Shown: positions 1-64,000 of the stretch, one piece after another
How the letters are laid out: the number at the start of each line of letters is the position of its first letter
How positions within the stretch are numbered: the first letter of the stretch is position 1
Assembly (NCBI GenBank): GCA_005881575.1
Contig: VBCA01000005.1
Coordinates: 12,322 to 76,321, forward strand
Length of the DNA stretch: 64,000 nt
Direction of reading: 5' to 3'
Source of the DNA: Betaproteobacteria bacterium
GTDB taxonomy: Bacteria > Pseudomonadota > Gammaproteobacteria > Burkholderiales > SG8-39
The notes under the pieces: generated by a model
Database searches by the model: none
The model's input: only the letters and a program-made list of their open reading frames with translations
What the model was told of the DNA's origin: nothing
Position numbers and translations under genes: made by a program

Positions 1-1
1 C

Positions 2-175
2 GACATGAACGTGGTGATGACGGGCTCGGGCGGTTTCGTCGAGGTCCAGGGAACGGCCGAAGGCGCGCCGTTTTCCGCGGCGCAGATGGATGCGCTGCTC
101 GCGCTCGCGATGCAGGGGATCGCCGAGCTCATCGCCAAGCAGAAAGCGGCGCTCGGCCTTCCCCTCCTCTCTTGA
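2..175 (+). CDS. rph: Ribonuclease PH, C-terminal fragment (5' end lies outside the window)
   Basis: Frame 2 reads [57 protein letters not shown], a typical RNase PH C-terminus. It is missing from the ORF track because it has no in-window start. It sits upstream of rdgB/hemW as in the conserved rph-rdgB-hemW neighbourhood. Confidence 0.85.
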
Positions 176-314
176 GGAGGGGTGCCCGCGCAACGGGCGG
201 GGTGGTCGGCTTTCCCCTCCTCTCTTGAGGAGGGGTGCCGCGCAGCGGGCGGGGTGGTCGGCTTTCCCCTCCTCTCTTGAGGAGGGGTGCCGCCGTAGGC
301 GGCGGGGTGGTCGG
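158..314. repeat. REP-like array A: three tandem ~52-bp units
   Basis: Each unit has the hairpin CCCCTCCTC-tcttg-AGGAGGGG, then GTGCC(C)GCG..GCGGGCGGGGTGGTCGGC. The CCCCTCCTC cores start at 161, 214 and 266. The rph stop codon (173-175) lies in the loop of the first hairpin. Confidence 0.9.
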
Positions 315-368
315 GTCGAAGCTTCACCGGTTTCGTCAACTCTCGCCGCGGCCGAGCGTTGACCGTGC

Positions 369-731
369 ATGGCTCTCGTTCATAATGTTGCGCGCTTGAA
401 GCCGCGCCGCCGGGAACTTCGTCGACGACTCACCATCGCGGAAGCGCGCCTGTGGAACCATCTCAAAGAGAGCAGTCTGCGGGGCAGAAAATTCCGACGT
501 CAGCACAGCGTCGGGCCCTATATTCTGGACTTCTACTGTCCCGGAGAAAGACTCGCAGTGGAATTGGACGGCGCGGCTCACGACCATGAAGCTGCGCAAG
601 ACCGCGATGCCATTCGCACGCGGTTCCTTGAAAGGGCCGGAATCCGGCTGGTCCGATTCGAGAATCGTGAAGTCATCGAGAATCTCGAGGGAGTTCTCGC
701 GGTGATTGCGCGGCGATTCACGATTGCTTGA
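369..731 (+). CDS. DUF559 / Vsr-like endonuclease-domain protein
   Basis: 120 aa. The motifs LTIAEARLWNHL...FRRQHSVGPYILDFYCP...LAVELDG..H...D..R...L...G..V.RF.N.EV are characteristic of the DUF559 (very-short-patch-repair-like endonuclease fold) family. Confidence 0.8.
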   Translation: MALVHNVARLKPRRRELRRRLTIAEARLWNHLKESSLRGRKFRRQHSVGPYILDFYCPGERLAVELDGAAHDHEAAQDRDAIRTRFLERAGIRLVRFENREVIENLEGVLAVIARRFTIA

Positions 732-897
732 CCACCCCGGCGGCCTTCGGCCGCCACCCCTCCTCATTCGAGGAGGGGAGAGCAATGTCGCCGCGGTCAT
801 CTTCCCCTCCTCATTCGAGGAGGGGAGAGCAATGTCGCCGTGGTCATCTTCCCCTCCTCTCTTGAGGAGGGGTGCCCGCGGAGCGGGCGGGGTGGTC
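730..897. repeat. REP-like array B (mixed orientation)
   Basis: It begins with GACCACCCCGGCGGCCTTCGGCCGCCACCCCTCCTCattcGAGGAGGGG. Two further CCCCTCCTC..GAGGAGGGG hairpins follow (cores at 767, 804, 851). It ends with GTGCCCGCGGAGCGGGCGGGGTGGTC. The DUF559 stop TGA (729-731) overlaps the element terminus tGACCACCCC. Confidence 0.9.
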
Positions 898-922
898 GTG
901 CCTCGCAGGTTAAAATGCATGC

Positions 923-1513
923 GTGAAAAAACTCGTGCTCGCCTCCTCCAATCCGGGAAAGCTGCGTGAGTTCGAGGCGCTGCTCGCGCCGCTCGGGATG
1001 GAGGTCGTTGCGCAGGCGAGCCTCGGCGTGTCCGATGCCGATGAGCCACACGGAACTTTCGTCGAGAACGCGCTCGCCAAAGCGCGCCACGCGAGCCGCC
1101 GCACCCGGTTTCCCGCGCTCGCCGACGACTCGGGCATTTGCGTGGAGGCGTTGGGCGGAGAGCCCGGCGTGCACTCGGCGCGGTTTGCCGGCGAGCCGCG
1201 GTCGGATGCGCGCAACAACGAGAAACTCGTCAAGTTGCTCGCCGGCAAGGACAGCCGGCGCGCGCACTACTACTGCGTCGTCGTTTTCCTGCGCCACGCG
1301 GAGGATCCCGAACCGGTGATCGCCGAGGGAATCTGGGCGGGCGAGATCGTCGCCGAGCCCCGCGGCGCGAACGGGTTCGGCTACGATCCTCATTTTTTCC
1401 TGCGCGACTTCGGCAAGACCGCCGCCGAGCTCGATCCCGAGCAGAAAAATCTCGTGAGCCACCGCGGCAAGGCGCTGCGGCGGCTGCTGGCGAAACTGAA
1501 GGAGGGCGTTTGA
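923..1513 (+). CDS. rdgB: dITP/XTP pyrophosphatase (RdgB/HAM1 family)
   Basis: 196 aa with a GTG start. Motifs are LVLASSNPGKLREF, DETG.TF.ENA..KA-like, GFGYDP.F and SHRG.A. The position between rph and hemW fits. Confidence 0.9.
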   Translation: MKKLVLASSNPGKLREFEALLAPLGMEVVAQASLGVSDADEPHGTFVENALAKARHASRRTRFPALADDSGICVEALGGEPGVHSARFAGEPRSDARNNEKLVKLLAGKDSRRAHYYCVVVFLRHAEDPEPVIAEGIWAGEIVAEPRGANGFGYDPHFFLRDFGKTAAELDPEQKNLVSHRGKALRRLLAKLKEGV

Positions 1514-1518
1514 TGCCG

Positions 1519-1639
1519 GACCACCCCGGCGGCCTTCGGCCGCCACCCCTCCTCAAGCGAGGAGGGGAAAGCTGTATCGCCGTGGTCGTATTCCCCTCCT
1601 CATATGAGGAGGGGTGCCCGCGAAGCGGGCGGGATGGTC
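1519..1639. repeat. REP-like doublet C (REPIN/MITE-like, inverted arms)
   Basis: The left arm is GACCACCCCGGCGGCCTTCGGCCGCCACCCCTCCTCaagcGAGGAGGGG. After a 25-bp spacer, the right arm is CCCCTCCTCatatGAGGAGGGGTGCCCGCGAAGCGGGCGGGATGGTC. The outer termini are inverted (GACCAYCCC). Confidence 0.9.
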
Positions 1640-1652
1640 AGTGACACAAGTA

Positions 1653-2834
1653 ATGACCCCCGCGCCCGCCGGTATCCGGCTTGGCGTGCTCCCGCCTCTC
1701 GCCCTCTACGTTCATATCCCCTGGTGCGTGAGGAAGTGCCCCTACTGCGATTTCAATTCCCACCAGGTGAGAGGCGATGTCCCCGAGCGGGCCTATGTCG
1801 AAGCGCTCGTATCCGATCTCGAGCTCGCGCTTCCCGACGTCTGGGGGCGGCGCGTCACCAGTATTTTCTTCGGGGGCGGCACGCCCAGCCTCTTTTCGGC
1901 GGCCGCGATCGAGACCCTGATCTCGGCGTTTCGCGCGCGGCTGTCGCTCGCCGCCGATTGCGAGATCACCCTGGAGGCGAATCCCGGGACCTTCGAGGCG
2001 GAAAAGTTCCGCGGCTACCGCGAAGCCGGCGTGAACCGGCTCTCGATCGGCATCCAGAGCTTCGAACCGAAGCACTTAAAGGCGCTCGGACGCATCCACG
2101 ACGATCGCGAAGCCCGGCGCGCGATCGAGATCGCCCGGGACTCCTTCGACAACGTCAATCTTGATCTCATGTATGCGCTCCCCGAGCAGACGCTCGCCGA
2201 GGCGCGCGCCGACGCCGAAGCCGCGCTGGCGGCCGGCACGGCGCATCTGTCGTTCTACCACCTCACGCTCGAGCCGAACACGCTTTTCTACCGGCATCCG
2301 CCCGCGCTGCCGGACGAGGATGCGGCGGCGGCGATGCAGGACGCCATCGGCGCCGCGCTCGCCGCGCGCGGTTACGCGCACTACGAGACTTCGGCCTGGG
2401 CGAAGCCCGGCCGCGAATGCCGCCACAATCTCAACTACTGGCGTTTCGGCGATTACCTCGGCATCGGCGCCGGCGCCCACGGCAAGCTGAGCTTTCCCGA
2501 TCGCGTCGCGCGGACCGCGCGCTGGAAGCAACCCAGGGAATATCTCCAGCGGGTCGCCGAAGGCCGTCCGGTGCAGGAAATCCGCGAGGTCGGGCGCGAC
2601 GACCTGGTGTTCGAATTCATGATGAACGCTTTGCGGCTGTCCGATGGATTTCCGGTCGGCTCGTTCGTGGAACGCACCGGGCTGCAGATCGCAGTTGCAG
2701 AAAAGCCGCTGCGAGAGGCCGAGGCGCGCGGACTCATCGCGCGGGACCACGAGCGCATCCGGCCGACGGATCTGGGGCAGCGCTTTCTCAACGATCTGCT
2801 GGAGCTCTTTCTGCCGGACGCAAAGCGGGCCTGA
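1653..2834 (+). CDS. hemW: Radical SAM heme chaperone HemW (HemN-like, YggW family)
   Basis: It carries the CxxxCxxC radical-SAM motif (HIPWCVRKCPYCDFNS) and HemN_C-like tail. The ORF opens at 1614 but that part lies inside the REP element, so the ATG at 1653 is preferred. Confidence 0.85.
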   Translation: MTPAPAGIRLGVLPPLALYVHIPWCVRKCPYCDFNSHQVRGDVPERAYVEALVSDLELALPDVWGRRVTSIFFGGGTPSLFSAAAIETLISAFRARLSLAADCEITLEANPGTFEAEKFRGYREAGVNRLSIGIQSFEPKHLKALGRIHDDREARRAIEIARDSFDNVNLDLMYALPEQTLAEARADAEAALAAGTAHLSFYHLTLEPNTLFYRHPPALPDEDAAAAMQDAIGAALAARGYAHYETSAWAKPGRECRHNLNYWRFGDYLGIGAGAHGKLSFPDRVARTARWKQPREYLQRVAEGRPVQEIREVGRDDLVFEFMMNALRLSDGFPVGSFVERTGLQIAVAEKPLREAEARGLIARDHERIRPTDLGQRFLNDLLELFLPDAKRA

Positions 2835-2840
2835 CCGCCT

Positions 2841-2957
2841 CACCACCCCGGCGGCCTTCGGCCGCCACCCCTCCTCAAGAGAGGAGGGGATAAAAACCCG
2901 CACGTTCTTTCCCCTCCTCGAATGAGGAGGGGTGCCGGCGCAGCCGGCGGGGTGGTC
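2841..2957. repeat. REP-like doublet D (REPIN/MITE-like, inverted arms)
   Basis: The sequence is CACCACCCCGGCGGCCTTCGGCCGCCACCCCTCCTCaagaGAGGAGGGG ... CCCCTCCTCgaatGAGGAGGGGTGCCGGCGCAGCCGGCGGGGTGGTC. The trmB stop codon (2956-2958, minus strand) overlaps the right terminus. Confidence 0.9.
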
Positions 2958-3630
2958 AGATTTTTCTGAAAACCAGATCCCAGACGCGGTGGCCGAGCGC
3001 GAGACCGCGGCGCTCGAACTTGGTCTCGGGCCGGGCCTGCGGCCGGCTGGCATAACCGGAAGCGGTGTTGCGGAGCGCCGGCTCGGAGGAGAGAACCTCC
3101 AGCATCTGCCGGGCGTATTCCTCCCAATCGGTGCAGGCATGCACGCGGGCGCCGCGCTTCATCCTCGAGGCGAGCAGCGCGACGAACGCCGGCTGGATGA
3201 GGCGCCGCTTGTGATGGCGCTTCTTCGGCCAGGGATCGGGAAAGAATACGTGCACGCCGTCGAGCGCCGCGGGCGCGATCATGTGCTCGACCACCTCGAC
3301 CGCGTCGTGCTGGATGATGCGCAGGTTCTGGAGATGCAGGTCGCAGATGCGTTTCAGGAGACTCCCGACGCCGGGGGTATGGACTTCGATTCCGAGATAG
3401 TCGTTCTCGGGATGTTCCTGCGCGATCGTCGCGGTGGTCTCGCCCATGCCGAAACCGATTTCGAGGATCCTGGGCGCCGTGCGGCCGAACAAGCGGTCCA
3501 GATCGAGCGGGATCGGCGAGAAGGGTACGCCGTAGACGGGCAGCAGGTCGGTGTGGGCGCGGCGCTGGGCTTTCGAAACGCGCCCCTGGCGCAAGACGAA
3601 ACTTCGAATCTGGCGCCGGTGTTCTCGCAA
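2956..3630 (-). CDS. trmB: tRNA (guanine46-N7)-methyltransferase
   Basis: 224 aa with [13 protein letters not shown], the [12 protein letters not shown]-binding motif and [15 protein letters not shown]. Confidence 0.9.
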
Positions 3631-3643
3631 GAAATATCTTGGG

Positions 3644-4468
3644 CTACGCGGCCTTCGGCGGGATCAGGCCCGAAGCCGGCGAGCTGGGGCTGGCGGAGTA
3701 GAGCTTCTTCGGCATGCGGCCGGCGAGAAAGGCCTCGCGCCCGGCCTCGACCGCCTTTCTCATCGCCTGCGCCATGAGCACCGGGTTTTGCGCCTTCGCG
3801 ACCGCGGTGTTCATGAGCACCGCATCGCAGCCGAGTTCCATCGCGATAGCGGCATCCGACGCCGTGCCCACGCCGGCATCGACCACCACCGGCACCTCGG
3901 CGCTGCCGATGATGAGCTCCAGGTTCCAGGGATTGAGAATCCCCATCCCCGAGCCGATCAGCGAGGCGAGCGGCATGATCGCGGCGCAACCGATGTCTTC
4001 CAGCTGTTTCGCGATGATCGGGTCGTCGCTCGTGTAGACCATCACCTTGAAGCCGTCCCGCACCAGGGTTTCGGCGGCCTTCAGCGTTTCGACGATATTC
4101 GGGTAGAGCGTGTTCGGATCGCCCAGCACTTCCAGCTTGACGAGGTCATGACCGTCGAGGAGCTCGCGCGCGAGGCGCAGGGTGCGCACCGCGTCCTCCG
4201 CGTTGTAGCAGCCCGCGGTGTTGGGCAGGATCGTGAACCGGGAAGGCGGCAGCGCGTCGAGGAGCGACGGCTCCCCCGCGTTCTGGCCGATGTTGGTGCG
4301 GCGGATCGCGACGGTGACGATCTCGGCGCCGCTCGCTTCCACCGCGCGGCGCGTCTCGTCGAAATCCCGGTACTTTCCGGTGCCGATCAGCAGGCGCGAG
4401 CGGTAGGCCCGCCCGGCGATGAGCAAGGGGTCGGCGATCTGATCGGCGAGCAACGTCGGAGCGTTCAT
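3644..4468 (-). CDS. thiG: Thiazole synthase
   Basis: It starts [33 protein letters not shown] and contains KLEV..D...L.P, the ThiG pattern. The ORF extends to 4624, but the ATG at 4468 sits 4 nt after the thiS stop. Confidence 0.9.
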
Positions 4469-4472
4469 CGCG

Positions 4473-4676
4473 CTAGCCTCCGCCGACCGCGACGACGATC
4501 TCGAGCGCGTCGCCTTCGGCGAGCCGCGTGTCCGAATACCGGCTTCGCGGCACGATCTCTCCGTTCTTTTCAACGGCCACTCGCTTTCCAGCGAGCTCGA
4601 GCGCGTCGAGGAGCTGCGCGACATTCGCGCCCGGCTCGAGACGCTGCACTTGACCGTTGACCGAGAGCTGGATCAC
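4473..4676 (-). CDS. thiS: Sulfur carrier protein ThiS
   Basis: 67 aa ending in GG (..EIVVAVGGG*), directly upstream of thiG. The GTG at 4676 gives a ThiS-sized protein and avoids overlap with tRNA-Gly on the other strand. Confidence 0.85.
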
Positions 4677-4717
4677 CTGGAATCCCCTGGGGCGAGAGGG
4701 TAAAATTATCTTACCAC

Positions 4718-4791
4718 GCGGGTGTAGTTCAATGGTAGAACGAAAGCTTCCCAAGCTTAAGACGAGGGTTCGATTCCCTTCACCCGCTCCA
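4718..4791 (+). tRNA. tRNA-Gly (anticodon CCC)
   Basis: It folds by hand into a cloverleaf. Acceptor GCGGGTG/CACCCGC, D arm GTTC..GAAC, anticodon loop TTCCCAA, T arm GAGGG-TTCGATT-CCCTT, encoded CCA. Confidence 0.9.
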
Positions 4792-4797
4792 AATCAA

Positions 4798-5703
4798 ATG
4801 CCCGCGTCCTTCGACGGTAAGCTGGTCGTCGCCATTTCCTCCAGGGCTCTGTTCGATCTGGAGGAATCGAATCGGGTGTTCGAAGAGCAGGGCGTGACCG
4901 CCTACTACCGGTATCAGCTCGAGCACGAGAACGAGATCCTCGCGCCCGGGATCGCGTTCGCGCTGGTGAGGAAGCTCTTGAGGCTCAACACGCTCGCGCC
5001 CGCTCGAGCCCGGGTGGAAGTGATCCTGCTTTCGCGCAACACCGCCGACACGGGGATGCGCATCATGAACGCGATCGAGCACTACAAGCTCGACATCTCG
5101 CGCGCGGCCTTCACCGGGGGGGAGAACACCTATCCCTACGTGCCGGCGTTCGATGCGCATCTGTTTCTCTCCGCCAATCCCGTGGATGTGCGCAAGGCCC
5201 TGGACGCGGGGCATGCGGCCGCGACGATCCTGCCTTCCCACGTCGGGAAGAGCGTCGAGGCGACGGAGGGTTTGCGCATCGCCTTCGACGGCGATGCCGT
5301 GCTCTTCTCCGACGAGGCCGAGCGCGTCTACAAGCGGGACGGCCTGGACGCCTTCACCGCGAGCGAGGTCGCCGCGGCCAAGGAGCCTCTGTCGGGAGGC
5401 CCTTTCAAGAGTTTTCTGGCGGCGCTGCATCGCATCCAGTCCGAATTCCCGGCGGACCGCGCGCCCATCCGCACCGCGCTGGTGACGGCGCGCAGCGCGC
5501 CCGCCCACGAACGCGTCGTGCGCACGCTGCGCGCCTGGAACATCCGCATCGACGAAGCCTTGTTTCTGGGCGGGTTGGACAAGGGCCCGTTCCTGAAAGC
5601 CTTCGGCGCGGACATTTTTTTCGACGACCAGCGCGGCCACGTCGAGTCGGCGAGCCGCCACGTCACGGCCGGGCATGTGCCGTTCGGCGTCGCCAACGAA
5701 TAG
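4798..5703 (+). CDS. 5'-nucleotidase family protein (cN-IA/PF06189-like)
   Basis: 301 aa from the ATG just after the tRNA. The sequence LVVAISSRALFDLEESNRVFEEQG..AY..YQ...E...L.PG.AF..V ... FFDDQ..H resembles the bacterial cytosolic 5'-nucleotidase family. Confidence 0.6.
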   Translation: MPASFDGKLVVAISSRALFDLEESNRVFEEQGVTAYYRYQLEHENEILAPGIAFALVRKLLRLNTLAPARARVEVILLSRNTADTGMRIMNAIEHYKLDISRAAFTGGENTYPYVPAFDAHLFLSANPVDVRKALDAGHAAATILPSHVGKSVEATEGLRIAFDGDAVLFSDEAERVYKRDGLDAFTASEVAAAKEPLSGGPFKSFLAALHRIQSEFPADRAPIRTALVTARSAPAHERVVRTLRAWNIRIDEALFLGGLDKGPFLKAFGADIFFDDQRGHVESASRHVTAGHVPFGVANE

Positions 5704-5719
5704 AAAACGCAAGGCCGGC

Positions 5720-7456
5720 ATGAAAATCTTCAAGACCCTGCTGCTCGCCGCCGTCGGGATCGTCGTGCTGATCGTGATCGTGATCGCCATCGTTGCCGCG
5801 ACTTTCGATCCCAACAAGTACAAGCCGGAAATCGTCGCCGCGGTCAAGGACAAGACCGGGCGCACGCTCGCGATCGAAGGCAATCTCGGCCTCAGCTTCT
5901 TTCCGGGCATCGGCATCGCCGTCGGAAGGGCGTCCTTGTCCGAGGCCAACAGCAGCAGGATCTTCGCTCGCGTCGAACAGGCGAAAATAGCGCTCGCGCT
6001 GTGGCCCTTGCTCTCGAAGCGGGTGGTGGTCGATCGCGTGACCCTCTCGGGGCTCGCGCTGGACTTGGTGCAGGGCAAGGGCGGAAGGACCAATTTCGAG
6101 GATCTGGCGGGGGGCACGGCGGCGGGGCCCAAGGCGGGCCCGCAGCAAGGGGCGATGCGCCTGGACATCGCGGGAATCGAGATTCGTTCGAGCGCGATCG
6201 GCTGGCGCGACGAATCGAGCGGGCAAAGGTACAAGGCGACCATCGACGAGTTCAAGACCGGGCGGATCGCGAGCGGCGTGCCGGGAAGGCTCTCGCTTTC
6301 CGCGAGGGTCGAAGCGGCGCAGCCCAAGGCCGACTACCAGGTGCGCCTGTCCGGCGACTACCGCCTCAATTTCGAAAAGCAGACGTTCGCGTTCTCCGGG
6401 ATCGACCTCAAGATATCCGACGCCGCGCCGGGCTCCAAGGCGCCTCCGCTGTCGCTGAAGGGGGACGTGGAGTTCGATGCTTCGCCCCAAGCGATCCGTT
6501 TCACGCTCGCCGCGGACCAGGTGAATCTCGACCGCTATCTGCCGCCGCCTCCGCCGAAGCCGGCGGCCGGCGCGCCGAAGGGCGCGAGCGCGCCCTCGAC
6601 GAAACCCGAGGAGGCGATCGATCTTTCAGCGCTGAAAGCGCTCGACCTGAAGGGCGACCTGAAGATCGAGCGATTGATCGCATCGAACGTGAAACTGGAG
6701 AGCGTGCACCTCGGCGTAAAGGCCGCGGGCGGCAAGGTCGACGCCGAGCCGCTGACGGCCGATCTGTATCAGGGCAAGCTCTCCGGCGCTGCGAGCGCCA
6801 ACGCCCATACCAATCGCTTCGCGCTCAAGGCGGATCTCGGCGGCGTCACGTTGGGGCCGTTGCTGAAAGACGCTCTCAACAACGATCTTCTGGAGGGTCG
6901 AGGCAGCGTCGCGCTCGACGTGCAGACCGGCGGCGCGAGCGTGAGCGCGATGAAAAAAGCGCTCTCGGGCGGCGCGAGCCTCGCGCTGCGGGACAGCAGC
7001 TTGAAGGGCGTCAATCTGGCCGAGTTGCTGCGCAAGGCAAGATCCCTCCGCGGATCGAGTCCTCCGGCCGAGCAGGGAGCGATTGCGGCGGAGCGGACCG
7101 ATTTCACCGAGCTCGGAGCGAGCTTCGTCATCCGGAACGGCGTCGCGCACAACGACGATCTCTCCGCCAAGTCGCCGTTGCTGCGCCTCGCCGGATCGGG
7201 CGATATCGACCTCGGAGCCAATTCGATCGATTACCTCATCAAGGCTTCGGTGGTCGCTTCCTCGAGCGGTCAGGGCGGCAAGGATCTCGCCGAGCTGCGC
7301 GGGGTCACCGTGCCGGTGAAGGTCAGCGGCCCGCTCGATGCGCCGCGCTTCCGCGCCGATCTTCGCGCCACCGTCGGCGATGCGGTGAAGCAAAAGGCCG
7401 AGGAGGAGCTGAAAGAACGCGTGCAGGACCGGCTCAAGAGCCTTCTGAGACGGTGA
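5720..7456 (+). CDS. asmA: AsmA family outer-membrane assembly protein
   Basis: It has an N-terminal signal anchor (MKIFKTLLLAAVGIVVLIVIVIAIVAATFDPNKYKPEIV) and an AsmA-like C-terminal segment (GSGDIDL....IDY...A.V). Confidence 0.8.
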   Translation: MKIFKTLLLAAVGIVVLIVIVIAIVAATFDPNKYKPEIVAAVKDKTGRTLAIEGNLGLSFFPGIGIAVGRASLSEANSSRIFARVEQAKIALALWPLLSKRVVVDRVTLSGLALDLVQGKGGRTNFEDLAGGTAAGPKAGPQQGAMRLDIAGIEIRSSAIGWRDESSGQRYKATIDEFKTGRIASGVPGRLSLSARVEAAQPKADYQVRLSGDYRLNFEKQTFAFSGIDLKISDAAPGSKAPPLSLKGDVEFDASPQAIRFTLAADQVNLDRYLPPPPPKPAAGAPKGASAPSTKPEEAIDLSALKALDLKGDLKIERLIASNVKLESVHLGVKAAGGKVDAEPLTADLYQGKLSGAASANAHTNRFALKADLGGVTLGPLLKDALNNDLLEGRGSVALDVQTGGASVSAMKKALSGGASLALRDSSLKGVNLAELLRKARSLRGSSPPAEQGAIAAERTDFTELGASFVIRNGVAHNDDLSAKSPLLRLAGSGDIDLGANSIDYLIKASVVASSSGQGGKDLAELRGVTVPVKVSGPLDAPRFRADLRATVGDAVKQKAEEELKERVQDRLKSLLRR

Positions 7457-8493
7457 GCACTCTCGCCGGCCGGCTCATACGCTGGCAAGCCCGGCACGGG
7501 CGTCATGACCTGCCGTGGCAGCAGACGCGCGATCCGTATCGCATCTGGCTGTCGGAGGTGATGTTGCAGCAGACCCAGGTCGCGACGGTCATTCCGTACT
7601 ACGAGCGCTTCCTCGCGCGCTTTCCGGACGTGAAATCGCTCGCCGGGGCGCACCTCGACGACGTGCTGGCGCTGTGGAGCGGCCTGGGCTACTACTCGCG
7701 GGCGCGCAACCTGCATGCCGCGGCGCGGATCCTCGTCGAATCATGGGGAGGCCGGTTTCCGCGGACGCGCGAGGCGCTCGCGTCGCTGCCGGGAGTGGGC
7801 CGTTCCACCGCGGGCGCTATCGCGGTGTTCGCCTTCGGCGAGCGCGAAGCGATCCTCGACGGCAACGTGAAGCGGGTGCTCGCGCGCCATTTCGCGGTGC
7901 GCGGTTACCCCGGAGAGCGGCGGGTCGGTAACCGCCTGTGGAAGCTCGCCGAGTCGCAGGTGCCCGAGAAGGACATCGAGCGCTACACCCAGGCTCTGAT
8001 GGATCTGGGCGCAAGCGTCTGCACTCGCGCGCGGCCGGCGTGCGCAAGCTGTCCTCTGAAGGGGACCTGCGAGGCTCGTTCGCAGGGAAAAGTCGAAGCG
8101 TATCCGCGGTCGCGTCCGCGCAATCCCGTGCCGCTCAAGGAAACCGCGATGCTGCTGCTTCTGCGCGAGGGCGAAGTACTGCTGGAGAAACGCTCGCCGG
8201 TCGGATTGTGGGGCGGGCTGTGGTGTCTCCCGGAGATCTCCCCGGACGCCGATCCGCGCGATTACTGCAGACGCCGATTGGGCGCAAGGCTCGCGAGCGC
8301 GGAGCGCCTGCCGCTTTTGCGGCATGGTTTCACCCATTTCACCCTGAATATCACGCCGGTCCTGTGCCGGGTGGCGAGCGCGTCGCCCTGCGCCTCGGAG
8401 CCCGGACAAGTCTGGCTCCCGGTCGAAGAGGCGGGCCAGGCGGCGGTACCGGCGCCCGTGAGAAAACTGCTCAATTCTCTGCGGGCCGTTTAG
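7453..8493 (+). CDS. mutY: A/G-specific adenine DNA glycosylase
   Basis: Motifs are LPWQ..RDPYRIWLSEVMLQQTQV, HhH-GPD (LPGVGRSTAGAI), a 4Fe-4S cluster loop (C..ARPACASCPL...C) and a NUDIX-like C-terminal domain. The GTG at 7453 overlaps the asmA stop (GTGA). Confidence 0.9.
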   Translation: MSTLAGRLIRWQARHGRHDLPWQQTRDPYRIWLSEVMLQQTQVATVIPYYERFLARFPDVKSLAGAHLDDVLALWSGLGYYSRARNLHAAARILVESWGGRFPRTREALASLPGVGRSTAGAIAVFAFGEREAILDGNVKRVLARHFAVRGYPGERRVGNRLWKLAESQVPEKDIERYTQALMDLGASVCTRARPACASCPLKGTCEARSQGKVEAYPRSRPRNPVPLKETAMLLLLREGEVLLEKRSPVGLWGGLWCLPEISPDADPRDYCRRRLGARLASAERLPLLRHGFTHFTLNITPVLCRVASASPCASEPGQVWLPVEEAGQAAVPAPVRKLLNSLRAV

Positions 8494-9082
8494 CGGCGGC
8501 GAGACCGCGGCTTTCCAGAAATCGCTGCAGGATGGAGAGCCGCGCCAGGCTGTCGGTCAGCTCGAGGAGCTTCTGCTTGGCGAGGAGAGGCACCGGGAGG
8601 ATTTCGGTCAGGCGGTAGCCGACCCACGCGGCGTCGTCGAAGGCGTGCGGTTCGGCGAAAACCGATTTGCCCTGGTCGGCGACGACCATTTCCAGGAGCC
8701 GCGTGCAGGCCGAAAACTCCTCGGGAACGGCGACGCTTGCGTCAGGCTCGATCAGCCCTACGCCGGCCGAGATCAGCCCCTGGGCGCCGGTTTCACGTTC
8801 GAGGATGCGAAACCGCTGGCTGCCGCGGGTTTTGAGGGTCAGGATGCCCTGCTGCTGCATGTCGCATTCCTGGATCTTCGCGAGACACCCGACTCCTTCG
8901 GGCACGGCGGGCGCGCCGACCTCCGAACCCTGACGGATGAGGCACACCCCGAACGGTTCGTCGCGCTTGAGACAGTCGCGCGTCATGTCCATGTAGCGCG
9001 CTTCGAACACCCGCAGCGGAAGCAAGCCACCCGGGAAGAGCACCGTGTTGAGCGGAAAAATCGGGACGCGCAGCGAATCCAA
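8471..9082 (-). CDS. LON substrate-binding (Lon N-terminal) domain protein
   Basis: 203 aa. The sequence VPIFPLNTVLFPGGLLPLRVFEARY..M is the classic Lon N-domain opening. There is no ATPase or protease domain. Confidence 0.75.
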   Translation of the reverse strand: MDSLRVPIFPLNTVLFPGGLLPLRVFEARYMDMTRDCLKRDEPFGVCLIRQGSEVGAPAVPEGVGCLAKIQECDMQQQGILTLKTRGSQRFRILERETGAQGLISAGVGLIEPDASVAVPEEFSACTRLLEMVVADQGKSVFAEPHAFDDAAWVGYRLTEILPVPLLAKQKLLELTDSLARLSILQRFLESRGLAAAKRPAEN

Positions 9083-9094
9083 GAGCAGGTCCGG

Positions 9095-9703
9095 CTAGCG
9101 CTCTTCGCCCCAGCGGTGCATCAAATCGTGCTTGACCCCGAGGTGATCGAGTATTCGCGCGACGATGAAATCGACCAGGTCCTCGACGCGCTGGGGGCGG
9201 TGGTAGAACCCGGGATTGGCGGGGAGGATGACCGCGCCCGCGCGCGCGAGCTTGAGCATGTTCTCCAGGTGCAGGGCCGAAAACGGCGTCTCGCGCGGGA
9301 CGAGAATCAGCTTGCGGCCTTCCTTCAACGTGACGTCGGCCGCGCGCTCGATGAGATTGTCGGAGAGACCCGCGGCGACCGCGGCGAGGGTGCCCACGGT
9401 GCAGGGGCAGATCACCATGGCGTCGGCGGGATTCGACCCGGAAGCGACCGGGGCAAACCAGTCCTCGCGGCCGAACACGCGCAGTTGACCGGGCTTTGCC
9501 GAATAGCGCTCGCCGAACATGCGCTCGGCGTCGGAGGCGCGCGGCGGCAGTGCGATGTCCAGCTCCTGTTTCGCGACCACGTGGGCGGCCTGGGAATAGA
9601 GGAGGTAGACTCGCGCTTCGGCGCGTATCAGGGTTTCCACCAGCCTCAGGCCGTAGGGCATTCCGGAGGCGCCGGTCAGCGCGACGGCGACGGTCGGCTT
9701 CAT
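9095..9703 (-). CDS. ubiX: Flavin prenyltransferase UbiX
   Basis: It reads MKPTVAVALTGASGMPYGLRL...MVICPCTVGTLAAVA.G..DNL..RAADV.LKE.R.L.LV.RE.P. The ORF extends upstream to 10096, but that part overlaps rapZ. The ATG at 9703 overlaps the rapZ stop. Confidence 0.9.
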   Translation of the reverse strand: MKPTVAVALTGASGMPYGLRLVETLIRAEARVYLLYSQAAHVVAKQELDIALPPRASDAERMFGERYSAKPGQLRVFGREDWFAPVASGSNPADAMVICPCTVGTLAAVAAGLSDNLIERAADVTLKEGRKLILVPRETPFSALHLENMLKLARAGAVILPANPGFYHRPQRVEDLVDFIVARILDHLGVKHDLMHRWGEER

Positions 9704-10545
9704 GCCGCGGGGACGAGGTGCCGATGGCGAACCTGCACCGGCGTATGGCTGCGAAAATGTGCTCCTAGGCGCTCGACGAGATACACCGAGCGGTGCCGGC
9801 CGCCGGTGCAGCCGACTGCGACCGTGAGCGAGCTGCGGCTGTCCTGCCCGTATGCGGGGAGCCAGGTCTCGACGAACCGCCGTATGTCCCCCAGCATCGT
9901 GCCGACTTTGGGCTCCTTCTCGAGAAACGCGACCACGTCCGCGTCGAGGCCGGTCAGCGGCCGCAGCCGCGGGTCGTAATGCGGATTGGGGAGGCAACGC
10001 ACGTCGAACACCAGATCCGCGTCCAGGGGAACGCCTTGCTTGTAGCTGAAGGACTCGAACAGGAGGATCGTCGTCTCGGTGTGGATGTCGAGCCATTCCT
10101 TGATCCAGTTGCGCAGCGTATTCGGCAGCAAATCGGTGGTGTCGAGGCGGTAGCCGATTTCACCCACCGGAGCGAGAACCTCGCGCTCGCGCGTCAAGGC
10201 CTCCTCGAGCGTGCGCGTCCCGGTGGCGAGAGGATGGCGCCTGCGCGTCTCGGAGAAGCGCCGGATCAGCGTATCGTTTTTCGCATCGAGGAAAAGCAGG
10301 CGCAGGTCCACCCCTTGAGCTTTCAGCGCGGCCACATATTCCGGGACGAGCTCGAGCGAATCGCCCATGCGCGCGTCGATGCTCATCGCGACATGGTTGT
10401 GGCCTGCGCTGCGCAGCAGTTCCGCCGACTGCTGGAGCAGTTGCCCCGGAAGATTGTCGACGCAGTAGTAACCGCTGTCCTCAAGGGCGTTGAGGGCGAT
10501 GCTCTTCCCGGAACCCGACAGCCCGCTGATGAGGACGAGTTGCAT
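9700..10545 (-). CDS. rapZ: RNase adapter protein RapZ (YhbJ)
   Basis: It reads MQLVLISGLSGSGKSIALNALEDSGYYCVDNLP with C-terminal GCTGG.HRSV. It is part of the rpoN-operon neighbourhood. Confidence 0.9.
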   Translation of the reverse strand: MQLVLISGLSGSGKSIALNALEDSGYYCVDNLPGQLLQQSAELLRSAGHNHVAMSIDARMGDSLELVPEYVAALKAQGVDLRLLFLDAKNDTLIRRFSETRRRHPLATGTRTLEEALTREREVLAPVGEIGYRLDTTDLLPNTLRNWIKEWLDIHTETTILLFESFSYKQGVPLDADLVFDVRCLPNPHYDPRLRPLTGLDADVVAFLEKEPKVGTMLGDIRRFVETWLPAYGQDSRSSLTVAVGCTGGRHRSVYLVERLGAHFRSHTPVQVRHRHLVPAA

Positions 10546-10620
10546 TTCGACACCTTAGCGGATTGACGGCAGCCGCGCAAAACCCGGCTTCCCGGTTCCC
10601 GGACGACAAGATGGCCCGCT

Positions 10621-11544
10621 TCAATCCTTCTTCATCTGCGCCTGCTGCCTCTGCATGAACTCGTCCGTCGAGTGGATGCCGCGAAGCTGCAGAATGTAGT
10701 TGCGCACGGCGGCTTCGAGCAGCACCGCGAGGTTGCGACCCGCCGCAACCGGAATGACGACTTTCCGGACGGTCACGCCCAGGATGTCTTCGGACTGTTC
10801 GTGCAGCGGCAATCGCTCCGACTCGTTCGCTCCGTGGCGATCGAGATGCACGATCAGCCGCAAGTTCATCTTCGGGCGCACCGCGGTCTCGCCGAATATC
10901 GTGCGGATGTTGAGCACGCCCAGGCCGCGCACTTCCAGAAAATCCTTCAATAGCGGGGGGCAACGGCATTCGAGCGTGGACACCGCGATGCGCGAGACGT
11001 CGACGACATCGTCCGCAACGAGCCCGTGGCCGCGGCTGATCAGTTCCAGCGCGAGCTCGCTTTTCCCGGCGCCCGAATCACCCGTGATGAGCACTCCGAG
11101 TCCGAGCACGTCCATGCATACTCCGTGGCACTGCGTGGTCTCCGCGAGCGCCTTGCCGAGATAGCGACGCAGCCGGTCGATGACTTGCGCACCGGGCATG
11201 TCGGTGGCGAACACCGCGGTGTCCGAAGCCTCGGCCGCCTTCAGCATGCGCACGTCTGCGGGGGCGCCGTCGGCGACGACGATCGCTACGGGGTGGACGG
11301 CGAACAGATTGCCGAGCGTCTGGAAGAGATCGGCCTCCTCGAACGCGGCGAGATGGGCGATCTCGTGGTTGCCGAGGACCTGGATGCGGTTGGGGTGGAT
11401 GAGGTTGAGGTGCCCTACGAGCGCCGCGACACCGGTGCTGTCGCGCCAAAGCTTGGTTGCGCCGCCGGCCTTTCCGCCGATCCAGGCGAGCCCGAGCTTG
11501 TCGCGATTGTCGTCATACAGCTGCGCGACGCTGATCTGCAACAT
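10621..11544 (-). CDS. hprK: HPr kinase/phosphorylase
   Basis: It has the Walker A motif GDSGAGKSELALELI.RGH.LVADD and is preceded by ptsN. The ATG at 11544 is chosen, since the ORF opens at 11586 inside ptsN. Confidence 0.85.
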   Translation of the reverse strand: MLQISVAQLYDDNRDKLGLAWIGGKAGGATKLWRDSTGVAALVGHLNLIHPNRIQVLGNHEIAHLAAFEEADLFQTLGNLFAVHPVAIVVADGAPADVRMLKAAEASDTAVFATDMPGAQVIDRLRRYLGKALAETTQCHGVCMDVLGLGVLITGDSGAGKSELALELISRGHGLVADDVVDVSRIAVSTLECRCPPLLKDFLEVRGLGVLNIRTIFGETAVRPKMNLRLIVHLDRHGANESERLPLHEQSEDILGVTVRKVVIPVAAGRNLAVLLEAAVRNYILQLRGIHSTDEFMQRQQAQMKKD

Positions 11545-11998
11545 GCGGCTGCCAGGCGGTGATGTGCTGATGCAGAGTGCCCGCATCGGTGGCGGTCGAG
11601 AGTTTCTCGCGCAGCTCGCGGTCGCTCAGCATCTGTGCGAGCTCGGACAGGATGCGCAGGTGCTGCTCGGTCGCCTGCTCCGGCACCAACAGCAGGAACA
11701 CCAGATTGACCGGCTTGCCGTCGGGTGCGTCGAACGGAACCGGTTGCGCCAGGCGCACAAAAGCCCCGACCGCTTCCTTCAGACCCTTGATCCTGCCGTG
11801 CGGAATGGCGAGCCCCTGTCCCAGACCGGTCGAGCCGAGACGTTCGCGGGCAAACAGGCTGTCGAACACCAGGCTCCTCGCCACCCCCTGGTTGTTCTCG
11901 AAGAGCAGCCCGGCCTGCTCGAACATGCGTTTCTTGCTCGTCACATCCAGGTCCAGGAGGATGTTCGAAGGGGGCAGGAGCTTGGCGACTAGGTTCAT
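11513..11998 (-). CDS. ptsN: PTS IIA-like nitrogen regulatory protein PtsN (EIIA-Ntr)
   Basis: 161 aa. It contains RE.LGSTG.G.G.A.PH, the phosphorylatable His region of EIIA-Ntr, and lies downstream of rpoN/hpf. Confidence 0.9.
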   Translation of the reverse strand: MNLVAKLLPPSNILLDLDVTSKKRMFEQAGLLFENNQGVARSLVFDSLFARERLGSTGLGQGLAIPHGRIKGLKEAVGAFVRLAQPVPFDAPDGKPVNLVFLLLVPEQATEQHLRILSELAQMLSDRELREKLSTATDAGTLHQHITAWQPHVADQRRAAV

Positions 11999-12101
11999 CG
12001 AGACTCTGAGAATCGTCCAGTCCGTGCCTCACGCACGCAGAAATCGTACCCAGCGGCCCGGAGAGGCGTGGAATTCTACACTATCGCTCGGCGCGCTGTT
12101 G

Positions 12102-12425
12102 TCAATCCGACGGGGAGTGGTGCTTGAGCGCATCGTGCGGATGCGCATGCAGACGGTCTTTGTACTTGATGATCTGGCGATCGAGCTTGTCCGCCACGGC
12201 GTCGATCGCGGCGTACAGATCCGGGTCGCCGCTCTTGACGAAGATCTCCTTTCCGGCGACGTGACAGCTGACTTCCACCTCTCGAGCGAGATGGTCCGCG
12301 GCGAGGATCACGTTGACGCCGATGACGTGATCAAAATGCCGCCGGATTCTGGAAAGTTTGCTCTCGAGGTAACTGCGGATCGACGGGGTGACCGCCACGT
12401 GACGCCCGCTGATGACGAGATTCAT
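12102..12425 (-). CDS. hpf: Ribosome hibernation promoting factor (sigma-54 modulation protein)
   Basis: 107 aa, MNLVISGRHVAVTPSIRSYLESKL... It lies immediately downstream of rpoN. Confidence 0.9.
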   Translation of the reverse strand: MNLVISGRHVAVTPSIRSYLESKLSRIRRHFDHVIGVNVILAADHLAREVEVSCHVAGKEIFVKSGDPDLYAAIDAVADKLDRQIIKYKDRLHAHPHDALKHHSPSD

Positions 12426-12443
12426 GCGAGGCGCGCCTTCGCG

Positions 12444-13886
12444 TCAAAGAGACTTTCTCATGCTCACGGAAGGTATCTGCAGCGACTCGCGGTACTTCGC
12501 GATGGTGCGACGCGCGACCACGATGCCCTGCTGGCTGAGGATCTCGGCGATCTTGCTGTCCGAAAGGGGTTTCCGGGCATCCTCGGCGGCAACCAGCTGC
12601 TTGAGCAACGCCCGGATAGCGGTCGCCGAGCACGCACCCCCCGTCTCGGTGGCGACGTGACTCCCGAAGAAGTACTTGAGCTCGAAAATGCCGCGCGGCG
12701 TGAACATGAACTTCTGAGTCGTGACGCGCGAGACGGTCGATTCGTGCAGGCCGAGCGTGTTTGCGATTTCGCGCAGCACCAGCGGCCGCATCCCGACCTC
12801 GCCGTGCTCGAAAAAATGGCGCTGCCGGTCGACGATCGCCTGCGACACGCGCAGGATCGTCTCGAACCGCTGCTGCACGTTCTTGATCAGCCAGCGTGCC
12901 TCCTGCAGCTGATGCGAGAGCTGGCCGCCCGACTGACTGCGGTTGTTCTGCAGGATATCGGCATACATGCGATTGATGCGCAGCTTCGGCAGCGCGTCGG
13001 GGTTGAGGCTCGCCACCCAGACGTTCTTGATTTTCTTCACTACGACGTCGGGCACGATGTAGCGCGTCTCGCTGGTCGAGAACGCGGCGCCGGGACGCGG
13101 GTTGAGGCTCTGGATCAGTCTCTGGGCCTGGCGCAGCTCGTCGTCTCCGCATTGCAGCGCCTTCCTGAGCTTCGAAAAGTCGCGCGCCGCAAGGAGCTGG
13201 AGGTGCTCGTGCGCGACGGCGAGAGCCGTGGCGCGGCTCGGCGTGGACTCGGGCAAGGCGAGCAGCTGCAGCTCGAGACATTCCGAGCAGTTGCGGGCAC
13301 CCACGCCCGTCGGGTCGAAGTTCTGCAGGTGCTTGAGGGCGATGGCCAGCTCTTCGGGCTCGATCTGCAACTCCTCGGGCACGAGCTGAGCGAGCTCCTC
13401 GATGGGCTGCGTGAGATAACCGCCTTCGTCGAGCGCTTCTATCAGGAACGCGACCAGGTTGCGGTCGCGCGGTTCGAGCTGGGTCAGGGAGAGTTGCCGG
13501 TGCAGATGCTCTCGCAGATTGGGAGACTCGGCGGGGACCTGGAAAAAATCGCCGTCATCGGCGTCGTCGCGCGTCCCCGAGCTCGAGCCGCCTTCACCCC
13601 CCCAGTCGGCGTCAGCCGAGAAAATGTCCGTCTGCGGCGGATTCTCGACGCTCGCCTCCTCGGCGGGCGCCTGAAGGGCGGTCGCCGGCTCGCCGTTCAT
13701 GTGCGCGAGGGGTGCCGGAATCTCGCCGTCGGCGTCTTCTCGCTCGAGGAGCGGATTTTCCGCTAGAAATTTCTCGAGCTCCTGATTCAACTCCATCGTC
13801 GAGAGCTGCAGCAGGCGTATCGATTGCTGCAGCTGCGGCGTCAGCGTCAGGTGCTGCGAGAGCTTGAGTTGTAGGGTCTGCTTCAT
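12444..13886 (-). CDS. rpoN: RNA polymerase sigma-54 factor
   Basis: 480 aa. It has the N-terminal region I (MKQTLQLKLSQHLTLTPQLQQSIRLLQLS) and the RpoN box (ARRTIAKYRE). Confidence 0.97.
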   Translation of the reverse strand: MKQTLQLKLSQHLTLTPQLQQSIRLLQLSTMELNQELEKFLAENPLLEREDADGEIPAPLAHMNGEPATALQAPAEEASVENPPQTDIFSADADWGGEGGSSSGTRDDADDGDFFQVPAESPNLREHLHRQLSLTQLEPRDRNLVAFLIEALDEGGYLTQPIEELAQLVPEELQIEPEELAIALKHLQNFDPTGVGARNCSECLELQLLALPESTPSRATALAVAHEHLQLLAARDFSKLRKALQCGDDELRQAQRLIQSLNPRPGAAFSTSETRYIVPDVVVKKIKNVWVASLNPDALPKLRINRMYADILQNNRSQSGGQLSHQLQEARWLIKNVQQRFETILRVSQAIVDRQRHFFEHGEVGMRPLVLREIANTLGLHESTVSRVTTQKFMFTPRGIFELKYFFGSHVATETGGACSATAIRALLKQLVAAEDARKPLSDSKIAEILSQQGIVVARRTIAKYRESLQIPSVSMRKSL

Positions 13887-13971
13887 CGAGATATGGCGCG
13901 GGTACCTCGCCAGGAGGATCGTAGTTCAGGCGGGCCAGATTGGTAAACGGGGCGGGTCGCGGCGTTGTCCC

Positions 13972-14694
13972 CTACAGCCTGAAATTCTCGCCGAGATAAA
14001 CGCGTCTAACGTTTTCATTATAAACGATCTCGTCGGGTTTGCCGAAAGCGAGCACCAGGCCGTCGTTGATGATGTAGGCGTGGTCGCAAATTCCCAGCGT
14101 TTCCCGCACGTTATGGTCCGTGATGAGAATGCCGATGCCGCGTTCCTTCAGAAAACGGATGATTTTCTGAATGTCGAGCACCGCGATCGGGTCGACGCCC
14201 GCGAAGGGTTCATCGAGCAGTATGAAGCTCGGACGCGTCGCGAGCGCCCGGGCGATCTCGACGCGGCGGCGCTCCCCCCCCGACAGGGACAGGGCGGTGG
14301 ATTGCCGCAGATGCGCGATGTTGAGATCGCGCAGCAGCCCGGAAAGGCGGGACTCGATCTCCTCCTCGGGAAGTTCCTGCAGCTCCAGCACCGCGCGGAT
14401 GTTCTCCTCGACGGTCAGCTTGCGGAACACGGACGCTTCCTGGGGCAGGTACGACAGTCCCATGCGGGCGCGGCGGTGCATCGCGAAATGGCTGATTTCC
14501 CTGCCGTCGAGATGGATCGCTCCGTCGTCCACCGCGATCAGCCCCACGATCATGTAAAAACAAGTCGTCTTCCCGGCGCCGTTCGGACCCAGCAGCCCCA
14601 CGACCTCGCCGCTCGTCACCTCGAGCGACACGTCCTTGACCACGGCGCGCGAACCGTAGTGCTTCTTGAGTCCGTGGACCTGCAGCTGGCTCAT
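13972..14694 (-). CDS. lptB: LPS export ABC transporter ATP-binding protein
   Basis: 240 aa with Walker [10 protein letters not shown], signature [15 protein letters not shown] and Walker [10 protein letters not shown]. It lies next to lptA/lptC. Confidence 0.95.
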
Positions 14695-14725
14695 CGATTT
14701 CGCCCCGTTCGCAGGTACGGGGAGA

Positions 14726-15310
14726 CTACTCCTTCCGGCCCGTGCCGGAACCCGGCCGGGTTTCGGGCTCCGCGGGCTTTTTCGGCATGATGGTTGCGCG
14801 CACGCGTCCTTCGCGTTCGGTCCCGGGCGCCTCGTCGGTCGATTTCACGGTAAAACGCTCGGTGCGGGCGTCGTAGGAGATGAAATCGCCGCGAATATCG
14901 TCCCCGCTGTCGCGGCGCAGCCGGGCGGCGGTGAAGAACTCGACGCGCTCGAGCTTGTTGTCGTATTCGATCCTGAACGCTTCTCCGTCGATGTATTCTC
15001 CGTCACCATCCCGCTTGTGACGGAACGTCGCCGGCTTGCCGCTCGCAACGCCGTAGTAGAAGCCGTCGCCGTCCTGCCGCACGACGATTCGGTCCGCGCG
15101 GATGATGAGCGAGCCTTGGGCCAGCACGACTTTTCCCTCGAAAGTGGAAACTTTCTTGGCTTCGTCGGAAATCATGCTGTCGGATTCGATGTTGATCGGT
15201 TTGTCGCGATCGGCTCTCTCGGCAAGCACCGATTCCGACGTCAATGCCCACATCGCCGCAAGACCGAGGGCCGCGGCTGCGCGCGCCCTATTTCCTGGAT
15301 GGGACATCAA
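14726..15310 (-). CDS. lptA: LPS transport periplasmic protein LptA
   Basis: It has a signal peptide and an OstA-like beta-jellyroll sequence ([10 protein letters not shown]......F.G.V...QG.L.I.AD.I.V). Confidence 0.85.
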
Positions 15311-15866
15311 GGATGCCCTTGACTTGCGATTGCAGCGTGAACTGTTGATTGTTCTTGTTCACAATCATCCCGACCCCTGTCAAGATGGAGCGCCCCTCCG
15401 AAATGGTGACCGTGTGATCCGTACGCGCGATTCCCTGCTCGGCGAGTAGGTGGAGGAATTCCGTTCGAGCGCGAAACTCGGGTCGCTCCGGCGTTGCCTC
15501 GCGCAAGATGAGCACATTGCCGTACAGGAAAGCCTCCTCGCCTTGGCGATTGATGGTGCCGCGATTTGCGGTCGCGATGAAATTACCGTTGTCGGCGGCA
15601 ATTTCAACGAAGCGCGGATAAAGCGCCTCGCCCGAACCATCGTCGGCAAAATGCATCATCTTCGGCGCAGAGAATGTGTACCGGAGCTTGCCCGAAGCGT
15701 CCAGCCTTTGAACCGTGAAATTCTCGACGATGGAATCGGGATCGTGCCCGGTAGACTTCGAATCGCCGCCGAAACCCTCCACCACGGCGTATTGCAGCCA
15801 CAGGGTCAGCAACCCGAGAAACGCCATCAGAACGAGCGGGAGCAGAGGCGTAACGCGTGGTTTCAT
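15288..15866 (-). CDS. lptC: LPS export system protein LptC
   Basis: It has an N-terminal anchor (MKPRVTPLLPLVLMAFLGLLTLWL) and lies between kdsC and lptA. The ATG at 15866 overlaps the kdsC stop, and the upstream ORF extension lies inside kdsC. Confidence 0.8.
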   Translation of the reverse strand: MKPRVTPLLPLVLMAFLGLLTLWLQYAVVEGFGGDSKSTGHDPDSIVENFTVQRLDASGKLRYTFSAPKMMHFADDGSGEALYPRFVEIAADNGNFIATANRGTINRQGEEAFLYGNVLILREATPERPEFRARTEFLHLLAEQGIARTDHTVTISEGRSILTGVGMIVNKNNQQFTLQSQVKGILDVPSRK

Positions 15867-16393
15867 GCGAGCTGGCGCGCGATCAGCCGCTCTAGCGTGT
15901 CTTGGGCCCGCATGATCAGCTCGCAGACCTCGCGGACGGCGCCCCTGCCGCCGGGAGCCCGCGTAACGTGGTGGACGCGCTCTCTCACGAGCTCCGGTGC
16001 TTCCGGCACGCTCGCGGCGAACCCGCAACGCGCGAGCACCGGCAGATCCACCCAATCGTCGCCCATGTATCCGGCGACTGCGGCGGAGGTGCGCAAGCGG
16101 CCGATCAGGCTCTCGAAAGCAGCACTCTTGTTCCCCGCACCTTGTTCCACGTGCGTGATGCCAAGCTCAGCGGCGCGCACCTCGACGGCGCGCGAGCGAC
16201 GCGCGGAAAGAATGGCGACCTCGACCCCGCTCTCCTTCAGCATCTTGAGCCCATGGCCGTCCTGAGCGTTGAATGCCTTCAACTCGGCTCCAGTCTCGCT
16301 GAAGTACAGGGTCCCGTCGGTGAGCACCCCGTCGACATCGAAGATCATCAGGCGCAGACGCCGCATTCGCTCTAGAGCGTCGTCGCGCATCAA
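15863..16393 (-). CDS. kdsC: 3-deoxy-D-manno-octulosonate 8-phosphate phosphatase
   Basis: 176 aa with the HAD motif IFDVDGVLTDG. It follows kdsD with a 4-nt overlap. Confidence 0.9.
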   Translation of the reverse strand: MMRDDALERMRRLRLMIFDVDGVLTDGTLYFSETGAELKAFNAQDGHGLKMLKESGVEVAILSARRSRAVEVRAAELGITHVEQGAGNKSAAFESLIGRLRTSAAVAGYMGDDWVDLPVLARCGFAASVPEAPELVRERVHHVTRAPGGRGAVREVCELIMRAQDTLERLIARQLA

Positions 16394-17382
16394 ATGACCT
16401 TGGCGCGAAACAGATCGTGCATGTTGAGAGCGCCGACCAGCTCTCCCGTTTCCGTAGCGACGAGCAGCTGATTGATCTTGTGACGCTCCATCAACTCGAG
16501 GGCTTCGGCGGCCAGCTTGTGCGGGGCGATCGTGTGCGGGCTGCGCTTCATGACATCGGCAATCTTGAGCGCGCGGACGTCGGGTTTGCGCTCCAGCGTC
16601 CTGCGCAGGTCGCCGTCGGTGAATATTCCGACGAGCTTTTTGCCGGGCCCGAGGATGGCGGTCATGCCCATGCTCTTCCTGGATATCTCTGCCAGCAAGT
16701 CGGAAAAGGAATCGGTGTCGGATACGGCCGGAACGTCGTTGCCGGTACGCATCACGTCGGAGACATGGATGAGCAGCTTCCTGCCGAGAGCGCCGCCGGG
16801 ATGGGCGCGAGCGAAATCCTGCTCATCGAAACCGCGAGCGTCGAGCAAAGCGACCGCCAGAGCGTCGCCGAGCGCGAGCGCGGCGGTGGTGCTCGCCGTC
16901 GGCGCAAGATTCAGCGGGCAGGCTTCCTGCGCGACGCCCGCGTCAAGGTGGACATCGGCTTCCCGGGCAAGCGCCGAGTCGGGATTGCCGGTCAGCGCGA
17001 TCAGCTTCGCGCCCTGGCGTTTTATCCGGGGGATGATCGTGAGCAGCTCATCCGACTGGCCGGAATTCGAGAGCGCCAGAACGACGTCATCGCGCGTGAT
17101 CATGCCCAGATCGCCGTGTCCCGCCTCGGCGGCGTGGACGAAAAAAGCCGGCGTCCCCGTGCTCGCCAGCGTGGATGCGATCTTGCGGGCGATGTGCCCC
17201 GACTTGCCGACGCCGCTCACGACGACGCGCCCGCGGCACGCGAGGATCAGACCGACCGCATCCAGGAAACGCTCGTCGAGTCGCGATATCAGCCCGCTCA
17301 CCGCATCGGCCTCGATAGCGAGCACTTTGCGCGCGAGCTCAAGCGCGGAGCTTGAAATCGCTTTCTTCGATCGATCGTTCAT
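16390..17382 (-). CDS. kdsD: Arabinose-5-phosphate isomerase (KdsD/KpsF family)
   Basis: 330 aa. It has a SIS domain (VVVSGVGKSGHIARKIASTLASTGTPAFFVH) followed by tandem CBS domains. Confidence 0.9.
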   Translation of the reverse strand: MNDRSKKAISSSALELARKVLAIEADAVSGLISRLDERFLDAVGLILACRGRVVVSGVGKSGHIARKIASTLASTGTPAFFVHAAEAGHGDLGMITRDDVVLALSNSGQSDELLTIIPRIKRQGAKLIALTGNPDSALAREADVHLDAGVAQEACPLNLAPTASTTAALALGDALAVALLDARGFDEQDFARAHPGGALGRKLLIHVSDVMRTGNDVPAVSDTDSFSDLLAEISRKSMGMTAILGPGKKLVGIFTDGDLRRTLERKPDVRALKIADVMKRSPHTIAPHKLAAEALELMERHKINQLLVATETGELVGALNMHDLFRAKVI

Positions 17383-17495
17383 CGAGAGAAACCGCGCTGG
17401 CCCGCGCCGGAAGCACCCTTTATCATAAGTTTGGAGTATACCAGACCGAATCCGCGCTTTTTCCCACGTGATCCCAAGAAAACAAGGACTTCCGA

Positions 17496-19466
17496 ATGGG
17501 CGACACGCTTGAGCTGGTGCTGATACTGCTGGCGAGCGCCGTGCTCGTCGTGGTGCTGTTTCGCTGGTTGCACTTGCCTCCGCTGCTCGGATATCTCCTG
17601 GTCGGCGCCGCGGTCGGCCCCTACGCGCTGGCGTGGATTCCAGACACGGACGAAGGACGGCATCTTGCGCAATTCGGGGTCGTGTTCCTGATGTTCTCGA
17701 TCGGGCTGGAGTTCAGCCTGCCCAAGCTGTTCCAGCTGCGTCGCGCCGTGTTCGGGCTGGGTTTTTCCCAGGTCCTGCTCACGCTAGTCGCGGTGCTCAC
17801 CGCCGCATCGCTTGTAGGGGCCCCCTGGCAAGCGGCTCTCGCTGTGGGAGGCGCAGTCGCCATGTCGTCGACGGCAATGGTCCTGCGCATTCTCGCCGAA
17901 CGCATACAACTGGAAACCCCCCACGGACGCGACATCGTGGGAGTGCTGCTTTTCCAGGACCTCGCGGTAGTCCCCTTGCTGATCGTGATTCCCGCTATCG
18001 CGGAGGGGAGCGGCGAGCTTGCGCAGCGTCTGGGGATTGCGCTCGCCAAAGCCGCGGTGGTGCTCGTGGTACTGCTCTTTGTCGGGCAGAAACTCATGCG
18101 CGGCTGGTTTCACATCGTGGCGCGCCGGCGCTCGCATGAGCTGTTCATTCTCAACGTCCTGCTCGTCACGCTGGGGCTTGCCTGGCTCACGGATCGGGCG
18201 GGACTGTCTTTGGCCCTCGGCGCGTTTCTGGCCGGAATGCTCATTGCGGAAACCGAATACCGGCATCAGGTCGAGGAGGACATCAGGCCATTCCGGGAGG
18301 TCCTGCTGGGTCTATTCTTCGTGACGATAGGCATGAGACTCGACCTGGGGACGGTTGCAGCGAATCTATCGCTGACGCTGGCGCTCACTGCGCTGCTCGT
18401 CATATTCAAGTTCATCCTGGTGGCGGGCCTCGCGCGTCTGTTCGGAGCCGGCCCCGGTGCTGCCGTACGCACGGGGCTGGCCCTCGCCCAGGTGGGCGAG
18501 TTCGGCCTGGTGCTCATGGTCCTCGCGCAGTCGGTCGCATTGCTCGATCGCGACTTTTCCCAGCTGGTCGTCGCGGCGATGCTGCTCTCCATGCTTGTCG
18601 CGCCGTTCGTCATTCAGGCAAGCGACAAGCTCGCTTTGCGCTGGTCGAGCGCCGAATGGATGCTGCAATCGCTCGCGCTGCACCGAGTAGCCGCGCAGAG
18701 TCTCTCGACCGAGCGCCACGTCATCGTGTGCGGCTACGGCCGCACGGGCCAGCGCCTGGCGCACATGCTGGAGCAGGAGCAAATCGATGTCATCGCCCTC
18801 GATACCGATTCGGAGCGCGTGCGCGGAGCGGAAGCCGCGGGCGAGAAGGTCGTTTTCGGCGACGCGTCTCGGTACGAAACGCTGGTGGCGGCCGGTGTCG
18901 CACGCGCAAGCGCGCTCGTCGTTACTTTCGCGGACACGCAGCTTGCGCTGCGTATCCTGCATCATGTGCGCGCGCTCAATCCTGCGTTGCCGGTGATCGT
19001 CCGCACTCTGGACGACGCCGACATGGACCAGCTCATCGCCGCGGGCGCCTCGGAGGTGGTTCCCGAGACCTTCGAGTCGAGCTTGATGCTCGCGTCGCAT
19101 GCTCTGGTGCTGTTGGGAGTGCCGTTGAGGCGGGTGGTGCGCCGCATTCGCGACGTGCGCGAGCATCGATACAGCTTGATGCGCGGCTTCTTTCACGGAG
19201 GCACTGATGAAGCCGAAGACCCCGACGAGGCGCGCGAACCGCGCCTGCATTCGGTGACCCTCGCGACCGGTGCGGGTGCCTCGGGACGCAGCCTGGGAGA
19301 GCTCGCGCTGGGCGAACTCGGCGTGCGCGTGACGGCGCTGCGGCGGCGGGAGCTGCGGATGATTTCGCCGGATCCGCAAACGGCATTGCAGGAGGGCGAC
19401 GTGATCGTGCTGCTCGGCACGCCCGAGCAACTCGCTGCCGCGGAGATACGCCTGCTTCAGGGCTAG
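17496..19466 (+). CDS. Monovalent cation:proton antiporter-2 (CPA2) family K+ efflux protein with RCK (TrkA-N/TrkA-C) domains
   Basis: 656 aa. It has a multi-TM Na_H_exchanger-like N-terminal part, a Rossmann motif (VIVCGYGRTGQRLA) and a C-terminal TrkA-C-like segment, i.e. KefB/KefC/YbaL-like architecture. Confidence 0.8.
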   Translation: MGDTLELVLILLASAVLVVVLFRWLHLPPLLGYLLVGAAVGPYALAWIPDTDEGRHLAQFGVVFLMFSIGLEFSLPKLFQLRRAVFGLGFSQVLLTLVAVLTAASLVGAPWQAALAVGGAVAMSSTAMVLRILAERIQLETPHGRDIVGVLLFQDLAVVPLLIVIPAIAEGSGELAQRLGIALAKAAVVLVVLLFVGQKLMRGWFHIVARRRSHELFILNVLLVTLGLAWLTDRAGLSLALGAFLAGMLIAETEYRHQVEEDIRPFREVLLGLFFVTIGMRLDLGTVAANLSLTLALTALLVIFKFILVAGLARLFGAGPGAAVRTGLALAQVGEFGLVLMVLAQSVALLDRDFSQLVVAAMLLSMLVAPFVIQASDKLALRWSSAEWMLQSLALHRVAAQSLSTERHVIVCGYGRTGQRLAHMLEQEQIDVIALDTDSERVRGAEAAGEKVVFGDASRYETLVAAGVARASALVVTFADTQLALRILHHVRALNPALPVIVRTLDDADMDQLIAAGASEVVPETFESSLMLASHALVLLGVPLRRVVRRIRDVREHRYSLMRGFFHGGTDEAEDPDEAREPRLHSVTLATGAGASGRSLGELALGELGVRVTALRRRELRMISPDPQTALQEGDVIVLLGTPEQLAAAEIRLLQG

Positions 19467-19515
19467 TGGCTGCAGGCGGAATCCGTGCGTTTCGGGGCGG
19501 AGGACCTCCGGCCCG

Positions 19516-21282
19516 TTACTTTCCCGATGCGGAAACGGCCCTCGCCATGACGAGCAAGGGTTCGACCGCGCTTCGATCCGCGGTGCGCGCTTGCTCGAGG
19601 ATCAGGATCGTCGCATTGACTCGGTGCGGAAACGTTTCCAGGGCTCGCGCGAGCAGACTGCGCGCTTTTTCCGCCTCCCCGCTGAGGGCTAGGAAGACCG
19701 CGCGTCGTGCCACCACCGTATTGGCGGGCCAGTAGCGGGCTACGCGCTCGCTCAGGGCCAGCTTCTCGGCAAGCTCGCTCCGGTCCAGCGGAGCGCCGAT
19801 CAATATCCATAGCTCCGCCAGGGGCGCCATGAGCCCGTGGGTCAGCTCGCGCATGGTTGCGGCGTCCTGTTGTGCTTGGGTGGCAGAGGTGAGCGTAACG
19901 GTTGTTCCGGTGATGCGGGTGACGTCGAGTCGCATGTAATCCCTGAGCATGATCGCCGAGGCGACGGAAAGCACGATGCAGACGGCACCCGCGCTAATCG
20001 CGCTCGCGCGCGCGACCGCCAGCGAGGGCCCCGCTCGCGCGCTTGCTCCTATCAAAAGCGCGGTGACGCCGAGGAAGTGTGCACTCCAGAACGGAAACTC
20101 GGTCAGCGAGTGGATCATTTCGATTCCAACCGCGGCAATGATCCACCACGAAGCGACCTCCCGCCCCGTCCAGTAACGCCGCGCGGCCTGCCACCCCCAG
20201 ACGCACAGACCGCCCAGTACCAGGAGCGTGCCCACCAGGCCGGTTTCGGCAAGGAGGTGCAGGGGAACATTGTGCGGCGAAGTCCAGACTTCACCGATTG
20301 TCGTGAGCGACGGATCAAGCCCGATCTCGAACGCGGCACCGGCGAACTCGCCGGTGCCGACGCCGCCGAAAGGGGCACTGAGAAATACGCGTAGCGCGAT
20401 CAGCCATACCTGCCATCGCGGCTCGCCGTGTTCGAGGCGATCGATTGCCCCTTCACCCGAGGGGCCGAGATGGAGTGCCGCGTTGAGCCACGGCACTGCA
20501 AAATGGGCTGCTAAGACTGCGCCCGCGATTCCGCAGGCAGCAATTTTCGGGCGCCACTTTTGGGCGCCTTCTTGAGTGCGCGCCGCTAGAAACCCGAGCG
20601 CCGCATACCATAGCGCGTAGAGCAGGGTGCCGCGCGAGCCGGACAGCGCGCCGCCCAGAACGAGCAGGGCCAGGGCCGGAAGTGCATACGCCGTCCGCAC
20701 TCGCTCGCGCAGCCACAGGAACAGGAGCGCGCCTTCCCCGAGCGCCAGGTAGTTGGCATAAAGATTCGCTTGGGCGATGTTTCCGTAGGCGCGGTTGCCG
20801 TGCAGCTCGGCGACGACATCCTCGAACAGCTTGGGTCGGCCATAGAACTGCATGACCCCCGCCAGCGAATTCGCAAGAGCGCCGGCCAGAAGAAACATGG
20901 CCAGTACCGTCGCCACGCGCGCGATACCGAGCTCAGCCGTGAGTTGTGCCCCGAGCCAAATCATCAGCGCGGCGTAGAGGACGTACAGCGCAGCGACCAC
21001 GGGCAATTGGGAATAGACGTGCCCGCCGCTCGCCGCCTGGGCGGCGAGAAACGCCGCGAAGACGATCAGCCATAGCGCCGGCACGGGCGAGGACACGAAG
21101 GATACGGCCGTGACACCTCGCCCGACGAGCAGGGTCAGCGCGGCTGCAATGCCCAGCGCTGCGGCCAGCCATCCGGGGAAAAAACTCAGGATGGGCTGCT
21201 GGTGATACGCCAGCAGGAACGGCAGCAGACACAGGCTGCCCGCGAGCAACAGGCTTATTGTTTGGCCCGAGCTTGTCTTCAC
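19516..21282 (-). CDS. PglL/TfpO-type O-antigen-ligase-family protein (predicted pilin O-oligosaccharyltransferase)
   Basis: 588 aa, polytopic. The N-terminus (LLPFLLAYHQQPILSFFPGWLA) resembles the PglL_A signature, the middle is Wzy_C-like, and the helical C-terminal domain resembles Wzy_C_2. It lies directly downstream of two pilin genes. GTG start. Confidence 0.7.
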   Translation of the reverse strand: MKTSSGQTISLLLAGSLCLLPFLLAYHQQPILSFFPGWLAAALGIAAALTLLVGRGVTAVSFVSSPVPALWLIVFAAFLAAQAASGGHVYSQLPVVAALYVLYAALMIWLGAQLTAELGIARVATVLAMFLLAGALANSLAGVMQFYGRPKLFEDVVAELHGNRAYGNIAQANLYANYLALGEGALLFLWLRERVRTAYALPALALLVLGGALSGSRGTLLYALWYAALGFLAARTQEGAQKWRPKIAACGIAGAVLAAHFAVPWLNAALHLGPSGEGAIDRLEHGEPRWQVWLIALRVFLSAPFGGVGTGEFAGAAFEIGLDPSLTTIGEVWTSPHNVPLHLLAETGLVGTLLVLGGLCVWGWQAARRYWTGREVASWWIIAAVGIEMIHSLTEFPFWSAHFLGVTALLIGASARAGPSLAVARASAISAGAVCIVLSVASAIMLRDYMRLDVTRITGTTVTLTSATQAQQDAATMRELTHGLMAPLAELWILIGAPLDRSELAEKLALSERVARYWPANTVVARRAVFLALSGEAEKARSLLARALETFPHRVNATILILEQARTADRSAVEPLLVMARAVSASGK

Positions 21283-21301
21283 TCAGAGTCGGCCGGAAAC
21301 G

Positions 21302-21327
21302 AAAAGGCCCGCGCGAGCGGGCCTTTT
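21302..21327 (-). terminator. Rho-independent terminator/attenuator after the pilin genes
   Basis: The sequence is AAAA-GGCCCGC-gcga-GCGGGCC-TTTT, a perfect 7-bp GC stem flanked by A and T tracts. It sits 20 nt after the pilin-1 stop and before the ligase gene. Confidence 0.75.
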
Positions 21328-21346
21328 GCGGTGACGGGAGGCGTGG

Positions 21347-22018
21347 TTAAAAAGCCTTGCAGACCAGGTACTGACTCACCCCGGTTTCCACATAGCCCGT
21401 GGCCGGGGTTGCGGCCAGGTCAGGATTCGCGGTGGTCTGCAGTTGCGCGCGCACCTGGCCGGTCGCCGAGTTGCTGTCGTCGATCTGCGAGTCTATCGCA
21501 ATCGCGACCTTGTCCGGTATATTCGAGCTGCATAGCGTCAGACCGGTGAAGCCCAGACCGACTGTCGGGACCACTGCGTTCTCCACGCCGACGATGCCTC
21601 CGGCCGCGTTCGGCGGATTCGTCGCGGCGCCGCTTCCCGTGGTCAAGCCCGCGACGAATCCGGCGATGCGCAAGTGTTGCCAGAACAAGTGGGATTCCTT
21701 CGTAAGGTCGACGTCATTGTACTTGCCTGCGATGACCCCGTTGCCGTCACCGCTTGCGGGAGCCTGGACGGTCCAGCGCGCGGTGGCATTCGGGTCGTCT
21801 CCGGGGAGGGCGCGGTAACGGTCCTGGTAGGAGGTCACGGCCACGGCGACCCCGTTGAAATCGTTGATCGCGTTTTTGATCTTGGCCTGGGTGATCATTT
21901 CCTGGCCCTTCAGGATGCCGCCCAGGAGCAGTCCGATGATGACGAGCACGATCGCGATTTCGACCAAGGTGAAACCGGCCTCGGTCGAATTTCTGTTGCT
22001 GAAAGCAGATGCGGTCAT
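21347..22018 (-). CDS. Type IV pilin-like protein, paralogue 1 (prepilin-type N-terminal cleavage/methylation domain)
   Basis: The sequence MTASAFSNRNSTEAG|FTLVEIAIVLVIIGLLLGG has G-1, F+1 and E+5. Two Cys residues (LCSSN..., YLVCKAF) could form a C-terminal disulfide loop. GGAGG lies 6 nt upstream of the ATG at 22018. Confidence 0.85.
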   Translation of the reverse strand: MTASAFSNRNSTEAGFTLVEIAIVLVIIGLLLGGILKGQEMITQAKIKNAINDFNGVAVAVTSYQDRYRALPGDDPNATARWTVQAPASGDGNGVIAGKYNDVDLTKESHLFWQHLRIAGFVAGLTTGSGAATNPPNAAGGIVGVENAVVPTVGLGFTGLTLCSSNIPDKVAIAIDSQIDDSNSATGQVRAQLQTTANPDLAATPATGYVETGVSQYLVCKAF

Positions 22019-22085
22019 AGGAGCCTCCAAAGCGCAGAAGTCTAGGTCAGTCGGGGGAAACGTGCACGAGCTGGTTGTTGAGCGG

Positions 22086-22781
22086 CTATAAGTTCTTGCA
22101 CAGCAGATACTGATTCACCCCGGTTTCCACGTAGGCCGTCGCCGCGCCTCCGGCGTCGCTAGCCGTAGGCGGATTCGCGGTGCCCTGGAGCTGCCCGCGG
22201 ATCTGGCCGGTCGCCGGGTTGCTGTCGTCCATCTGGCCGTCGACCGCGCTCGCCACCTTCTCCGGCAGGTTCGCGAAGCACACGATCAGGCTGGTGAAAC
22301 CCAGGCCGTTTGTGCCGGGCGCGCCCGACTCCACGCCGATCATGCCCCCGGCTGCATTCGTCGGCTGCGTCCCGCTTCCGGCTCCCGTGGTCAGGCCCGG
22401 GACGAATCCGGCGATGCGCAGATGCTGCCAGAACAGGTTGGATTCCGCTGCTGAGGTCGGGGCGCCCGCCCCTGGAAGGGCGTTGTAAAGGCCCGCGATG
22501 ATCCCGTTGCCGTTACCGCTTGCGGGATTCTGGACGGTCCAGCGTGTGGTGGCGTTCAAGTCGTCTCCCGGAATGGCGCGGTAGCGGTCCTGATAGGACG
22601 TCACGGCCACGGTGATGCCGTTGAAGTCGTTGACGATGTTCTTGATCTTGGCCTGGGTGATCATTTCCTGGCCCTTGAGCACGCCGCCCAAGAGCAGCCC
22701 GATGATCACGAGCACGATTGCGATCTCGACCAAAGTAAAACCCGCCTCGGTCGAATTCTTGCTGAAATTGGACAAACTCAT
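22086..22781 (-). CDS. Type IV pilin-like protein, paralogue 2
   Basis: It reads MSLSNFSKNSTEAG|FTLVEIAIVLVIIGLLLGG and is roughly 70% identical by eye to paralogue 1. The ATG at 22781 lies about 33 nt downstream of the predicted sigma-54 transcription start. Confidence 0.85.
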   Translation of the reverse strand: MSLSNFSKNSTEAGFTLVEIAIVLVIIGLLLGGVLKGQEMITQAKIKNIVNDFNGITVAVTSYQDRYRAIPGDDLNATTRWTVQNPASGNGNGIIAGLYNALPGAGAPTSAAESNLFWQHLRIAGFVPGLTTGAGSGTQPTNAAGGMIGVESGAPGTNGLGFTSLIVCFANLPEKVASAVDGQMDDSNPATGQIRGQLQGTANPPTASDAGGAATAYVETGVNQYLLCKNL

Positions 22782-22825
22782 GCAACCCCCAAAAATCAAA
22801 ACGGAGTAAAGATTCAACGAAACTC

Positions 22826-22840
22826 GCAAAATATGTGCCC
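22826..22840 (-). promoter_or_regulatory. Sigma-54 (-24/-12) promoter of the pilin genes
   Basis: The minus strand reads GGGCAC-atatt-TTGCG, compared with the consensus TGGCAC-N5-TTGCW. The GG/GC spacing is exact, and it lies 45-60 nt upstream of the pilin-2 ATG. Confidence 0.75.
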
Positions 22841-22851
22841 GAGAGTATACC

Positions 22852-22930
22852 CGGACACGCCACTTTTCATCGTGGGTGAGTCAGCCCTTTTTGTTGAAAA
22901 ATGGACACTTACGACGACTATCTGACACTT
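22852..22930 (-). promoter_or_regulatory. Candidate enhancer (UAS) with three GTGTC repeats
   Basis: The minus strand reads aaaGTGTCag-(N13)-aaGTGTCca-(N46)-gcGTGTCcg. The first two repeats are 20 bp apart. They lie 15-90 bp upstream of the -24 element in an AT-richer stretch. Confidence 0.45.
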
Positions 22931-22934
22931 TGCC

Positions 22935-23657
22935 TTAGTTCTTCCCCGGGGTCTTTCCGATCCGCGCTTCCAGTTGTTTCAGGCGCTCATCCAGGAATCT
23001 CAGCTCGGCCGGGTCCTTCACTCTCCCGCTTTGGAGATACCCCCCGATGATGAGACGGGCGGTTTCCAGCTCGTTCATGTCTTCCAGGATGAAGATCTCC
23101 ATCTGCTTCGCCCAGAGGGGAACGTCGTCGGCGACGGCGTAGCGCTGGATCGCTCGAGCGTAGCGGAGTGCGAGCGGCAGATCATGGAGCCGGTGCTTGG
23201 CGATGGCGGTGGCATGGGCAAGCCAGGGCCAGCGACGATTGGGATCGAGCAGGAACTGCCGATAAACGAACTCGAGCATGCTGCGCTGCTTGGCCTCGAC
23301 GGGCACTTCGGCATACAGCCTGCTCGCGGCGAGGAGGGGGTATTGGCCTCGCGGGTCCAGATCCAGTATTCTCGCGAGCCAAGCTTCCAGCCGGCCATAA
23401 TCGAGATCGCGATAGGGGACCTTGCTGCCGGATTGATAGTCGAACGCCTGTAAGTACAGCATCAGTGCCTTGCCGAGCGCCACGGGATCCCCGAAGCTCG
23501 CGAGCCTGAGCGCGGCGATGCTCGGCGCGGGCGCCAAATCCTCTGCCGCCGCCCGGGGCGGCGGGGCGGTGGCCTTCAGCCCGATCTGCGCGGCGAGCCC
23601 CAGAGCGAACAGCACGAGAACGCCACGCGGCACTACTGCAATCGATCGCTGTGACAT
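22935..23657 (-). CDS. Hypothetical exported/membrane-anchored helical protein (no family recognised)
   Basis: 240 aa with an N-terminal hydrophobic segment (VLVLFALGLAAQIGL) followed by a helical-repeat-like sequence. It starts 3 nt after the permease gene, so it is probably co-transcribed. Confidence 0.6.
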   Translation of the reverse strand: MSQRSIAVVPRGVLVLFALGLAAQIGLKATAPPPRAAAEDLAPAPSIAALRLASFGDPVALGKALMLYLQAFDYQSGSKVPYRDLDYGRLEAWLARILDLDPRGQYPLLAASRLYAEVPVEAKQRSMLEFVYRQFLLDPNRRWPWLAHATAIAKHRLHDLPLALRYARAIQRYAVADDVPLWAKQMEIFILEDMNELETARLIIGGYLQSGRVKDPAELRFLDERLKQLEARIGKTPGKN

Positions 23658-23660
23658 CGT

Positions 23661-24425
23661 CTAAAAGTTCTTTCGGTACAAATCGAAAAGCGCCGCGGAA
23701 CAGATCAGCACGAGGTAGAGCGCGGTCTGGCCGACGACGGGGCCGAGAGTGCTGACGCTCGGCGCCGATCCCAGCAGCCAAGTGGTCTGCGTCATCGCGT
23801 CGAGCGCCGGCAGCAGGAGCGCGATCAGGTTCACAACGGCATTCACCGCGCGATCGGTGAGGGTAGGATCCTGCAGCGGTGCGCCGGCGATGATCTGCAT
23901 TGCCGCCATTGAACGCGACAGCAGGTAGAAGCCTGCAACGGCGGCAAACGCCGGGACCACTTGCGCGAAAGACACCACGCAAAACAGACTCATAGCCGTC
24001 ACGATCAACAATTCGCAGATGAGGGAAAGAGTCCAGAGGGCGAGTCCCTGGGAATTTGCGAACGGCACCAAAGGCAGCGCGCTGAGCAGCGCAAGGATAG
24101 CGGCGAGCATGGCGTAACCGGCAAACTTTCCGAAAAAATAGGCGGAACGCGGCGCCGGCAGGGAGAGCAGCAGCTCGGTGACCTTGTCGCTCAATTCCCT
24201 CACCGTGCTCGTGATCACGAACACGGCCACGATGAAGACGGCGGCGACCCTGAGCGGGGCGGCGAGCAATGCGGTCTGGATCTCTCGAGATTCGGTGATC
24301 GCCACTTGATTCAGAAATTGGGCGAGGCCGAACGCGATTACCACGACCACTACCGCAAGCCACAAGAGGCGGTTTCGAACCGCCTCGAGCAAAGTAGCTC
24401 TAGCCAGCGAAGCGACGATGGGCAT
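23661..24425 (-). CDS. ABC-2 type transporter permease-like membrane protein
   Basis: 254 aa with about 6 hydrophobic spans. The opening ARATLLEAVRNRLLWLAVVVVVIAF is typical of ABC-2/NosY-like permeases. There is no adjacent ATPase gene. Confidence 0.6.
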   Translation of the reverse strand: MPIVASLARATLLEAVRNRLLWLAVVVVVIAFGLAQFLNQVAITESREIQTALLAAPLRVAAVFIVAVFVITSTVRELSDKVTELLLSLPAPRSAYFFGKFAGYAMLAAILALLSALPLVPFANSQGLALWTLSLICELLIVTAMSLFCVVSFAQVVPAFAAVAGFYLLSRSMAAMQIIAGAPLQDPTLTDRAVNAVVNLIALLLPALDAMTQTTWLLGSAPSVSTLGPVVGQTALYLVLICSAALFDLYRKNF

Positions 24426-24466
24426 GGCAAGTGTGGAATACGGCCTGAGTGCTCACAAGTCAAAGC

Positions 24467-24482
24467 TGGCACAATACGTGCC
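24467..24482. promoter_or_regulatory. Palindromic sigma-54-type element in the divergent permease/kinase intergenic region
   Basis: The sequence TGGCAC-aatac-GTGCC reads as GG-N10-GC on both strands: plus TGGCACAATACGTGC, minus AGGCACGTATTGTGC. It lies 42 nt upstream of the permease ATG and about 140 nt upstream of the kinase ATG. Confidence 0.5.
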
Positions 24483-24620
24483 TGTGGGAGCGTAAGTCCA
24501 CGGGGAGGGTTTGCGCAAGTCCGCACGATGTCTCCCCGATCTGACTGCCACAGACTCGGGAGAGGATAATATGCATCGCGGGCCTTTGAGCGCACTGCCT
24601 TTCGCGAACCCCGCTCTCGG

Positions 24621-26357
24621 ATGACCCAGGGTATGGCGACGACTGCCGCGCTTCAGATTTCTCAGCTTTTCATCGCGAGGTCATGGCGAGCTCTTTTTGT
24701 CGTCATGCTGGTGTCCCTGCATCTTGCCGCGATGTGGGGTACTGAGGATTACTGGGCGCGCGGCTTGATGCTCGCGCACTTCGGGCTTTTCATCCTCTGG
24801 CAGCCCTTCATGCGTAGCGAGCATCGCCTGACCTCGGCGCAGGTTGCGGCGATCGCTGCGATTGCGTTGGGGACCCTCTATTTCCTCAACTGGTGGCTGC
24901 TCGCCCTCTGGGTCAGCGTTCTGGCGGGAATCGTGGGCGGCAAGGTGTTCCTCTTCCAGGCACGGTGGCTGCGGCGCTTCTATCTCGTGGTGTTGCTGTA
25001 TCTCGTCTCGCTGCTGCTCATTTGGATCGTCCCGAACACCTTTCGTGTGCCCCTGCCCAATGAGGTCGAATTGCTGGCGCAATACGGCTTGCCCGTGCTG
25101 TTCCTCGTGATGGTTGCGATTCCCGCCGAGACGGACTCCGCGGAAACTCCCCAGGTCGTCGATTTTTTCTATGCCGCGATGATCGTGCTGCTGCTGATCG
25201 CCCTTGCGCTGGGCAGCTTTGCCTTCATGACGGTGGGCAAGATCGACTACATCATGGCTCTTTCGTTCAGCATGCTGATCATAGCGGGCGTGCTGCTGCT
25301 ACTCTCCTTCGCCTGGAACCCGCGCGCCGGATTCAGCGGGCTTTCCGTATATTTCTCGCGCTATCTGCTGTCGATAGGGCTGCCGTTCGAGCGCTGGCTG
25401 TATTTCTTGGCCGAGCTGTCGCAGCTCGAGACCAAGCCCGAGCGCTTCATGAAAGAGGCCTGCGTCGGCCTCGCGCGCCTACCCTGGGTGTCCGGCGGCT
25501 TCTGGCACACGGCGGGTGAGTCGGGCGATTTCGGCAAGGTCTCCAAGAACTCCGTCGAGTTCACCAACCAGGAAATCCACTTGCGGGTTTTCACCAAGCT
25601 GGCGTTGAGCCCTTCGCTGGTCTGGCACTTCCAGCTGCTCGGACAGCTTCTCGGCGAGTTCTATGTCGCCAAGCAGCGCGAGCAGAAACTCCAGCAGCAG
25701 ACCTACGTGCAAGCCGTTCACGAGACCGGGGCGCGCATGACGCACGACGTGAAGAACCTGCTGCAGTCTCTGAACGTTCTGTGCGCGGCCGCCGAGCGCG
25801 ATACCGCATCCGATGCAGACGGCGAACTGTCCTCGCTCATGCGCCGACAGCTCCCGGCGATTACGCTGCGCTTGCAGCAGACGCTCGACAAGCTGCAAAA
25901 GCCCGACGCGAGTAACGGTCGTTTCATCAAGGCCGATACGTGGTGGGAGGGCCTGCAGCGCAGCTATGCCGGTCGTGGCGTCGAGTTTTCCCGCGAGGGG
26001 CAGGGGGACTCCGTGATGCTGCCGAAGGAGCTCTTCGACAGCGCGGGCGACAATCTGCTGCAGAATGCGCTGCGAAAGCGCAGACTCGATGAATCCGTCG
26101 CCGTGCGCGCGACCTTCCGCTGCAACGACACCATCGAGTTTTCCGTGTGCGACAGCGGCGCTCCGGTGGCCGCGGAAGTGCTGCGTGGGCTGATGAGGGG
26201 GCCGGTGCCTTCGGAAACCGGATTCGGCATCGGCCTGTACCAGACCAGCCGGCTCGCCGAAATCTCGGGATTCTCGCTGCAACTGCGAGACAACGAGAGT
26301 GGCCGGGTGTGCTTCAGCCTGCGGGGAGAAGTGCGCCGCGGCGCACGCGGGCAGTGA
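24621..26357 (+). CDS. Multi-pass membrane sensor histidine kinase (PilS/PrsK-like)
   Basis: 578 aa. The first ~300 aa contain many TM helices. It has an H-box (ARMTHDVKNLLQSL) and an HATPase_c domain (DNLLQNALRK..., G.GIGLYQ). Confidence 0.85.
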   Translation: MTQGMATTAALQISQLFIARSWRALFVVMLVSLHLAAMWGTEDYWARGLMLAHFGLFILWQPFMRSEHRLTSAQVAAIAAIALGTLYFLNWWLLALWVSVLAGIVGGKVFLFQARWLRRFYLVVLLYLVSLLLIWIVPNTFRVPLPNEVELLAQYGLPVLFLVMVAIPAETDSAETPQVVDFFYAAMIVLLLIALALGSFAFMTVGKIDYIMALSFSMLIIAGVLLLLSFAWNPRAGFSGLSVYFSRYLLSIGLPFERWLYFLAELSQLETKPERFMKEACVGLARLPWVSGGFWHTAGESGDFGKVSKNSVEFTNQEIHLRVFTKLALSPSLVWHFQLLGQLLGEFYVAKQREQKLQQQTYVQAVHETGARMTHDVKNLLQSLNVLCAAAERDTASDADGELSSLMRRQLPAITLRLQQTLDKLQKPDASNGRFIKADTWWEGLQRSYAGRGVEFSREGQGDSVMLPKELFDSAGDNLLQNALRKRRLDESVAVRATFRCNDTIEFSVCDSGAPVAAEVLRGLMRGPVPSETGFGIGLYQTSRLAEISGFSLQLRDNESGRVCFSLRGEVRRGARGQ

Positions 26358-26361
26358 TCGA

Positions 26362-26380
26362 TCGCGGCGCTTCGCCGCGA
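26362..26380. terminator. Hairpin between the convergent kinase and pilus-operon ends
   Basis: The sequence TCGCGGCG-ctt-CGCCGCGA forms a perfect 8-bp stem. It has no clear U-tract, so its strength is uncertain. Confidence 0.4.
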
Positions 26381-26391
26381 CTCACTGGGGA

Positions 26392-27360
26392 TCAGGGCAG
26401 GCGCCCGGCAGCGACCATGCGGCTGATGAGCGCGCTGGAGGAAATCATGACCACGATGTCGTCGAATTCACAGGGCGGAGCCACGCTCTGCGGCGCTGGT
26501 GGGGGGGAAGGATCGACGCAACCCGCTGCGGAAGGCGTACGCGTTCGGCTGTAGAAGGCCCAGCTCGAGTAGCCCCCTGAGGGGGTGGCGGTTGTGTTGC
26601 CGTTGACATTGGCGGCTTCGTCGTTGCCGGTCGGTATGGGGTTAAGCCGCGTGCCGTTCGTCTGCCAGGCGCCGAAGCCGTTCTTGCCGTGCGAAATGAA
26701 TATCGCGGGCAAGGCCGAGCCCAAAGGAACGGCTGTCGTGGTCGAATCGCCTCGGGTGAAGACCGCGATGTCACCCAGCGAACACAGAGCGAACGACGAG
26801 AGCGCGGGGGCGGGTGAAAGTACGAAAGGCGCTACAAGCGGCGGAGCGGACGGAGGGCAGGTCGGATTTTGATCCGCGGGACTTTGACGAAAGGGGGCGA
26901 CCTGTGAAGGAAAAGTACCAGGAACGGCGTTTTGGCGCGATTGCCACGTGTTTAGACTAATTGCGTCCGCGAACGCAGGCGCTACACGATAGCTGAGCCG
27001 TCTCCCCCAAGCGTCAGTCTCAGAGACTCCCAGAGTTGTCCATGGCACTACGCCGAACACAATGTAGCAACGGTTGTTGTTGGGGTCCCACTGCTCGGCG
27101 CCAGCGCCAACCGGCGTAGCCCAAGTCGTGGTGTCAACCGTCCCCGCGGGCGTCCCGCCATTCGCCGGACACGGAAGGCGCCCGTTTGCCTGGGCGAATC
27201 CGATAATCGCATCCCTGATCGAATCCATACTGCGCTTAGTATCGGCCGAATTGCGCACGTCGATCTGGGTGGAGAGCGGAATCAAAGCGCCAGCGAGCAG
27301 CAAGGCGATGATCGCCAACGCCACCGCAAGCTCGACGAGCGAGAAACCCTTACTGCTCAT
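26392..27360 (-). CDS. Large minor (pseudo)pilin with prepilin-type N-terminal cleavage/methylation domain
   Basis: 322 aa. The sequence MSSKG|FSLVELAVALAIIALLLAG has G-1, F+1 and E+5. It is the last gene of the assembly operon. Confidence 0.8.
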   Translation of the reverse strand: MSSKGFSLVELAVALAIIALLLAGALIPLSTQIDVRNSADTKRSMDSIRDAIIGFAQANGRLPCPANGGTPAGTVDTTTWATPVGAGAEQWDPNNNRCYIVFGVVPWTTLGVSETDAWGRRLSYRVAPAFADAISLNTWQSRQNAVPGTFPSQVAPFRQSPADQNPTCPPSAPPLVAPFVLSPAPALSSFALCSLGDIAVFTRGDSTTTAVPLGSALPAIFISHGKNGFGAWQTNGTRLNPIPTGNDEAANVNGNTTATPSGGYSSWAFYSRTRTPSAAGCVDPSPPPAPQSVAPPCEFDDIVVMISSSALISRMVAAGRLP

Positions 27361-27370
27361 CGCGCTGGAT

Positions 27371-29098
27371 TCAGGGCGAAACGACCACGACCCGGTCGTT
27401 GATCGCAGTGGGGACGCCCGATCGGTGTTCGAAGATCAGGTCTGCCGGCGTGGCATTCTGCCCTTCAAGATAGTTCGCGAGGGTCCCCGGGCGGGTCTGG
27501 CCGTCCAGCGCGCGGCCTGCAAAGATCAGGATCACCTGCTTGTTGTTGTTTGGGGCCGGGAGATTGTTTACCGTCAGGCAGGTGGTTCCCGCAGTGCAGG
27601 GGGGGCTGGGGCTGGCACCGGGTAGGTAATTCTGAGAGACCGCGTAGTAACTCTGGCGATACCACTGGTTCGAAGTGAACCAGGTGATATTTGGATTGGT
27701 AGGACTTGCGTTGGTAAGGCGCGGCAAATAGGACGGCGCGGGGAGAGGAACGGTGATCGTGACCCTGCCGATGGTGTCCCGTGCATTCTGCAGCCGCCCG
27801 GTGTAGGTGACCACACCTCTTCCGTCCGCCCGCGCCGCAAAGCTCAGTGTGGGCGGGTTGCGCGGACTAGTCGCGCTAAAGCCCTCACTCCATTGGCCGA
27901 ATGACGTGTTGACGAGCGGAGTGCCGTTCCGGTTGACCATCACTATAGTCGAATCGTTAGGGGCAACCATGGACGGGGTATCGGCAAACGCCAAGCTCGC
28001 GTTCGCCAGGAGAATCTCAAGCTTGATGTCAGGGCGAGCGTCGCTGTGGGCGATGTCGCCGCAGCAATAGTCAACCGTACAGGTCACGGTAAGCGGCGGC
28101 GGAGGCGAACTTATCGAGCAGATCGCAGGATTGGGGGAGATAGTATCTGGGGGAGACTTTATCGCCACATCGTAACTCCCCGTGCCCGACCCGACGATAT
28201 CCGTGACGGTAGCGCTCGCCCAAGTGAGCCACGCCGGATCGTTCGTCACGGGCAGCAAGCCCATCGTCTGATTTGACGCGCCCTGATAGGCGGACTGCGC
28301 GGTAGGCGGCGCGACAAACGGCATGGCAAATGGGTAGGCGCCCCATTTGCCGAAATAGTCCAGGAGGAGGGGTTTGACGTCGCGCTCGATCCGCGCGGCG
28401 ACGACCGGTTCGACCGCTGCCATCAGGTCGGCCTGTGTGATCACGACCAGGCGATCATTCGCCGTGTCAGAGGGCGTGGCAACGGTGCTGAACCCATAGT
28501 CGGGTGTACTCGGCGTGACTCCTTCTAGATAGGCAGCGGGATCGTTGTGCTGGGCTATCCGGTCTTGCCCCGAAAACGCCGCGCCGGGAGCAATAACGAC
28601 GGCGACCACATTGCTTGCAGGCGCTGCGCCAGTGACAGTGAGCAAGCCGGGAGTATCGCTATTGATGATGTTGGCCGCATTCTTGTAAAAGTTGGACGAA
28701 ACCGCGTACCATAAACGCTCTCCGCTTGCGTCTCTCAGATCTTCGCCGCCTATCGTCGCCCACGGCAAGCGACCGACGCGATCGGCGGCGGCAGAGCAGA
28801 TTCCCGGCGACGCACCGGTGTCGTTGTTGTCAGGGCAAGGCAGCCCACCGGGTTGGTTTGTCGTTTGCCCCTTGTACAACTGCCACTGCTCGTTGGCGGC
28901 GTACGCAATCAGCGCCGCCTTCGCTTTCCTCAGCGCGCTCATGCTGCGATCCTCGCGCTCGTTGGAGTTCCCGGCGCTGGTGAGGTTGAGGGCGCTGGCT
29001 ATAAGGAAGGCGCTGATCAAAGCGGCCAGGGCGAGGAGCGCGATCAACGCAAAGCCGCGCCGACCCGACGCCCTCTTACGCCATGCCCGGATCCTCAC
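27371..29098 (-). CDS. Large pilus-associated protein with an E5-less pseudopilin-like N-terminus (GspK/PilX-like; possible tip or adhesin subunit)
   Basis: 575 aa. The sequence RRG|FALIALLALAALISAFLIA has G/F but Ala at +5. It shares a Cys-containing module with the 322-aa pseudopilin. The GTG start overlaps the upstream stop (GTGA). Confidence 0.6.
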   Translation of the reverse strand: MRIRAWRKRASGRRGFALIALLALAALISAFLIASALNLTSAGNSNEREDRSMSALRKAKAALIAYAANEQWQLYKGQTTNQPGGLPCPDNNDTGASPGICSAAADRVGRLPWATIGGEDLRDASGERLWYAVSSNFYKNAANIINSDTPGLLTVTGAAPASNVVAVVIAPGAAFSGQDRIAQHNDPAAYLEGVTPSTPDYGFSTVATPSDTANDRLVVITQADLMAAVEPVVAARIERDVKPLLLDYFGKWGAYPFAMPFVAPPTAQSAYQGASNQTMGLLPVTNDPAWLTWASATVTDIVGSGTGSYDVAIKSPPDTISPNPAICSISSPPPPLTVTCTVDYCCGDIAHSDARPDIKLEILLANASLAFADTPSMVAPNDSTIVMVNRNGTPLVNTSFGQWSEGFSATSPRNPPTLSFAARADGRGVVTYTGRLQNARDTIGRVTITVPLPAPSYLPRLTNASPTNPNITWFTSNQWYRQSYYAVSQNYLPGASPSPPCTAGTTCLTVNNLPAPNNNKQVILIFAGRALDGQTRPGTLANYLEGQNATPADLIFEHRSGVPTAINDRVVVVSP

Positions 29099-29544
29099 GG
29101 CTTGCGCTCGCGTTCCTCGGAAGGAGTCGTGATTCTGCCGCTTGCGGCGGGATCTCTGATCTCGCCGCGGACCTTGTCGAGCGTCTGCCCGATCTTGAGG
29201 GTGACCGACGGCGCGCCCTCGCCGCCGGGCAGGGTCACCCGGGCCGGATCGAGGGGTTTCCTCGCGCTCTCCTGTGGAACCCCGTTGATCCAGGTCGTGC
29301 TCCGGCCCGAGGAGCGCGACACTTGGCCGTTGACCGTGACGGTGCTCTCGACGACGACCGCGGTTTCCTGGATGTTGGCCTGGCGGCGGCGGTCGAGGTC
29401 CTGGCGCTCCTGCTCGGTGAAGAAGAGGCGCCCGAGATTCTGCTGGGCGGCGACCTGCCCCGTCGCGACTCCGAGCAGAAATGTCACCGCGAAAAGGCGT
29501 CTCGCGAGTTTCACGTGCCTTCCGATGGTTAGTTTGCGTTGCAT
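29095..29544 (-). CDS. Small secreted protein of the pilus operon (MshK/PilP position), function unassigned
   Basis: 149 aa from the ATG at 29544, with a signal peptide (LFAVTFLLGVATGQVAAQQ). It lies between the PilO-like and pseudopilin genes. Confidence 0.5.
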   Translation of the reverse strand: MQRKLTIGRHVKLARRLFAVTFLLGVATGQVAAQQNLGRLFFTEQERQDLDRRRQANIQETAVVVESTVTVNGQVSRSSGRSTTWINGVPQESARKPLDPARVTLPGGEGAPSVTLKIGQTLDKVRGEIRDPAASGRITTPSEERERKP

Positions 29545-29552
29545 GCGTCGGC

Positions 29553-30167
29553 TCAAGCGGGCTTGAGCCCTCTGACCGAGATCAGGTCGACCTGGCACTC
29601 GGCCCGAAGGCGTGGTCGCAGCGTCGTCGTGCCCGGTGCCGCCCCGCGCTCTATCCGCGTCACGGTGCAATTCCGCACGGACACGTGCGCCTTGATGCCT
29701 GCCTGCAGGTCTGCCAGGAAATTCAGGAGATCCCCCTCGTGCAGCAGCAGCATGTCGAGTTTCAGCCTGCTCACCACAAAGTCGGCGCCGCCGGTTGGTA
29801 CCAGCCCGGGATAGTCGAGCGGTCTTTGGGCTTCGAAGTTGTACCTGATCTCGAAGAGCTTGCGATCGTTTTTGATCCTGGCGATCGATTCGATCCAGTC
29901 GAGGCGGCTCTGCTCGCCCACGACACCGCGTTGGCGCATCTGCTCGTAGTACACGAGATCATCGCGGATCTCGCGCTCTTCCTCCGAGACTCTTAGGACC
30001 CGTTCCTGGGCCGCCACGCGGGTCAGTCTGGTTGCGTCCTGCGCCGTTCTCGCCTCGTCCAGGTAGTATCCGCTGGCGATCAGGCTGGCTGCACCCAGCA
30101 CGAGCAGTATGATCGCCATAGCGAGCGGCATGCGCAGGCGCTTGAGGTCGTCGCGGGTGACGTTCAT
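29553..30167 (-). CDS. PilO/MshJ-like bitopic pilus assembly protein
   Basis: 204 aa with a single N-terminal TM (PLAMAIILLVLGAASLIASGYYL), a coiled-coil-like stretch and a C-terminal globular part. Its ATG overlaps the stop of the upstream PilM/N-like gene (ATGA). The assignment rests on architecture and position. Confidence 0.5.
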   Translation of the reverse strand: MNVTRDDLKRLRMPLAMAIILLVLGAASLIASGYYLDEARTAQDATRLTRVAAQERVLRVSEEEREIRDDLVYYEQMRQRGVVGEQSRLDWIESIARIKNDRKLFEIRYNFEAQRPLDYPGLVPTGGADFVVSRLKLDMLLLHEGDLLNFLADLQAGIKAHVSVRNCTVTRIERGAAPGTTTLRPRLRAECQVDLISVRGLKPA

Positions 30168-31738
30168 GTGCCGCGCCGCTTGACGACTACGACTGAGAAC
30201 TGCGGCACTTCCTCTCTCCTCGCCGCACCGATATCGCCGGCGAGGCTTTTTTCCGCGTTGATGTCGAACGGCAGCTGCGTGCGCGTCACTTCGGTGCCGG
30301 GCCGCCTGCGCAGCGCCTCGGTAAACTGGTTCACCAGCGCGGTCACGGCGCGGAAGTCCGAGGCCTGCTGCACGACGAGCTTGCCCGCAATCTCGGCGGT
30401 TTGGGTCTGAAACTCGGCGCCCGCGGCCTGTGCCTGCCCTGCCGGCGGGGCGGAAGGGGTCTTCGACGCCTCGCGGCCGGCTGCCGATTTCGCGCCGGCG
30501 CCGAACTCCCAATCGATCCTGTCGATTTCAATCTGGGGTAGAGCCGTTACCGCTTCGCTGATCTCGTTGAACATCCCGCCGGGCGAACCGCTCTGCCGCA
30601 GCAGCGCCCGGTAGTTCTTGACGACCGCTTTCAGGGTTTCGCTGGAGATCGGCGTCTTCGGGAAGCGCGTTTGCAGTCGAGCGTATTCCACGGAGGCGCG
30701 GGCTTCCTGTACGCGGTCATTGTGAGCCTGCTCGGAGACATGAAGGACATCAAGAAGTCTCACCGCCGAAACGAGCAGGCAAAAGGCGAACACCGCCGCC
30801 CCGGTGGCAAGCAGGGCCACGCGCGCGCGCCACAAATGATAGGAGCGCCGCAGGCGCTCGTCGGCATACTGTTCGCGGGACGGGTACGCGGCGAGGACGT
30901 GGAGAAACAGCCCCTCGGCGAGCGTCTCGGCGGGCACCGATTTGAGGCCCAGGCCGCTGCCCACCTTGTCGAGGTCGTGAACATGGAACTGCAGCCGGGC
31001 GGAATTGACGCAGGCCGCGTCGTAGAGCGCCTTGTGCCCGCTCGGCGCAAGCACGAGCACGTCGAGCGCAGGCGCCTCGCGCGGCAGAATACGGCTGTTG
31101 ACGAGATACTGCTGGATCCGCAGGGACTCGGCGGCGCAATCCTGGGCGATCACGCGGGGATCGGAGGAGTCCACGCGGCCGAGGCGCGAGAAGCGGATTC
31201 GGCCGTTTTCGATGTAGCTTTGCCGCAGTCCGGCGTGCTGCCGGCTCACCATCAGGTATCGCCCACCCTTGAAACCGAGTCGCTTCCCCATCTGAGCCGC
31301 GACGAGGGCCACTGAAAATACGCCGACCACGCAGGCATCGTTCGAGCGCAAGGCCTCGAGCCAGGGCTGGAACAGCTGCGTGTTGGTAAACGACATGTAG
31401 AGAATCCGTTCCTCGCGCCGGCCCGCGTGGGTCTCCGACCCGAGCGAAAGCGGGAGGGCGAGCGACGCGTCGCGGTAACGCTGGGCGAGCTTGCGCGCAA
31501 GCAGCGCGCGCCGGTCCGCGCCGCGCACGTAAGGTATGTTCTCCTGAAAGAAGTCTTCCTCGACCATGTCGGCGAGCAAGTAGAAAAGACTTCCCGGGGC
31601 GCCGGCCGCGTATCTGGAGAACTCGGCGACGCCTTTCTCGTTCATGTCGAAAACGCCTTCCCTGTGCAGCTCGCCCTTGGTCCATAGATAGGCGGTGACT
31701 CTCTGGGAAGTGAGGTAACAGAGACGTTTGCTCGGCAC
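30164..31738 (-). CDS. MshI-like (PilM/PilN-type fusion) pilus assembly protein
   Basis: 524 aa. It has a ~300-aa cytoplasmic domain, one TM (VALLATGAAVFAFCLLVSAV) and a ~200-aa periplasmic part. It lies immediately downstream of the GspF homologue. Confidence 0.5.
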   Translation of the reverse strand: MPSKRLCYLTSQRVTAYLWTKGELHREGVFDMNEKGVAEFSRYAAGAPGSLFYLLADMVEEDFFQENIPYVRGADRRALLARKLAQRYRDASLALPLSLGSETHAGRREERILYMSFTNTQLFQPWLEALRSNDACVVGVFSVALVAAQMGKRLGFKGGRYLMVSRQHAGLRQSYIENGRIRFSRLGRVDSSDPRVIAQDCAAESLRIQQYLVNSRILPREAPALDVLVLAPSGHKALYDAACVNSARLQFHVHDLDKVGSGLGLKSVPAETLAEGLFLHVLAAYPSREQYADERLRRSYHLWRARVALLATGAAVFAFCLLVSAVRLLDVLHVSEQAHNDRVQEARASVEYARLQTRFPKTPISSETLKAVVKNYRALLRQSGSPGGMFNEISEAVTALPQIEIDRIDWEFGAGAKSAAGREASKTPSAPPAGQAQAAGAEFQTQTAEIAGKLVVQQASDFRAVTALVNQFTEALRRRPGTEVTRTQLPFDINAEKSLAGDIGAARREEVPQFSVVVVKRRGT

Positions 31739-31743
31739 GGCGT

Positions 31744-32949
31744 CTATACCTTGATCTTGCTGATGACGTCGTAAATCGGCCCGAGAACGGAGAGCATCAC
31801 CCAGCCGAGAATGACGCCGAGGACTACCGTCAGAGCCGGCTCGATGATCACTTGAATCTTACCGATCGATTCGCGCACTTCTCGGTTGTAGAAATAGGAC
31901 ACATTGAGCAGCGCCTTGTCGAGTGCGCCGGTCGCCTCGCCCACCCGGAGCATTCTCACGACGAGCGGCGGGAAAAGCCCCACCTCCTGGAACGCTGCGG
32001 TGACGTTCTTGCCCTCGCCGATCTGCTGTCCCGCGAGTCTCAAGCCCTCCTGGATGACCATGTTGCCGGTGATTTCCTCGGAGCTGCGGATGGCATCGAG
32101 GATGGTGATCCCGGAGGAGTACATGAGAGCGAAGATGCTGGCGAAGCGAGACAGGATGATCTTGCGCATGATCTCGCCCGCCACCGGGAGAGCGAGCTTG
32201 AAGCGATCGACCTGATAACGCACCAAGGGGTTCGCCCGAGCAGCCAGCTTGACGCCGACGAACAGGATCGCGGGGGCAGCCAGGAGAGCCCACCAGTAGC
32301 CTACGAAAAACGCCGAGACCTCGATCAAGACGCGCGTCTGCAGAGGGATCTGCTGCCCCATGTTCTTGATGAAGGTGACCATCTGCGGCACGAGGTAGAT
32401 CATCAGGAAGAAAGTCACCAGGATCACGATCGAACCGACGAACGCCGGGTAGAGGATGAGCTTCTTCATGTGCTCGGCCAGCTCGTCTTCCCATTTCAGG
32501 TTCTCGACGAGGCTTTTCAGCACGTCGGCGAGCCTTCCCGTGTCCTCACCGGCGCGGACGAGGCTCGTAAAAACCGGGTTGAAGATCTGCGGATACTGGG
32601 CGAGGCTCTGCGACAGCCGCAGGCCGCCTTGGATACTCTCGATGACTCCCGACATGACTTCGCGAAATCGGGCATTTTCGATGCTGTCGCGAAGGTCGAT
32701 CAGCGATTCGACGAGCGGTACCCCGGCCGCGATGAGCTGCTCCATGTGGAAGCAGAAGTTGATGAGCTCCGCGCGCTTGATTTCGCCCGAGCGAAGGAGG
32801 CTTCCGCCGTAACGAGTCGGCCCGCCCCGCACCAGGTCCAGCCCCATGCGCTTCAGACGCAGCTCGAGATCGACCAGATTGATCGCCTCGATCTGGCCGA
32901 GCATCGTCTTTCCCCGGGTATCTACGGCCTTGTAGGCAAAGAGTGCCAT
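31744..32949 (-). CDS. mshG: Type II secretion system F family platform protein (MshG/PilC-like)
   Basis: 401 aa with duplicated T2SSF domains and 3 TM regions (e.g. LILYPAFVGSIVILVTFFLMIYLVP, and the C-terminus EPALTVVLGVILGWVMLSVLGPIY). Confidence 0.85.
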   Translation of the reverse strand: MALFAYKAVDTRGKTMLGQIEAINLVDLELRLKRMGLDLVRGGPTRYGGSLLRSGEIKRAELINFCFHMEQLIAAGVPLVESLIDLRDSIENARFREVMSGVIESIQGGLRLSQSLAQYPQIFNPVFTSLVRAGEDTGRLADVLKSLVENLKWEDELAEHMKKLILYPAFVGSIVILVTFFLMIYLVPQMVTFIKNMGQQIPLQTRVLIEVSAFFVGYWWALLAAPAILFVGVKLAARANPLVRYQVDRFKLALPVAGEIMRKIILSRFASIFALMYSSGITILDAIRSSEEITGNMVIQEGLRLAGQQIGEGKNVTAAFQEVGLFPPLVVRMLRVGEATGALDKALLNVSYFYNREVRESIGKIQVIIEPALTVVLGVILGWVMLSVLGPIYDVISKIKV

Positions 32950-32982
32950 GTTCGATTGCGTCGGCCCTGCGCGGGCCCGCGC

Positions 32983-34710
32983 TTACATCCGGTCGGTGAG
33001 GTCGACCACGCGCATCAGCTCATCGAGCGCGGTCGACCCGTCGAGGACCCGGCGAACGCCGTCGTCGGCCAGCGTGCGAAAGCCCCTCGCCAAGGCCGAC
33101 TTCTGCAATTCCCGGCCGGTGGCGCGGTGCGCGATCAGCTCGTCGAGTTCACCGTCCATCTTCAGGATCTCGATGATGGCCATGCGACCCCGATAGCCCT
33201 GATACTCGCATTGGTCGCAGCCGACCGCGCGGTACAGGGTCGGTGGACGATCGGCCCGCGCTCCCACCATGCCGCACTCGCCAGGGTTCGCCTGATGAGC
33301 CTGCTTGCAATGCTTGCACAATTTGCGGACCAGGCGCTGCGCGACGATGCCGATGATGTTGCCGGCGAGGACGTCCGGGACGATGCCGATGTCGAGAAGC
33401 CGGGGAATCGCGCCGGCCGCCGAGTTGGTGTGGAGCGTCGAATAGACCTGATGTCCGGTCATCGCCGCGCGGAACGCCATGGTGGCCGTGTCCTCGTCGC
33501 GAATCTCGCCGACCAGGATCACATCGGGGTCCTGCCGCATGAGAGAACGGATGCCGTTGCCGAAATCCATCTTGGCGGCTTCGTTGATCGAGGTCTGCCG
33601 GATCAGCGTCATGGGATATTCGACCGGATCCTCCAGCGTCATGATGTTGAGGCCGTCGTTATTGATGTGATTGAGCACCGAGTAGAGCGTCGTCGTCTTG
33701 CCGCTGCCGGTGGGACCTGTGACCAGGATGATGCCTTCGGGCCGCGCGATCATTTTCTTGAGAAGCTGAAGCTGGGCCGCTTCGAGTCCCAGTCCGTCGA
33801 GCGGAACGATCCCTTTCTGCCGGTCGAGAATGCGCAGCACGATGTTCTCGCCGTGCGTGGTCGCTTGCGACGAGACGCGGAAATCGACCGCGCGGCCCGT
33901 TAGCATCAGCGAGATGCGCCCGTCCTGTGGGGCGCGTGTTTCGGCGATGTTCATCTTCGACATCACCTTGATGCGCACGGCCATCGCCGGCCAATACGTC
34001 TTGTGGAGGGACCTTATCTGGCGCAGCACCCCGTCGATGCGATAGCGGATGCGCAGAAAACTCTGCTCCGGCTCGAAGTGAATATCGGAGGCGCCCCGCT
34101 CGACGGCGTCCGCGAGGAGCGCCGAAATGAGGCGCACGACCGGTTGCGAATAGGCGTCGCCGGACGCCTGGAGGCTCTGGTAATCGATCTCGCCGGTCTC
34201 GATCTCGTGCAGGATCCCGTCGATCGAAAAATCGTGGCCGTAGTACTGGTCGATAGCCCGGCCGATCTCGCCCTCGCCAGCGAGCCGCATCTCGAGCGCG
34301 AACTCCCCGCGCAGCTGCGCCCGCACCTGGTCCAGCGCCACGATGTTGTTCGTGTCGGCAATCGCGATGATGAGCTTGCGCGCCTCGCGGTCGAGCGCGA
34401 CCGGGAAAATGGTGTGTCGCTTGGAGAATTCGCGCGGCACGAGCTTCAGGGCCATCGAGTCGACGACGATCTGCGTGAGGTCGACGCTCTGCAGGCCGAG
34501 TTTTTCGGACAAGGCGTCGCGCAGCGTGGCTTCGGACACGAAGCCCAGATTTACGAGGAGCTTTCCGACGGGCTGATGGGTCTTGAGCTGCTCGAGCAGC
34601 GCGATCCGCAGCTGATCCTCGGTGAGGATCCCCTGCGAGATCAAGATCTGCCCGATATGGCGCTTGGCCTGCGGCGAAATCGCCTGAGCGCTGAGGCGCG
34701 GGGAATTCAT
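32983..34710 (-). CDS. mshE: GspE/PilB-family assembly ATPase with an MshEN-type N-terminal domain
   Basis: 575 aa with Walker A GPTGSGKTT, Asp/His boxes, Walker B and a tetracysteine motif (C..C...C..C: CKHCKQ...GCDQCEYQGY). The N-terminus carries two MshEN-like 24-residue motifs. Confidence 0.9.
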   Translation of the reverse strand: MNSPRLSAQAISPQAKRHIGQILISQGILTEDQLRIALLEQLKTHQPVGKLLVNLGFVSEATLRDALSEKLGLQSVDLTQIVVDSMALKLVPREFSKRHTIFPVALDREARKLIIAIADTNNIVALDQVRAQLRGEFALEMRLAGEGEIGRAIDQYYGHDFSIDGILHEIETGEIDYQSLQASGDAYSQPVVRLISALLADAVERGASDIHFEPEQSFLRIRYRIDGVLRQIRSLHKTYWPAMAVRIKVMSKMNIAETRAPQDGRISLMLTGRAVDFRVSSQATTHGENIVLRILDRQKGIVPLDGLGLEAAQLQLLKKMIARPEGIILVTGPTGSGKTTTLYSVLNHINNDGLNIMTLEDPVEYPMTLIRQTSINEAAKMDFGNGIRSLMRQDPDVILVGEIRDEDTATMAFRAAMTGHQVYSTLHTNSAAGAIPRLLDIGIVPDVLAGNIIGIVAQRLVRKLCKHCKQAHQANPGECGMVGARADRPPTLYRAVGCDQCEYQGYRGRMAIIEILKMDGELDELIAHRATGRELQKSALARGFRTLADDGVRRVLDGSTALDELMRVVDLTDRM

Positions 34711-34718
34711 CGAGAGGG

Positions 34719-36050
34719 CTATTTACTCAGCTCCTGCACGCGCAGCCGCGCCCGGGCGGGGTCGAAGCTCGCCGCACGCCGGTCGGTCAGGGCAAGCGCG
34801 CGCTGGTAGAACTCGAGCGCGAGCTTTCCCTGGTGCAGCTGGTCGAGACTGACGGCGAGATTGAAGACGTAGTCGGCATTTTCCGGATCGACCGAATGAG
34901 CCTTGAAGTACGCCGCCTGCGCTTCGCTCCAGCGCGCCTGCTGCGCGTACTGGTTGCCGAGCGAGAAGTGAAGAAGCGCGGACTCGGGCTGGGTTGCGAT
35001 GAGGTTTTTCAAGCGGCTCTCCGAGGCCACCGGGTCGAGCTGGCCGCGCAGCGAAATGAGGCTCGCCGCGGCGTGGCTGTCGCGCGGATCCATCTCGAGC
35101 AACTTGAGATAACGCGCTTCGGCGGAGTTGAGCTGGCCGCTGCGCACATCGATCGCCGCGAGGCCGAGCAGCGCGTCGCGGTTGGTCGGCTCGCGCGCGA
35201 GCGCCCGCTGGTATGCGTCGCGGGCGGCGACGAGGTCGTTCCTCTGGAACGCCTGGTACCCCTGTTCGACCAGCGGATCGACGCCCAGCGTGGGGGCGTT
35301 GATCGCGATCGGCGCGAGCACCTCGCCTGCCCGCGGCGAAGCGGATACTGTCGATTCCGACGCGGATTCGGGCCGCACCGCCGAGGAAGCGAGCGTACCC
35401 GAGGCCGGTTGCGACCTCGGCCGCGGCGGACGCACCGGCTGTATCGGGGGAATTGTCGGCACTGCGGTGCGCGCCGGTGCCGGGACCGCGGCCTGCGGCG
35501 CCGGCGGAGGGGGCGCTGCATCGGGCTGGGAAGGTGTCGCGACGGGGGCGGACGCCACGGCGGGCGGCGCGGGTGCCGCGACCGGACGGGCTTGCAATTC
35601 CGCCGGAGGGACGGCGTACTTCGGGCGCATTTGCCACCATACATAGCCGACGTAGCACACTCCGACCACGGCAAGCGCCCCCAGAGTGAGATAAAACGGC
35701 CGACGCGGGTTGTAGTCCATCTCCTTCACCTGAAAGAGCTGTTGGGCTTGAGCTCGCTCAGACGTGCGTGCGAATTCGTTCATCGCAGGCATCGGCTGCG
35801 CCGCAGGCTCGAACCTGTGCTGTTCCTCCAGCGACAATTCGGGCCTTGCCGCGGCCGTCTCCGCGGCCTTCGTTTCCGACGAGGGCAAATCGTCGGTGAG
35901 GATCTCCAGCGGCTGCGAGATGTCGGGCAGCTTCTCCCGGGTGATCACCCCGGGTGCCGGCTCGGACTTGGGCTCCGGAGCGGGCGCCTCCGCTTTGGCG
36001 ACCTGCTTGGCGAGCTCGGCTTTTTTCAGCGCTTCGAGGAGCAGGCTCAT
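34719..36050 (-). CDS. GspB/ExeB-like N-terminus + Pro/Ala-rich linker + TPR protein (MshN-like)
   Basis: 443 aa. It has the MSLLLEALKKAE opening, one TM (FYLTLGALAVVGVCYVGYVWW), a long P/A-rich low-complexity region and C-terminal TPR repeats. Confidence 0.65.
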   Translation of the reverse strand: MSLLLEALKKAELAKQVAKAEAPAPEPKSEPAPGVITREKLPDISQPLEILTDDLPSSETKAAETAAARPELSLEEQHRFEPAAQPMPAMNEFARTSERAQAQQLFQVKEMDYNPRRPFYLTLGALAVVGVCYVGYVWWQMRPKYAVPPAELQARPVAAPAPPAVASAPVATPSQPDAAPPPPAPQAAVPAPARTAVPTIPPIQPVRPPRPRSQPASGTLASSAVRPESASESTVSASPRAGEVLAPIAINAPTLGVDPLVEQGYQAFQRNDLVAARDAYQRALAREPTNRDALLGLAAIDVRSGQLNSAEARYLKLLEMDPRDSHAAASLISLRGQLDPVASESRLKNLIATQPESALLHFSLGNQYAQQARWSEAQAAYFKAHSVDPENADYVFNLAVSLDQLHQGKLALEFYQRALALTDRRAASFDPARARLRVQELSK

Positions 36051-37855
36051 CTCGAGAACTCGGGAGTCCCAGCCTTGCCAGGGTTGGGCCGCGAAATGAA
36101 ATCCTCACCCGGAATCATCGTTCGGAACGAGCGGAAGTCGCCGTCGATGCTTGGATCCCTTATTACGACGGGGCGCAGAAAAACGACCAGCTCGGTCTTC
36201 GCGTTGTTGCGGTTGCGCGAGCTGAAGAGCGATCCGATGATCGGGATGGAGTTGATGATCGGAATGGTATCCTCGATATCGTTGACCGAGTCCTCGATCA
36301 ATCCGCCCAGCACCGCGATCTGGCCGCTGTTGACCTTGATCAGCGACTCCAATTCCCGCATACGCAATTGCGGAACCGGATTCTGCACCCCCGCCTTGGC
36401 CAGGTCGGGGTTGGGATCGTTGACGAATTTCACCAGCCGCGTCGTGGTCGGCTTCACATTCAGGAGGATCGTGTCGTTGTCGCTGATCTGAGGCGTGATG
36501 TTCATCACGAACCCCACCGGAACCGTGACCGGTGAGGTGTTTGTTGCCGTAGTGGCAGCCACATTTGCGGTCGCCACTATGGTTACCTGCACGGTGAAGT
36601 AAACAATGTTATCGACTACCCGAAGCAGCGCCGTTTGGTTGTTGAGGACCGAGATTTTGGGACTCGAGAGCACGCGCACCGTCCCGAAGGATTCAAGCAG
36701 CTGGAGAACGCCCGCGATGTTCGTTCCTCTCGAGACGGCGAGCGTGAGTAGATTCGGGATCGTGGAGGCACTCGGAAGGCTCGACGGCGGCGTTGCGCCA
36801 ATGCCGAACGGAAAGAGGGGGTTGGTCGTAACGTTCCCCGAGGAAATTTGGCTGCCCGAGATGGTCGTGAGCCCCCGCGTGCGCAGGGCCGACCAATCGA
36901 TGCCCTGCTGATACTGGTTGTTCAGCTGCACTTCGGCGATGGTCGCCTCGATCAGCACCTGGCGCCTTGCGTTCGCCAGGACTTGGTCGAGAAATTCCTG
37001 GATTTTTTCATGCTGCCGCGAGGTCGCGCGCACGATGACGAGGCCCGCTTCAGCATTGACGATCACCGCTGCCGCTTCCCGAAAGCTGACGTTGGGCGCG
37101 GTCGGCGCCTGGGGAGCGGATCCGGGCGCGCCCGTTGACGCCTGAACAAGGGTGGACTGGGGAGCGCCGGTGGGCAGGACCTTGTCGGTCTCGTGCAGGA
37201 TGTCCTTGATGTTCTTTTCGAGCGTGGCCCAGAACTTGTTGTCCGAAGTATTGCGGACCGTCGTGCTGGAGCTGTTGCCGCCGCCCGTCGCACCTGCCGC
37301 CCCGGCCCCTCCCCCGCCCGCGGTCCCGCCGCCGGTGCCGATTTGCGAAGAGACGCCGACGGTACCGGTGGAGGTGCGCTCCATGTTGAGGTAATCGATC
37401 CGGTATGTGTGCAGGTACGGGGAATCCGGCATGACGATCAGGTTCGGGCCGTCCAGTTCCCAGCGCATGTCGACCTGCTTGGAAATTCGCGACAGGAGCT
37501 GCGGCAAGGTCTGCTCGATCGCATTGAGCGTGACCGTCCCGGTGATTCCGGAATGAATGTCTATGTTCAGCTTGGCATCTCGCGCAAGCGCGAACAGGAG
37601 CTCCTGCGCCCTGACCCCGTTGACCACCACGCTGTAGGTCTCGGGTCGCTGGGTCGGTTTGGGTTTGGGCAGCAGCGTGGAGATTTGTATTGGGGCAGGC
37701 ACGGATCCGGAAGGCGCCGGCTCCTCGGCCCGAAGGTGCGTGCCCGATGGCTGAATTGGCGCGTGGGCGCACGCCCCGAGCACGAACAAAACACCCGCCA
37801 GCGAAATGCGTCGCAAGGTGGCCTCCGATTCCCTTTTTGCCCCGACCCGGAACAT
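36047..37855 (-). CDS. mshL: Secretin (MshL-like), predicted lipoprotein
   Basis: The C-terminal secretin domain reads VPQLRMRELESLIKVNSGQIAVLGGLI...IPIIGSLF...ELVVFLRPVVI. The start at 37855 gives a lipobox LFVLGA|C with Cys29. The ORF track extends to 38260 across the upstream gene. Confidence 0.85.
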   Translation of the reverse strand: MFRVGAKRESEATLRRISLAGVLFVLGACAHAPIQPSGTHLRAEEPAPSGSVPAPIQISTLLPKPKPTQRPETYSVVVNGVRAQELLFALARDAKLNIDIHSGITGTVTLNAIEQTLPQLLSRISKQVDMRWELDGPNLIVMPDSPYLHTYRIDYLNMERTSTGTVGVSSQIGTGGGTAGGGGAGAAGATGGGNSSSTTVRNTSDNKFWATLEKNIKDILHETDKVLPTGAPQSTLVQASTGAPGSAPQAPTAPNVSFREAAAVIVNAEAGLVIVRATSRQHEKIQEFLDQVLANARRQVLIEATIAEVQLNNQYQQGIDWSALRTRGLTTISGSQISSGNVTTNPLFPFGIGATPPSSLPSASTIPNLLTLAVSRGTNIAGVLQLLESFGTVRVLSSPKISVLNNQTALLRVVDNIVYFTVQVTIVATANVAATTATNTSPVTVPVGFVMNITPQISDNDTILLNVKPTTTRLVKFVNDPNPDLAKAGVQNPVPQLRMRELESLIKVNSGQIAVLGGLIEDSVNDIEDTIPIINSIPIIGSLFSSRNRNNAKTELVVFLRPVVIRDPSIDGDFRSFRTMIPGEDFISRPNPGKAGTPEFSR

Positions 37856-37965
37856 TTTTCCGTGGAAGTATAACAATACCACGTAACAAACTGATTTAAC
37901 AAACCAAAAGAACCACAGCGCCCCTCCGATTGGACCTTCGGCGGCCCGCGCAAACCGGGCGATTG

Positions 37966-39384
37966 TCATTGGCGATTCTGGCTGCGCATTCTCTCCACGC
38001 TCCGATAGTACGGATGGTACGCGGAAATCACCGGTGGCAATCCTCTTATGGCGGCCAGCGCTTGATCCGGGCTCGCGTAGGATCCGTAGGCGACACGGTA
38101 ATGCTGCTGGCCGTCGATCTTCACGCTGTACACGAAAAGCTCGCTGACCGGCAGGATCTTCGATATTCGAAGCAAGAAGTCTTCCAGTTGCCCTAGTTCT
38201 TTCGAATTGACGATGGCCAACTGGATTGCGTAGCGGCGCCCCGGGGCGCCCTTCAGCCACTCCTGCGTTGCGGCAAAGCGCCTGCGGGCGAGCTCACCTC
38301 CCCCGGGAGGCACCGGCTGCGCCGGTGTCGAGCTTTCCGCGCTGTGTTTGAGCGCCGACACATCCGCGCTCGCGGACGGAGACAAACCCGAAACAGGGGG
38401 CATCGCGGCTTGCGCAGACCGCGCAGGCGTTTCAGCCGCGGCGCTGCTCGCCGGTGCTGACGGGGGGCTGGACGCGTTGCTTGGCCGACCGGTCGGAAGG
38501 AGCATGTGGGTTCCCCATCCGAGCGCAAGGCCGGCGGCGAGCGCTGTCGCGCCGATCCAGATCCTTTGCATGCCGGTCCGTGCTCGATAGAACTCGGTGT
38601 CGCGCACGGCCCTTCTGGCTTCAGCGTGAGTGACGGCATGGGTGCCGGCCGCGTACGCGGCGAGCAGGGCCTTGTCCGAGAGAATGTTGACGCGGCGCGT
38701 GAGACCCTGTGAGGCGCTTGCAATGAGCTTGATTGCTCTCGGATTGAAAACCGCGGGACCCCGGTAGCCCGCGGCGCGCATGCGAAAGTCGATGTAGCTC
38801 TCGATATCGCTGCGCACCAGGGGTTCCAAGTGAAAGCTTTGCGTGATGCGCTCCCTCAGCTGCCGCATGCCCGCCGTGTCGAGGTGCTCGTCGAGCTCGG
38901 ACTGCCCGAAGAGCACGATCTGCAGCAGCTTGTGGCGATTCGATTCGAGATTCGACAACAGCCGGATCTCCTCGAGGGTTTCGTCGGGCATCGCGTGCGC
39001 TTCGTCGATCAGCACCACCACCCGGCGGCCCTCGCCGAAGAGGCGGATGAGATGCTCCTGCAGCGCCCGAAGAATGCGCGGTCCTTTTTCCAGCGGGAGC
39101 TTCAGCTCGTCGCCGATTGCGAACAGGATTTCGTCGCGCGACAGCGACGGATTGGCGAGGTAGATGGTTTCGACCGTCGCAGGCAGCCGCTCCATCAGCA
39201 CGCGGCACAACATCGTCTTGCCGCTGCCGACCTCGCCGGAGACCTTGACGATGCCCTCGTCATGGGTAATGGCGTAGAGCAGGGCTTCGAGGGTCGCCCC
39301 GCGGTTGGCGCCCTGAAAGAAGAAATCGGTGTCGGGGGTGATGCGAAAGGGCGGCTCTTTCAACCCGAAATGGTCCAGATACAT
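37966..39384 (-). CDS. mshM: ExeA/MshM-type AAA ATPase with a C-terminal SPOR-like domain
   Basis: It reads MYLDHFGLKEPPFRITPDTDFFF...SGEVGSGKTMLCR (ExeA/MshM signature). It has one TM (IWIGATALAAGLALGWGTHML), and the tail YAIQLAIV...QQHYRVAYGSYASPDQALAAIRGLP resembles SPOR. Confidence 0.8.
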   Translation of the reverse strand: MYLDHFGLKEPPFRITPDTDFFFQGANRGATLEALLYAITHDEGIVKVSGEVGSGKTMLCRVLMERLPATVETIYLANPSLSRDEILFAIGDELKLPLEKGPRILRALQEHLIRLFGEGRRVVVLIDEAHAMPDETLEEIRLLSNLESNRHKLLQIVLFGQSELDEHLDTAGMRQLRERITQSFHLEPLVRSDIESYIDFRMRAAGYRGPAVFNPRAIKLIASASQGLTRRVNILSDKALLAAYAAGTHAVTHAEARRAVRDTEFYRARTGMQRIWIGATALAAGLALGWGTHMLLPTGRPSNASSPPSAPASSAAAETPARSAQAAMPPVSGLSPSASADVSALKHSAESSTPAQPVPPGGGELARRRFAATQEWLKGAPGRRYAIQLAIVNSKELGQLEDFLLRISKILPVSELFVYSVKIDGQQHYRVAYGSYASPDQALAAIRGLPPVISAYHPYYRSVERMRSQNRQ

Positions 39385-39412
39385 CGATCCCTCCCGGAGC
39401 GGGCCGCTGGCC

Positions 39413-40837
39413 CTATTGCTGCTTCTGCGCCGATTCCATGCGGGAGTACAAGGTCGTTCGATTGATGCCGAGCATCTTGGCCGCCTGACTGACGTTGCCT
39501 CGCGTGAGCTTCATCGCGGCCTCGATGTACCCCTGTTCCCACGCCTTGAGCATCTGATCGAGATTGAAGCTGCGCTCGCGCTGCAGATGGCGCTGCGCCT
39601 GCTCGATGAGCGTTCCCGGATCCGACGGCAATCCCGGTGCGCCGTCGGCCTGCGCTTCCAAATCGAATTCGGGCTCGAGTTCCGCAAGGGACAGCTTCTG
39701 CCCGGCGTACTTGGTGGTCAGCCGGATGACGACGTTGCGCAGCTCGCGCACGTTGCCCGGAAAGTGATAGTCGCGCCAGGCCTTTTGCGCTGAATCGTCC
39801 AGCGCGAACGGCGCGAGCTTCGCTTGCTCCGCGTAGAACTTGCGGTAGTGCTCGAGCAGCAGCGTGCGATCGTCGTCCATCTCGCGCAGCGACGGCACCT
39901 CGATCGTGAACACCGACAGCCGGTGATACAGGTCGGCGCGGAAGTTCCCTTTCCTGACTTCCTGGCGCAGGTCGCGATTGGTGGCGGCGATCACCCGGGA
40001 ACGCGAGAAACGCTGCTGGGTCTCGCCGACACGCTGGAACTCGCCGTTCTCGAGCACGCGCAGAAGCTTGGCTTGCAGCTCCAGGGGCAACTCGCCGATC
40101 TCATCCAGAAACAGCGTTCCGTCGCTCGCATCTTCGAAATAGCCTGATTTGTTCTGCGTCGCGCCGGTGAACGCGCCCTTGGTGTAGCCGAAAAGCGTGG
40201 GCTCGACCAAGGTCGGCGCGATCGCCGCGCAGTTCAGAGCGAACCACGGCTTCACGCGCCTCCACGAAAGGCGATGGAGAAGGTTCGCCACCACTTCCTT
40301 GCCGGTCCCGGATTCGCCTTCGATGAGCGCCGGAAAGGGCGAGTCGGCGTATTGGCTGATCTGACTCTTCAGCTTCTGCAGCGCGGGGCTCTTGCCGACC
40401 AGGGGGTCGGTCTCGGCGATTCCTTCTCCCGAAATTTCGGCCGCGCGAAACTGGAGGGCGTGCAGCAGGATCTTCTTGAGATTCTCCGGATCGCTCGGCT
40501 TGGCGACGAACTCCGCCGCGCCGAGCGTGCGCGCGTGCCTCGCGTTGGCAGCGTCGTTCTGGCCAGAGAGCACCAGGATCTTCATGGTCGGGGAATGCGC
40601 GAGCAAGTCGCTGATCAGCTGGAAGCCCTCGTCGGGCCGGTGGGGCATGGGGGGTAGGCCGAGATCGACCAGCGCGAGCTGCGGGGCCTCGTCGAGCTGC
40701 CTCAGCAGACTCACGGCATGGTGGCGCGAATCGCTTACCATGACCTCGAAGTCCTTTCCGAGCGCGTAGGACAGGGTCTCGGTGATGAGTGGATCGTCGT
40801 CGACGATCAACAGGCTGGGATGGCGATCTTCAGGCAT
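39413..40837 (-). CDS. Sigma-54-dependent response regulator (PilR/PrsR-like)
   Basis: 474 aa. It has a receiver domain (LLIVDDDP...DLGLPP...PDEGF), an AAA+ domain with Walker A GESGTGKE and the GAFTGA sigma-54 contact motif, and a C-terminal Fis-type HTH ([21 protein letters not shown]). Confidence 0.9.
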
Positions 40838-41555
40838 GGGCTTCGATGCATTTCAGGAAGGCGCGCTCCAGCGACGTTTCCCCGTAGCGCTCGCGCAGCC
40901 CGCCGGGCGAGCCCGCGTAGGCCATCGTTCCCTCGTGGAGAACGGTGACGCGGTCGCAGACCTCCTCGACGTCGGCGAGCGAATGCGAGGTGAAAAGCAG
41001 GGTTCGCCCCTCGGACTTGAGGTTCAGGAGCAGGTCCCTGGCGCGATCGCGTGCCTTGGGGTCCAGGCCGCTCATCGGCTCGTCGAGAACGTACAGATCG
41101 CGTTGCGAAAGAAAGCAGGCGGCAAGCCCCAGTTTCTGGGTCATGCCCTTCGAATAGGCGCGGACCGGCTTGTCGAGGGCAGCGACCTCCAGATCGAGCG
41201 CAGCGAACATTGCGCGAACGCGCTCCTCCTCGTATCGGCATTCGAACAATCGCAGCATCATCGCTATGAACTCGCGACCGGTGAGAAAGTATGGGGCGGT
41301 AAATCGCTCGGGCAGGAACGCAAGACGCGCGCGGGCCCGCGGACGGCGGTGCGCGGTGCCGTGGATCTCGATCGCACCCGAATCGAGGTCGCAGAAGTCG
41401 AGCAGGCACTTGATCAAGGTGGTCTTGCCGGCGCCGTTCACACCGGCCAGGCCCACGCACTCGCCCGAATGAACGTCGAGATCGATTCCGCGCAGCACTT
41501 CGGCGCGACCAAAGCTCTTGCTCACTCCGAGGAATCGAACCGACGGCTCGGGCAT
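40830..41555 (-). CDS. ABC transporter ATP-binding protein (ABC-2 subtype), first gene of the pilus operon
   Basis: 241 aa from the ATG at 41555, with Walker A GVNGAGKTT, signature YSKGMTQKLGLA and Walker B LYVLDEP. Its stop overlaps the regulator start by 8 nt. The remainder of the 561-aa track ORF is antisense to mlaF. Confidence 0.85.
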   Translation of the reverse strand: MPEPSVRFLGVSKSFGRAEVLRGIDLDVHSGECVGLAGVNGAGKTTLIKCLLDFCDLDSGAIEIHGTAHRRPRARARLAFLPERFTAPYFLTGREFIAMMLRLFECRYEEERVRAMFAALDLEVAALDKPVRAYSKGMTQKLGLAACFLSQRDLYVLDEPMSGLDPKARDRARDLLLNLKSEGRTLLFTSHSLADVEEVCDRVTVLHEGTMAYAGSPGGLRERYGETSLERAFLKCIEAHA

Positions 41556-41717
41556 AAGGCAGCCCTTCGTGGGGAGGCGTCGATGATAGCGCAAAGACGG
41601 CGCTCTTTCACGGCGAAACTCCGATTGCCGCGCGATCGCTCGAGAGCGGCCCAGGTATGTCGTGGCGCGCCTTTCTGGGCTAGAATTCGCCCTTCGCGTA
41701 ATCCCGAGCAGGAAATC

Positions 41718-42518
41718 GTGGCGACAAGCAATCTGGTCGAGGTCCAGAACGTCACGTTCGGCTACGACGAGCGCCAGGTTTTGAAAGACATCAACCTCGT
41801 CGTTCCCCAAGGCAAGGTGGTCGCCATCATGGGTTTGTCCGGGTGCGGGAAAACAACGCTCCTTCGTGTGATCGGCGGAGCGCTTTTGCCCGACCGCGGT
41901 GAAGTTCGCGTCGCCGGCCGCGTGGTCAACAAACTCAGCGATCCGGAGCTTTTCGCTCTGCGGCGCAGGATGGGCATGCTGTTCCAGTTCGGCGCCCTTT
42001 TCACCGATCTGTCCTCGTTCGAAAACGTGGCGTTCCAGATGCGCGAGCACACGAACCTGCCTGAGTCGATCATTCGCGACCTCGCGCTCATGAAGCTGCA
42101 GGCGGTGGGCTTGCGCGGCGCCGCGGATCTCATGCCCTCGGAGCTCTCCGGCGGCATGGCGCGTCGCGTGGCGCTCGCGCGCTCGATTGCGCTCGACCCG
42201 ATGCTCATGATGTATGACGAACCTTTCACGGGCCTCGACCCGATTTCCCTCGGAGTCATCGGCCAGCTGATCCGGCGGCTCAACGACTCGCTCGGCGCGA
42301 CTTCGATCGTCGTAACTCACGACGTCGCCGAAGCGCTCGAACTGGTCGACTACGTCTACTACATGTCCGTAGGAAAGGTCGAATTTCAAGGCACCCCCGA
42401 CCAGGTGCGTGCGGCGGGACTTTCGTCGCTTCGCCAGTTCGTCTATGGCGAGCCCGATGGGCCGGTCCCGTTCCATTACCCGGCGCCGGATTATCGGCAG
42501 GATCTGCTCGCGCAATGA
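41718..42518 (+). CDS. mlaF: Phospholipid ABC transporter ATP-binding protein MlaF
   Basis: It has a GTG start, [11 protein letters not shown] and Walker [10 protein letters not shown]. It is followed by mlaE/D/A/C/B. Confidence 0.9.
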
Positions 42519-43312
42519 CCGGGCGCATCGCGGAGCTCCTGCGCGCGCTCGGCGCGCGCATCATCAACAACTGGGTCTGGCGCCTCGGGTTCGCGTTCCG
42601 CTTCCTGTGGTTCACGCTCAAGGAGTCGGGGGCGAGCTTTCGGCGCTTCCATCTGACGATTCGCGAAATCTACTTCACCGGGGTGCTGTCGCTCATCATC
42701 ATCCTCGTGTCGGGGCTGTTCGTCGGGATGGTCCTGGCCCTGCAGGGCTACGACACGCTCGTGCGGTTCGGTTCCTCGGAGGTACTCGGGGTGCTGGTGA
42801 GCCTGTCGCTGGTGCGTGAGCTTGGCCCCGTCGTCGCGGGATTGCTCTTTGCCAGCCGCGCGGGGAGCGCGATTACCGCGGAGATCGGGTTGATGAAAGC
42901 GACCGAGCAGCTTGCGGCGATGGAAATGATGGCGGTCGATCCCATCGCTCGCGTGGTCGCTCCACGTTTTTGGGCCGGCGTGATTTCCATGCCCCTGCTC
43001 GCGGCGCTTTTCTCCGCGATGGGGGTGTTCGGCGGCTACCTCGTCGGCGTGCAGCTGATCGGTGTCGACGAGGGCTCGTTCTGGTCGCAGATGCAGGCGG
43101 CGGTGGATTTTCGCGAAGACGTCTTGAACGGCGTGATCAAGAGCCTGGTTTTCGGGGTGGCGGTGGCCTGGATCGCCGTGTATGAAGGCTACGACGCGGC
43201 GCCGACCGCCGAGGGCGTTTCGGGCGCGACCACGCGTACGGTGGTCACTTCGTCGCTCGCGATCCTCGCGCTCGACGTCGTATTGACGGCACTGATGTTC
43301 AGAGGAACCTAG
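42515..43312 (+). CDS. mlaE: Phospholipid ABC transporter permease MlaE
   Basis: 265 aa of the MlaE/YrbE permease family, with a 4-nt overlap with mlaF. Confidence 0.9.
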
Positions 43313-43314
43313 TC

Positions 43315-43788
43315 ATGATGACGCGCAAAGAACTGGACCTGTGGGTGGGGATTTTCGCGGTGATCGGCATCGGCGCGATGCTGTTCCTGTCCCTGAAGGT
43401 GGCGAACCTCGCCTCGTTTTCGGCAGGGGATACGTATCAGATTCAGGCCAAGTTCGACAACATCGGAAGCCTAAAAGTCCGCGCGCCGGTGAAAAGCGCC
43501 GGCGTGGTCGTCGGCCGGGTCAGCGAGATTCATTTCGACAACGAGAGCTTCGAGGCGGTGGTGACGCTCAACGTCGATGGCCGCTTCAAGTTTCCCAAGG
43601 ACAGTTCGGCGAAGATCATGACCGCGGGCCTGCTCGGCGAGCAGTACATCGGCGTGTCGCCCGGCGGCGATTCGGTCAACCTGAAAGGCGGCGATACCTT
43701 GAAACTCACGCAGTCCGCGGTCGTGCTGGAGAATTTGATCGGTCAGTTCCTGTACAATAAAGCCGCCGAAGGGGACGGCAAGAAGTAG
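43315..43788 (+). CDS. mlaD: MCE-domain substrate-binding protein MlaD
   Basis: 157 aa with an N-terminal anchor and an MCE domain (F.NIGSLKVRAPVK.AGV.VGRV). Confidence 0.9.
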   Translation: MMTRKELDLWVGIFAVIGIGAMLFLSLKVANLASFSAGDTYQIQAKFDNIGSLKVRAPVKSAGVVVGRVSEIHFDNESFEAVVTLNVDGRFKFPKDSSAKIMTAGLLGEQYIGVSPGGDSVNLKGGDTLKLTQSAVVLENLIGQFLYNKAAEGDGKK

Positions 43789-43809
43789 GATTGAAGGAAA
43801 GCCGACCGC

Positions 43810-44532
43810 GTGGTGAAAGCGAAGAGGCTGTGCGCGGTGCTGCTGCTGGCGGGAACGTCGGCTGGCTGCGCCACTTCTGGTGGCAACCCGGCCGATCCTC
43901 TCGAGCCGCTCAACCGGGCGGTGTTCGGCTTCAACGATGCCGCGGACAGGGCGGTGATCAAACCGGTTGCGAGAGCCTACCGCGCCGTGCTGCCGGGAAC
44001 CGTCCGCACCGGTGTTTCGAATTTCTTTTCCAACCTCGAGGACATCTGGATTTCGATGAATGACGTGCTGCAAGGCAAATTTCAGCATGGGGTAGACGAC
44101 TTGGGGCGGTTTCTCTTCAATTCGACGTTCGGGATCGCCGGCATTTTCGACTTCGCCTCCGAGTTGGGATTCCCAAAGCACAATGAAGATTTCGGCCAGA
44201 CCTTGGGTTCCTGGGGCGTCGGCAGCGGCGCGTACCTGGTTCTGCCGATCCTCGGTCCTTCCACGATCCGCGACGGTTTCGGCTTGCTGCTCGATACCCA
44301 AGCCGACCTTGTTTTCCAGATCGACGGGGTTCCCGTGCACAACTCCCTCTACGCGACGCGCGCGATCGGCGCCCGTGCCAACCTGCTCGATGCCTCGAGC
44401 GTTATCGAACAGGCCGCGCTCGACAAATACGCGTTCGTGCGCGATGCCTGGCTGCAGCGCCGACGCAACCTCGTCTACGACGGTGACCCGCCGAGGGAAC
44501 GTGAGGAACCGGATGATGAATCCACCAAGTGA
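43810..44532 (+). CDS. mlaA: Outer-membrane lipoprotein MlaA (VacJ)
   Basis: It has a lipobox (LLLAGTSAGC) and the DPLEPLNRAVFGFND VacJ signature. Confidence 0.9.
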   Translation: MVKAKRLCAVLLLAGTSAGCATSGGNPADPLEPLNRAVFGFNDAADRAVIKPVARAYRAVLPGTVRTGVSNFFSNLEDIWISMNDVLQGKFQHGVDDLGRFLFNSTFGIAGIFDFASELGFPKHNEDFGQTLGSWGVGSGAYLVLPILGPSTIRDGFGLLLDTQADLVFQIDGVPVHNSLYATRAIGARANLLDASSVIEQAALDKYAFVRDAWLQRRRNLVYDGDPPREREEPDDESTK

Positions 44533-44547
44533 TCGGATCGAATCGCC

Positions 44548-45168
44548 ATGAAAAACTCTTTCTACCTGTTATTTGCATTGCTGGTCCCCCTCGCGCTGGC
44601 TCAGCAGCTTGCGCCCGACGTCCTGGTGAAATCGATCAGCGAGGAGGTCGTCGCCATCCTCAAGAAGGACAAGGACATTCAGGCGGGCGACACGAAAAAG
44701 GCCGCCGATCTGATCGAGGCGAAGATCGTCCCGCATTTCAACTTCATCCGGATGACCCGGATCGCCATGGCGCGCAACTGGCGGCTCGCCTCGCCGGAGC
44801 AACAAAAGATTCTTGCCGATGAATTCAAGACGCTGCTGGTCCGGACTTATTCGACGGCGATCTCCAATTACCGCGATCAGCAGATCGATTACAAGCCGCT
44901 GCGCGCCAAGCCCGAGGATACCGAGGTCACCGTAAGATCTGAAGTGAAGCCGTCGGGGTCGTCCCAGCCGGTTTCAATCGACTACGAGATGGAAAAAACC
45001 CCCAACGGGTGGAAAGTCTATGACGTCAAGGTCGGCGGGGTGAGCTTGGTTACGACCTACCGCGACACCTTCGCTAGCGAAGTCCGCGAGAACGGCGTGG
45101 AGGGCCTGATCAAATCGCTGGCTGCGAAAAACCGCCAGCCAGAGCGCTCGAAGGCAGGCAAGGCGTGA
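44548..45168 (+). CDS. mlaC: Periplasmic phospholipid-binding protein MlaC (Ttg2D)
   Basis: 206 aa with a signal peptide and an MlaC/toluene-tolerance family sequence (F.F..M....MAR.W). Confidence 0.85.
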   Translation: MKNSFYLLFALLVPLALAQQLAPDVLVKSISEEVVAILKKDKDIQAGDTKKAADLIEAKIVPHFNFIRMTRIAMARNWRLASPEQQKILADEFKTLLVRTYSTAISNYRDQQIDYKPLRAKPEDTEVTVRSEVKPSGSSQPVSIDYEMEKTPNGWKVYDVKVGGVSLVTTYRDTFASEVRENGVEGLIKSLAAKNRQPERSKAGKA

Positions 45169-45452
45169 TCCGTCGAGAGGGCGACTCGCTCGTTCTCGAA
45201 GGCCCGGTGACGCTCGACACCGTACCGGGGCTGATCGGAACTGCGGGGGAACACTTGCGGCAGGGCGTGCGCGTGGTCGACTTCCGCGATGTGACCGAAG
45301 TCGATTCCGCCGCGGTAGCCCTTGCCCTGGAGTGGCTGCGTCGGGCCGCAGAAAGCAGGAGCGGATTGCGCCTCGCCAACTTGCCCGCTGCGATGCAGAA
45401 TCTCGCCAAACTCTACGGAGTGTCCGAGCTGCTTCAGTCGGCTTCGAGCTGA
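45165..45452 (+). CDS. mlaB: STAS-domain protein MlaB
   Basis: 95 aa, a small STAS-like protein that ends the mla cluster. Confidence 0.75.
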   Translation: MIRREGDSLVLEGPVTLDTVPGLIGTAGEHLRQGVRVVDFRDVTEVDSAAVALALEWLRRAAESRSGLRLANLPAAMQNLAKLYGVSELLQSASS

Positions 45453-45476
45453 TCTTTCGCGCGGCCGACCATCGGC

Positions 45477-46373
45477 ATGCCTGCCGCGATCGAAGTCCGC
45501 GACGTCCACAAGCGCTTCGGCGAGCTGCAGGCGCTCTCGGGGATCGACCTCGAGATCCGGCAGGGAGAGTTTTTCGGGTTGCTCGGACCCAATGGAGCGG
45601 GCAAGACTACTCTGATCAGCGTTCTCGCGGGCCTCGCGCGCGCAGACCGGGGCTCGGCCAGGGTGATGGGGCATGATGTACGCGCCGACTATCGCGCCGC
45701 ACGCCGTTCCCTCGGGGTCGTCCCCCAGGAACTGGTATTCGATCCGTTCTTCACCGTGCGCGAGACCTTGCGCTTCCAATCGGGCTATTTCGGAGTGCGC
45801 GACAACGGCGCGTGGATCGAAGAGGTGATGCGGCACCTCGACCTCGCTTCCAAAGCCGAGGTCAACATGCGCGCGCTCTCGGGCGGGATGAAGCGGCGGG
45901 TGCTCGTGGCGCAGGCCCTGGTGCACAAGCCGCCCGTGATCGTGCTCGACGAACCGACCGCGGGCGTCGACGTCGAGCTTCGCCAGGCGCTGTGGCAGTT
46001 CATCCGGAGGCTCAACCGCGACGGCCACACCATCGTGCTGACGACGCACTACCTGGAGGAAGCCGAGGCGCTTTGCGAGCGCATCGCGATGCTCAAACAG
46101 GGGCGCGTCGTGGCGCTCGATTCCACCGCCAACCTGCTCAAGCGCGTGCACCACCTGTTTCTTCGCCTGCGTTTGAGCGGCGAGCTCCCCGGCGAGCTGC
46201 GCCCCCTGGAGCACGGCAGCACCGCGGAAGCCCACATCCTGCGCTTGAAGGGCTTCGAGGACGTCGAGCAGGCTCTCGCGTGCATCCGCAAGGCCGGCTG
46301 CCGCATCGAGGAAATGGAGCTGATGCAGCCCGATCTCGAAGACGCCTTCGTCGACGTGATGCAACGCTCATGA
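45477..46373 (+). CDS. ABC transporter ATP-binding protein (ABC-2 exporter, YadG-like)
   Basis: 298 aa with Walker [10 protein letters not shown], signature LSGGMKRRVLVAQAL and Walker B VLDEPTAG. Confidence 0.9.
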   Translation: MPAAIEVRDVHKRFGELQALSGIDLEIRQGEFFGLLGPNGAGKTTLISVLAGLARADRGSARVMGHDVRADYRAARRSLGVVPQELVFDPFFTVRETLRFQSGYFGVRDNGAWIEEVMRHLDLASKAEVNMRALSGGMKRRVLVAQALVHKPPVIVLDEPTAGVDVELRQALWQFIRRLNRDGHTIVLTTHYLEEAEALCERIAMLKQGRVVALDSTANLLKRVHHLFLRLRLSGELPGELRPLEHGSTAEAHILRLKGFEDVEQALACIRKAGCRIEEMELMQPDLEDAFVDVMQRS

Positions 46374-47125
46374 GCGGATTCCCCACACTGCTGTACAAGG
46401 AAGTGCTGCGCTTCTGGAAGGTGAGCACGCAGACGATCGGCGCGCCGGTGCTCACCGCGGTCCTCTTCTTGTTCATCTTCAGCCACGTCATGGAAGGCCG
46501 GATCCGGATCTACGACGCGGTTCCATACGCGGCGTTCCTGGTTCCGGGCCTGGTAATGATGTCAGTGCTGCAGAATGCCTTTGCCAACAGCTCATCGTCG
46601 CTCGTCCAATCCAAGATGACGGGCAACATCATCTTCGTGCTGCTGCCGCCGCTCGCCTACTGGGAGTTCTTCGCCGCCTACGTGCTGGCCGCGGCCGCGC
46701 GGGGGATGGTCGTCGGCGCGGCGGTGCTGCTGGTCACGCTGCCTTTCGTCGAAATCGAATTTCGCCGCCCGCTGTGGATCATCGCGTTTGCCTTCTCCGC
46801 GAGCGCCGTGCTGGGCTCGCTCGGGATGATCGCGGGAATCTGGGCCGAGAAAATAGACCAGGTCGCAGCTTTCCAGAACTTCTTCATCATGCCCCTCACC
46901 TTTCTTTCGGGAGTGTTCTACTCGATTCATTCGCTCCCGGCTTTCTGGCAAGGGATCTCGCATTTCAACCCGTTTTTCTACATGATTGACGGGTTCCGCT
47001 ACGGTTTTTTCGGCGTTTCGGACGTCAACCCGTTTCGGAGCCTGGCCGTCGTGACGGCCTTTCTGGGCGTGGTTTCCGCAATCACGCTCACGATGCTCAA
47101 GAGCGGTTACAGATTGAGGCACTAG
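46370..47125 (+). CDS. ABC-2 type transporter permease (YadH-like)
   Basis: 251 aa, starting MSGFPTLLYKEVLRFWKV. Its ATG overlaps the ATPase stop (ATGA). Confidence 0.85.
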   Translation: MSGFPTLLYKEVLRFWKVSTQTIGAPVLTAVLFLFIFSHVMEGRIRIYDAVPYAAFLVPGLVMMSVLQNAFANSSSSLVQSKMTGNIIFVLLPPLAYWEFFAAYVLAAAARGMVVGAAVLLVTLPFVEIEFRRPLWIIAFAFSASAVLGSLGMIAGIWAEKIDQVAAFQNFFIMPLTFLSGVFYSIHSLPAFWQGISHFNPFFYMIDGFRYGFFGVSDVNPFRSLAVVTAFLGVVSAITLTMLKSGYRLRH

Positions 47126-47126
47126 C

Positions 47127-48609
<1,483 letters not shown>

Positions 48610-48625
48610 CCCGCGCCGGGAGACG

Positions 48626-48653
48626 CCGGAACCGTTCCGGAATTTTCGGAACG
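48626..48653 (+). promoter_or_regulatory. Overlapping alternative hairpins between murA and hisG (terminator/antiterminator-like)
   Basis: The sequence is CCGGAAC-c-GTTCCGG-aatttt-CGGAACG. Hairpin A (48626-48640) is followed by AATTTT. Hairpin B (48633-48653) reuses the 3' arm of A. Confidence 0.4.
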
Positions 48654-48726
48654 TCATGAAAAATAAGGTTTTCCTTCGCGGTCCTCGCGTTCTTTGCGGT
48701 AAAATCTTCTTTGGACCCATTCCACC

Positions 48727-49371
48727 GTGATCACCCTCGCGCTTTCCAAAGGCCGGATCTTCGATGAATCGCTGCCGCTGCTCGCCGCGGCGGGCATCGA
48801 AACGCTCGACGATCCCGACAGCTCGCGCAAACTCATCCTGCGCACGAGCCGCAGCGACCTGCGGCTGCTCATCGTGCGTGCTCCGGACGTTCCCACCTAC
48901 GTTCAGTACGGCGCCTCCGAGCTGGGGATCGCAGGCAAGGACGTGCTCCTCGAGCACGGCGGCGAGGGGCTGTACCAACCGCTCGACCTCGGCATCGCAT
49001 CGTGCCGCATGGTGGTCGCGGTTCCGGAAGGCTTCGATTATTCGGGCGCGGTGCGCCAGGGTGCGCGCCTGCGCGTGGCGACCAAGTACATGCAGACCGC
49101 GCGCGAGCACTTCGCGGCGAAGGGCGTGCACGTCGATCTGATCAGGCTTTACGGTTCGATGGAGCTCGCGCCGCTCGTGGGTCTCGCCGACGCCATCGTC
49201 GATCTGGTTTCCAGCGGCGACACCTTGCGCGCCAATCGGCTGCACGCGGTCGAGGAGATCCGGCCGATCAGCGCGCGCCTGATCGTCAACCAGGCGGCGC
49301 TCAAGCTCAAGCGCGACGCCATCGAGCCGCTCCTCGACCAGTTCACGAAGGCCGCGGCGACGCATGCCTGA
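48727..49371 (+). CDS. hisG: ATP phosphoribosyltransferase (short form)
   Basis: 214 aa with a GTG start. It begins [18 protein letters not shown]. Confidence 0.9.
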
Positions 49372-50683
49372 GATCGCCCGTCTATCGACGACGGACCCTG
49401 ATTTCGACGCGCGTCTCAAGGCGCTCACCGCGTTCGACACGACGTTCGACCGGAAAGTCGAGGACGACGTCGCAGCGATTCTCGCCGGCGTGAGCGCAAG
49501 GGGCGACGCGGCCGTGCTCGAGTACACGGAACGCTTCGACCGGGTCAAGGTGGCGCGGGTCGCCGATCTGGAGCTGCCGCGCCGAGAAATCGAAAAGGCG
49601 CGCTCGGGATTGGAGGGCGGCGAGCGCGCGGCGCTCGAGCAGGCCGCGGTGCGCATCCGCAAGTATCACGGGCGGCAAGCTGCGAAGTCATGGCAATTCA
49701 CGGAGGCCGATGGCACGACACTCGGCCAGCGCGTGACGCCGCTCGAGCGTGTCGGAATGTATGTCCCCGGCGGCTTGGCGGCCTATCCCTCGTCGGTGTT
49801 GATGAACGCCATTCCGGCGAGGATCGCCGGGGTCCGCGAGCTCATCATGTGCGTGCCCACGCCAAACGGAAAATCCCATCCGCTCGTGCTCGCAGCCGCC
49901 GCGATTGCGGAAGTCGATAGAGTGTTCACCATCGGCGGCGCGCAGGCGATCGCTGCGCTGGCTTACGGCACGCAGACCATCCCGCAAGTCGACAAGATCG
50001 TGGGGCCCGGGAACGCCTGGGTGGTAGCGGCAAAGCGCCGGGTGTTCGGCACGGTCGGCATCGACATGATTTCCGGCCCGACCGAGATTCTGGTCATCTG
50101 CGATGGCGAGACCGCGCCCGACTGGATCGCAATGGACCTGTTTTCGCAGGCCGAACATCATGAGACTTCGCAGGCAATCCTGGTTTCGCCCGACAAAGCA
50201 TTCCTCGACCGAGTGGAGGAAAGCATCGGCCGATTGCTTGCGGGTCTGCCGCGTGCGGAAATCATCGAGCAGTCGCTCGCACGGCGCGGCGCGTTGATCA
50301 AAGTGAAAAACCTCGACGAGGCATGCGACATCGCCAACCGCATTGCTCCGGAGCACTTGGAGCTCTCGGTCGCCGAACCGAAGAAGTGGCTGAAGAAGAT
50401 CCGGCACGCCGGCGCCATTTTTCTGGGGCGTTACTCTTCCGAGGCGCTTGGGGACTACTGCGCCGGCCCCAATCATGTGCTGCCGACTTCGCGGACGGCG
50501 AGGTTCTCCTCGCCGTTGGGGGTGTACGACTTCCAGAAGCGCTCGAGCATCATCGACGTATCGCGCAAAGGGGCGCAGACACTAGGCAAGCTCGCCATGA
50601 CGCTCGCGAAAAGTGAAGGATTCCAGGCGCACGCGCGCTCGGCCGAGCTCCGATTGGGAAAGACGCTCAAGGAAAAGCCGTGA
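49364..50683 (+). CDS. hisD: Histidinol dehydrogenase
   Basis: 439 aa with typical HisD motifs (..[13 protein letters not shown].., ..DL.SQAEH..). Confidence 0.95.
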
Positions 50684-51756
50684 GCGCCGGGCCGGAAAAG
50701 ATCATCCGAGACGATATTCGCGCGCTCTCCGCCTATCACGTCCAGCCGGCGCAGGGCATGGTGAAACTCGACGCGATGGAGAACCCGTACCGGTTGCCGG
50801 AGCCGCTGCGCCGCGAGATCGGCGAGGTCGTGGCAAACGCCGAGATCAATCGCTATCCGGATCCGACTGCCCCGGCTCTGATGAGGCGCCTGCGTGAGGT
50901 GATGGGCATCGGGCCGGAGTACGGCGTTTTGCTCGGAAACGGTTCCGACGAAATCATTCACATCATCGTGCAGTGCGTGGCGCGTCCCGGGGCCGTAGTG
51001 CTCGCGCCTCGGCCCGCCTTCTTCATGTTCAGCCAATATGCGCAGTTCGCGGGATTGCCCTACGTGGGCGTGCTCCTCAACCCCGACTTCACGCTCGATG
51101 CCGGCGCATTTTTGCGCGCCATAGCCGAACGCCGGCCCGCGGTCGTGTTCATCGACTACCCCAATAATCCGTCGGGAACCCTGTTTTCGGACCAAGGCAT
51201 TGCGCGAATCATCGCCGCAGCCCCGGGGCTGGTGGTGATCGACGAGGCCTACAACCCATTCGCCCGCAAGACTTTCATGATGCGGCTGGCGGAATTTCCG
51301 AACCTCGTAGTCATGCGCACCCTGTCCAAACTCGGGCTCGCCGGCATACGGCTCGGCTATGCCGTCGGACGGCCCGAGTGGATCCGCGAATTCAACAAGG
51401 TGCGCCCCCCTTATAACGTCAACGTGCTGACCCTGCTGGTCGCCGAGCGCGTCCTCGCGCACTACGACGTGCTCGACGCGCAAGCGCGGAGTATCAACGC
51501 GGAGCGCGAGCGCCTGGACGGCGAGCTGCGCAAGCTGCCCGGGGTGACGGTTTTTCCAAGCGACGCGAATTTCATCCTGGTTCGCGTTCCCGACGCCCGC
51601 CGGGTCTTCGAGGGCATGCGTCGCCGCGGCGTGCTGATCAAGAACCTGCATACCGGCGTGCCGCTGCTCGATCATTGCGTCCGACTCACCATCGGGACGC
51701 CGGAGGAGAATCGGCGATGTCTTGCCGCGTTCGCGGAAGCGCTCGCCGAGGGCTGA
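50680..51756 (+). CDS. hisC: Histidinol-phosphate aminotransferase
   Basis: 358 aa, a class-II aminotransferase with the PLP-Lys region TLSKLGLAG. Confidence 0.9.
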
Positions 51757-51791
51757 TTTCGTGTAGGCTATCGCGCTGAAGCTCTACCGCA

Positions 51792-52385
51792 ATGCCCCCG
51801 CGCTCAGCAACCGCCGACCGCAAGACCACCGAGACGCAAATCGCCCTCTCGGTCGATGTCGACGGCAGCGGGCGGGCGGACCTTGCGACGGGCATTCCGT
51901 TTTTCGATCACATGCTCGAGCAGCTTGCGCGCCACGGGATGCTCGATCTCGATATTCGGGCAAAGGGCGACCTGCAGGTGGACGCGCACCATACGGTCGA
52001 GGACGTCGGGATCACGCTGGGCCAGGCGGTGGCGCGTGCCGTCGGCGACAAGAAAGGCATCCGGCGTTACGGCCATGCCTACGTACCGCTCGACGAGGCG
52101 CTGTCGCGCGTCGTGATCGATTTTTCCGGGCGGCCGGGGCTCGAGTACCACGTCAAGTTCAAGCGCGCCCTGATCGGCGACTTCGACGTGGATCTGGTGC
52201 ACGAATTCTTCCAGGGTTTTGCCAACCACGCCCAGGTGACGCTGCATATCGACAACCTGCGCGGGGACAACGCGCATCATCAGTGCGAGACGATGTTCAA
52301 GGCGTTCGCGCGGGCCCTGCGCATGGCGCTGGAGCCGGATCCGCGCGCGGAAGGAACCATCCCATCCACGAAGGGCACGCTCTAG
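51792..52385 (+). CDS. hisB: Imidazoleglycerol-phosphate dehydratase
   Basis: 197 aa with the motifs [11 protein letters not shown] and HH..E..FKA.ARAL. Confidence 0.95.
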
Positions 52386-52407
52386 GCTCTTTTCGACTGA
52401 CCCTGCA

Positions 52408-53043
52408 ATGCACGTCGCGGTTGTCGATTACGGCATGGGGAATCTCCATTCGGTTTCCAAGGCGGTGGAGCATGTCGCGCCGCACGCGAGGGTCGAGGTG
52501 ACCTCCGATCCGGCGCGCGTAGCGGGCGCCGATCGGGTCGTATTTCCGGGCCAGGGCGCGATGCCGGATTGCATGCGCGAGCTGGATGCGCGTGGGTTGC
52601 GTCCAGCGGTCCTCGCAGCCGCCCGCAGCCGGCCGTTTCTGGGAATCTGCATCGGGCTCCAGATGCTCTTCGAACGCAGCGACGAAGGCGATGTGGCCGG
52701 ACTCGCGCTCCTCCCGGGAACCGTGCGTTGTTTTCCCGCCGAGGCCATGGTCGACCACGAAGGAAACAAGCTCAAGGTTCCTCACATCGGCTGGAACCGC
52801 GTGAAGCAGTCCGCGTCGCACGCCCTGTGGTCGGGCATCGAGGACGGCACCCGCTTCTATTTCGTCCACAGCTACTTTCCGCAGACGGGGGAGGCCGCGC
52901 TGATACGGGGCACCACCGACTACGGCCTCTCCTTTACCTGCACGGTGGCACGGGATAATGTTTTTGCGGTACAGTTCCACCCGGAAAAGAGCGATATTGC
53001 GGGCCTGCGGTTACTCGCCAACTTCCTCAACTGGAATCCCTGA
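52408..53043 (+). CDS. hisH: Imidazole glycerol phosphate synthase, glutaminase subunit
   Basis: 211 aa. It begins [14 protein letters not shown], has the catalytic Cys region GICIGLQ, and ends FHPEKS. Confidence 0.95.
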
Positions 53044-53098
53044 ATCCTTCCATCGGCCGTCCCGGGTTGCCCCGGACTTTGCGCTGTTTCCCGACTCA

Positions 53099-53860
53099 AT
53101 GCTGATCATTCCGGCGCTTGACATCAAGGACGGACACTGCGTCCGCCTGAAACAGGGAAAGATGAAGGACGCCACGGTGTTCTCGGAGGACCCCGTCGGC
53201 ATGGCCCGGCACTGGAAGGCCGAAGGCGCGCGCCGGCTGCACCTGGTCGATCTGAACGGCGCGGCGGCCGGCAAGCCCAAGAACGAGAGTGTCATCCGCG
53301 CGATCCTGCAGGCGCTCGGGGATTCCCCGCCCGTGCAACTGGGCGGGGGCATCCGGGACCTGGACACGATCGAGCACTATCTCGACCTCGGAGTCGGCTA
53401 CATCATCATCGGGACCGCGGCGGTTAAAAACCCAGGCTTCCTGCAAGACGCGTGCACGGCTTTTTCCGGACACATCATCGTTGCGCTCGACGCCAAGGAC
53501 GGCAAAGTCGCCGTCGAGGGCTGGTCCAAGATGACCGGTCACGACGTGGTGGACCTCGCGAAGAAATTCCAGGACTATGGCGTCGAGGCGATCATCTACA
53601 CCGACATCGGCCGCGACGGCATGCTGACGGGAGTGAACATCGACGCGACGCTCAAGCTCGCGAGGCAGTTGCGCGTTCCGGTGATCGCGAGCGGCGGCCT
53701 CACGAGCGTCGAAGACATCAAGGCCCTCTGCAAGATCGAATCCGAAGGCATCGACGGCGTCATTACCGGTCGCGCGATCTATCTGGGCACGCTCGATTTC
53801 AAGAAGGCCCAGGCCGAAGCGGACAAACTGGGGAAGAGCAAAGGGAAGACGCAGGAGTGA
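53099..53860 (+). CDS. hisA: ProFAR isomerase
   Basis: It begins [20 protein letters not shown] and contains YTDI.RDGML.G. Confidence 0.95.
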
Positions 53861-53922
53861 GGGTCGGGGGAAACTTCCCTCGGCGTGCGATCTGATCTTT
53901 CCAGGTCCTCGATCCTCCAGCC

Positions 53923-54696
53923 ATGCTCGCCAAGCGCGTCATTCCCTGTCTCGACGTCGATCGAGGGCGCGTCGTCAAAGGCATCAACTTCCTCGGCCTG
54001 CGCGACGCGGGCGACCCGGTCGAGATCGCGCGGCGCTACAACGAGCAGGGCGCCGACGAACTGACGTTCCTCGACATCACCGCGAGCTCCGAGGAGCGAG
54101 ATCTGATCCTGCACGTCGTCGAAGAGGTCGCCGCACAAGTGTTCATTCCCCTCACCGTGGGCGGCGGCGTGCGCAAGGTGGAGGACGTGAGACGCTTGCT
54201 CAATGCGGGAGCCGACAAGGTCTCCATCAACACCGCCGCGGTCCAGAACCCGCAGCTCATCGCCGATGCCGCCGGTCGCTACGGCGCCCAGTGCATCGTG
54301 GTCGCGATCGACGCCAAACAGACGAAGCCCGCGCCGAGTTCCGGGATTCGCTGGGAGGTGTTTACCCACGGGGGACGCCGGCCGGCCGGATTGGACGCCG
54401 TCGAATGGGCGCGTAAAATGCAACAGCTGGGCGCGGGCGAAATCCTGCTCACGAGCATGGACCGCGACGGTACCCGCGAAGGCTTCGATCTCGCGCTCAC
54501 GCGCGCCGTCGCCGAGGCGGTGGATGTCCCGGTGATCGCAAGCGGTGGCGTCGGCAAGCTCGATCACCTCGTCGAGGGCGTGCTGGAGGGCCGCGCCGAC
54601 GCGGTTCTCGCTGCGAGCATTTTTCATTTCGGAGAATTCACCGTGCGCGCCGCGAAGGAGCACATGGCAAAGCGCGGGATCGAAGTCAGGCTTTGA
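53923..54696 (+). CDS. hisF: Imidazole glycerol phosphate synthase, cyclase subunit
   Basis: 257 aa. It begins [12 protein letters not shown] and contains [12 protein letters not shown]. Confidence 0.95.
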
Positions 54697-54709
54697 ATCG
54701 GTGGACGCG

Positions 54710-55099
54710 ATGGCAGAGGACTGGATCGAGAAAGTGAAGTGGGACGAGCACGGCCTCGTCCCCGCGATCGCCCAGGAGATGTCGACGAACAAGGTCCTGA
54801 CACTCGCCTGGATGAACCGCGAGTCGCTCGCCAAGACGGCGGCGACCGGTGAAGCGCACTACTGGTCGCGTTCTAGAAACCGGCTGTGGAAAAAAGGCGA
54901 ACAGTCCGGAAACGTGCAGACGGTGCGCGAGATCCGGCTCGACTGCGACGAGGACGTGGTGCTGCTTGGCGTGGAGCAAGCCGGTGGTATTGCCTGCCAT
55001 ACAGGAAGGCACAGCTGCTTTTTCCAGAAGCTCGACAACGGACGCTGGGTGACGGTGGACCCGGTGATCAAGGACCCGAAGCAAATATACGGACGATGA
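54710..55099 (+). CDS. hisI: Phosphoribosyl-AMP cyclohydrolase
   Basis: 129 aa with [16 protein letters not shown] and the C.TG..SCF motif. Confidence 0.9.
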
Positions 55100-55440
55100 G
55101 CGACATACTCGAACGGCTGGCGGACGTGGTCGAGGCGCGCAAGGCCGGCGACCCGGAAAAGTCCTACGTATCGCGCCTCTTCGCGCGCGGACCCGACGCG
55201 ATCCTGAAGAAACTCGGCGAGGAAGCCACCGAAGCCGTGATGGCCGCCAAGGACGGCGACCGGTTGCGCATCGTCGGCGAAACGGCCGACCTGTGGTTTC
55301 ACTGCCTCATCATGCTCGCGCAGTACGGCTTGCGGCCCGCCGACGTGCTCGCGGAGCTGCGACGCCGCGAGGGCATTTCCGGGATCGACGAAAAGGCCGC
55401 GCGCGCAGACAAGCGACGCGCAAAGGCCGAGCGGAAATAG
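55096..55440 (+). CDS. hisE: Phosphoribosyl-ATP pyrophosphatase
   Basis: 114 aa with SY...L...G.D.ILKK.GEEA.E and AD.L.H. Confidence 0.9.
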
Positions 55441-55442
55441 GG

Positions 55443-55805
55443 ATGAACGCGGAAAGCTGCGTCTTCTGCAAGATCGTCCGGGGAGAAATCCCCAGCCGAA
55501 AAATCTACGAGGACGCCGATATTTTCGCCTTCCATGATATCCATCCGCTCGCCCCGGTGCATTTCATGATCATTCCGAAGAAACACATTGAATCGCTGGC
55601 GCATTGCGAGCTGGGCGACCCGGCGATGCTGGGCAAGATGCTCGCTATGGCGCCGCGCTTGGCGCGCGAGCAGGGGTCGACCGACGGTTTTCGCGTCATC
55701 ATCAACACCGGCCGTGTGGGCCGACAGGAGGTGTATCATCTGCACGTCCATGTCATCGGCGGCCCGGACGCGTTGGGCCCGATGCTGAAACGCACGAAAG
55801 GGTAA
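55443..55805 (+). CDS. Histidine triad (HIT) nucleotide-binding protein
   Basis: 120 aa. It begins CVFCKIV.GEIP and has the HIT motif HLHVHVIGG. Confidence 0.9.
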   Translation: MNAESCVFCKIVRGEIPSRKIYEDADIFAFHDIHPLAPVHFMIIPKKHIESLAHCELGDPAMLGKMLAMAPRLAREQGSTDGFRVIINTGRVGRQEVYHLHVHVIGGPDALGPMLKRTKG

Positions 55806-55808
55806 GCC

Positions 55809-56042
55809 ATGGGTACCTGGAGCATTTGGCACTGGCTGGTCGTTCTGCTGATCGTTCTGCTCGTTTTCGGCACCAAGAAACTCCGTAATATCGGCGCCGA
55901 CCTGGGCGGGGCTGTACGCGGATTCAAGGACGGCATGAAGGAGTCCGGGGCCGACAAGCATTCCGAGAGCGGATCTTCGCCCCAATCCCAGCTGGGCGGC
56001 CGCACCATCGAGGGCGAGGTCAAGGACAAGGCCAAGACCTGA
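55809..56042 (+). CDS. tatA: Sec-independent protein translocase TatA
   Basis: 77 aa. Its TM helix is followed by [14 protein letters not shown]. Confidence 0.9.
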
Positions 56043-56066
56043 AGAGGTCTTCGCCCCGATCCGGAT

Positions 56067-56093
56067 GCCGGGAGCTGTCCCGGCTTCTTTTTT
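56067..56093 (+). terminator. Intrinsic terminator/attenuator between tatA and tatB
   Basis: The sequence GCCGGGA-gctg-TCCCGGC is followed by TTCTTTTTT. It lies 25 nt after the tatA stop. Confidence 0.6.
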
Positions 56094-56113
56094 GAACGAT
56101 TCGTTCACCCACC

Positions 56114-56536
56114 GTGTTTGACGTCGGATTCTCCGAACTGATGGTGATCGCCGTCGTGGCGCTCATCGTCATCGGGCCGGAGCGGCTGCCTCGCGTGGCG
56201 CGCACCATGGGCCACTTGTTCGGCCGGCTACAGCGCTACGTCAACGATGTCAAGGCCGACATCAACCGCGAGATCGAGCTGGAGGAGCTGCGCAAGTTCA
56301 AAACCACCTTCGAGGACGCCGCGCGCGGGTTCGAGGGAACGGTCAATGCGACTGTCGACTCGGTTCAAAGCGAGGTGTCGAAAACCGAAACCGAGCTCAA
56401 TGAGTTGACGAAAATCGAGGGCTCCCCAGCCCCCTCGGGTACCCCGCAGCCGGCACCCGCAGAGGCGGCCCCGCAACCGGGTGAAGTCGGCCGCGAGCCG
56501 CAAGGCGGTGGGCCACCGGAAAAGACGTCCGTCTGA
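56114..56536 (+). CDS. tatB: Sec-independent protein translocase TatB
   Basis: 140 aa with a GTG start, beginning [26 protein letters not shown]. Confidence 0.9.
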
Positions 56537-56546
56537 GCGGCCGCGG

Positions 56547-57293
56547 ATGAGCACGCCGGACACCTTCATCTCCCATCTGGTCGAGCTGCGCGACCGGCTC
56601 CTGCGCGCGATCCTTGCGGTTATCATCGTGTTCATTTGCCTTTTTCCCTGGGCGAGGGAGCTCTACGCGCTCCTCGCCAAGCCCTTGGTTGCGGCGCTAC
56701 CGGCGGGCGGCCAGATGATCGCAACCGACGTGGTCGGTGTGTTTCTCGTTCCGGTCAAGGTGGCGTTTCTCGTGGCGTTCGTGATCGCGCTCCCCTATGT
56801 CCTCTACCAGGTGTGGGCGTTCGTCGCGCCGGGTTTATATGTGAACGAGAAGCGCCTGGTGCTGCCTCTGGTGGTCGCGAGCTCGGTGCTGTTCATCGTG
56901 GGGATGTCGTTCGCGTATTTCCTCGTGTTTCCCGTGGTATTTAAGTTCATGGCGTCGATCGCCCCCGAGGGCGTCGCGTGGATGACCGACATCGACAAAT
57001 ATCTTTCCTTCGCGCTCACCACCTTCATGGCGTTCGGGGTGACCTTCGAGGTTCCGGTGGTGGTCATCGTCCTGGTGCGCGTGGGCGTGGTTTCCATAGA
57101 AAAGCTGAAGGAAATCCGCCCCTACGTGATCGTCGGCGCATTCATAGTCGGGGCGATATTCACGCCTCCCGACGTCATCTCCCAGGTGATGCTCGCCATG
57201 CCGCTTTGGTTTCTCTATGAGCTCGGCATCGTCCTCGCGCGCATGGTCGGCCGGTCCGCGGCGGCCTCCGAAGCACCCGGGGGCAGCGACTAG
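56547..57293 (+). CDS. tatC: Sec-independent protein translocase TatC
   Basis: 248 aa, polytopic, with the HL.ELR.RL opening. Confidence 0.9.
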   Translation: MSTPDTFISHLVELRDRLLRAILAVIIVFICLFPWARELYALLAKPLVAALPAGGQMIATDVVGVFLVPVKVAFLVAFVIALPYVLYQVWAFVAPGLYVNEKRLVLPLVVASSVLFIVGMSFAYFLVFPVVFKFMASIAPEGVAWMTDIDKYLSFALTTFMAFGVTFEVPVVVIVLVRVGVVSIEKLKEIRPYVIVGAFIVGAIFTPPDVISQVMLAMPLWFLYELGIVLARMVGRSAAASEAPGGSD

Positions 57294-58501
57294 CGCCGTC
57301 GCGGGGTCGGCCGCTTGCCGACGGCAACCTGGAGTTCCACATCCTTGTTGTCGCGACGCAGCCGTATCGAAGCGGGCTTTCCCGGGACTAGTGCCGCGAC
57401 CAGGTTAAGCATCGAGTTCGGATCCTTGACCGGTTTGCCTTCGATCGCAACCAGGACATCGCCGGGCTTCAGCCCTGCTCGTTCAGCGGGTCCACCCCGC
57501 AGCACGCCCTCGATCAGGACCCCGCTGGTGGCGCCCAGGCGGAAGGACTCGCCCATTTCCGGAGTGATCTCCCGCGCCTCGACACCGATCCAGCCGCGCG
57601 TGACGCCGCCGGTCTGGATGATCTGCTCCATGATTTGCTTAGCGCTCGAAGCGGGGATCGCAAAGCCGATGCCGAGCGATCCGCCCGAGCGCTGCGAGTA
57701 GATCGCTGTATTTATCCCCACGAGATTGCCCGCGGCGTCGACGAGCGCCCCGCCCGAATTGCCGGGATTGATTGCCGCGTCCGTCTGGATGAAGTTCTCG
57801 AAGGTATTGATTCCGAGCTGGCTGCGCCCGAGCGCGGACACGATTCCCATGGTCACGGTCTGGCCGAACCCATAGGGATTCCCGATCGCGAGTACCACGT
57901 CGCCGACTCGCATCGCGTCGGTGTCGCCGAAAGTGATCGCCGGAACCGACCCGCCTTCGACCTGCAGGACCGCGATATCGGTTTCCAGGTCGGAGCCGAC
58001 GGCCTTCGCCTTGAGTTTCCTGCCGTCGGCGAGCGCAACCTCGATCTCGTCTGCCGCCTCGACCACGTGGTGATTGGTGAGGATGTATCCCTTCGGGCTG
58101 ACGATCACGCCCGAGCCCAGGCTCGTCGCGCGCTGTGAATCTTCCTCAAGACGGTCCCCAAAAAATTGCTGGAAGAGAGGATCGTTGAGGAACGGATGGC
58201 GCGGCGTCTTGATTTCCTTGCTGGTGAAAATGTTCACGACTGAAGGGACGGCTTTTCTCACTGCGTCGCTGTAGGAGGCTGCGCGCGCGGGAAGGCTCGG
58301 TGATGGCGTGGCCTGACGCAACTCGACCACTTGGAGTCCAGAACCGGGACGACCGAGCCACTCCGGCTTGAGCGTGGTAACGACGAAAAGCACACTCACC
58401 GCAACGGTGGCCGTTTGGGCAAAGATGAGCCAGAGATTGCGCATGGATTGAGCGGACGGTGCTTCGGCGGAGATCTTGGACGCTCGTCCGCGGCGGCTCA
58501 C
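57290..58501 (-). CDS. Membrane-anchored trypsin-like serine protease with one PDZ domain (DegS/AlgW-like)
   Basis: It has an N-terminal TM, the catalytic region TNHHV...D.A.L...GNSGG.L, and a single C-terminal PDZ domain. The true start could be the internal ATG at 58444. Confidence 0.85.
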   Translation of the reverse strand: MSRRGRASKISAEAPSAQSMRNLWLIFAQTATVAVSVLFVVTTLKPEWLGRPGSGLQVVELRQATPSPSLPARAASYSDAVRKAVPSVVNIFTSKEIKTPRHPFLNDPLFQQFFGDRLEEDSQRATSLGSGVIVSPKGYILTNHHVVEAADEIEVALADGRKLKAKAVGSDLETDIAVLQVEGGSVPAITFGDTDAMRVGDVVLAIGNPYGFGQTVTMGIVSALGRSQLGINTFENFIQTDAAINPGNSGGALVDAAGNLVGINTAIYSQRSGGSLGIGFAIPASSAKQIMEQIIQTGGVTRGWIGVEAREITPEMGESFRLGATSGVLIEGVLRGGPAERAGLKPGDVLVAIEGKPVKDPNSMLNLVAALVPGKPASIRLRRDNKDVELQVAVGKRPTPRRR

Positions 58502-58620
58502 CTGCGCGGTATGCGAGGCGCAACCCGGACTCCCCTGTACCGCGATTATTGCGCAAAACGGCTAGGCAGCGGCAGGGATCATGAATTCTCCATTGAAATC
58601 AATTCGTTGGATCACAAAAT

Positions 58621-58649
58621 TTGGTCCTGCGCGAGGCTTTCTGTATAAT
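58621..58649 (+). promoter_or_regulatory. Candidate sigma-70 promoter of petABC
   Basis: The sequence TTGGTC-N17-TATAAT sits in an AT-richer stretch, 43 nt upstream of the petA ATG. Confidence 0.4.
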
Positions 58650-58691
58650 TTTGCTCTCTTCGACAATGCCTCCCCCAGTCAGGATTTCCCC

Positions 58692-59294
58692 ATGAGCGAT
58701 CAATCCAAGGTCAACGGCAGGCGTCGCACCTTGGTCATCGCGAGTGCCTGTGCTGGCGGAGTATCTGCGGTCGCCACGGCGGTTCCCTTCGCCGCATCGA
58801 TGTTGCCTTCGGAGCGCGCCGAAGCGCTCGGCGCACCCGTCGAGGCCGACATCGGCCAGCTCAATCCCGGGGAAAAAATGACCGTCGAGTGGCGCGGCCA
58901 GCCGGTCTGGATCCTTCATCGCACCCAGGAAATGCTCGAAGAGATCAAGCGGACCGACGGCAAAGTCGCCGACCCCAAGAGCGAGCGCAAAAAAGGCGAG
59001 CTGACGCCCGAATACGCCCGGAACGAATACCGCTCGATCAAGCCGGATTACCTCGTCGTAGTGGGAATTTGCTCGCACCTCGGCTGCTCTCCCCAGGATA
59101 AGTTCAAACCGGGTCCGGAGGCGTTCGAGAGCCAGTGGACCGGAGGGTTCTATTGTCCTTGCCACGGATCGCTGTTCGACCTCGCCGGCCGGGTCTATAA
59201 GAACAAGCCCGCCCCGGACAATCTCAAGGTCCCGCCCTACACCTATCTCTCGGACACCCGGATCCTGATCGGCGAGGACAAGAAGAGGGCATAG
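58692..59294 (+). CDS. petA: Ubiquinol-cytochrome c reductase iron-sulfur (Rieske) subunit
   Basis: It has a Tat-like RRR signal and the Rieske motifs CSHLGC and CPCHGS. Confidence 0.95.
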   Translation: MSDQSKVNGRRRTLVIASACAGGVSAVATAVPFAASMLPSERAEALGAPVEADIGQLNPGEKMTVEWRGQPVWILHRTQEMLEEIKRTDGKVADPKSERKKGELTPEYARNEYRSIKPDYLVVVGICSHLGCSPQDKFKPGPEAFESQWTGGFYCPCHGSLFDLAGRVYKNKPAPDNLKVPPYTYLSDTRILIGEDKKRA

Positions 59295-59298
59295 AGCG

Positions 59299-60699
59299 AT
59301 GGCTGCGGCAGAGAAGCAGGCGGTGACCGGCGCGGGACCCTTCAACGGCCTCCTCACTTGGATCGATCAGCGCTTTCCGCTGATGGAAACCTGGCGCTCG
59401 CACCTTTCCGAGTATTACGCGCCGAAGAATTTCAATTTCTGGTACTACTTCGGATCGCTCGCGCTCTTCGTGCTGGTGATCCAGATCGTCACCGGCATCT
59501 TCCTTACCATGAATTACAAGCCGGACGCCGCTCAAGCGTTCGCCTCGGTCGAATACATCATGCGCGAGGTGCCCTGGGGCTGGTGGATCCGCTACATGCA
59601 CTCGACCGGGGCCTCGTTCTTCTTCATCTGCGTGTATCTGCACATGTTCCGCGCGATGCTCTACGGCTCGTACCGCGGGCCGCGCGAGCTTCTTTGGATC
59701 TTCGGGATGTTGATTTTCCTGTGCCTGATGGCCGAGGCTTTCTTCGGCTACCTCCTTCCCTGGGGCCAGATGTCCTACTGGGGCGCGCAGGTGATCGTGA
59801 ATCTCTTCGACGCGATTCCCGTGATCGGACCGGATCTCGCGATCTGGATCCGGGGCGATTTCGTGGTGTCGGATGCGACGCTCAACCGCTTTTTCGCCTA
59901 CCACGTGATCGCGGTGCCGCTCGCGCTCCTCGCGCTCGTGGTCGCGCATCTGCTCGCGCTGCACGAGGTCGGTTCGAGCAACCCCGATGGCGTCGAGATC
60001 AAGAACGTAAAGGATCCCAAGACCGGCAGGCCGCTCGACGGTATTCCGTTTCACCCCTATTACACCGTGAAGGACACCTTCGGCGTGGTGGTCTTCCTCA
60101 TCGTTTTTTCGATGGTCGTTTTCTTCGCGCCGGATGCCGGCGGCTATTTTCTCGAGCACAACAATTTCATCCCGGCCGATCCGCTGAAGACCCCGGCGCA
60201 CATCGCGCCGGTGTGGTATTTCACGCCGTATTATTCGATCCTGCGCGCGACGACCGATGAGTTCGTATTGTGGGTACTGGCTCCGGGCGTGGTCGCATTC
60301 GCGCTTCTCCTCATTGGGAGCATGAAGAAGAGCGCGGCGAGGATAGCCGTCGGCGTGATTGCGATTGCGCTGCTCGCCGGGCTCCTGAGTCTGGACGCAA
60401 AAGTCTGGGGCGTGGTGTTGATGGGCACCTCGGTGATGATCTTCTTTTTCCTGCCCTGGCTCGACCGGAGCCCGGTCAGGTCGATCCGGTACAAGGGGCC
60501 GATCACCAAGACGGCGCTCACCCTCTTCGTGATCGCGTTCTTCGTGCTCGGCTACCTCGGCACCGAGTCCGTGAGCGAGGGGCGCACCCTCGCCGCGCAA
60601 GTCGGCACAGCCGTGTACTTCCTGTTCTTCTTCCTGATGCCGTGGTATTCGAAGATGGATAAATGCCTGCCCGAGCCGGAGAGGGTCACCTCGAGATGA
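59299..60699 (+). CDS. petB: Cytochrome b
   Basis: 466 aa, polytopic, with typical cytochrome b N- and C-domain sequence (NFWYYFGSLA..., PEWYF-like VWYFTPYY). Confidence 0.95.
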   Translation: MAAAEKQAVTGAGPFNGLLTWIDQRFPLMETWRSHLSEYYAPKNFNFWYYFGSLALFVLVIQIVTGIFLTMNYKPDAAQAFASVEYIMREVPWGWWIRYMHSTGASFFFICVYLHMFRAMLYGSYRGPRELLWIFGMLIFLCLMAEAFFGYLLPWGQMSYWGAQVIVNLFDAIPVIGPDLAIWIRGDFVVSDATLNRFFAYHVIAVPLALLALVVAHLLALHEVGSSNPDGVEIKNVKDPKTGRPLDGIPFHPYYTVKDTFGVVVFLIVFSMVVFFAPDAGGYFLEHNNFIPADPLKTPAHIAPVWYFTPYYSILRATTDEFVLWVLAPGVVAFALLLIGSMKKSAARIAVGVIAIALLAGLLSLDAKVWGVVLMGTSVMIFFFLPWLDRSPVRSIRYKGPITKTALTLFVIAFFVLGYLGTESVSEGRTLAAQVGTAVYFLFFFLMPWYSKMDKCLPEPERVTSR

Positions 60700-61499
60700 A
60701 AGCGCTCGCGGTGTTCCTCGCGCTCGCCGCGCAGCTTGCGTTCGCAGAGGAACCGGTGAGGCTGGATTCGGCGCCGATCGATCCGCGCGATGTCGCGAGC
60801 CTGCAATCGGGCGCCCGCAGTTTCGTCAACTACTGCTTGAACTGTCACTCGGCGGGCATGATGCGCTATCACAAGCTGCTCGATCTGGGCCTGACCGAGC
60901 AGCAGATCAAGGAGAACCTCCTCTTCACGACCGACAAAATCGGCGACCTGATGAACGTCGCCATGACGAGGAAGGACGCAAAGGAATGGCTCGGCACGGC
61001 GCCCCCGGACCTATCGGTGGTCGCCCGCGCCCGCGGCCCGGACTGGCTGTATACGTACATGCGCAGCTTCTACCGGGACCCCGAGTCGGCGACCGGTTGG
61101 AACAACATGGTGTTCGAGCGCGTTGCCATGCCGCACGTGCTGTGGACGCTGTCCGGGCAACAGGCGCAGGAGGAGCGGAAGTTCAAGAACATCGAGCAGG
61201 CGGAGGCGATCGGCAGGCAGCAGAAGAACGCCTGGAAAATCGATGTGCTGACTCCTGATCAGGCCGGCAAGGACGGGGAGCGCTTCATCCTCAAGACAAT
61301 CAGGACCGAAACGGCGGGGTCGCTGTCCCAGATCGACTACGACATCATGGTTCGCGATCTGGTCAACTTCATGACCTGGATGTCCGAGCCCAATCAGATC
61401 ACGCGCAAGCAGGTCGGGTATGTCGTGATGCTCGTGCTTTTGGTGCTGCTCGTGCTCACGTATCTCCTTTACAAGGAGTTCTGGAAAGACGTGCACTGA
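60696..61499 (+). CDS. petC: Cytochrome c1
   Basis: It has a signal peptide, the heme motif CLNCHS and a C-terminal TM anchor. Confidence 0.9.
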   Translation: MKALAVFLALAAQLAFAEEPVRLDSAPIDPRDVASLQSGARSFVNYCLNCHSAGMMRYHKLLDLGLTEQQIKENLLFTTDKIGDLMNVAMTRKDAKEWLGTAPPDLSVVARARGPDWLYTYMRSFYRDPESATGWNNMVFERVAMPHVLWTLSGQQAQEERKFKNIEQAEAIGRQQKNAWKIDVLTPDQAGKDGERFILKTIRTETAGSLSQIDYDIMVRDLVNFMTWMSEPNQITRKQVGYVVMLVLLVLLVLTYLLYKEFWKDVH

Positions 61500-61512
61500 G
61501 AGAAACCGCCCC

Positions 61513-61546
61513 AAAGGCGCGGCGCGCTCGGCGCCCGCGCCTTTTT
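61513..61546 (+). terminator. Rho-independent terminator of petABC
   Basis: The sequence AAAGGCGCGGCGC-gctcg-GCGCCCGCGCCTTTTT forms a long GC stem with one bulge, followed by a T5 tract. Confidence 0.7.
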
Positions 61547-61588
61547 CATCTGCACATCGATCCGAATTCCGCGACAAGGTAAGCAAAC

Positions 61589-62188
61589 ATGATGAATCTC
61601 TACTCCGGAACCACCTGCCCGTTTTCGCAGCGCTGCCGCATCGTGCTGTACGAAAAGGGCATGGACTTTCAAATCATCGACGTCGACATGTACAACAAGC
61701 CGGAAGACATTGCGGTGATGAACCCTTACAACCGCCTGCCGGTGCTGGTCGAGCGCGACCTGATCCTCTACGAAGCGAACATCATCAACGAGTACATCGA
61801 CGAACGCTTTCCCCACCCGCAGCTCATGCCGGCGGATCCGGTGATGCGCGCTCGTGCGCGGTTATTTCTGTTCCAGTTCGAAGTAGAGCTTTTTTCCCAC
61901 ATCGAGGCGCTCGAGAACGGCAACCAGAAGCAGCAGGACCGCGCTCGCCAGCACGTTGCCGACCAGCTGACGCAGATGGCACCGGTGTTCACCAAGCAAA
62001 AGTACATGCTGGGCGACGAGTTCTCGATGCTCGACGTGGCGATCAGTCCGCTCTTGTGGCGCCTCGACTACTACGGCGTGACCCTGCCCAAGCCGGCCGC
62101 CCCCCTCATGAAATACGCAGAGCGCCTCTTCTCCCGCCCCGCGTTCATCGAGGCATTGACGCCGTCGGAAAAGGTGATGCGCAAATGA
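61589..62188 (+). CDS. sspA: Stringent starvation protein A (GST-like)
   Basis: 199 aa. It begins MNLYSG..CP.S.R.R.VL.EKG and is followed by sspB. Confidence 0.9.
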   Translation: MMNLYSGTTCPFSQRCRIVLYEKGMDFQIIDVDMYNKPEDIAVMNPYNRLPVLVERDLILYEANIINEYIDERFPHPQLMPADPVMRARARLFLFQFEVELFSHIEALENGNQKQQDRARQHVADQLTQMAPVFTKQKYMLGDEFSMLDVAISPLLWRLDYYGVTLPKPAAPLMKYAERLFSRPAFIEALTPSEKVMRK

Positions 62189-62234
62189 GAGCACTCGCGC
62201 CAAATTTGCAAGTGAATTCCCGCTTATAGTCGCG

Positions 62235-62660
62235 GTGGCCTCGATGGCCGAGCCCAAGTCCACCAAGCCGTATTTGTTGCGCGCGGTGTACGAATGGTGC
62301 GTCGACAACGGCTACACGCCCCACATTTCAGTGGTGGTCGACTCCAGGACTCGCGTGCCGATGGAATACGTGCGCAACGGCGAGATCGTTGTCAACGTCG
62401 GCCCCGTCGCGACAAGCCGCCTGCAGATGGGAAACGAACTCATCGAATGCACCGCGCGTTTTGCCGGCGTCGCCAAAGACCTCGTCATTCCGGTCGCGAC
62501 CGTCGCGGCGATCTACGCGGGCGAGAACGGACGGGGCATGTCGTTCGAGCCTGGGAAGGAGGAAACGGCAGAGGAGGCGAGCGGCGAAGAAGTCGCGGCT
62601 CCGCCCGAGCCGAAGGACCCCCCGAAACCCGGGAAACCCGCGTTGAAGCGGATCAAGTAA
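62235..62660 (+). CDS. sspB: ClpXP adaptor SspB (stringent starvation protein B)
   Basis: It has the KPYLLRAVYEWCVDNGYTPH signature and an acidic/Pro-rich tail ending in a ClpX-binding-like LKRIK. The start is either the GTG at 62235 or the ATG at 62244. Confidence 0.9.
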   Translation: MASMAEPKSTKPYLLRAVYEWCVDNGYTPHISVVVDSRTRVPMEYVRNGEIVVNVGPVATSRLQMGNELIECTARFAGVAKDLVIPVATVAAIYAGENGRGMSFEPGKEETAEEASGEEVAAPPEPKDPPKPGKPALKRIK

Positions 62661-62728
62661 AGTTGAAGCGGACGCCGAGCGCCGCTTCAACTCCGCGCGT
62701 TGGAGCGGACGAGAGACGCGCCGCTCAA
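62661..62728 (+). repeat. Two related stem-loops (GTTGAAGCGG family) downstream of sspB
   Basis: Hairpin 1 is GTTGAAGCGG-acgccgagcg-CCGCTTCAAC (62661-62690). Hairpin 2 is GTTGGAGCGG-..-CCGCTCAAC (62698-62728). A third copy of GTTGAAGCGGA lies at 62641 inside the sspB 3' end. Confidence 0.7.
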
Positions 62729-62785
62729 CGCGCGGCGGCGCGCGGCGATATGCGGGCACTCCCCGGGTCGGGATCCCCGCAGACG

Positions 62786-62791
62786 TATAAT
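62786..62791 (+). promoter_or_regulatory. Candidate -10 box (TATAAT) for tRNA-Thr
   Basis: A perfect TATAAT lies 10 nt upstream of the mature tRNA 5' end. No convincing -35 box was seen. Confidence 0.35.
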
Positions 62792-62801
62792 GTGTCCCGA
62801 C

Positions 62802-62874
62802 GCCGGGTTAGCTCAGTTGGCAGAGCAGCTGATTTGTAATCAGTTGGTCGGGGGTTCGACTCCTCTACCCGGCA
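62802..62874 (+). tRNA. tRNA-Thr (anticodon TGT)
   Basis: The hand-folded cloverleaf has acceptor GCCGGGT/ACCCGGC, D arm GCTC..GAGC, anticodon stem GCTGA/TCAGT with loop TTTGTAA, and T loop TTCGACT. Confidence 0.85.
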
Positions 62875-62953
62875 CCGATCGAGCGTGTTCGTGTAATACA
62901 GTCGTACTAGAATAGTCCGGACAGAAATCCTGAATTTAGGATATCGAGGCAAG

Positions 62954-64000
62954 ATGCGTTTTCCACCAAGAATCGCAGTCTTGATTGCGTTGCTCGCCGG
63001 GGCGGCTGCCTGGGTTGCGATCGACCTTCGCGGCCCGGCCGCGCCGAATTCGGCAAAAGCTCCGGCATCGGGTGCCCCCCAAGACCCCGAGCACGTCGCC
63101 GCACCCGCATCGGAGACAAAGCAGCCCGGAATTCCTGCTCGTTCCGCTCTGGGCAGGATCGCCGCAGACCCGTTTTCCGCGCAAGCGTGGTTGCCGCGGC
63201 GCAAACCGGCCGTCGTTTCCGAACCGCCGGTTGCCGTCGTGCCGCCTCTGCCGTATCGTTTCGCCGGTCAATTTCATCGCGACTCGGGGATCGAAGTGTA
63301 TGTCGCGAGAGGCGAGGAAATTTTCCCGGTCAAGGAGGGTGACACTCTCGACGGCCAGTACAAGGTCGACTCGGTGAGCGCCACGGAGGTGAGCTTCGTT
63401 CACATTCCTTCCGGCACGCGTCAGACCCTGCAGTTCAGCGCGCTCAAGGAACAGGAGCTCACCGGCCAGGGCGGACCGCCGCAGGCGAAAACGCCGGCCT
63501 CCGCAACGGCTTTTCCGCCGCCTTCCGCGGTGGCAAAACTGATCCCGGCCCCCACTCAGGGAGCTTCCTCCTCCGACAACTCGATACCGGGCAAGACCGC
63601 CCCTGCGCAGCTCCGGTGGGAGGGCCCGGCGAGCGCGAGGGCGGGCGCGAGCTTCAACGTCTCTCTGCGCGTGACCTCGGGTGAGCAGATCCGCGCGGCG
63701 CCGATGCAGCTGCGTTTCGACCCGGCCGTCCTCGAATCCGTGTCGGTTCGGCCCGGTCGCTATTTCAGCGCAGAAAAGACGGGAAGCTTCGGCTACCGCG
63801 TGAACTCGGACGGCTCGATTTTCGTCGGCGTCTCGAATCAAACGCCGGCGTCCGCGTCCGACGCTGAAATGCTCGTGCTTACCTTCAAGTCCATCAGGGC
63901 GGCGGAGGCCGCGGAGATCAGCGTCGCCTCGCTCAACCTCCAGGGCGCGGCGGGCCGCACGATCGCCTATAACGGCCTCACGCCTTTCAGAACGACCATT
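62954..64000 (+). CDS. Exported protein with a PilP/GspC-HR-like middle segment and a cohesin-like C-terminal domain (3' end outside the window)
   Basis: I translated this by hand. The ATG at 62954 opens 349 codons with no stop to the window end. It has a signal/anchor (MRFPPRIAVLIALLAGAAAWVA), a Pro-rich linker, a YRFAGQF...GDTLDGQYKVDSVSATEVSF segment, and then FNVSLRV...PMQLRFDPAVLESVSV...MLVLTFK. It is absent from the ORF track. Confidence 0.6.
   Translation, partial: MRFPPRIAVLIALLAGAAAWVAIDLRGPAAPNSAKAPASGAPQDPEHVAAPASETKQPGIPARSALGRIAADPFSAQAWLPRRKPAVVSEPPVAVVPPLPYRFAGQFHRDSGIEVYVARGEEIFPVKEGDTLDGQYKVDSVSATEVSFVHIPSGTRQTLQFSALKEQELTGQGGPPQAKTPASATAFPPPSAVAKLIPAPTQGASSSDNSIPGKTAPAQLRWEGPASARAGASFNVSLRVTSGEQIRAAPMQLRFDPAVLESVSVRPGRYFSAEKTGSFGYRVNSDGSIFVGVSNQTPASASDAEMLVLTFKSIRAAEAAEISVASLNLQGAAGRTIAYNGLTPFRTTI

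Follow-up and report, generated by a model that had tools for sequence, protein, structure and literature searches.

Organization of the pilin-ligase locus

The 64 kb stretch of DNA analysed here (the window), from an uncultured soil betaproteobacterium, shows, on its minus strand, two adjacent MSHA-type major pilin genes and, directly downstream of them, a gene encoding a polytopic protein of 588 aa of the PglL family of O-oligosaccharyltransferases, hereafter the ligase (Table 1). This gene order had been claimed in the initial annotation, and both pilin genes were found on the ligase strand as described. The intergenic region between pilin 1 and the ligase is 64 nt long and holds a terminator. 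The ligase gene shows a GTG start without an obvious Shine-Dalgarno sequence, and its start position is backed by an ATG at the equivalent site in the related loci L009, L010, L018 and L028.

On the other side of the ligase, a kefC gene located on the opposite strand separates it from a housekeeping block, kdsD-kdsC-lptCAB-rpoN, and the same neighbours are kept in relatives that lack the ligase. The names kdsD, kdsC, lptA and lptB (13972-17382) were assigned from domains and from the gene order common to L001, in whose block an LptC domain was called; rpoN is located at 12444-13886. Besides the kds/lpt/rpoN block, the flanks of the window contain housekeeping genes such as mla, murA-like, his, cytochrome bc1, hemN-like, AsmA and mutY-like genes. 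The base composition between 15 and 28 kb shows no anomaly and, thus, no sign of recent horizontal acquisition. No glycan-assembly or glycan-donor genes were found in the 64 kb window, and the glycan donor would be encoded outside it.

Table 1. Features of the pilin-ligase locus and their coordinates in the window.
Feature	Coordinates	Strand	Basis
PglL-family O-oligosaccharyltransferase gene (ligase)	19516..21282	minus	Open reading frame, Pfam domains, PglL matches, diagnostic residues
Intrinsic symmetric (bidirectional-type) terminator, AAAA-GGCCCGC-TCGC-GCGGGCC-TTTT	21302..21327	minus	Sequence, fold, conservation
Pilin paralogue 1, 223-aa precursor, leader MTASAFSNRNSTEAG, mature protein FTLVEIA... 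of 208 aa	21347..22018	minus	Open reading frame, domains, family alignment
Candidate acceptor loop of pilin 1, mature residues 181-193, TANPDLAATPATG	21395..21433	minus	Predicted from variability and composition
Pilin paralogue 2, 231-aa precursor, leader MSLSNFSKNSTEAG, mature protein of 217 aa; first gene of the operon	22086..22781	minus	Open reading frame, domains, alignment
Candidate acceptor loop of pilin 2, TANPPTASDAGGAATA	22134..22181	minus	Predicted; alignment position of the pilin 1 loop
Second Ala/Pro/Ser-rich segment of pilin 2, candidate acceptor, PGAGAPTSAAES	22440..22475	minus	Predicted; variable loop after the N-terminal helix
Sigma-54-type promoter element upstream of pilin 2, GGCAC-N5-TTGC (GGCACatattTTGC)	22826..22839	minus	Sequence and conservation

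Assignment of the ligase to the PglL family

Pfam shows two domains in the ligase above threshold, Wzy_C (PF04932) at residues 203-356 (E 1.7e-11; 44.6 bits, cut-off 31.7) and a C-terminal Wzy_C_2 at residues 380-554 (E 4.3e-19; above the gathering score), which bears out the polytopic protein with a Wzy_C-like core and a Wzy_C_2-like C-terminus of the initial annotation. A resemblance to the PglL_A (PF15864) signature had also been claimed for the N-terminus: its key residues Q171 and N173 are present, but its placement was wrong. The match covers residues 165-190, just N-terminal to Wzy_C, and stays below threshold, with 17.9 bits against a cut-off of 25. Among the matches listed, a precomputed PF15864 match was present in three of 120 ligase homologues. 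The N-terminal stretch itself, LPFLLAYHQQP..., is conserved across the family and aligns to residues 29-53 of Neisseria PglL. A search of NCBIfam with the ligase protein gave no match. The family is large, with 1803 matches among 1.84 billion representatives, 270 of them at E <= 1e-30. AlphaFold2 models of the ligase (mean pLDDT 49; 38-sequence alignment) and of pilin 1 (mean pLDDT 56; 30-sequence alignment) were too poor for a fold search; both alignments were shallow because every homologue that could be used shares at least 69-72% identity.

By phmmer, the only significant solved relative of the ligase is the PglL (PglO) of Neisseria meningitidis (9rmk_A; E 1.2e-25; query residues 19-453), and the WaaL of Cupriavidus metallidurans (7tpg) was unmatched at E up to 1. 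The family profile searched against the PDB matched PglL 9rmk at E 3.4e-33 (118 bits) and WaaL 7tpg at E 3e-06 (29 bits), the latter only in the Wzy_C core, ligase residues 200-377. PglL and WaaL have in common a catalytic Arg/His/Arg (NmPglL R224, H349 and R298), and the conservation of NmPglL Q178, N180, G316, G318, H400, E404 and P406 among PglL enzymes does not extend to WaaL (PMC3643930). In the ligase, R224, R298 and H349 correspond to R217, R289 and H337, the seven PglL-specific residues correspond to Q171, N173, G307, G309, H391, E395 and P397, and NmPglL P313 corresponds to P304. Altogether, 11 of the 11 residues published as catalytic or PglL-diagnostic were found. Across 38 homologues nine of them are invariant, R217, H337, R289, N173, P304 and P397 included, and Q171 is nearly invariant. 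The size of the ligase falls inside the PglL class (550-600 aa) and outside the TfpO class (440-470 aa) (PMC9829042, Table 2).

An O-antigen ligase of the WaaL type, with lipid A-core as its acceptor and encoded near kdsD-kdsC-lptC-lptA-lptB, would share with this protein the Wzy_C core and the catalytic Arg/His/Arg; homologues are labelled 'O-antigen ligase' in public records, and SIS+CBS, HAD-hydrolase, LptA/LptD_N and ABC ATPase domains were found in the genes at 13972-17382. However, WaaL 7tpg is shorter (413-aa chain) and lacks the residues conserved only in PglL, all seven of which the ligase has, its profile match is weak against that of PglL, phmmer gave none, and the ligase carries a C-terminal Wzy_C_2 domain. 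In addition, the opposite-strand kefC stands between the ligase and the kds/lpt block, the neighbours of the ligase are the pilins and kefC and not an LPS core or O-antigen biosynthesis cluster, and many relatives have no ligase at that position. We consider a WaaL function very improbable, and the sequence comparisons support placing the ligase among the protein O-oligosaccharyltransferases of the PglL family and not with WaaL. This PglL-type annotation is solid, but ordinary.

Pilins and candidate acceptor loops

Both prepilins show the cleavage motif G-FTLVEIA, with cleavage after the Gly. The N-terminal helix of pilin 1 matches that of Neisseria PilE, and its Cys148-Cys205 pair encloses a C-terminal loop. 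The Ala/Pro/Ser/Thr-rich strings quoted in the initial annotation as plausible acceptor regions were all found in the translations. In pilin 1, the candidate loop sits just before the conserved Tyr194, is one of two 10-residue blocks that show the highest variability (mean entropy 1.54; APSTG fraction 0.73) and is contained in a low-confidence segment of the model (residues 180-214). This loop has Thr and no Ser; a preference for Ser is reportedly announced in the title of a Burkholderia study. In pilin 2, the region of the second Ala/Pro/Ser-rich segment is variable in the family alignment and shows length differences. A Ser or Thr at four residues or fewer from the conserved Tyr is present in 62 of 62 ligase-linked pilins versus 15 of 23 pilins without an adjacent ligase, kinship being ignored in this count. 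The position of PilE Ser63 was rejected as an acceptor site: PGDDPNAT aligns with PGDNSSAG of PilE, but a Ser/Thr is not conserved there across the family.

The C-terminal residues of the two pilins are ...CKAF and ...CKNL, and F, L or Y are common at the C-terminus of the family. The twelve commonest endings, which account for 139 of 150 family pilins, are almost all of the type K/x/aromatic-or-aliphatic, the exceptions being KNG (four pilins) and PFS (three pilins); PFS is the only listed ending with a terminal Ser, and none has a terminal Thr. TfpO enzymes modify the C-terminal Ser/Thr of the pilin and transfer short glycans (PMC9829042). The initial annotation had described the ligase as PglL/TfpO-type, and the PglL half of this description stands on the profile, the 11 residues and the size. 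The TfpO half would mean a pilin-specific enzyme of the TfpO/PilO type, with a short glycan placed on the last residue of the pilin. The location of the gene after a pilin and a terminator suggests it, since tfpO is likewise found behind pilA in group I strains of P. aeruginosa; many pglL genes also lie next to a pilin gene (PMC3643930). The TfpO half was rejected on the size of the enzyme and on pilins that end in F and L rather than Ser/Thr, in a family where a terminal Ser is rare. Such an activity is extremely improbable. The acceptor may instead be an internal flexible Ala/Pro/Ser/Thr-rich loop, for which the segments of Table 1 are candidate sites.

Locus layout in related genomes

The ligase is linked to pilin genes in relatives of 31 to 78% identity. 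In 25 of 35 genome loci it is located at the pilin/kefC junction, either in tandem after one or two pilins (17 loci) or inverted (eight loci); three metagenome loci also show an inverted ligase. Inverted ligase genes converge on the pilin and share the strand of kefC, from whose end they are separated by a few nt to some tens of nt, at most about 110 nt, except in L025, where an insertion of 2.5 kb is located between the two. No convincing inverted repeats, a possible cause of the inversions, were found flanking the ligase. Downstream sequence was long enough for this comparison in 53 related pilin loci, and 29 of these show no adjacent ligase. The ligase is an accessory gene of the pilin/kefC junction that some relatives have and others lack. 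No other gene of the locus diverges as fast: in L032 the ligase is 40% identical versus 68% for kefC and the HK, and in L001 it is 73% identical versus 93-97% for its neighbours. A clade of close homologues (55-58% identity), nested inside the pilin-linked homologues, has ATP synthase genes as neighbours and lacks any pilin gene within 6 kb, which indicates that the enzyme needs no pilin next to it and may act as a general O-glycosylase.

In published work, PglL enzymes appear as general oligosaccharyltransferases that accept many substrates (PMC9829042), and the ligase could likewise act on many periplasmic or membrane proteins, with the pilins perhaps among its substrates and the adjacency to pilin genes common but non-essential. 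The nested clade after ATP synthase genes, the 29 pilin loci that lack an adjacent ligase and the inversion of the ligase relative to the pilins in several lineages agree with this explanation. Against it, the ligase is kept at the pilin junction in most genome loci despite the inversions, and every ligase-linked pilin shows a Ser/Thr beside the conserved Tyr. A general enzyme of this kind is possible, but we hold it to be rather unlikely; it is compatible with glycosylation of the pilins, and only the substrate range would be wider. From gene order and sequence, the two adjacent pilins are the most probable, although perhaps not the only, substrates of the ligase.

Promoter, terminator and expression of the ligase

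A single sigma-54-type element precedes both pilin genes. The strict motif was found 87-122 nt upstream of the GFTLVE motif of the first pilin in 20 related loci, and near-consensus variants were found upstream of the first pilin in four further loci; it was never found before the second pilin copy of the related loci. In addition to rpoN, the window contains a gene encoding a sigma-54-dependent response regulator (39413-40837). Both pilins would be transcribed from this one promoter, and the operon would be closed by the strong intrinsic terminator.

The hairpin AAAAGGCCCGC-TCGC-GCGGGCCTTTT (21327..21302, minus strand) folds with 11 pairs and a dG of -19.2 kcal/mol, and its sequence, its coordinates and its place between pilin 1 and the ligase are exactly those of the initial annotation. 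A perfect 7-bp GC-rich stem with TTTT behind it occurs only here in the window, both strands considered, versus 0.02 expected per window in 100 mononucleotide shuffles. A consensus terminator scan with loose criteria gave three sites in the window versus 4.2 expected, and this hairpin was not among them. No terminator or stable structure was found in the gap between pilin 2 and pilin 1. In relatives, 17 of 18 tandem loci show a perfect-stem hairpin behind the last pilin gene. The hairpin is also located after the last pilin in loci with an inverted ligase and in 13 of the 21 loci that carry no ligase, and compensatory G-C to A-T exchanges occur on both sides of the stem. The hairpin is the pilin operon's own terminator, found with a tandem, an inverted or no ligase, and is not specific to the ligase.

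The distance between the T-tract and the GTG of the ligase is 19 nt (21301-21283). In P. aeruginosa cassettes, a Rho-independent terminator is proposed to attenuate the pilin accessory gene, and pilin and accessory gene are reported to be co-expressed in a ratio set by the terminator (PMC11841053). The ligase, with its GTG start and no clear ribosome-binding site, would most likely be expressed at a low level from read-through transcripts. The initial annotation had placed the ligase under the same sigma-54 promoter as the pilins; the conserved element before both pilins agrees with this, but the coupling to the ligase is not conserved, as the inverted loci show, and read-through from the pilin promoter is therefore not the conserved mode of ligase expression.

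The hairpin might also end essentially all pilin transcripts, with the ligase expressed, free of attenuation, from an unrecognised promoter inside or just after pilin 1. The hairpin is strong and symmetric, it follows the last pilin with or without a ligase behind it, and the ligase of the inverted loci must be expressed without the pilin promoter. However, only the 19 nt gap separates the T-tract from the start codon, no sigma-70-like sites were found on that strand between 19000 and 24800, and the P. aeruginosa cassettes of like layout are reported to be co-expressed (PMC11841053). A weak internal promoter for the ligase is possible, and this arrangement seems to us on the doubtful side.

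Proposed function and comparison with known systems

On balance, the best reading of the locus, held with moderate confidence, is a PglL-family enzyme that glycosylates the adjacent pilins at an internal loop and is kept at low expression by terminator read-through. Several findings weigh against it: the window has no glycan-assembly genes, a pilin-free clade of homologues exists, 29 of the 53 pilin loci have no ligase next to them, the candidate loop of pilin 1 has no Ser, and the terminator looks strong and occurs independently of the ligase, which is itself inverted in several loci. The polytopic inner-membrane enzyme would take a pre-assembled glycan from an undecaprenyl-diphosphate carrier and move it to Ser/Thr hydroxyls of periplasm-exposed proteins, foremost the adjacent MSHA-type pilins.

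The PglL of Neisseria meningitidis is the best solved relative, belongs to the same size class and has all the catalytic and PglL-specific residues in common with the ligase; it attaches glycans to PilE, a type IV pilin, at an internal Ser, and to other proteins (PMC9829042, PMC3643930). It differs in that the sequence similarity is modest, in that pglL is not adjacent to pilE, its context being listed as 'hypothetical membrane protein' (PMC3643930), and in that the pilins here belong to another, larger family (about 210 aa) in an MSHA-type cluster. Homologues of pglL immediately beside one or two type IV pilin genes were reported in 21 of 31 species, among them Polaromonas, Rhodoferax, Acidovorax, Ralstonia and Burkholderia (Schulz et al., 2013; PMC3643930). 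By this published layout, the pilin-adjacent pglL genes of the Burkholderiales match the present arrangement and come from the same order of bacteria, although PglL_A scores were above 20 in that set (PMC3643930), versus the lower score obtained here. In Vibrio cholerae, a PglL homologue is also beside an MSHA-type (msh) pilus gene cluster and MSHA components were speculated to be its targets, with glycosylation not demonstrated there, but the gene is upstream of the msh operon and not after the major pilin (PMC6901666).

The expression signals resemble those of P. aeruginosa. PilR of this species is a sigma-54-dependent regulator, and a sigma-54 promoter element is present here. The expression of pilA is controlled by PilR, and in pilA-terminator-tfpO and pilA-terminator-tfpY an accessory gene follows the major pilin with a Rho-independent terminator between them (PMC11841053). 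The enzymes differ, TfpO having 440-470 aa, a C-terminal Ser/Thr target and short glycans, whereas a PglL-type enzyme and pilins without a C-terminal Ser/Thr are found here.

A bolder and rather speculative reading, to which we give a low probability, is that pilin and ligase form a rapidly co-diversifying surface-glycan cassette, in which a PglL variant acts on Thr/Ser two to three residues before the conserved Tyr. The pilus would be an uncharacterised MSHA-type one, very abundant in soil Burkholderiales, with the cassette gained, lost and inverted between relatives and its diversification perhaps driven by pilus-specific phages or predators. If true, the context [P/A]-A-[T/S]-x-Y, in a disulphide-bounded C-terminal pilin loop, would represent a sequon and a residue preference unlike those of the Ser-preferring PglL enzymes studied so far.

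Earlier work has described both pglL genes located next to pilin genes and terminators that separate a pilin gene from its accessory gene, and the ligase-pilin locus opens no new kind of biology. A specific and testable function replaces the labels 'hypothetical protein', 'O-antigen ligase' and 'Wzy polymerase domain' for a soil-metagenome-wide family, and links this function to pilins of uncultured Burkholderiales that form a very abundant, unstudied family. The variation in presence, absence and orientation of the ligase at one junction offers a comparative system in which one can ask whether pilin sequence tracks glycosylation capacity, and whether expression of the accessory gene needs terminator read-through.

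Assignment of the ligase to the PglL family

The start of the ligase gene is fixed by its relatives, which show GTG or ATG followed by AAG or AAA at the same position. The Wzy_C core (residues 203-356) and the Wzy_C_2 C-terminal domain (residues 380-554) that the initial annotation had described are both above the Pfam threshold. The PglL_A signature that it placed at the N-terminus was wrong: the Pfam match to PglL_A lies at residues 165-190 and is sub-threshold (17.9 bits, cut-off 25), and the N-terminal LPFLLAYHQQP... is a separate conserved block, distinct from PglL_A, which aligns with residues 29-53 of Neisseria PglL. A phmmer search of all PDB chains (E up to 1) gives a single match, 9rmk_A ('Oligosaccharyltransferase'; E 1.2e-25, ligase residues 19-453), whose sequence we take to be Neisseria PglL. 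The 38-sequence family profile of the ligase matches 9rmk with 3.4e-33 and the WaaL structure 7tpg with 3e-06, the latter limited to the Wzy_C core. Residues R224, R298, H349 and P313 of NmPglL are common to PglL and WaaL, whereas Q178, N180, G316, G318, H400, E404 and P406 are conserved in PglL and not in WaaL (Schulz et al., PMC3643930). The HMMER alignment with 9rmk_A shows equivalents of all of them in the ligase: R217, R289, H337 and P304 for the common residues, and Q171, N173, G307, G309, H391, E395 and P397 for the PglL-specific ones. Ten of the 11 are invariant among the 38 homologues and Q171 is nearly so. Close homologues are labelled in public records as 'hypothetical protein', 'O-antigen ligase' or 'Wzy polymerase domain-containing protein'. 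That the ligase is a WaaL is highly improbable, and this reading fails defining features tested here.

Published size classes are 550-600 aa for PglL, 440-470 for TfpO, 420-440 for TfpM and 520-550 for PglS (PMC9829042, Table 2). With 588 aa, within the first class and outside the other three, the ligase is filed as a putative PglL-family O-oligosaccharyltransferase whose PglL_A HMM match is sub-threshold. The earlier label of PglL/TfpO-type ligase is thus retained in its PglL half, on the 9rmk match, the residues and the length, but not in its TfpO half: glycosylation of the TfpO type, at the pilin C-terminus, fails its tested defining features and is extremely improbable.

Features of the pilin, ligase and pilus region in the window
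Feature	Position	Strand	Remarks
rpoN	12444-13886		
Ligase	19516..21282	minus	588 aa, GTG start
Hairpin	21327..21302	minus	AAAAGGCCCGC-TCGC-GCGGGCCTTTT, between pilin 1 stop and ligase start
Pilin 1	21347-22018	minus	likeliest start ATG 22018
Pilin 2	22086-22781	minus	likeliest start ATG 22781
Sigma-54 -24/-12 element	22839..22826	minus	GGCACatattTTGC, upstream of pilin 2
240-aa protein	22935-23657	minus	no family match; with the permease below, conserved in every related locus directly 5' of the pilin promoter
ABC-2-type permease	23661-24425	minus	conserved together with the 240-aa protein (see above)
Histidine kinase (HK)	24621-26357	plus	weak resemblance to PEP-CTERM PrsK
MSHA-type type IV pilus machinery	26392-42515	minus	
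Secretin	in 26392-42515	minus	passes MshL model
ATPase	in 26392-42515	minus	MshE N-terminal c-di-GMP-binding domain
Platform protein	in 26392-42515	minus	GspF/PilC-type
TPR protein	in 26392-42515	minus	
ExeA/MshM-like AAA protein	in 26392-42515	minus	SPOR domain
Sigma-54-dependent response regulator	in 26392-42515	minus	
Further prepilin	in 26392-42515	minus	322 aa
Four conserved proteins	27371-31738		no family match in Pfam or NCBIfam
ORF at far cluster end	40830-42515		C-terminal ABC ATPase domain

Distribution of the ligase among related loci

A genome scan with the ligase, one genome per species, shows 35 loci. Their ligases have 31-78% identity, and every locus comes from uncultured Burkholderiales or Betaproteobacteria; the homologues are 'MAG: Betaproteobacteria/Burkholderiales' records. 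Loci were grouped by mapping the window's proteins onto each. Seventeen show the window's order (HK, ABC-2 permease, 240-aa protein, one or two pilins, ligase and convergent kefC) and three are truncated but compatible with it. In eight the ligase is inverted, with kefC and ligase co-directional and the pilin converging on the ligase; these loci fall in at least three places of the neighbour-joining ligase tree. The remaining seven have no pilin and no kefC within 6 kb of the ligase; in three of them (L016, L019 and L023) it is closely preceded by ATP synthase gamma or epsilon domains. The ATP-synthase-linked ligases, these three and probably also L031, L034 and L039 (55-58% identity), form one clade nested among the pilin-linked ones. 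The ligase diverges faster than its neighbour genes: identities of the ligase, kefC, HK and kdsD are 73, 93, 97 and 96% in locus L001, 58, 82, 81 and 78% in L009, and 40, 68, 68 and 71% in L032, respectively.

Scanning metagenomes with the pilin alignment gave 80 loci, 53 of which extend at least 500 nt past the last pilin: the ligase is in tandem in 21, inverted in three and missing in 29, and in 22 of the latter the kefC stop directly follows the pilin. One metagenome locus (L040, WNER01000019.1) is identical to the window over the pilin. This identity and the MAG records of the homologues place the window in an uncultured soil betaproteobacterium. The tandem, inverted and ligase-free loci make the ligase an accessory gene: at a single fixed site, between kefC and the last pilin, relatives carry it in tandem, inverted or not at all. 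No base-composition anomaly marks the ligase and no inverted repeats flank it. In L025 (3508-6001) unrelated DNA of about 2-2.5 kb, AT-rich in part, is inserted between kefC and ligase, and in L026 (7752-9829) an insertion of the same size range lies between ligase and pilin; the two have a segment in common. The pilin/ligase/kefC junction appears to be an insertion hotspot. The clade linked to ATP synthase and the large number of pilin loci without ligase are both compatible with a general O-glycosylase for which the nearby pilins are incidental, a reading which is rather unlikely and which leaves modification of the pilins possible.

Promoter, terminator and expression of the ligase

A sigma-54 promoter serving pilin and ligase had been predicted, and the element was found. 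In the window and in 20 loci, the strict form, GGCAC-N5-TTGC, is followed 87-122 nt further on by the first pilin's GFTLVE motif; four further loci show near-consensus variants, and among the related loci scanned no second pilin copy has the motif in front of it. This distribution supports a single sigma-54 operon for both pilins.

The hairpin between pilin 1 and ligase has the position and anatomy initially described. It folds as 11 pairs followed by UUUUCGUUU (dG -19.2 kcal/mol) and is the sole perfect 7-bp GC-rich stem with TTTT on either strand of the 64 kb window (0.02 expected from shuffles). In tandem loci it is always 3' of the last pilin, with a perfect stem in 17 of 18 and one mismatch in L015, and never between two pilin copies. 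Loci with an inverted ligase have it after the last pilin too, as do 13 of 21 ligase-free ones. Stem variants in relatives (GGCCCGC/GCGGGCC; GCCCGC/GCGGGC with an extra A-T pair; GGGCCCGC/GCGGGCCC) swap G-C for A-T on both sides, compensatory changes that fit a functional RNA structure. Given these changes and its place after the last pilin whatever the state of the ligase, the hairpin is the intrinsic terminator of the pilin operon itself. Its A and T tracts are symmetric, so it is bidirectional in form; both strands read it as the same terminator (A-tract, stem, T-tract). Since in relatives it stands between convergent genes, pilin/kefC or pilin/ligase, it may stop transcripts arriving from either side.

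The T-tract is 19 nt from the ligase GTG, no Shine-Dalgarno sequence is evident upstream of this start, and no sigma-70-like site was detected on the minus strand between 19000 and 24800. In the window, the ligase would most likely be made at low level from transcripts reading through the hairpin. In the pilin-accessory cassettes of P. aeruginosa, and in other genera, the same layout has been described with the same rationale (PMC11841053), and the mechanism is plausible and not new. It cannot be the conserved expression mode of the whole family, as inverted ligases need some other route of expression. Complete termination of the pilin transcripts at the hairpin, with independent expression of the ligase, is a doubtful explanation for the window.

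Pilins as putative acceptors

Pilin 1 and pilin 2, the paralogous prepilin genes directly upstream of the ligase, are 72% identical. Both show a leader of 14-15 residues ending in G, followed by FTLVEIAIV, and the mature pilins have 208 and 217 aa. The N-terminal helix matches Neisseria PilE (E 0.0011), and the first ~55 mature residues are almost invariant in the family, even where the ligases of relatives are only 40% identical. The family shows two variable loops and three short hypervariable blocks, and a Cys-Cys pair encloses the C-terminal 57 residues. Soil metagenomes are very rich in this family (at least 8000 members, all 8000 scored candidates being below E 0.001), for which no source gives a name beyond 'prepilin-type N-terminal cleavage/methylation domain'. 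One of two pilin copies is apparently frameshifted in L005 (5234-5855), L013 (4391-5050) and L060 (5064-5600), which suggests decay or turnover of paralogue copies.

The Ala/Pro/Ser/Thr-rich strings proposed earlier are all present in the pilin translations. The best candidate glycosylation site would be the loop that immediately precedes the conserved Tyr in the C-terminal part bounded by the disulphide; with this Tyr it reads TANPDLAATPATG-Y in pilin 1 and TANPPTASDAGGAATA-Y in pilin 2. The loop ranks among the pilin's two most variable blocks (mean entropy 1.54, with an A/P/S/T/G fraction of 0.73) and falls in a low-confidence segment of the predicted model. A Ser or Thr lies at most four residues from the loop Tyr in all 62 distinct pilins linked to a ligase versus 15 of 23 without an adjacent ligase (Fisher p = 1e-05, uncorrected for phylogeny, and a ligase being possible elsewhere in the latter genomes), a contrast that is no more than suggestive. 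At the end of the N-terminal helix, PGDDPNAT (21818-21841; mature residues 57-64 of pilin 1) aligns with ...WPGDNSSAG of PilE, the region with the glycosylated Ser63 of Neisseria. Pilin 1 has its nearest hydroxyl at Thr64, and the family alignment shows no conserved Ser/Thr there.

No glycan-donor genes are encoded in the 64 kb window; donor genes located elsewhere are usual for PglL/TfpO enzymes, the glycan being supplied by O-antigen, capsule or pgl pathways. The closest known systems include Neisseria PglL, the pilin-adjacent pglL homologues of Burkholderiales catalogued in 2013 and the pilA-terminator-accessory cassettes of P. aeruginosa; in V. cholerae, pglL is likewise near MSHA pilus genes, beside the msh operon (PMC6901666). 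The locus differs from them in its large pilin family, MSHA-type cluster and uncultured soil lineage, in the sub-threshold PglL_A score of the ligase, in the lability of the ligase at the pilin/kefC junction and, possibly, in a Thr-rich acceptor context. These differences do not make it a new kind of system. PglL enzymes use flexible low-complexity loops as acceptors. They act on protein-internal sequons (PMC9829042, Table 2), and pglL adjoins pilin genes in 21 of 31 species (PMC3643930). On the basis of this precedent, the persistent linkage and the flexible low-complexity loop, both pilins would serve as glycan acceptors of the PglL-family ligase.

Follow-up and report, generated by a model that had tools for sequence, protein, structure and literature searches.

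Two adjacent genes on the minus strand of the window (the whole 64-kb stretch of DNA that was analyzed) encode pilin-like proteins. The upstream gene, pilUp (22086..22781), encodes a prepilin of 231 aa with a 14-residue leader (MSLSNFSKNSTEAG) and a mature protein of 217 aa, and the downstream gene, pilDn (21347..22018), encodes a prepilin of 223 aa with a 15-residue leader (MTASAFSNRNSTEAG) and a mature protein of 208 aa. Both ORF lengths are reproduced by public gene callers, and both products possess the class III signal G|FTLVE with Glu at +5, as the sequence-only reading of this DNA had stated. The Pfam family N_methyl (PF07963) recognizes pilUp (25.7 bits) and pilDn (25.6 bits) above its cutoff of 21.2, and TIGR02532 gives 20.9 (cutoff 16.3). 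Both proteins are accordingly assigned to the type IV pilins with a class III signal, which are characterized by Gly at -1, a hydrophobic residue at +1, Glu at +5 and a hydrophobic stretch of ~20 residues. The ribosome-binding site of pilUp is GGGGG, which is weaker than the GGAGG reported earlier for the 223-aa pilin; the latter is indeed found 5 nt upstream of the ATG. The leaders had been described as unusually long, which holds in comparison with type IVa pilins but not within the sub-clade, where 15 residues is the most frequent length (96 of 180 homologues) and 14 residues occurs in 21 of the 180; the leaders of remoter relatives consist of 6-7 residues. A leader of 14-15 residues is therefore normal for the sub-clade and lies inside the known range of type IV pilins. 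A word-indexed search gave at least 8000 homologues of pilUp, and the family comprises at least 208 clusters at 50% identity (E <= 1e-30). Its members are currently labeled only as [quoted passage not shown]; Pfam, NCBIfam and PDB sequence searches recognize the N-terminal helix alone, and no named family covers the globular domain.

Upstream of pilUp, a sigma-54 type -24/-12 promoter element (GGCACatattTTGC, 22826..22839, minus strand) ends approximately 45 nt 5' of the ATG. It is the single exact match to GGCAC-N5-TTGC within the 64-kb window, where the strict form TGGCAC-N5-TTGCW with up to one mismatch gave no site. By itself the match is not significant, as at least one match occurred in 40 of 100 shuffles. 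The site is convincing because it is kept in relatives: of 78 related loci, 65 have GGYAY-N5-TTGC at a distance of 63-130 nt 5' of the first pilin copy, and only 1 of 21 later copies is preceded by it. The 67-nt intergenic spacer (22019..22085, minus strand), which holds the GGAGG of the second gene, contains neither a sigma-54 element nor, as judged by folding, a terminator. Its folding energy of -12.8 kcal/mol is weaker than that of 199 of 200 shuffles (shuffled mean -19.2), in line with the earlier remark that no terminator separates the genes. Internal pilin copies elsewhere are likewise followed by a terminator-like hairpin in only 7 of 20 cases. Behind pilDn, an intrinsic terminator hairpin, AAAAGGCCCGC-ucgc-GCGGGCCUUUU, with a U-rich tail is located at ~21293..21327 (minus strand); the 68-nt stretch holding it (21283-21350) folds at -24.8 kcal/mol (z = -2.3), and our own scan of 76 loci found a homologous GCCCGC/GCGGGC hairpin behind the final pilin copy in 59 of them. 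A generic terminator scan missed this hairpin and flagged another one overlapping the sigma-54 element, which was resolved by direct folding and the cross-locus scan. Both the sigma-54 element and the strong terminator had been overlooked in the sequence-only reading. The arrangement supports the prediction that pilUp and pilDn are co-transcribed as a bicistronic operon. The gene for sigma-54 itself, rpoN (12444..13886, minus strand; Sigma54_AID, Sigma54_CBD and Sigma54_DBD), lies outside the pilin locus in an lptA-lptB-rpoN context.

The pilin genes are situated at the end of a single-locus cluster of the MSH type (26392-42515), and the cluster, the pilins and their neighbors are all contained in the 19.5-42.5 kb part of the window. 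Directly 5' of the pilins is a gene for a 240-aa protein of no recognized family (22935-23657, minus strand), preceded by an ABC-2 type permease gene (23661-24425, minus strand), and this placement is kept in nearly all related loci. A multi-pass membrane sensor histidine kinase (24621..26357; HATPase_c, with PrsK below threshold) is encoded divergently on the plus strand; its position is conserved, and the kinase may be the partner of the cluster's sigma-54 activator. On the minus strand, the region 26392..31738 contains the gene for a minor-pilin-like protein of 322 aa (26392-27360) with a 5-residue leader (MSSKG|FSLVE), together with those for a 575-aa protein starting with G|FALIALL and three conserved proteins without a family match, which are presumed to be assembly or tip components. 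There follow, on the same strand, a platform protein with T2SSF domains by Pfam (31744-32949), an extension ATPase with an MshEN domain and a c-di-GMP motif (32983-34710; MshE-related motif 58.5 against a cutoff of 38), a TPR protein identified by Pfam (34719-36050), an MshL-type secretin (36047-38260; 251.2 against a cutoff of 250.2 for the NCBIfam MshL equivalog) and an AAA_22/SPOR ATPase that by Pfam resembles MshM/ExeA (37966-39384). The head of the cluster encodes an NtrC-family sigma-54 activator with a receiver domain (39413-40837, minus strand) and an ABC ATPase of 561 aa (40830-42515, minus strand). About 70 of 80 related loci have retained this gene order, and the pattern of a sigma-54 element before the first pilin copy and a terminator behind the last recurs across about 78 metagenome-assembled loci of related Burkholderiales.

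Judging from these domain assignments, the cluster belongs to the MSH type, as MshL, an MshE-like ATPase, a T2SSF platform and pilins are all predicted in it; the MshM component is represented by the AAA_22/SPOR protein only. No prepilin peptidase (Peptidase_A24) was found among the ORFs scanned in the window, and MSH loci are typically single loci without a prepilin peptidase (PMC6668835). The locus resembles the MSHA loci described by Denise et al. 2019 (PMC6668835) in its single-locus organization, its MshL secretin, its MshE ATPase with an N-terminal c-di-GMP motif, its T2SSF platform, the TPR protein resembling MshN, the AAA_22 protein resembling MshM, the several pilin-like genes and the lack of a prepilin peptidase among the genes identified. 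It differs from them in that the host is an uncultured soil member of Burkholderiales (Betaproteobacteria), the pilins belong to an unnamed large family (208-217 aa when mature) with a predicted fold nearest to type IVb, and several assembly proteins match no family. The locus also carries additional genes, namely those for a sigma-54 two-component pair and an ABC transporter, which are joined by a PglL-like gene in part of the family.

The PglL-like gene of the window (19516..21282, minus strand) lies directly 3' of the pilin operon and encodes a candidate PglL-family O-oligosaccharyltransferase of 588 aa; enzymes of this family attach a lipid-linked glycan to Ser or Thr of an acceptor protein. 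Pfam recognizes Wzy_C (44.6 bits, cutoff 31.7) and Wzy_C_2 (69.7 bits) in this protein, and PglL_A (PF15864) stays below its cutoff of 25 with 17.9 bits. The protein matches a solved 610-aa "Oligosaccharyltransferase" (9rmk_A, E = 1.2e-25), and the residues conserved in this comparison, counted to N. meningitidis numbering, are Q178, N180, R224, R298, P313, G316, G318, H349, H400, E404 and P406. In PglL, R224, R298 and H349 are catalytic, and Q178, N180, G316, G318, H400, E404 and P406 are PglL-specific (PMC3643930). The PglL/PglS class, with which the length of 588 aa agrees, uses internal glycosylation sites, whereas TfpO/TfpM systems have an OTase of 420-470 aa and a pilin with a C-terminal Ser or Thr as the glycosylation site (PMC9829042, Table 2). 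C-terminal glycosylation of the TfpO/TfpM type was rejected for the present locus, since the OTase is of 588 aa, the two pilins end in Leu and Phe, and none of 180 homologues has a Ser/Thr terminus. A D-x-N-x-T motif following alpha1 (DLNAT; DQNAT in many homologues) was likewise set aside as an N-glycosylation sequon because its Thr is not conserved (NAG, NAA, GAT) and no PglB-type enzyme was seen. The pilins are probably O-glycosylated at internal Ala/Thr/Pro/Ser-rich surface loops by the adjacent PglL-family enzyme. The PglL-like gene adjoins the pilins in only about 26 of 80 loci and lies beyond the terminator; therefore, it may encode a general enzyme or may not act on pilins. Neighborhoods with pglL beside one or two pilin genes are documented in Betaproteobacteria (Schulz et al. 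2013, PMC3643930), including contexts given as "pilin, 2" in Polaromonas, Ralstonia pickettii and Chromobacterium. A PglL-family gene in the same orientation beside the pilins and the conserved PglL-specific residues are common to those neighborhoods and the present locus, whereas here the pilins are of a different family, the machinery locus is MSH-like, a terminator precedes the OTase gene and glycosylation is putative.

The fold of pilUp was modeled with AF2 from an alignment of 88 sequences (pLDDT 85.4, pTM 0.76); an earlier model from 16 sequences gave a pLDDT of 34 and was discarded. In the model, residues 17-67 make up alpha1, and the strands and helices beyond it form an alpha/beta globular domain. 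C168 and C228 are invariant among the 88 sequences. The predicted structure thus shows the lollipop fold of type IV pilins, with a long alpha1, an alpha/beta head and a C-terminal disulfide-bounded region. The significant Foldseek matches of the model are all type IV pilins, including CofA (9iuf, 2.7e-5) and TcpA (8uhf), with probabilities of 0.97-1.00 at 10-16% identity and modest TM-scores of 0.35-0.53 that derive partly from the long helix. A profile-to-PDB sequence search matched alpha1 of Neisseria PilE.

Type IVa major pilins have a leader of about 5-10 residues and Phe at +1, and type IVb major pilins have a leader of ~15-30 residues, a residue other than Phe at +1 and a mature size of ~190-200 residues, together with a fold and a machinery of the type IVb kind. 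The type IVa class was rejected, as Phe at +1 fits but the leaders of 14/15 residues and the mature sizes of 217/208 residues do not. As for type IVb, the size fits and the leader of 14-15 residues is borderline; the +1 residue is Phe, the machinery is MSH-like and the TM-scores to CofA and TcpA are those given above. These two type IVb major pilins are the best structural neighbors and resemble the present pilins in size, in the longer leader and in a Cys-Cys span of ~60 residues; the present pilins differ in having Phe at +1 as in type IVa, a low identity to them and a machinery that is not of the type IVb kind. Another point of comparison is the large type IVa major pilin of M. xanthus, the gene of which, pilA, depends on sigma-54 via PilS/PilR, adjoins the ABC transporter pilGHI and encodes a leader of ~12 residues. 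Structurally characterized type IVa pilins have a mature size of less than ~165 residues with large exceptions including M. xanthus PilA, which resembles the present pilins in its mature length (208 residues versus 208/217 here) and in having its additional mass in the C-terminal globular domain (PMC11046646). In contrast, the two share only a weak N-terminal sequence similarity (NF041775, E = 0.0026), no M. xanthus structure is among the Foldseek matches, and the machinery here is MSH-like rather than canonical type IVa.

pilUp and pilDn are 70% identical over their full length. The sequence-only reading had proposed a conserved-variable-conserved layout, the first part of which is borne out by the highest identity at the N-terminus (86% at residues 15-95 of pilUp); identity then falls to 63% at residues 96-216 and is 73% in the tail (residues 217-231), so that the layout is a gradient rather than a sharp cassette. 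The mature proteins are identical through +19 and 91% identical over residues 1-55. Two indel-rich patches, 100-114 and 203-216 in pilUp numbering, consist of 30% Ala plus Thr, Pro and Ser; the variable loop of pilDn is shortened (DVDLTKES), and the Ala/Pro/Ser-rich loop is absent from this copy. The whole family has a matching conservation profile, as the copies differ at columns that are variable family-wide (entropy of 1.61 bits where the copies differ versus 0.50 bits where they are the same, p = 8e-18). The 35-nt identical block that had attracted attention is present in both genes (AAGGGCCAGGAAATGATCACCCAGGCCAAGATCAA). Its length is not beyond chance when compared with codon-column shuffles (P = 0.07 when the entire gene is considered, P = 0.15 for its N-terminal 95 codons), and the exact block is found in 12 of 99 family genes of other genomes.

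Such a pair might be regarded as a substrate for recombinational variation (antigenic or phase), with pilin diversity arising by gene conversion between the two genes, as had also been suggested earlier. The archetype is the pilE/pilS type, in which the donor cassettes are silent, lack a promoter and are truncated at the 5' end, and sequence is frequently transferred non-reciprocally into an expressed gene. Like the Neisseria system, the present one has several pilin-related sequences per genome, a PglL-type glycosylation system and pilins that are conserved at the N-terminus and variable in the C-terminal half. Traces of exchange also exist among related genes: the PHI test on 11 clade genes is significant (observed 0.449, permuted mean 0.550, with none of 2000 permutations reaching so low a value, P < 0.0005), the signal is centered on the variable loop, the nearest neighbors of this loop mix upstream and downstream copies (the window's pilUp with the downstream copy of locus L008, 89%; the upstream copy of L005 with the downstream copy of the same locus), and the two copies of the distant locus L039 are 98.8% identical at the nucleotide level. 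For the two genes of the window, however, four tests of recent gene conversion were negative, namely the longest-run permutation, segmental dS, sliding nearest-neighbor analysis and population contigs. dS between pilUp and pilDn is 0.42-0.53 in every mature segment without any low-dS tract, and in alpha1 a dS of 0.525 is accompanied by a dN of 0.057, from which the near-identical N-terminus is ascribed to purifying selection and not to gene conversion. In sliding windows of 30 codons, neither copy is clearly nearer to its partner than to orthologues of other genomes, and in coarser segments the partner ranks first in one only, by one point (86% versus 85%). The 231 plus 223 arrangement is kept, with 0-4 nt differences per gene, in all sixteen contigs that represent this population in various soil metagenomes, and the pilins vary no more than neighboring genes do. 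Soil assemblies that carry the population include those of the ERZ272xxxxx and ERZ2857xxxx series at ENA and JGI 3300026530 and 3300026301. Each copy is a complete gene that has a start codon and a ribosome-binding site of its own, with one promoter common to both; neither is a silent truncated cassette, and a pilE/pilS-type mechanism was rejected on these grounds. Historical recombination thus exists in the clade, but no recent conversion is detectable between pilUp and pilDn, and a role of the pair in recombinational variation is very improbable. pilDn clusters with its downstream counterparts in L002, L003 and L005, and the upstream copies form a separate orthologue group; the tandem duplication is old and precedes the split from at least four related species. 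Each copy is under purifying selection in comparison with its orthologues (dN/dS ~0.24-0.33).

A more serious competitor, although still unlikely, is that one paralogue is the main subunit and the other is a low-abundance or specialized pilin (an alternative subunit, a capping or priming subunit or an inventory regulator) that is co-transcribed without bulk co-polymerization. By ORF call, a single pilin copy is present in 57 of 78 related loci; therefore, one subunit suffices and a second is not required for the filament. A cultured carrier of the locus, Pelomicrobium sp. G1 (L046), likewise has one copy. Furthermore, the C-terminal region bounded by the disulfide bears a signature specific to each copy, CF[SA]NLPEKVASAVDGQMDD in upstream and C[ST]SN[IV]PDKVAIA.D.Q.DDSNSATGQVRAQLQ in downstream copies. 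The persistence of these signatures in different species suggests that the copies have specialized functionally, and the missing loop of pilDn and the unequal ribosome-binding sites point in the same direction. On the other hand, both pilins are full-length, their mature N-terminal parts are nearly the same as described above, the invariant Cys pair is retained, purifying selection on the two copies is similar, and separate minor-pilin-like genes of a different architecture are already present in the locus. The least probable reading is a type II secretion-like exporter, in which pilUp and pilDn would be pseudopilins of a short periplasmic piston. In its favor, NCBIfam ranks GspG and GspH first for the N-terminal 35-60 residues, although no score reaches the threshold, and GspF and GspE match the platform and the ATPase well, again with scores under the cutoffs. 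This reading is opposed by the mature size of 208-217 aa with a disulfide-bounded C-terminal region, as compared with a GspG model of 134 positions that is matched over the N-terminal ~60 residues only, and by Foldseek matches to pilus subunits instead of pseudopilins. Moreover, the secretin passes the MshL equivalog and not GspD, the ATPase carries the MshE-type c-di-GMP motif, and none of the GspC, L, M, I, J and K families was detected among the cluster proteins searched.

The explanation that we consider likely is a bicistronic operon of paralogous structural, major-type pilins that belongs to a single-locus type IV filament system of the MSH type. Transcription would begin at the one sigma-54 promoter 5' of pilUp, presumably activated by the NtrC-type response regulator of the cluster together with the membrane histidine kinase, and would read through pilUp and pilDn to the hairpin behind pilDn. 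A prepilin peptidase encoded elsewhere would cleave both prepilins after Gly-1, and the MshE/MshG/MshL-like machinery would polymerize both subunits via their almost identical alpha1 helices, with the adjacent PglL-family enzyme probably O-glycosylating the internal surface loops. The pair is an old tandem duplication retained by purifying selection, with differences residing mainly in the surface-exposed C-terminal half. The earlier suggestion of two co-expressed subunits is accordingly favored by anatomy and comparison, i.e., the single promoter, the lack of an internal terminator, the hairpin at the end and the purifying selection. An old, stable pair of duplicates read from one promoter is nothing unusual and does not amount to a mechanism that shuffles surface proteins. 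A broader and rather improbable extension would be that these proteins define a widespread family of large pilins, so far without a name, that have a type IVb-like fold and are used by MSH-type machinery in uncultured Burkholderiales of soil and groundwater. In this family, recurrent tandem duplicates (1-3 copies, independent in several clades) would form mixed filaments of subunits with differing glycosylatable loops, as exemplified in the window by an Ala/Pro/Ser-rich loop in one copy and its deletion in the other, allowing the tuning of glycan density or the evasion of phages without recombination.

Current understanding is not challenged by the pilUp/pilDn locus, the value of which lies in annotation: the members of a very large and vaguely labeled family can now be interpreted as structural pilins of a conserved MSH-like pilus locus under sigma-54 control. 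Such loci are common among uncultured Burkholderiales of soil, and a PglL-type glycosylation gene often accompanies them. The locus is also a worked negative example: gene conversion should not be deduced simply from tandem pilins that share a conserved N-terminus and a 35-nt identical block and vary in their C-terminal half. If it is true that the two subunits co-assemble with different glycosylation, the system would provide a simple natural model for heteropolymeric pili.

The two tandem pilin genes, the upstream pilUp (22086-22781, minus strand; 231 aa) and the downstream pilDn (21347-22018, minus strand; 223 aa), form a real paralogous pair, as the sequence-only reading had claimed; gene callers in public assemblies obtained the same two lengths. 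Class III signals with Glu at +5 are present in both proteins (MSLSNFSKNSTEAG/FTLVE with a 14-residue leader in pilUp, MTASAFSNRNSTEAG/FTLVE with a 15-residue leader in pilDn), N_methyl is the sole Pfam family above threshold for either, and the NCBIfam matches are confined to the N-terminal helix (alpha1). The leaders, described as unusually long, do have 14-15 residues, but the same length is found in 117 of 180 close homologues, with 6-7 residues in more distant ones, so that the long leader is a sub-clade trait. Full-length identity is 70% for the proteins and 77% for the DNA. Along pilUp, identity to pilDn is 86% at residues 15-95, 63% at residues 96-216 (where 13 gap columns cluster in patches 100-114 and 203-216) and 73% at residues 217-231; the proposed conserved-variable-conserved layout is thus a gradient rather than a cassette.

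The AlphaFold2 model of the pilin, based on an 88-sequence alignment (pLDDT 85.4, pTM 0.76), places alpha1 at residues 17-67, followed by a long loop and then by helices and strands to the C-terminus. Every PDB match with a Foldseek probability over 0.4 is a type IV pilin, and the closest folds are those of the type IVb pilins CofA (9iuf, E = 2.7e-5) and TcpA (8uhf), at a TM of only 0.35-0.53. At the sequence level, the profile extends no further than alpha1 and the beginning of the alpha-beta loop of Neisseria PilE. The +1 residue is Phe in both pilins, as in type IVa pilins, and the mature sizes of 217 aa (pilUp) and 208 aa (pilDn) lie in the "large pilin" range, described for M. xanthus as uncommon among type IVa pili (PMC11046646). 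Just past alpha1, residues 73-78 of pilUp read D-D-L-N-A-T (D-D-Q-N-A-T in many homologues), matching the bacterial PglB N-glycosylation sequon D/E-x-N-x-S/T; its Asn and Ala are invariant among homologues and its Thr is variable, no PglB-type enzyme was seen, and the motif is probably structural. Several clades of related loci (L010, L026, L030, L039 and others) carry an extra Cys pair in the alpha-beta loop, for example FCTGACP or TTCTYN...AAAECNLFW, which suggests an additional disulfide there; the pair is absent from both pilins studied here.

The sequence-only reading took the pair for either two co-expressed major subunits or a substrate for recombinational variation. Regarding the second proposal, the 35-nt identical block on which it drew exists, and the PHI test on 11 genes of this clade was significant (observed 0.449, permuted mean 0.550, 0 of 2000 permutations as low). 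Because upstream and downstream copies are also mixed among nearest neighbours in the variable loop, some historical exchange has occurred in that loop. Recent conversion between pilUp and pilDn is another matter. In a neighbour-joining tree and by segment-wise nearest neighbours, pilDn groups with the downstream copies of the related loci L002, L003 and L005, and the upstream copies of L001, L002, L003, L005 and L007 form one group, which supplies the nearest neighbours of pilUp by segment, with pilUp itself lying just outside both groups in the tree. These separate groups indicate that the duplication is older than these species. Between pilUp and pilDn, dS is uniform over all mature segments (0.525 in alpha1, 0.424 over the next 33 aligned codons, 0.423 in the loop and 0.520 in the rest), and dN is 0.057 in alpha1 but rises to 0.32 in the C-terminal part, which points to purifying selection on alpha1 rather than recent homogenisation. 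No 30-codon window placed either copy clearly nearer to its partner than to orthologues, and only one coarser segment ranked the partner first, by a single point (86% vs 85%). Codon-column shuffling gave no significance for the 35-nt run (P = 0.07 over the whole gene, P = 0.15 in the N-terminal 95 codons); the exact 35-mer occurs in 12 of 99 family genes and, with up to two mismatches, in 43 of 99. The columns at which the two genes differ also vary family-wide (1.61 vs 0.50 bits, p = 8e-18, 86 other members). Uniform dS, the window comparisons and the sharing of the 35-mer with other genes argue against recent conversion, and by their dN/dS of 0.24-0.33 against orthologues both copies are functional.

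The population is likewise stable. Sixteen contigs, each from a soil metagenome assembly, were anchored either by the pilUp protein (six) or by the 240-aa protein encoded upstream (ten); one ENA sample contributed to both sets, and the MAG GCA_005881935.1 was included. Every contig has the 231+223+588 arrangement, and each pilin gene differs at 0-4 nt, no more than the flanking genes do. This near-invariance argues against ongoing shuffling of the pilin genes in this population, and together with the uniform dS and the non-significant 35-nt run it leaves recombinational variation unsupported for this genome. As for co-expression, the 67-nt spacer between the genes holds no terminator-like structure and GGAGG stands 5 nt ahead of the pilDn start, both as the sequence-only reading had stated. 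GGCAC-N5-TTGC, the core sigma-54 motif, has a single match in the window, at 22826-22839 (minus strand), ~45 nt upstream of the pilUp ATG; alone, this match is not significant, but in 65 of 78 loci GGYAY-N5-TTGC precedes the first pilin copy by 63-130 nt, and it precedes a later copy in only 1 of 21. Behind pilDn comes a GC-rich hairpin with a U-tail, part of a 68-nt stretch that folds at -24.8 kcal/mol. A homologue of this hairpin stands after the last pilin copy in 59 of 76 loci, but after an internal one in only 7 of 20. From these positions, here and in related loci, the transcription unit would consist of one sigma-54 promoter, two cistrons and one terminator, and co-expression of pilUp and pilDn is supported by this comparative anatomy. 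A 9-bp hairpin flagged as terminator-like (GTGTCCGGG-tatact-CTCGGGCAC, 22835-22858, minus strand) includes the -24 GGCAC of the sigma-54 element in its 3' arm, and could be a terminator of the upstream 240-aa gene or serve in promoter occlusion.

Past the terminator lies a gene for a 588-aa PglL-like protein (19516-21282, minus strand), which matches the solved 610-aa "Oligosaccharyltransferase" 9rmk_A (E = 1.2e-25), a chain that by residue counting follows N. meningitidis PglL numbering. The catalytic residues R224, R298 and H349, the WaaL-shared P313 and the PglL-specific Q178, N180, G316, G318, H400, E404 and P406 listed by Schulz et al. (PMC3643930) are all conserved in it; its PglL_A motif scores under the cutoff. 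Its size agrees with the PglL/PglS class, which glycosylates internal sites, and not with the TfpO/TfpM class (420-470 aa), which glycosylates a C-terminal Ser or Thr (PMC9829042); none of 180 homologous pilins ends in either residue. Neisserial PglL substrates are flexible, low-complexity regions (PMC3643930), the same kind as the Ala-, Thr-, Pro- and Ser-rich variable patches 100-114 and 203-216, and the neighbouring enzyme may glycosylate the pilins. The gene is missing from most related loci, adjoining the pilin gene(s) in ~26 of 80, and pglL homologues beside one or two pilin genes have already been listed for several Betaproteobacteria (Schulz et al., PMC3643930). In L013, L021, L023, L024 and L030 it adjoins the pilin gene on the opposite strand, so the association is positional and independent of co-transcription. 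In the population contig L094, the PglL-like region (6583-8168) is disrupted or divergent, with small ORFs and 26 differences over 1307 aligned nt; both pilin genes are intact.

The pilin pair ends a minus-strand cluster running from ~42.5 kb down to 19.5 kb. This begins with a 561-aa ABC ATPase (40830-42515, minus strand; its ABC domain confined to residues 341-481), an NtrC-family sigma-54 activator with a receiver domain, an AAA_22/SPOR ATPase (37966-39384, minus strand) and a secretin (36047-38260, minus strand) passing the NCBI MshL equivalog model (251.2 vs 250.2). The mechanical ORF calls of the latter two overlap by ~295 nt, and the secretin probably starts further downstream than called. 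Then come a TPR protein, an extension ATPase that combines an MshEN domain with an MshE-related c-di-GMP motif (58.5 vs 38), and a T2SSF platform protein, followed by four genes of 575, 191, 319 and 524 aa by overlapping ORF calls (27371-31738, minus strand), syntenic in most related loci and without a Pfam or NCBIfam match; the 575-aa protein has a pilin-like start, RRG/FALIALL, without Glu at +5. Next come a 322-aa minor-pilin-like protein with a 5-residue leader, a divergently transcribed membrane histidine kinase, and an ABC-2 permease and the 240-aa protein (22935-24425, minus strand), which directly precede the pilin gene(s) in nearly all related loci; the 240-aa protein had no match in the family search. 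The 588-aa protein, with Wzy_C/Wzy_C_2 domains, is last, after the two pilins. Housekeeping genes flank the cluster (kefB-like, kdsD, lptCAB, rpoN and hprK on one side; mla, murA and his genes on the other), with rpoN, encoding sigma-54, at 12444-13886 (minus strand) in an lptC-lptA-lptB-rpoN-...-hprK context ~8 kb from the pilin promoter. In Myxococcus, the PilGHI ABC transporter adjoins pilA, and the ABC-2 permease, 240-aa protein and 561-aa ABC ATPase may be a similar arrangement. The ORFs scanned in the window include no prepilin peptidase, as in MSH (MSHA-type) systems, which are encoded in single loci that all lack one (Denise et al., PMC6668835).

The pilin family is very large and unnamed, with at least 8000 proteins by word-indexed search, almost always called [quoted passage not shown] where named, and with 208 clusters at E <= 1e-30 and 7955 at E <= 1e-10 in a library clustered at 50% identity. 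Species-representative genomes hold 391 loci, nearly all in MAGs of uncultured Burkholderiales/Betaproteobacteria from soil and groundwater; among the 80 listed, only the record of Pelomicrobium sp. G1 bears no MAG or environmental-bin label. About 70 of the 80 loci retrieved share one gene order: platform, five conserved genes, kinase (opposite strand), ABC-2 permease, 240-aa gene, one, two or three pilins, optional PglL and kefB (opposite strand). Tandem-pair identity ranges widely, some pairs falling below 50% at the protein level. In another family branch, the L039 copies (10001-11425, a MAG) share 98.8% nucleotide identity (dS 0.03), which points to a very recent duplication or to conversion. 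The L042 copies (9194-10681; 93.5% protein identity, dS ~1.0) have been kept almost identical by selection over a long time. This spread shows recurrent duplication and long retention. The second copy in L007 (5234-5849) matches as two fragments in separate reading frames (5234-5512 and 5505-5849), which would fit a frameshifted pseudogene as well as a misassembly.

Ordinary pilin biology explains the features of the pair: the assembly helix is strongly constrained and the exposed head variable, the two genes would share a single sigma-54 promoter and a single terminator, and a PglL-type enzyme is encoded alongside. Taken as a whole, the locus is an MSH-like pilus system, as yet uncharacterised, of soil Burkholderiales; its pilins belong to a large unnamed family with a predicted fold resembling that of type IVb pilins; the locus merits annotation, and belongs to kinds already known.

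Follow-up and report, generated by a model that had tools for sequence, protein, structure and literature searches.

Two tandem pilin genes lie on the minus strand of the 64-kb window (the whole stretch of DNA that was analysed), and the question raised by this locus is how, and by which regulator, their transcription is controlled. The 153-bp gap between the stop codon of a 240-aa gene (22935) and the start codon of pilin-2 (22781) is AT-richer than the window as a whole (GC content of 0.458 as compared with 0.638); read 5' to 3' on the minus strand, it contains, in order, aaaGTGTCag, taaGTGTCca, gcGTGTCcg, the element GGGCACatattTTGCG, a GGGGG Shine-Dalgarno sequence and the ATG. The three GTGTC copies occupy positions 22928-22924, 22908-22904 and 22858-22854, and the distal two are part of an exact 7-nt direct repeat, AAGTGTC, with starts at 22930 and 22910 and a spacing of 20 bp. 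A first-pass annotation of this DNA had read the gap as a near-consensus sigma-54 promoter preceded by a three-GTGTC enhancer for a PilR-like activator. The positions of the repeats, the 20-bp spacing of the distal pair and the AT-richness of the region were all confirmed, as was the presence of rpoN in the window, and the fate of the remaining claims is given below with the results that bear on them.

The proposed promoter, GGGCAC-atatt-TTGCG, maintains the exact GG-N10-GC spacing, and 45 nt separate the C of its -12 GC (22826) from the start codon of pilin-2 (22781). The sequence, the spacing and the distance of about 45 nt had thus been reported correctly, although the interval 22826-22840 omitted the last base on the 3' side (22825), and the label of near-consensus is generous; when compared with TGGCAC-N5-TTGCW, 9 of the 11 specified positions of GGGCACatattTTGCG agree, and the two mismatches to this 16-mer are both outermost. 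Canonical sigma-54 geometry would put the start of transcription some 12 nt past the -12 C, leaving a predicted 5' UTR of roughly 33 nt. The features of the locus are collected in Table 1.

Table 1. Positions of the regulatory elements and genes discussed in the text, numbered along the 64-kb window
Feature	Position	Strand	Basis or remark
Sigma-54 -24/-12 promoter element GGGCACatattTTGCG	22825-22840	-	GG 22839-22838, GC 22827-22826; conserved in orthologous loci
Putative enhancer (UAS) unit A TGTCAGATAGTCGTCG	22912-22927	-	Unseeded EM; about -113 to -98 from predicted start
Putative enhancer (UAS) unit B TGTCCATTTTTCAACA, TGT-N10-ACA	22892-22907	-	Unseeded EM; about -93 to -78 from predicted start
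Predicted transcription start, about 22814	22812-22816	-	Canonical sigma-54 geometry
Hairpin GTGTCCGGG-tatact-CTCGGGCAC	22835-22858	-	Terminator-like match and RNA fold
Shine-Dalgarno GGGGG of pilin-2	22786-22790	-	
Pilin-2, 231 aa	22086-22781	-	Prepilin leader MSLSNFSKNSTEAG followed by FTLVE; N_methyl domain
Pilin-1, 223 aa	21347-22018	-	Paralogue of pilin-2
Wzy_C/PglL-like O-antigen-ligase family protein	19516-21282	-	Pfam Wzy_C_2, Wzy_C, weak PglL_A
240-aa membrane-anchored all-helical protein	22935-23657	-	Stop codon abuts enhancer
ABC-2-type permease	23661-24425	-	Upstream of 240-aa gene in 81/81 loci
Second candidate sigma-54 promoter TGGCACaatacGTGCC	24467-24482	+	Palindromic; 140 nt upstream of kinase ATG
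Polytopic histidine kinase	24621-26357	+	Divergent from pilin module; HATPase_c
NtrC-family response regulator (REC, AAA+ with GAFTGA, HTH_8)	39413-40837	-	Pfam Response_reg, Sigma54_activat, HTH_8
ABC ATPase	40830-42515	-	Gene overlaps activator gene
rpoN (sigma-54)	12444-13886	-	Sigma54_AID, CBD and DBD domains, all above cut-off

In order to compare orthologous loci, the 240-aa protein was used as an anchor, and 80 loci from different GTDB species were collected at 55-96% identity; the organisms carrying them are uncultured MAGs. In 61 of the 64 loci with a downstream pilin gene, a consensus-like motif with the GG-N10-GC arrangement preceded the GFTLVE codon by 50-130 nt. As a guard against circularity, EM was run unseeded on the 150 nt upstream of this codon in 59 non-redundant loci, and its top motif was nCtGGCA[C/T]-N5-TTGCg, with frequencies of 0.99 and 0.97 for the GG, 0.99 for the A and 0.97-0.99 for TTGC, and with a variable spacer; a core match score of at least 9 was reached in 51 of the 59 loci, whereas the expectation from shuffles was 0.94 and the opposite strand gave 1. 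A conserved -24/-12 element with a variable spacer is the footprint expected of a functional sigma-54 promoter, an interpretation that is strongly supported by this comparison, and the assignment of such a promoter to the tandem pilin genes was upheld. Both trans factors that it would call for, rpoN and one GAFTGA AAA+ activator, are encoded in the window.

When all loci were anchored on the -24 box, a conserved block was seen just past the 240-aa gene's stop codon, and unseeded EM yielded an enhancer motif of 38 nt and 29.8 bits, TGTCGgaaantCGtCanAanTGTCganatTTCgACAaa. The corresponding sequence, 22927-22890, consists of two 16-bp units of the form TGTC-N8-G(A/T)C(A/G) whose starts are 20 bp apart, and this bipartite element lies at about -113 to -76 from the predicted start, in keeping with the upstream activator sites of sigma-54 promoters, which are typically found 80-150 bp upstream and act in a helix-face-dependent manner. 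Both units are clear palindromes in many clades, for example CTGTCGAAGACTCGACA...TGTCATAATTTCGACG; in the locus studied here, the right half of unit A, GTCG, deviates from the GACA palindrome. The distal GTGTC pair supplies the left half-sites, the first that of unit A and the second that of unit B, so that of the proposed three-copy enhancer the upstream position and the two distal copies stand, but not the third copy, which is unconserved (see below). When the 18 closest loci were aligned, no columns other than the enhancer half-sites and the -24/-12 positions were invariant; those of the TGTC and CGTC of unit A were invariant throughout.

The composite element is unique within the window: the 38-nt model scored 50.8 bits at the pilin enhancer, the sole other high score (25.7 bits) came from the same palindromic element on the opposite strand, and unit A gave the top 16-nt PWM score of the window, 20.6 bits. 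No further enhancer copy was found in the 64 kb, the regions preceding the assembly operon and the regulator and kinase genes included, and the best unrelated site reached 3.4 bits; provided that the activator is the binder, its regulon would therefore amount to a single promoter in this window. The pentamer GTGTC is itself not over-represented (83 copies in the window as compared with 105 expected). A second same-strand pair 20 bp apart (21116/21096) was considered and rejected; it is situated inside a coding region, and its score under the enhancer model is -27 bits.

The distance from the centre of the enhancer to the first G of the -24 box was 67.5-72.5 bp in 50 loci, and in the others it was 79.5-80.5 bp (4 loci), 88.5-89.5 bp (2 loci), 99.5 bp (2 loci) or 113.5 bp (1 locus). 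Since these displacements approximate whole helical turns, they point to a face-of-helix requirement; with few independent events behind them, they are suggestive of such phasing. In 8 loci the 240-aa gene and the pilin, about 1.1 kb apart, have an additional gene between them, and there the enhancer adjoins the pilin and not the 240-aa gene; judged by these arrangements, the enhancer tracks the pilin gene through changes of gene order. An IHF consensus between enhancer and promoter was found in 0 of 61 loci under a strict definition and in 2 of 61 under a relaxed one, no more than in shuffles.

The conserved gene order comprises the kinase, divergent from the ABC-2 permease, followed by the 240-aa gene and then by one to three pilins. 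Several hydrophobic segments are present within residues 70-229 of the kinase, and there is an H-box at His375; Pfam detected HATPase_c only, with no PAS or HisKA match, and the C-terminus is weakly PrsK-like (46 bits as compared with a cut-off of 300). The gene is kept in 66 of the 81 loci. In 9 loci (Undibacterium, Herminiimonas, Sterolibacterium and others) there is no divergent kinase even though the region is covered, and the enhancer is missing from all nine, with best scores of at most 10 bits as compared with 19-49 bits elsewhere; moreover, 4 of 5 homologous pilin upstream regions from kinase-less loci lack the sigma-54 motif. The coincidence of kinase loss with enhancer loss ties the enhancer and the promoter to the two-component system, although the co-loss may reflect just one or a few evolutionary events.

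The kinase adjoins the pilin module, and the regulator, whose gene lies 13 kb from that of the kinase and heads the MSHA-type assembly operon, is the sole GAFTGA protein in the window. Its REC-AAA+-HTH_8 architecture and GAFTGA motif agree with the earlier description of a PilR-like activator, but this name holds in a functional sense only; the best NCBIfam matches, NtrC at 364 bits against a cut-off of 559 and the PEP-CTERM regulator PrsR at 359 bits against one of 503, both fall below cut-off, and no PilR-specific model is among its NCBIfam matches.

The overall explanation that we consider likely is that the pilin promoter is sigma-54-dependent and is served by a two-unit enhancer to which an NtrC-family activator binds. 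At the level of sequence comparison, the motifs, their conservation and their spacing have been demonstrated, as have their links to the pilin gene and to the kinase. According to this model, the 153-bp region would be the regulated promoter of the pilin operon of an MSHA-type pilus, made up of pilin-2, pilin-1 and probably the PglL-like gene. Sigma-54 RNA polymerase would occupy GGGCAC-N5-TTGC as a closed complex, and two dimers of an NtrC-family enhancer-binding protein would be bound to units A and B, centred about 70 bp upstream of the -24 box and on a fixed helix face; the activator would oligomerise, contact the polymerase via short-range looping (about 70 bp) and open the promoter by ATP hydrolysis, with transcription proceeding from near 22814. 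These polymerase and activator steps follow the established mechanism of sigma-54 and bEBPs. Judging from genomic context, the binder would be the locus-encoded regulator, and this regulator would be phosphorylated by the divergent kinase, its presumed sensor partner. More speculatively, the kinase could monitor the conserved hydrophobic N-terminus of the pilin in the membrane, and hence the membrane pilin load, in the way that sensing of membrane pilin has been proposed for PilS and Nps (PMC6058289, PMC6528607).

One rival explanation concerns the identity of the binder. The promoter and enhancer could both be real and yet be served by an enhancer-binding protein encoded elsewhere in the genome, either a true PilR or a TGT-N10-ACA-specific protein, given that 16.6 kb separate the enhancer from the activator gene, which is at the head of another operon, that the published PilR site is TGT-N11-ACA-like (PMC8035640) and that just 64 kb of the genome are visible here. 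We nevertheless regard such an outside binder as unlikely, because the regulator is the only GAFTGA protein of the window and belongs to the same pilus locus, because an orphan kinase beside a pilin module needs an orphan response regulator, and because loss of the kinase coincides with loss of both enhancer and promoter.

The form of the enhancer units bears on the same issue. A classical NifA-type site, or NifA upstream activator sequence, is TGT-N10-ACA, which lends some weight to an outside binder; unit B and the family consensus TGTC-N8-GACA both satisfy it, and the position of the site, about -80 to -110, and its phase-dependent helix face are also shared with NifA. Assignment to the NifA type was rejected, however, as the sole local activator has a receiver domain instead of GAF and the locus is one for a pilus, not for nif genes. 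Jin et al. are said to have described, in 1994, a PilR site of four tandem (C/G)TGTC repeats, in contrast to the two phased 16-bp units found here. The first-pass annotation had likewise given tandem (C/G)TGTC repeats as the PilR target. The published Pseudomonas aeruginosa PilR site is described as a NifA-like TGT-N11-ACA together with nearby GTCT elements (PMC6058289, PMC8035640); it resembles the units described here, but the two are not identical, the TGT-N10-ACA-type units (TGTC-N8-GACA) having the same half-site with a spacing one base shorter.

Activation of sigma-54 pilin promoters from upstream sites is known for PilR, Npa and PilRX (PMC6058289, PMC6528607, PMC7170775, PMC2725144). 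In the PilS-PilR/sigma-54 control of P. aeruginosa pilA (Ishimoto and Lory 1992 and Jin et al. 1994, as presented in PMC6058289 and PMC8035640), as in the model favoured here, a major-pilin gene is read from a -24/-12 promoter, the activator is of the REC-AAA+-HTH type with sites roughly 80-120 bp upstream (the binder being a predicted one in the present case), the sites combine TGT...ACA with TGTC/GTCT-type elements, and the partner kinase is polytopic. The two systems differ in that the kinase and regulator genes are 13 kb apart here and not adjacent; that PilS has six transmembrane segments, PAS, HisKA and HATPase_c, whereas the present kinase is without detectable PAS or HisKA and weakly PrsK-like; and that the target of PilS-PilR is a type IVa major pilin, whereas the pilus here is MSHA-type.

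The Nps-Npa/RpoN/IHF control of pilE in commensal Neisseria (PMC6528607, and Rendon et al. 2013 as presented in that paper) likewise involves a betaproteobacterial sigma-54 pilin promoter and a two-component enhancer-binding protein that acts via an upstream activator sequence, as is proposed here, and it shares with the speculative part of our model a kinase that senses pilin accumulation. An IHF site between the UAS and the promoter is required in Neisseria, unlike in the present loci, where no strict consensus was found in 61; the distance between enhancer and promoter here is short, at about 70 bp, and apparently helically phased.

The pilus to which these genes belong is, by its gene content, MSHA-type and not type IVa, since the locus encodes an MshL-type secretin, an MshE-type ATPase and MshM/MshN/MshG-like components. 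Following the activator on the minus strand are, in order, an MshM-like AAA protein, the secretin, a TPR protein, the ATPase, a GspF-like protein, several ORFs and a pseudopilin; the secretin passed the MshL equivalog cut-off (251.2 bits, cut-off 250.2), and the assembly ATPase carries the MshE c-di-GMP-binding N-terminal motif. The MSHA loci of Vibrio and Shewanella (mshHIJKLMNEGF / mshBACD) have in common with this one the MshL secretin, the MshE-type ATPase, and the MshM-like, MshN-like TPR and GspF-like proteins, but its own sigma-54 activator, polytopic kinase, ABC-2 module and PglL-like gene set the present locus apart. A search of the accessible literature returned no report of sigma-54 plus enhancer control of an MSHA-type pilin, which is an absence of evidence only.

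The two pilins share 160 identical residues over 232 aligned columns, and pilin-1 is 67 nt downstream of pilin-2. The gap between them yielded neither a sigma-54 nor a sigma-70 motif, nor a terminator; because pilin-1 is thus without a promoter motif of its own and is preceded by no terminator, it is probably co-transcribed with pilin-2. The Wzy_C/PglL-like gene, which is found at the same position in 23 of the 81 loci, would be the probable last gene of the operon, and its product is, from its domains, a candidate pilin O-glycosyltransferase. The 240-aa protein on the other side of the promoter has no Pfam or NCBIfam match, and it has 4514 homologues; its AF2 model is mediocre (pLDDT 67.6) and gave weak TPR-like fold matches.

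The proximal GTGTC and the -24 box form the left and right arms, respectively, of a hairpin, GTGTCCGGG/CTCGGGCAC. Together with the following AUAUUUU, this hairpin could act as a weak intrinsic terminator or attenuator against read-through from the upstream ABC-2 and 240-aa genes, the pilin genes then being sigma-54-dependent. It is the sole terminator-like match in 21200-24700, its RNA fold is stable (-21.6 kcal/mol, z -2.9), and at least 70% of close relatives have a CCGGG(C) box upstream of -24. We judge a terminator here to be rather improbable, given that the T-run is short and interrupted, that the pairing is partly kept in relatives and absent in distant clades, and that the right arm is constrained in any case because it is the -24 box. 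Termination at this point would be compatible with the sigma-54 explanation, and the hairpin may be a weak read-through terminator or merely lineage-specific sequence. No Rfam family matched at E <=1 in 19000-27000.

The proximal GTGTC had also been counted as a functional third activator site. It is the same pentamer on the same strand as the distal pair, and the window contains just one set of three same-strand copies within 80 bp; such a set, however, turns up in about 15% of Markov-shuffled windows. Among the 18 closest loci, this pentamer is replaced by CTGTC, TTGTA, CTGTA, CGGCC and others, even where the flanking protein is 92-96% identical, it falls outside the motif that was found unseeded, and its position, at about -44 to -40, is within the stretch that must loop. 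A third activator site is thus highly improbable, and this copy was rejected as an enhancer element.

Taken on its own, the window provides a plausible lead and is only suggestive: there are no sites with one mismatch or fewer to TGGCAC-N5-TTGCW in the 64 kb, sites with up to two mismatches to the 16-mer number 14 as compared with 23 expected, and the core GGCAC-N5-TTGC occurs as a single copy against a chance expectation of 0.57. It is conservation in orthologous loci that takes the pattern far beyond chance. A fortuitous -24/-12 match, with the pilin genes read from a sigma-70 promoter or by read-through, would accord with that expectation and with the two mismatches in the 16-mer, but it is effectively refuted by the strand-specific and unseeded recovery of the motif across the orthologous loci (51 of 59, about one expected) and by the lack of any sigma-70-like promoter on the pilin strand in the 21200-24700 scan, and we assign it almost no likelihood.

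The pilin promoter with its enhancer appears, on this comparative evidence, to be a well-supported and ordinary case of sigma-54 pilin control in a soil Burkholderiales, and it leaves the understanding of sigma-54 pilin promoters unchanged. It would extend sigma-54 plus enhancer control, known for type IVa pilins, to an MSHA-type pilin, and it provides a cis-regulatory map (promoter, two-unit enhancer, phased spacing and candidate kinase-regulator pair) for a pilus that is common among the uncultured Burkholderiales of grassland and soil. With the doubled consensus TGTC-N8-GACA, more targets can be sought in these genomes.

A broader reading, which we offer tentatively and consider doubtful, is that an undescribed sensory module has its output at the promoter and enhancer, gating transcription of the MSHA-type pilin in response to a transported substrate or to the pilin load of the membrane, with feedback on the kinase gene. 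Such a module could comprise the PrsK-like polytopic kinase, the ABC-2 permease, the membrane-anchored helical-repeat protein and the long ABC ATPase, and, going by the 240-aa protein, with its more than 4,500 homologues, it could be widespread in uncultured soil Burkholderiales. If so, the second, palindromic candidate sigma-54 promoter upstream of the kinase gene (24467-24482) would set up positive feedback; for this element, about 35 of 59 loci gave TGGCA[C/T]-N5-xTGC by unseeded EM. Matches to the window came from soil MAGs with a Betaproteobacteria or Burkholderiales annotation, and the exact pilin-2 protein is present in public soil MAGs.

In 81/81 loci, namely the window and 80 loci (L001-L080) fetched from different GTDB species with a 240-aa protein as anchor, the pilin gene is preceded by two genes, one for an ABC-2 permease and one for this 240-aa protein, which is membrane-anchored and all-helical. 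Together with the ABC ATPase encoded beside the activator, which carries a 320-aa N-terminal extension without family match, these genes look like a transporter-type module linked to the two-component system. The 240-aa protein yielded no Pfam or NCBIfam match, but public data contain 4514 homologues of it at E <= 1e-5. In its AF2 model (pLDDT 67.6) helical repeats come after an N-terminal helix; the fold matches of the model were only weak and TPR-like, none of them at E <= 0.001.

Features in and around the pilin locus, in window coordinates
Feature	Position	Strand	Remarks
GTGTC pair	21070-21125	-	second same-strand pair, exactly 20 bp apart; within PglL-like gene
Hairpin	22835-22858	-	non-conserved third GTGTC paired with -24 box, then AUAUUUU
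240-aa protein gene	22935-23657	-	homologue search, AF2 model
ABC-2 permease and 240-aa protein genes	22935-24425	-	ahead of pilin gene
Sigma-54-like element, palindromic	24467-24482	+	cTGGCACaatacGTGCCt; divergent gap between kinase and ABC-2 permease genes
ABC ATPase	40830-42515	-	sole ABC ATPase in locus; gene overlaps activator gene start

When the pilins of L001-L080 were compared with those of the window (21347-22781), the mature N-terminus, GFTLVEIAIVLVIIGLLLGG(I/V)LKGQEMITQAKIKN, was near-invariant across lineages, even where identity of the flanking protein was no more than 55-65%. The loci differed in their leader peptides, in pilin copy number (1-3) and in whether they had the PglL-like gene (present in 23/81).

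The kinase gene may itself be sigma-54-dependent, which would establish feedback; its candidate promoter is the palindromic element, 140 nt downstream of which lies the kinase ATG. Of the 59 non-redundant loci, approximately 35 yielded TGGCA[C/T]-N5-xTGC directed toward the kinase gene in unseeded EM, and the spacer varies among the more distant loci. Near the window element there is no TGTC-N8-GACA enhancer.

At the pilin promoter, the hairpin (-21.6 kcal/mol, z -2.9) is possibly a weak terminator against read-through from upstream genes, overlapping the promoter. In the GTGTC pair inside the PglL-like gene the right half-sites are missing, and its score with the enhancer model is -27 bits; the pair arose by chance and warns against calling the bare repeat a site.

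The Undibacterium-type loci (L029, L030, L034, L042 and L079) contain neither the kinase nor the enhancer, and no sigma-54 motif was found at their pilin; they represent the same pilin family under a different regulatory arrangement. After their 240-aa gene there is a receiver-like stretch (about 4700-5450 in these loci), 30-36% identical to the regulator receiver domain, and the pilin follows ~1.8 kb further downstream.

One sister clade (L031-L036, L038, L043, L044, L057, L068 and L070) carries GTGA-N6-TCAC, with CRP/FNR-like half-sites, between the enhancer and the -24 box; it is absent from the window. In 10/11 loci its centre is followed by the -24 GG at a distance of exactly 25 bp, and in one locus at 35 bp, which suggests that a further regulator acts at the pilin promoter in these lineages.
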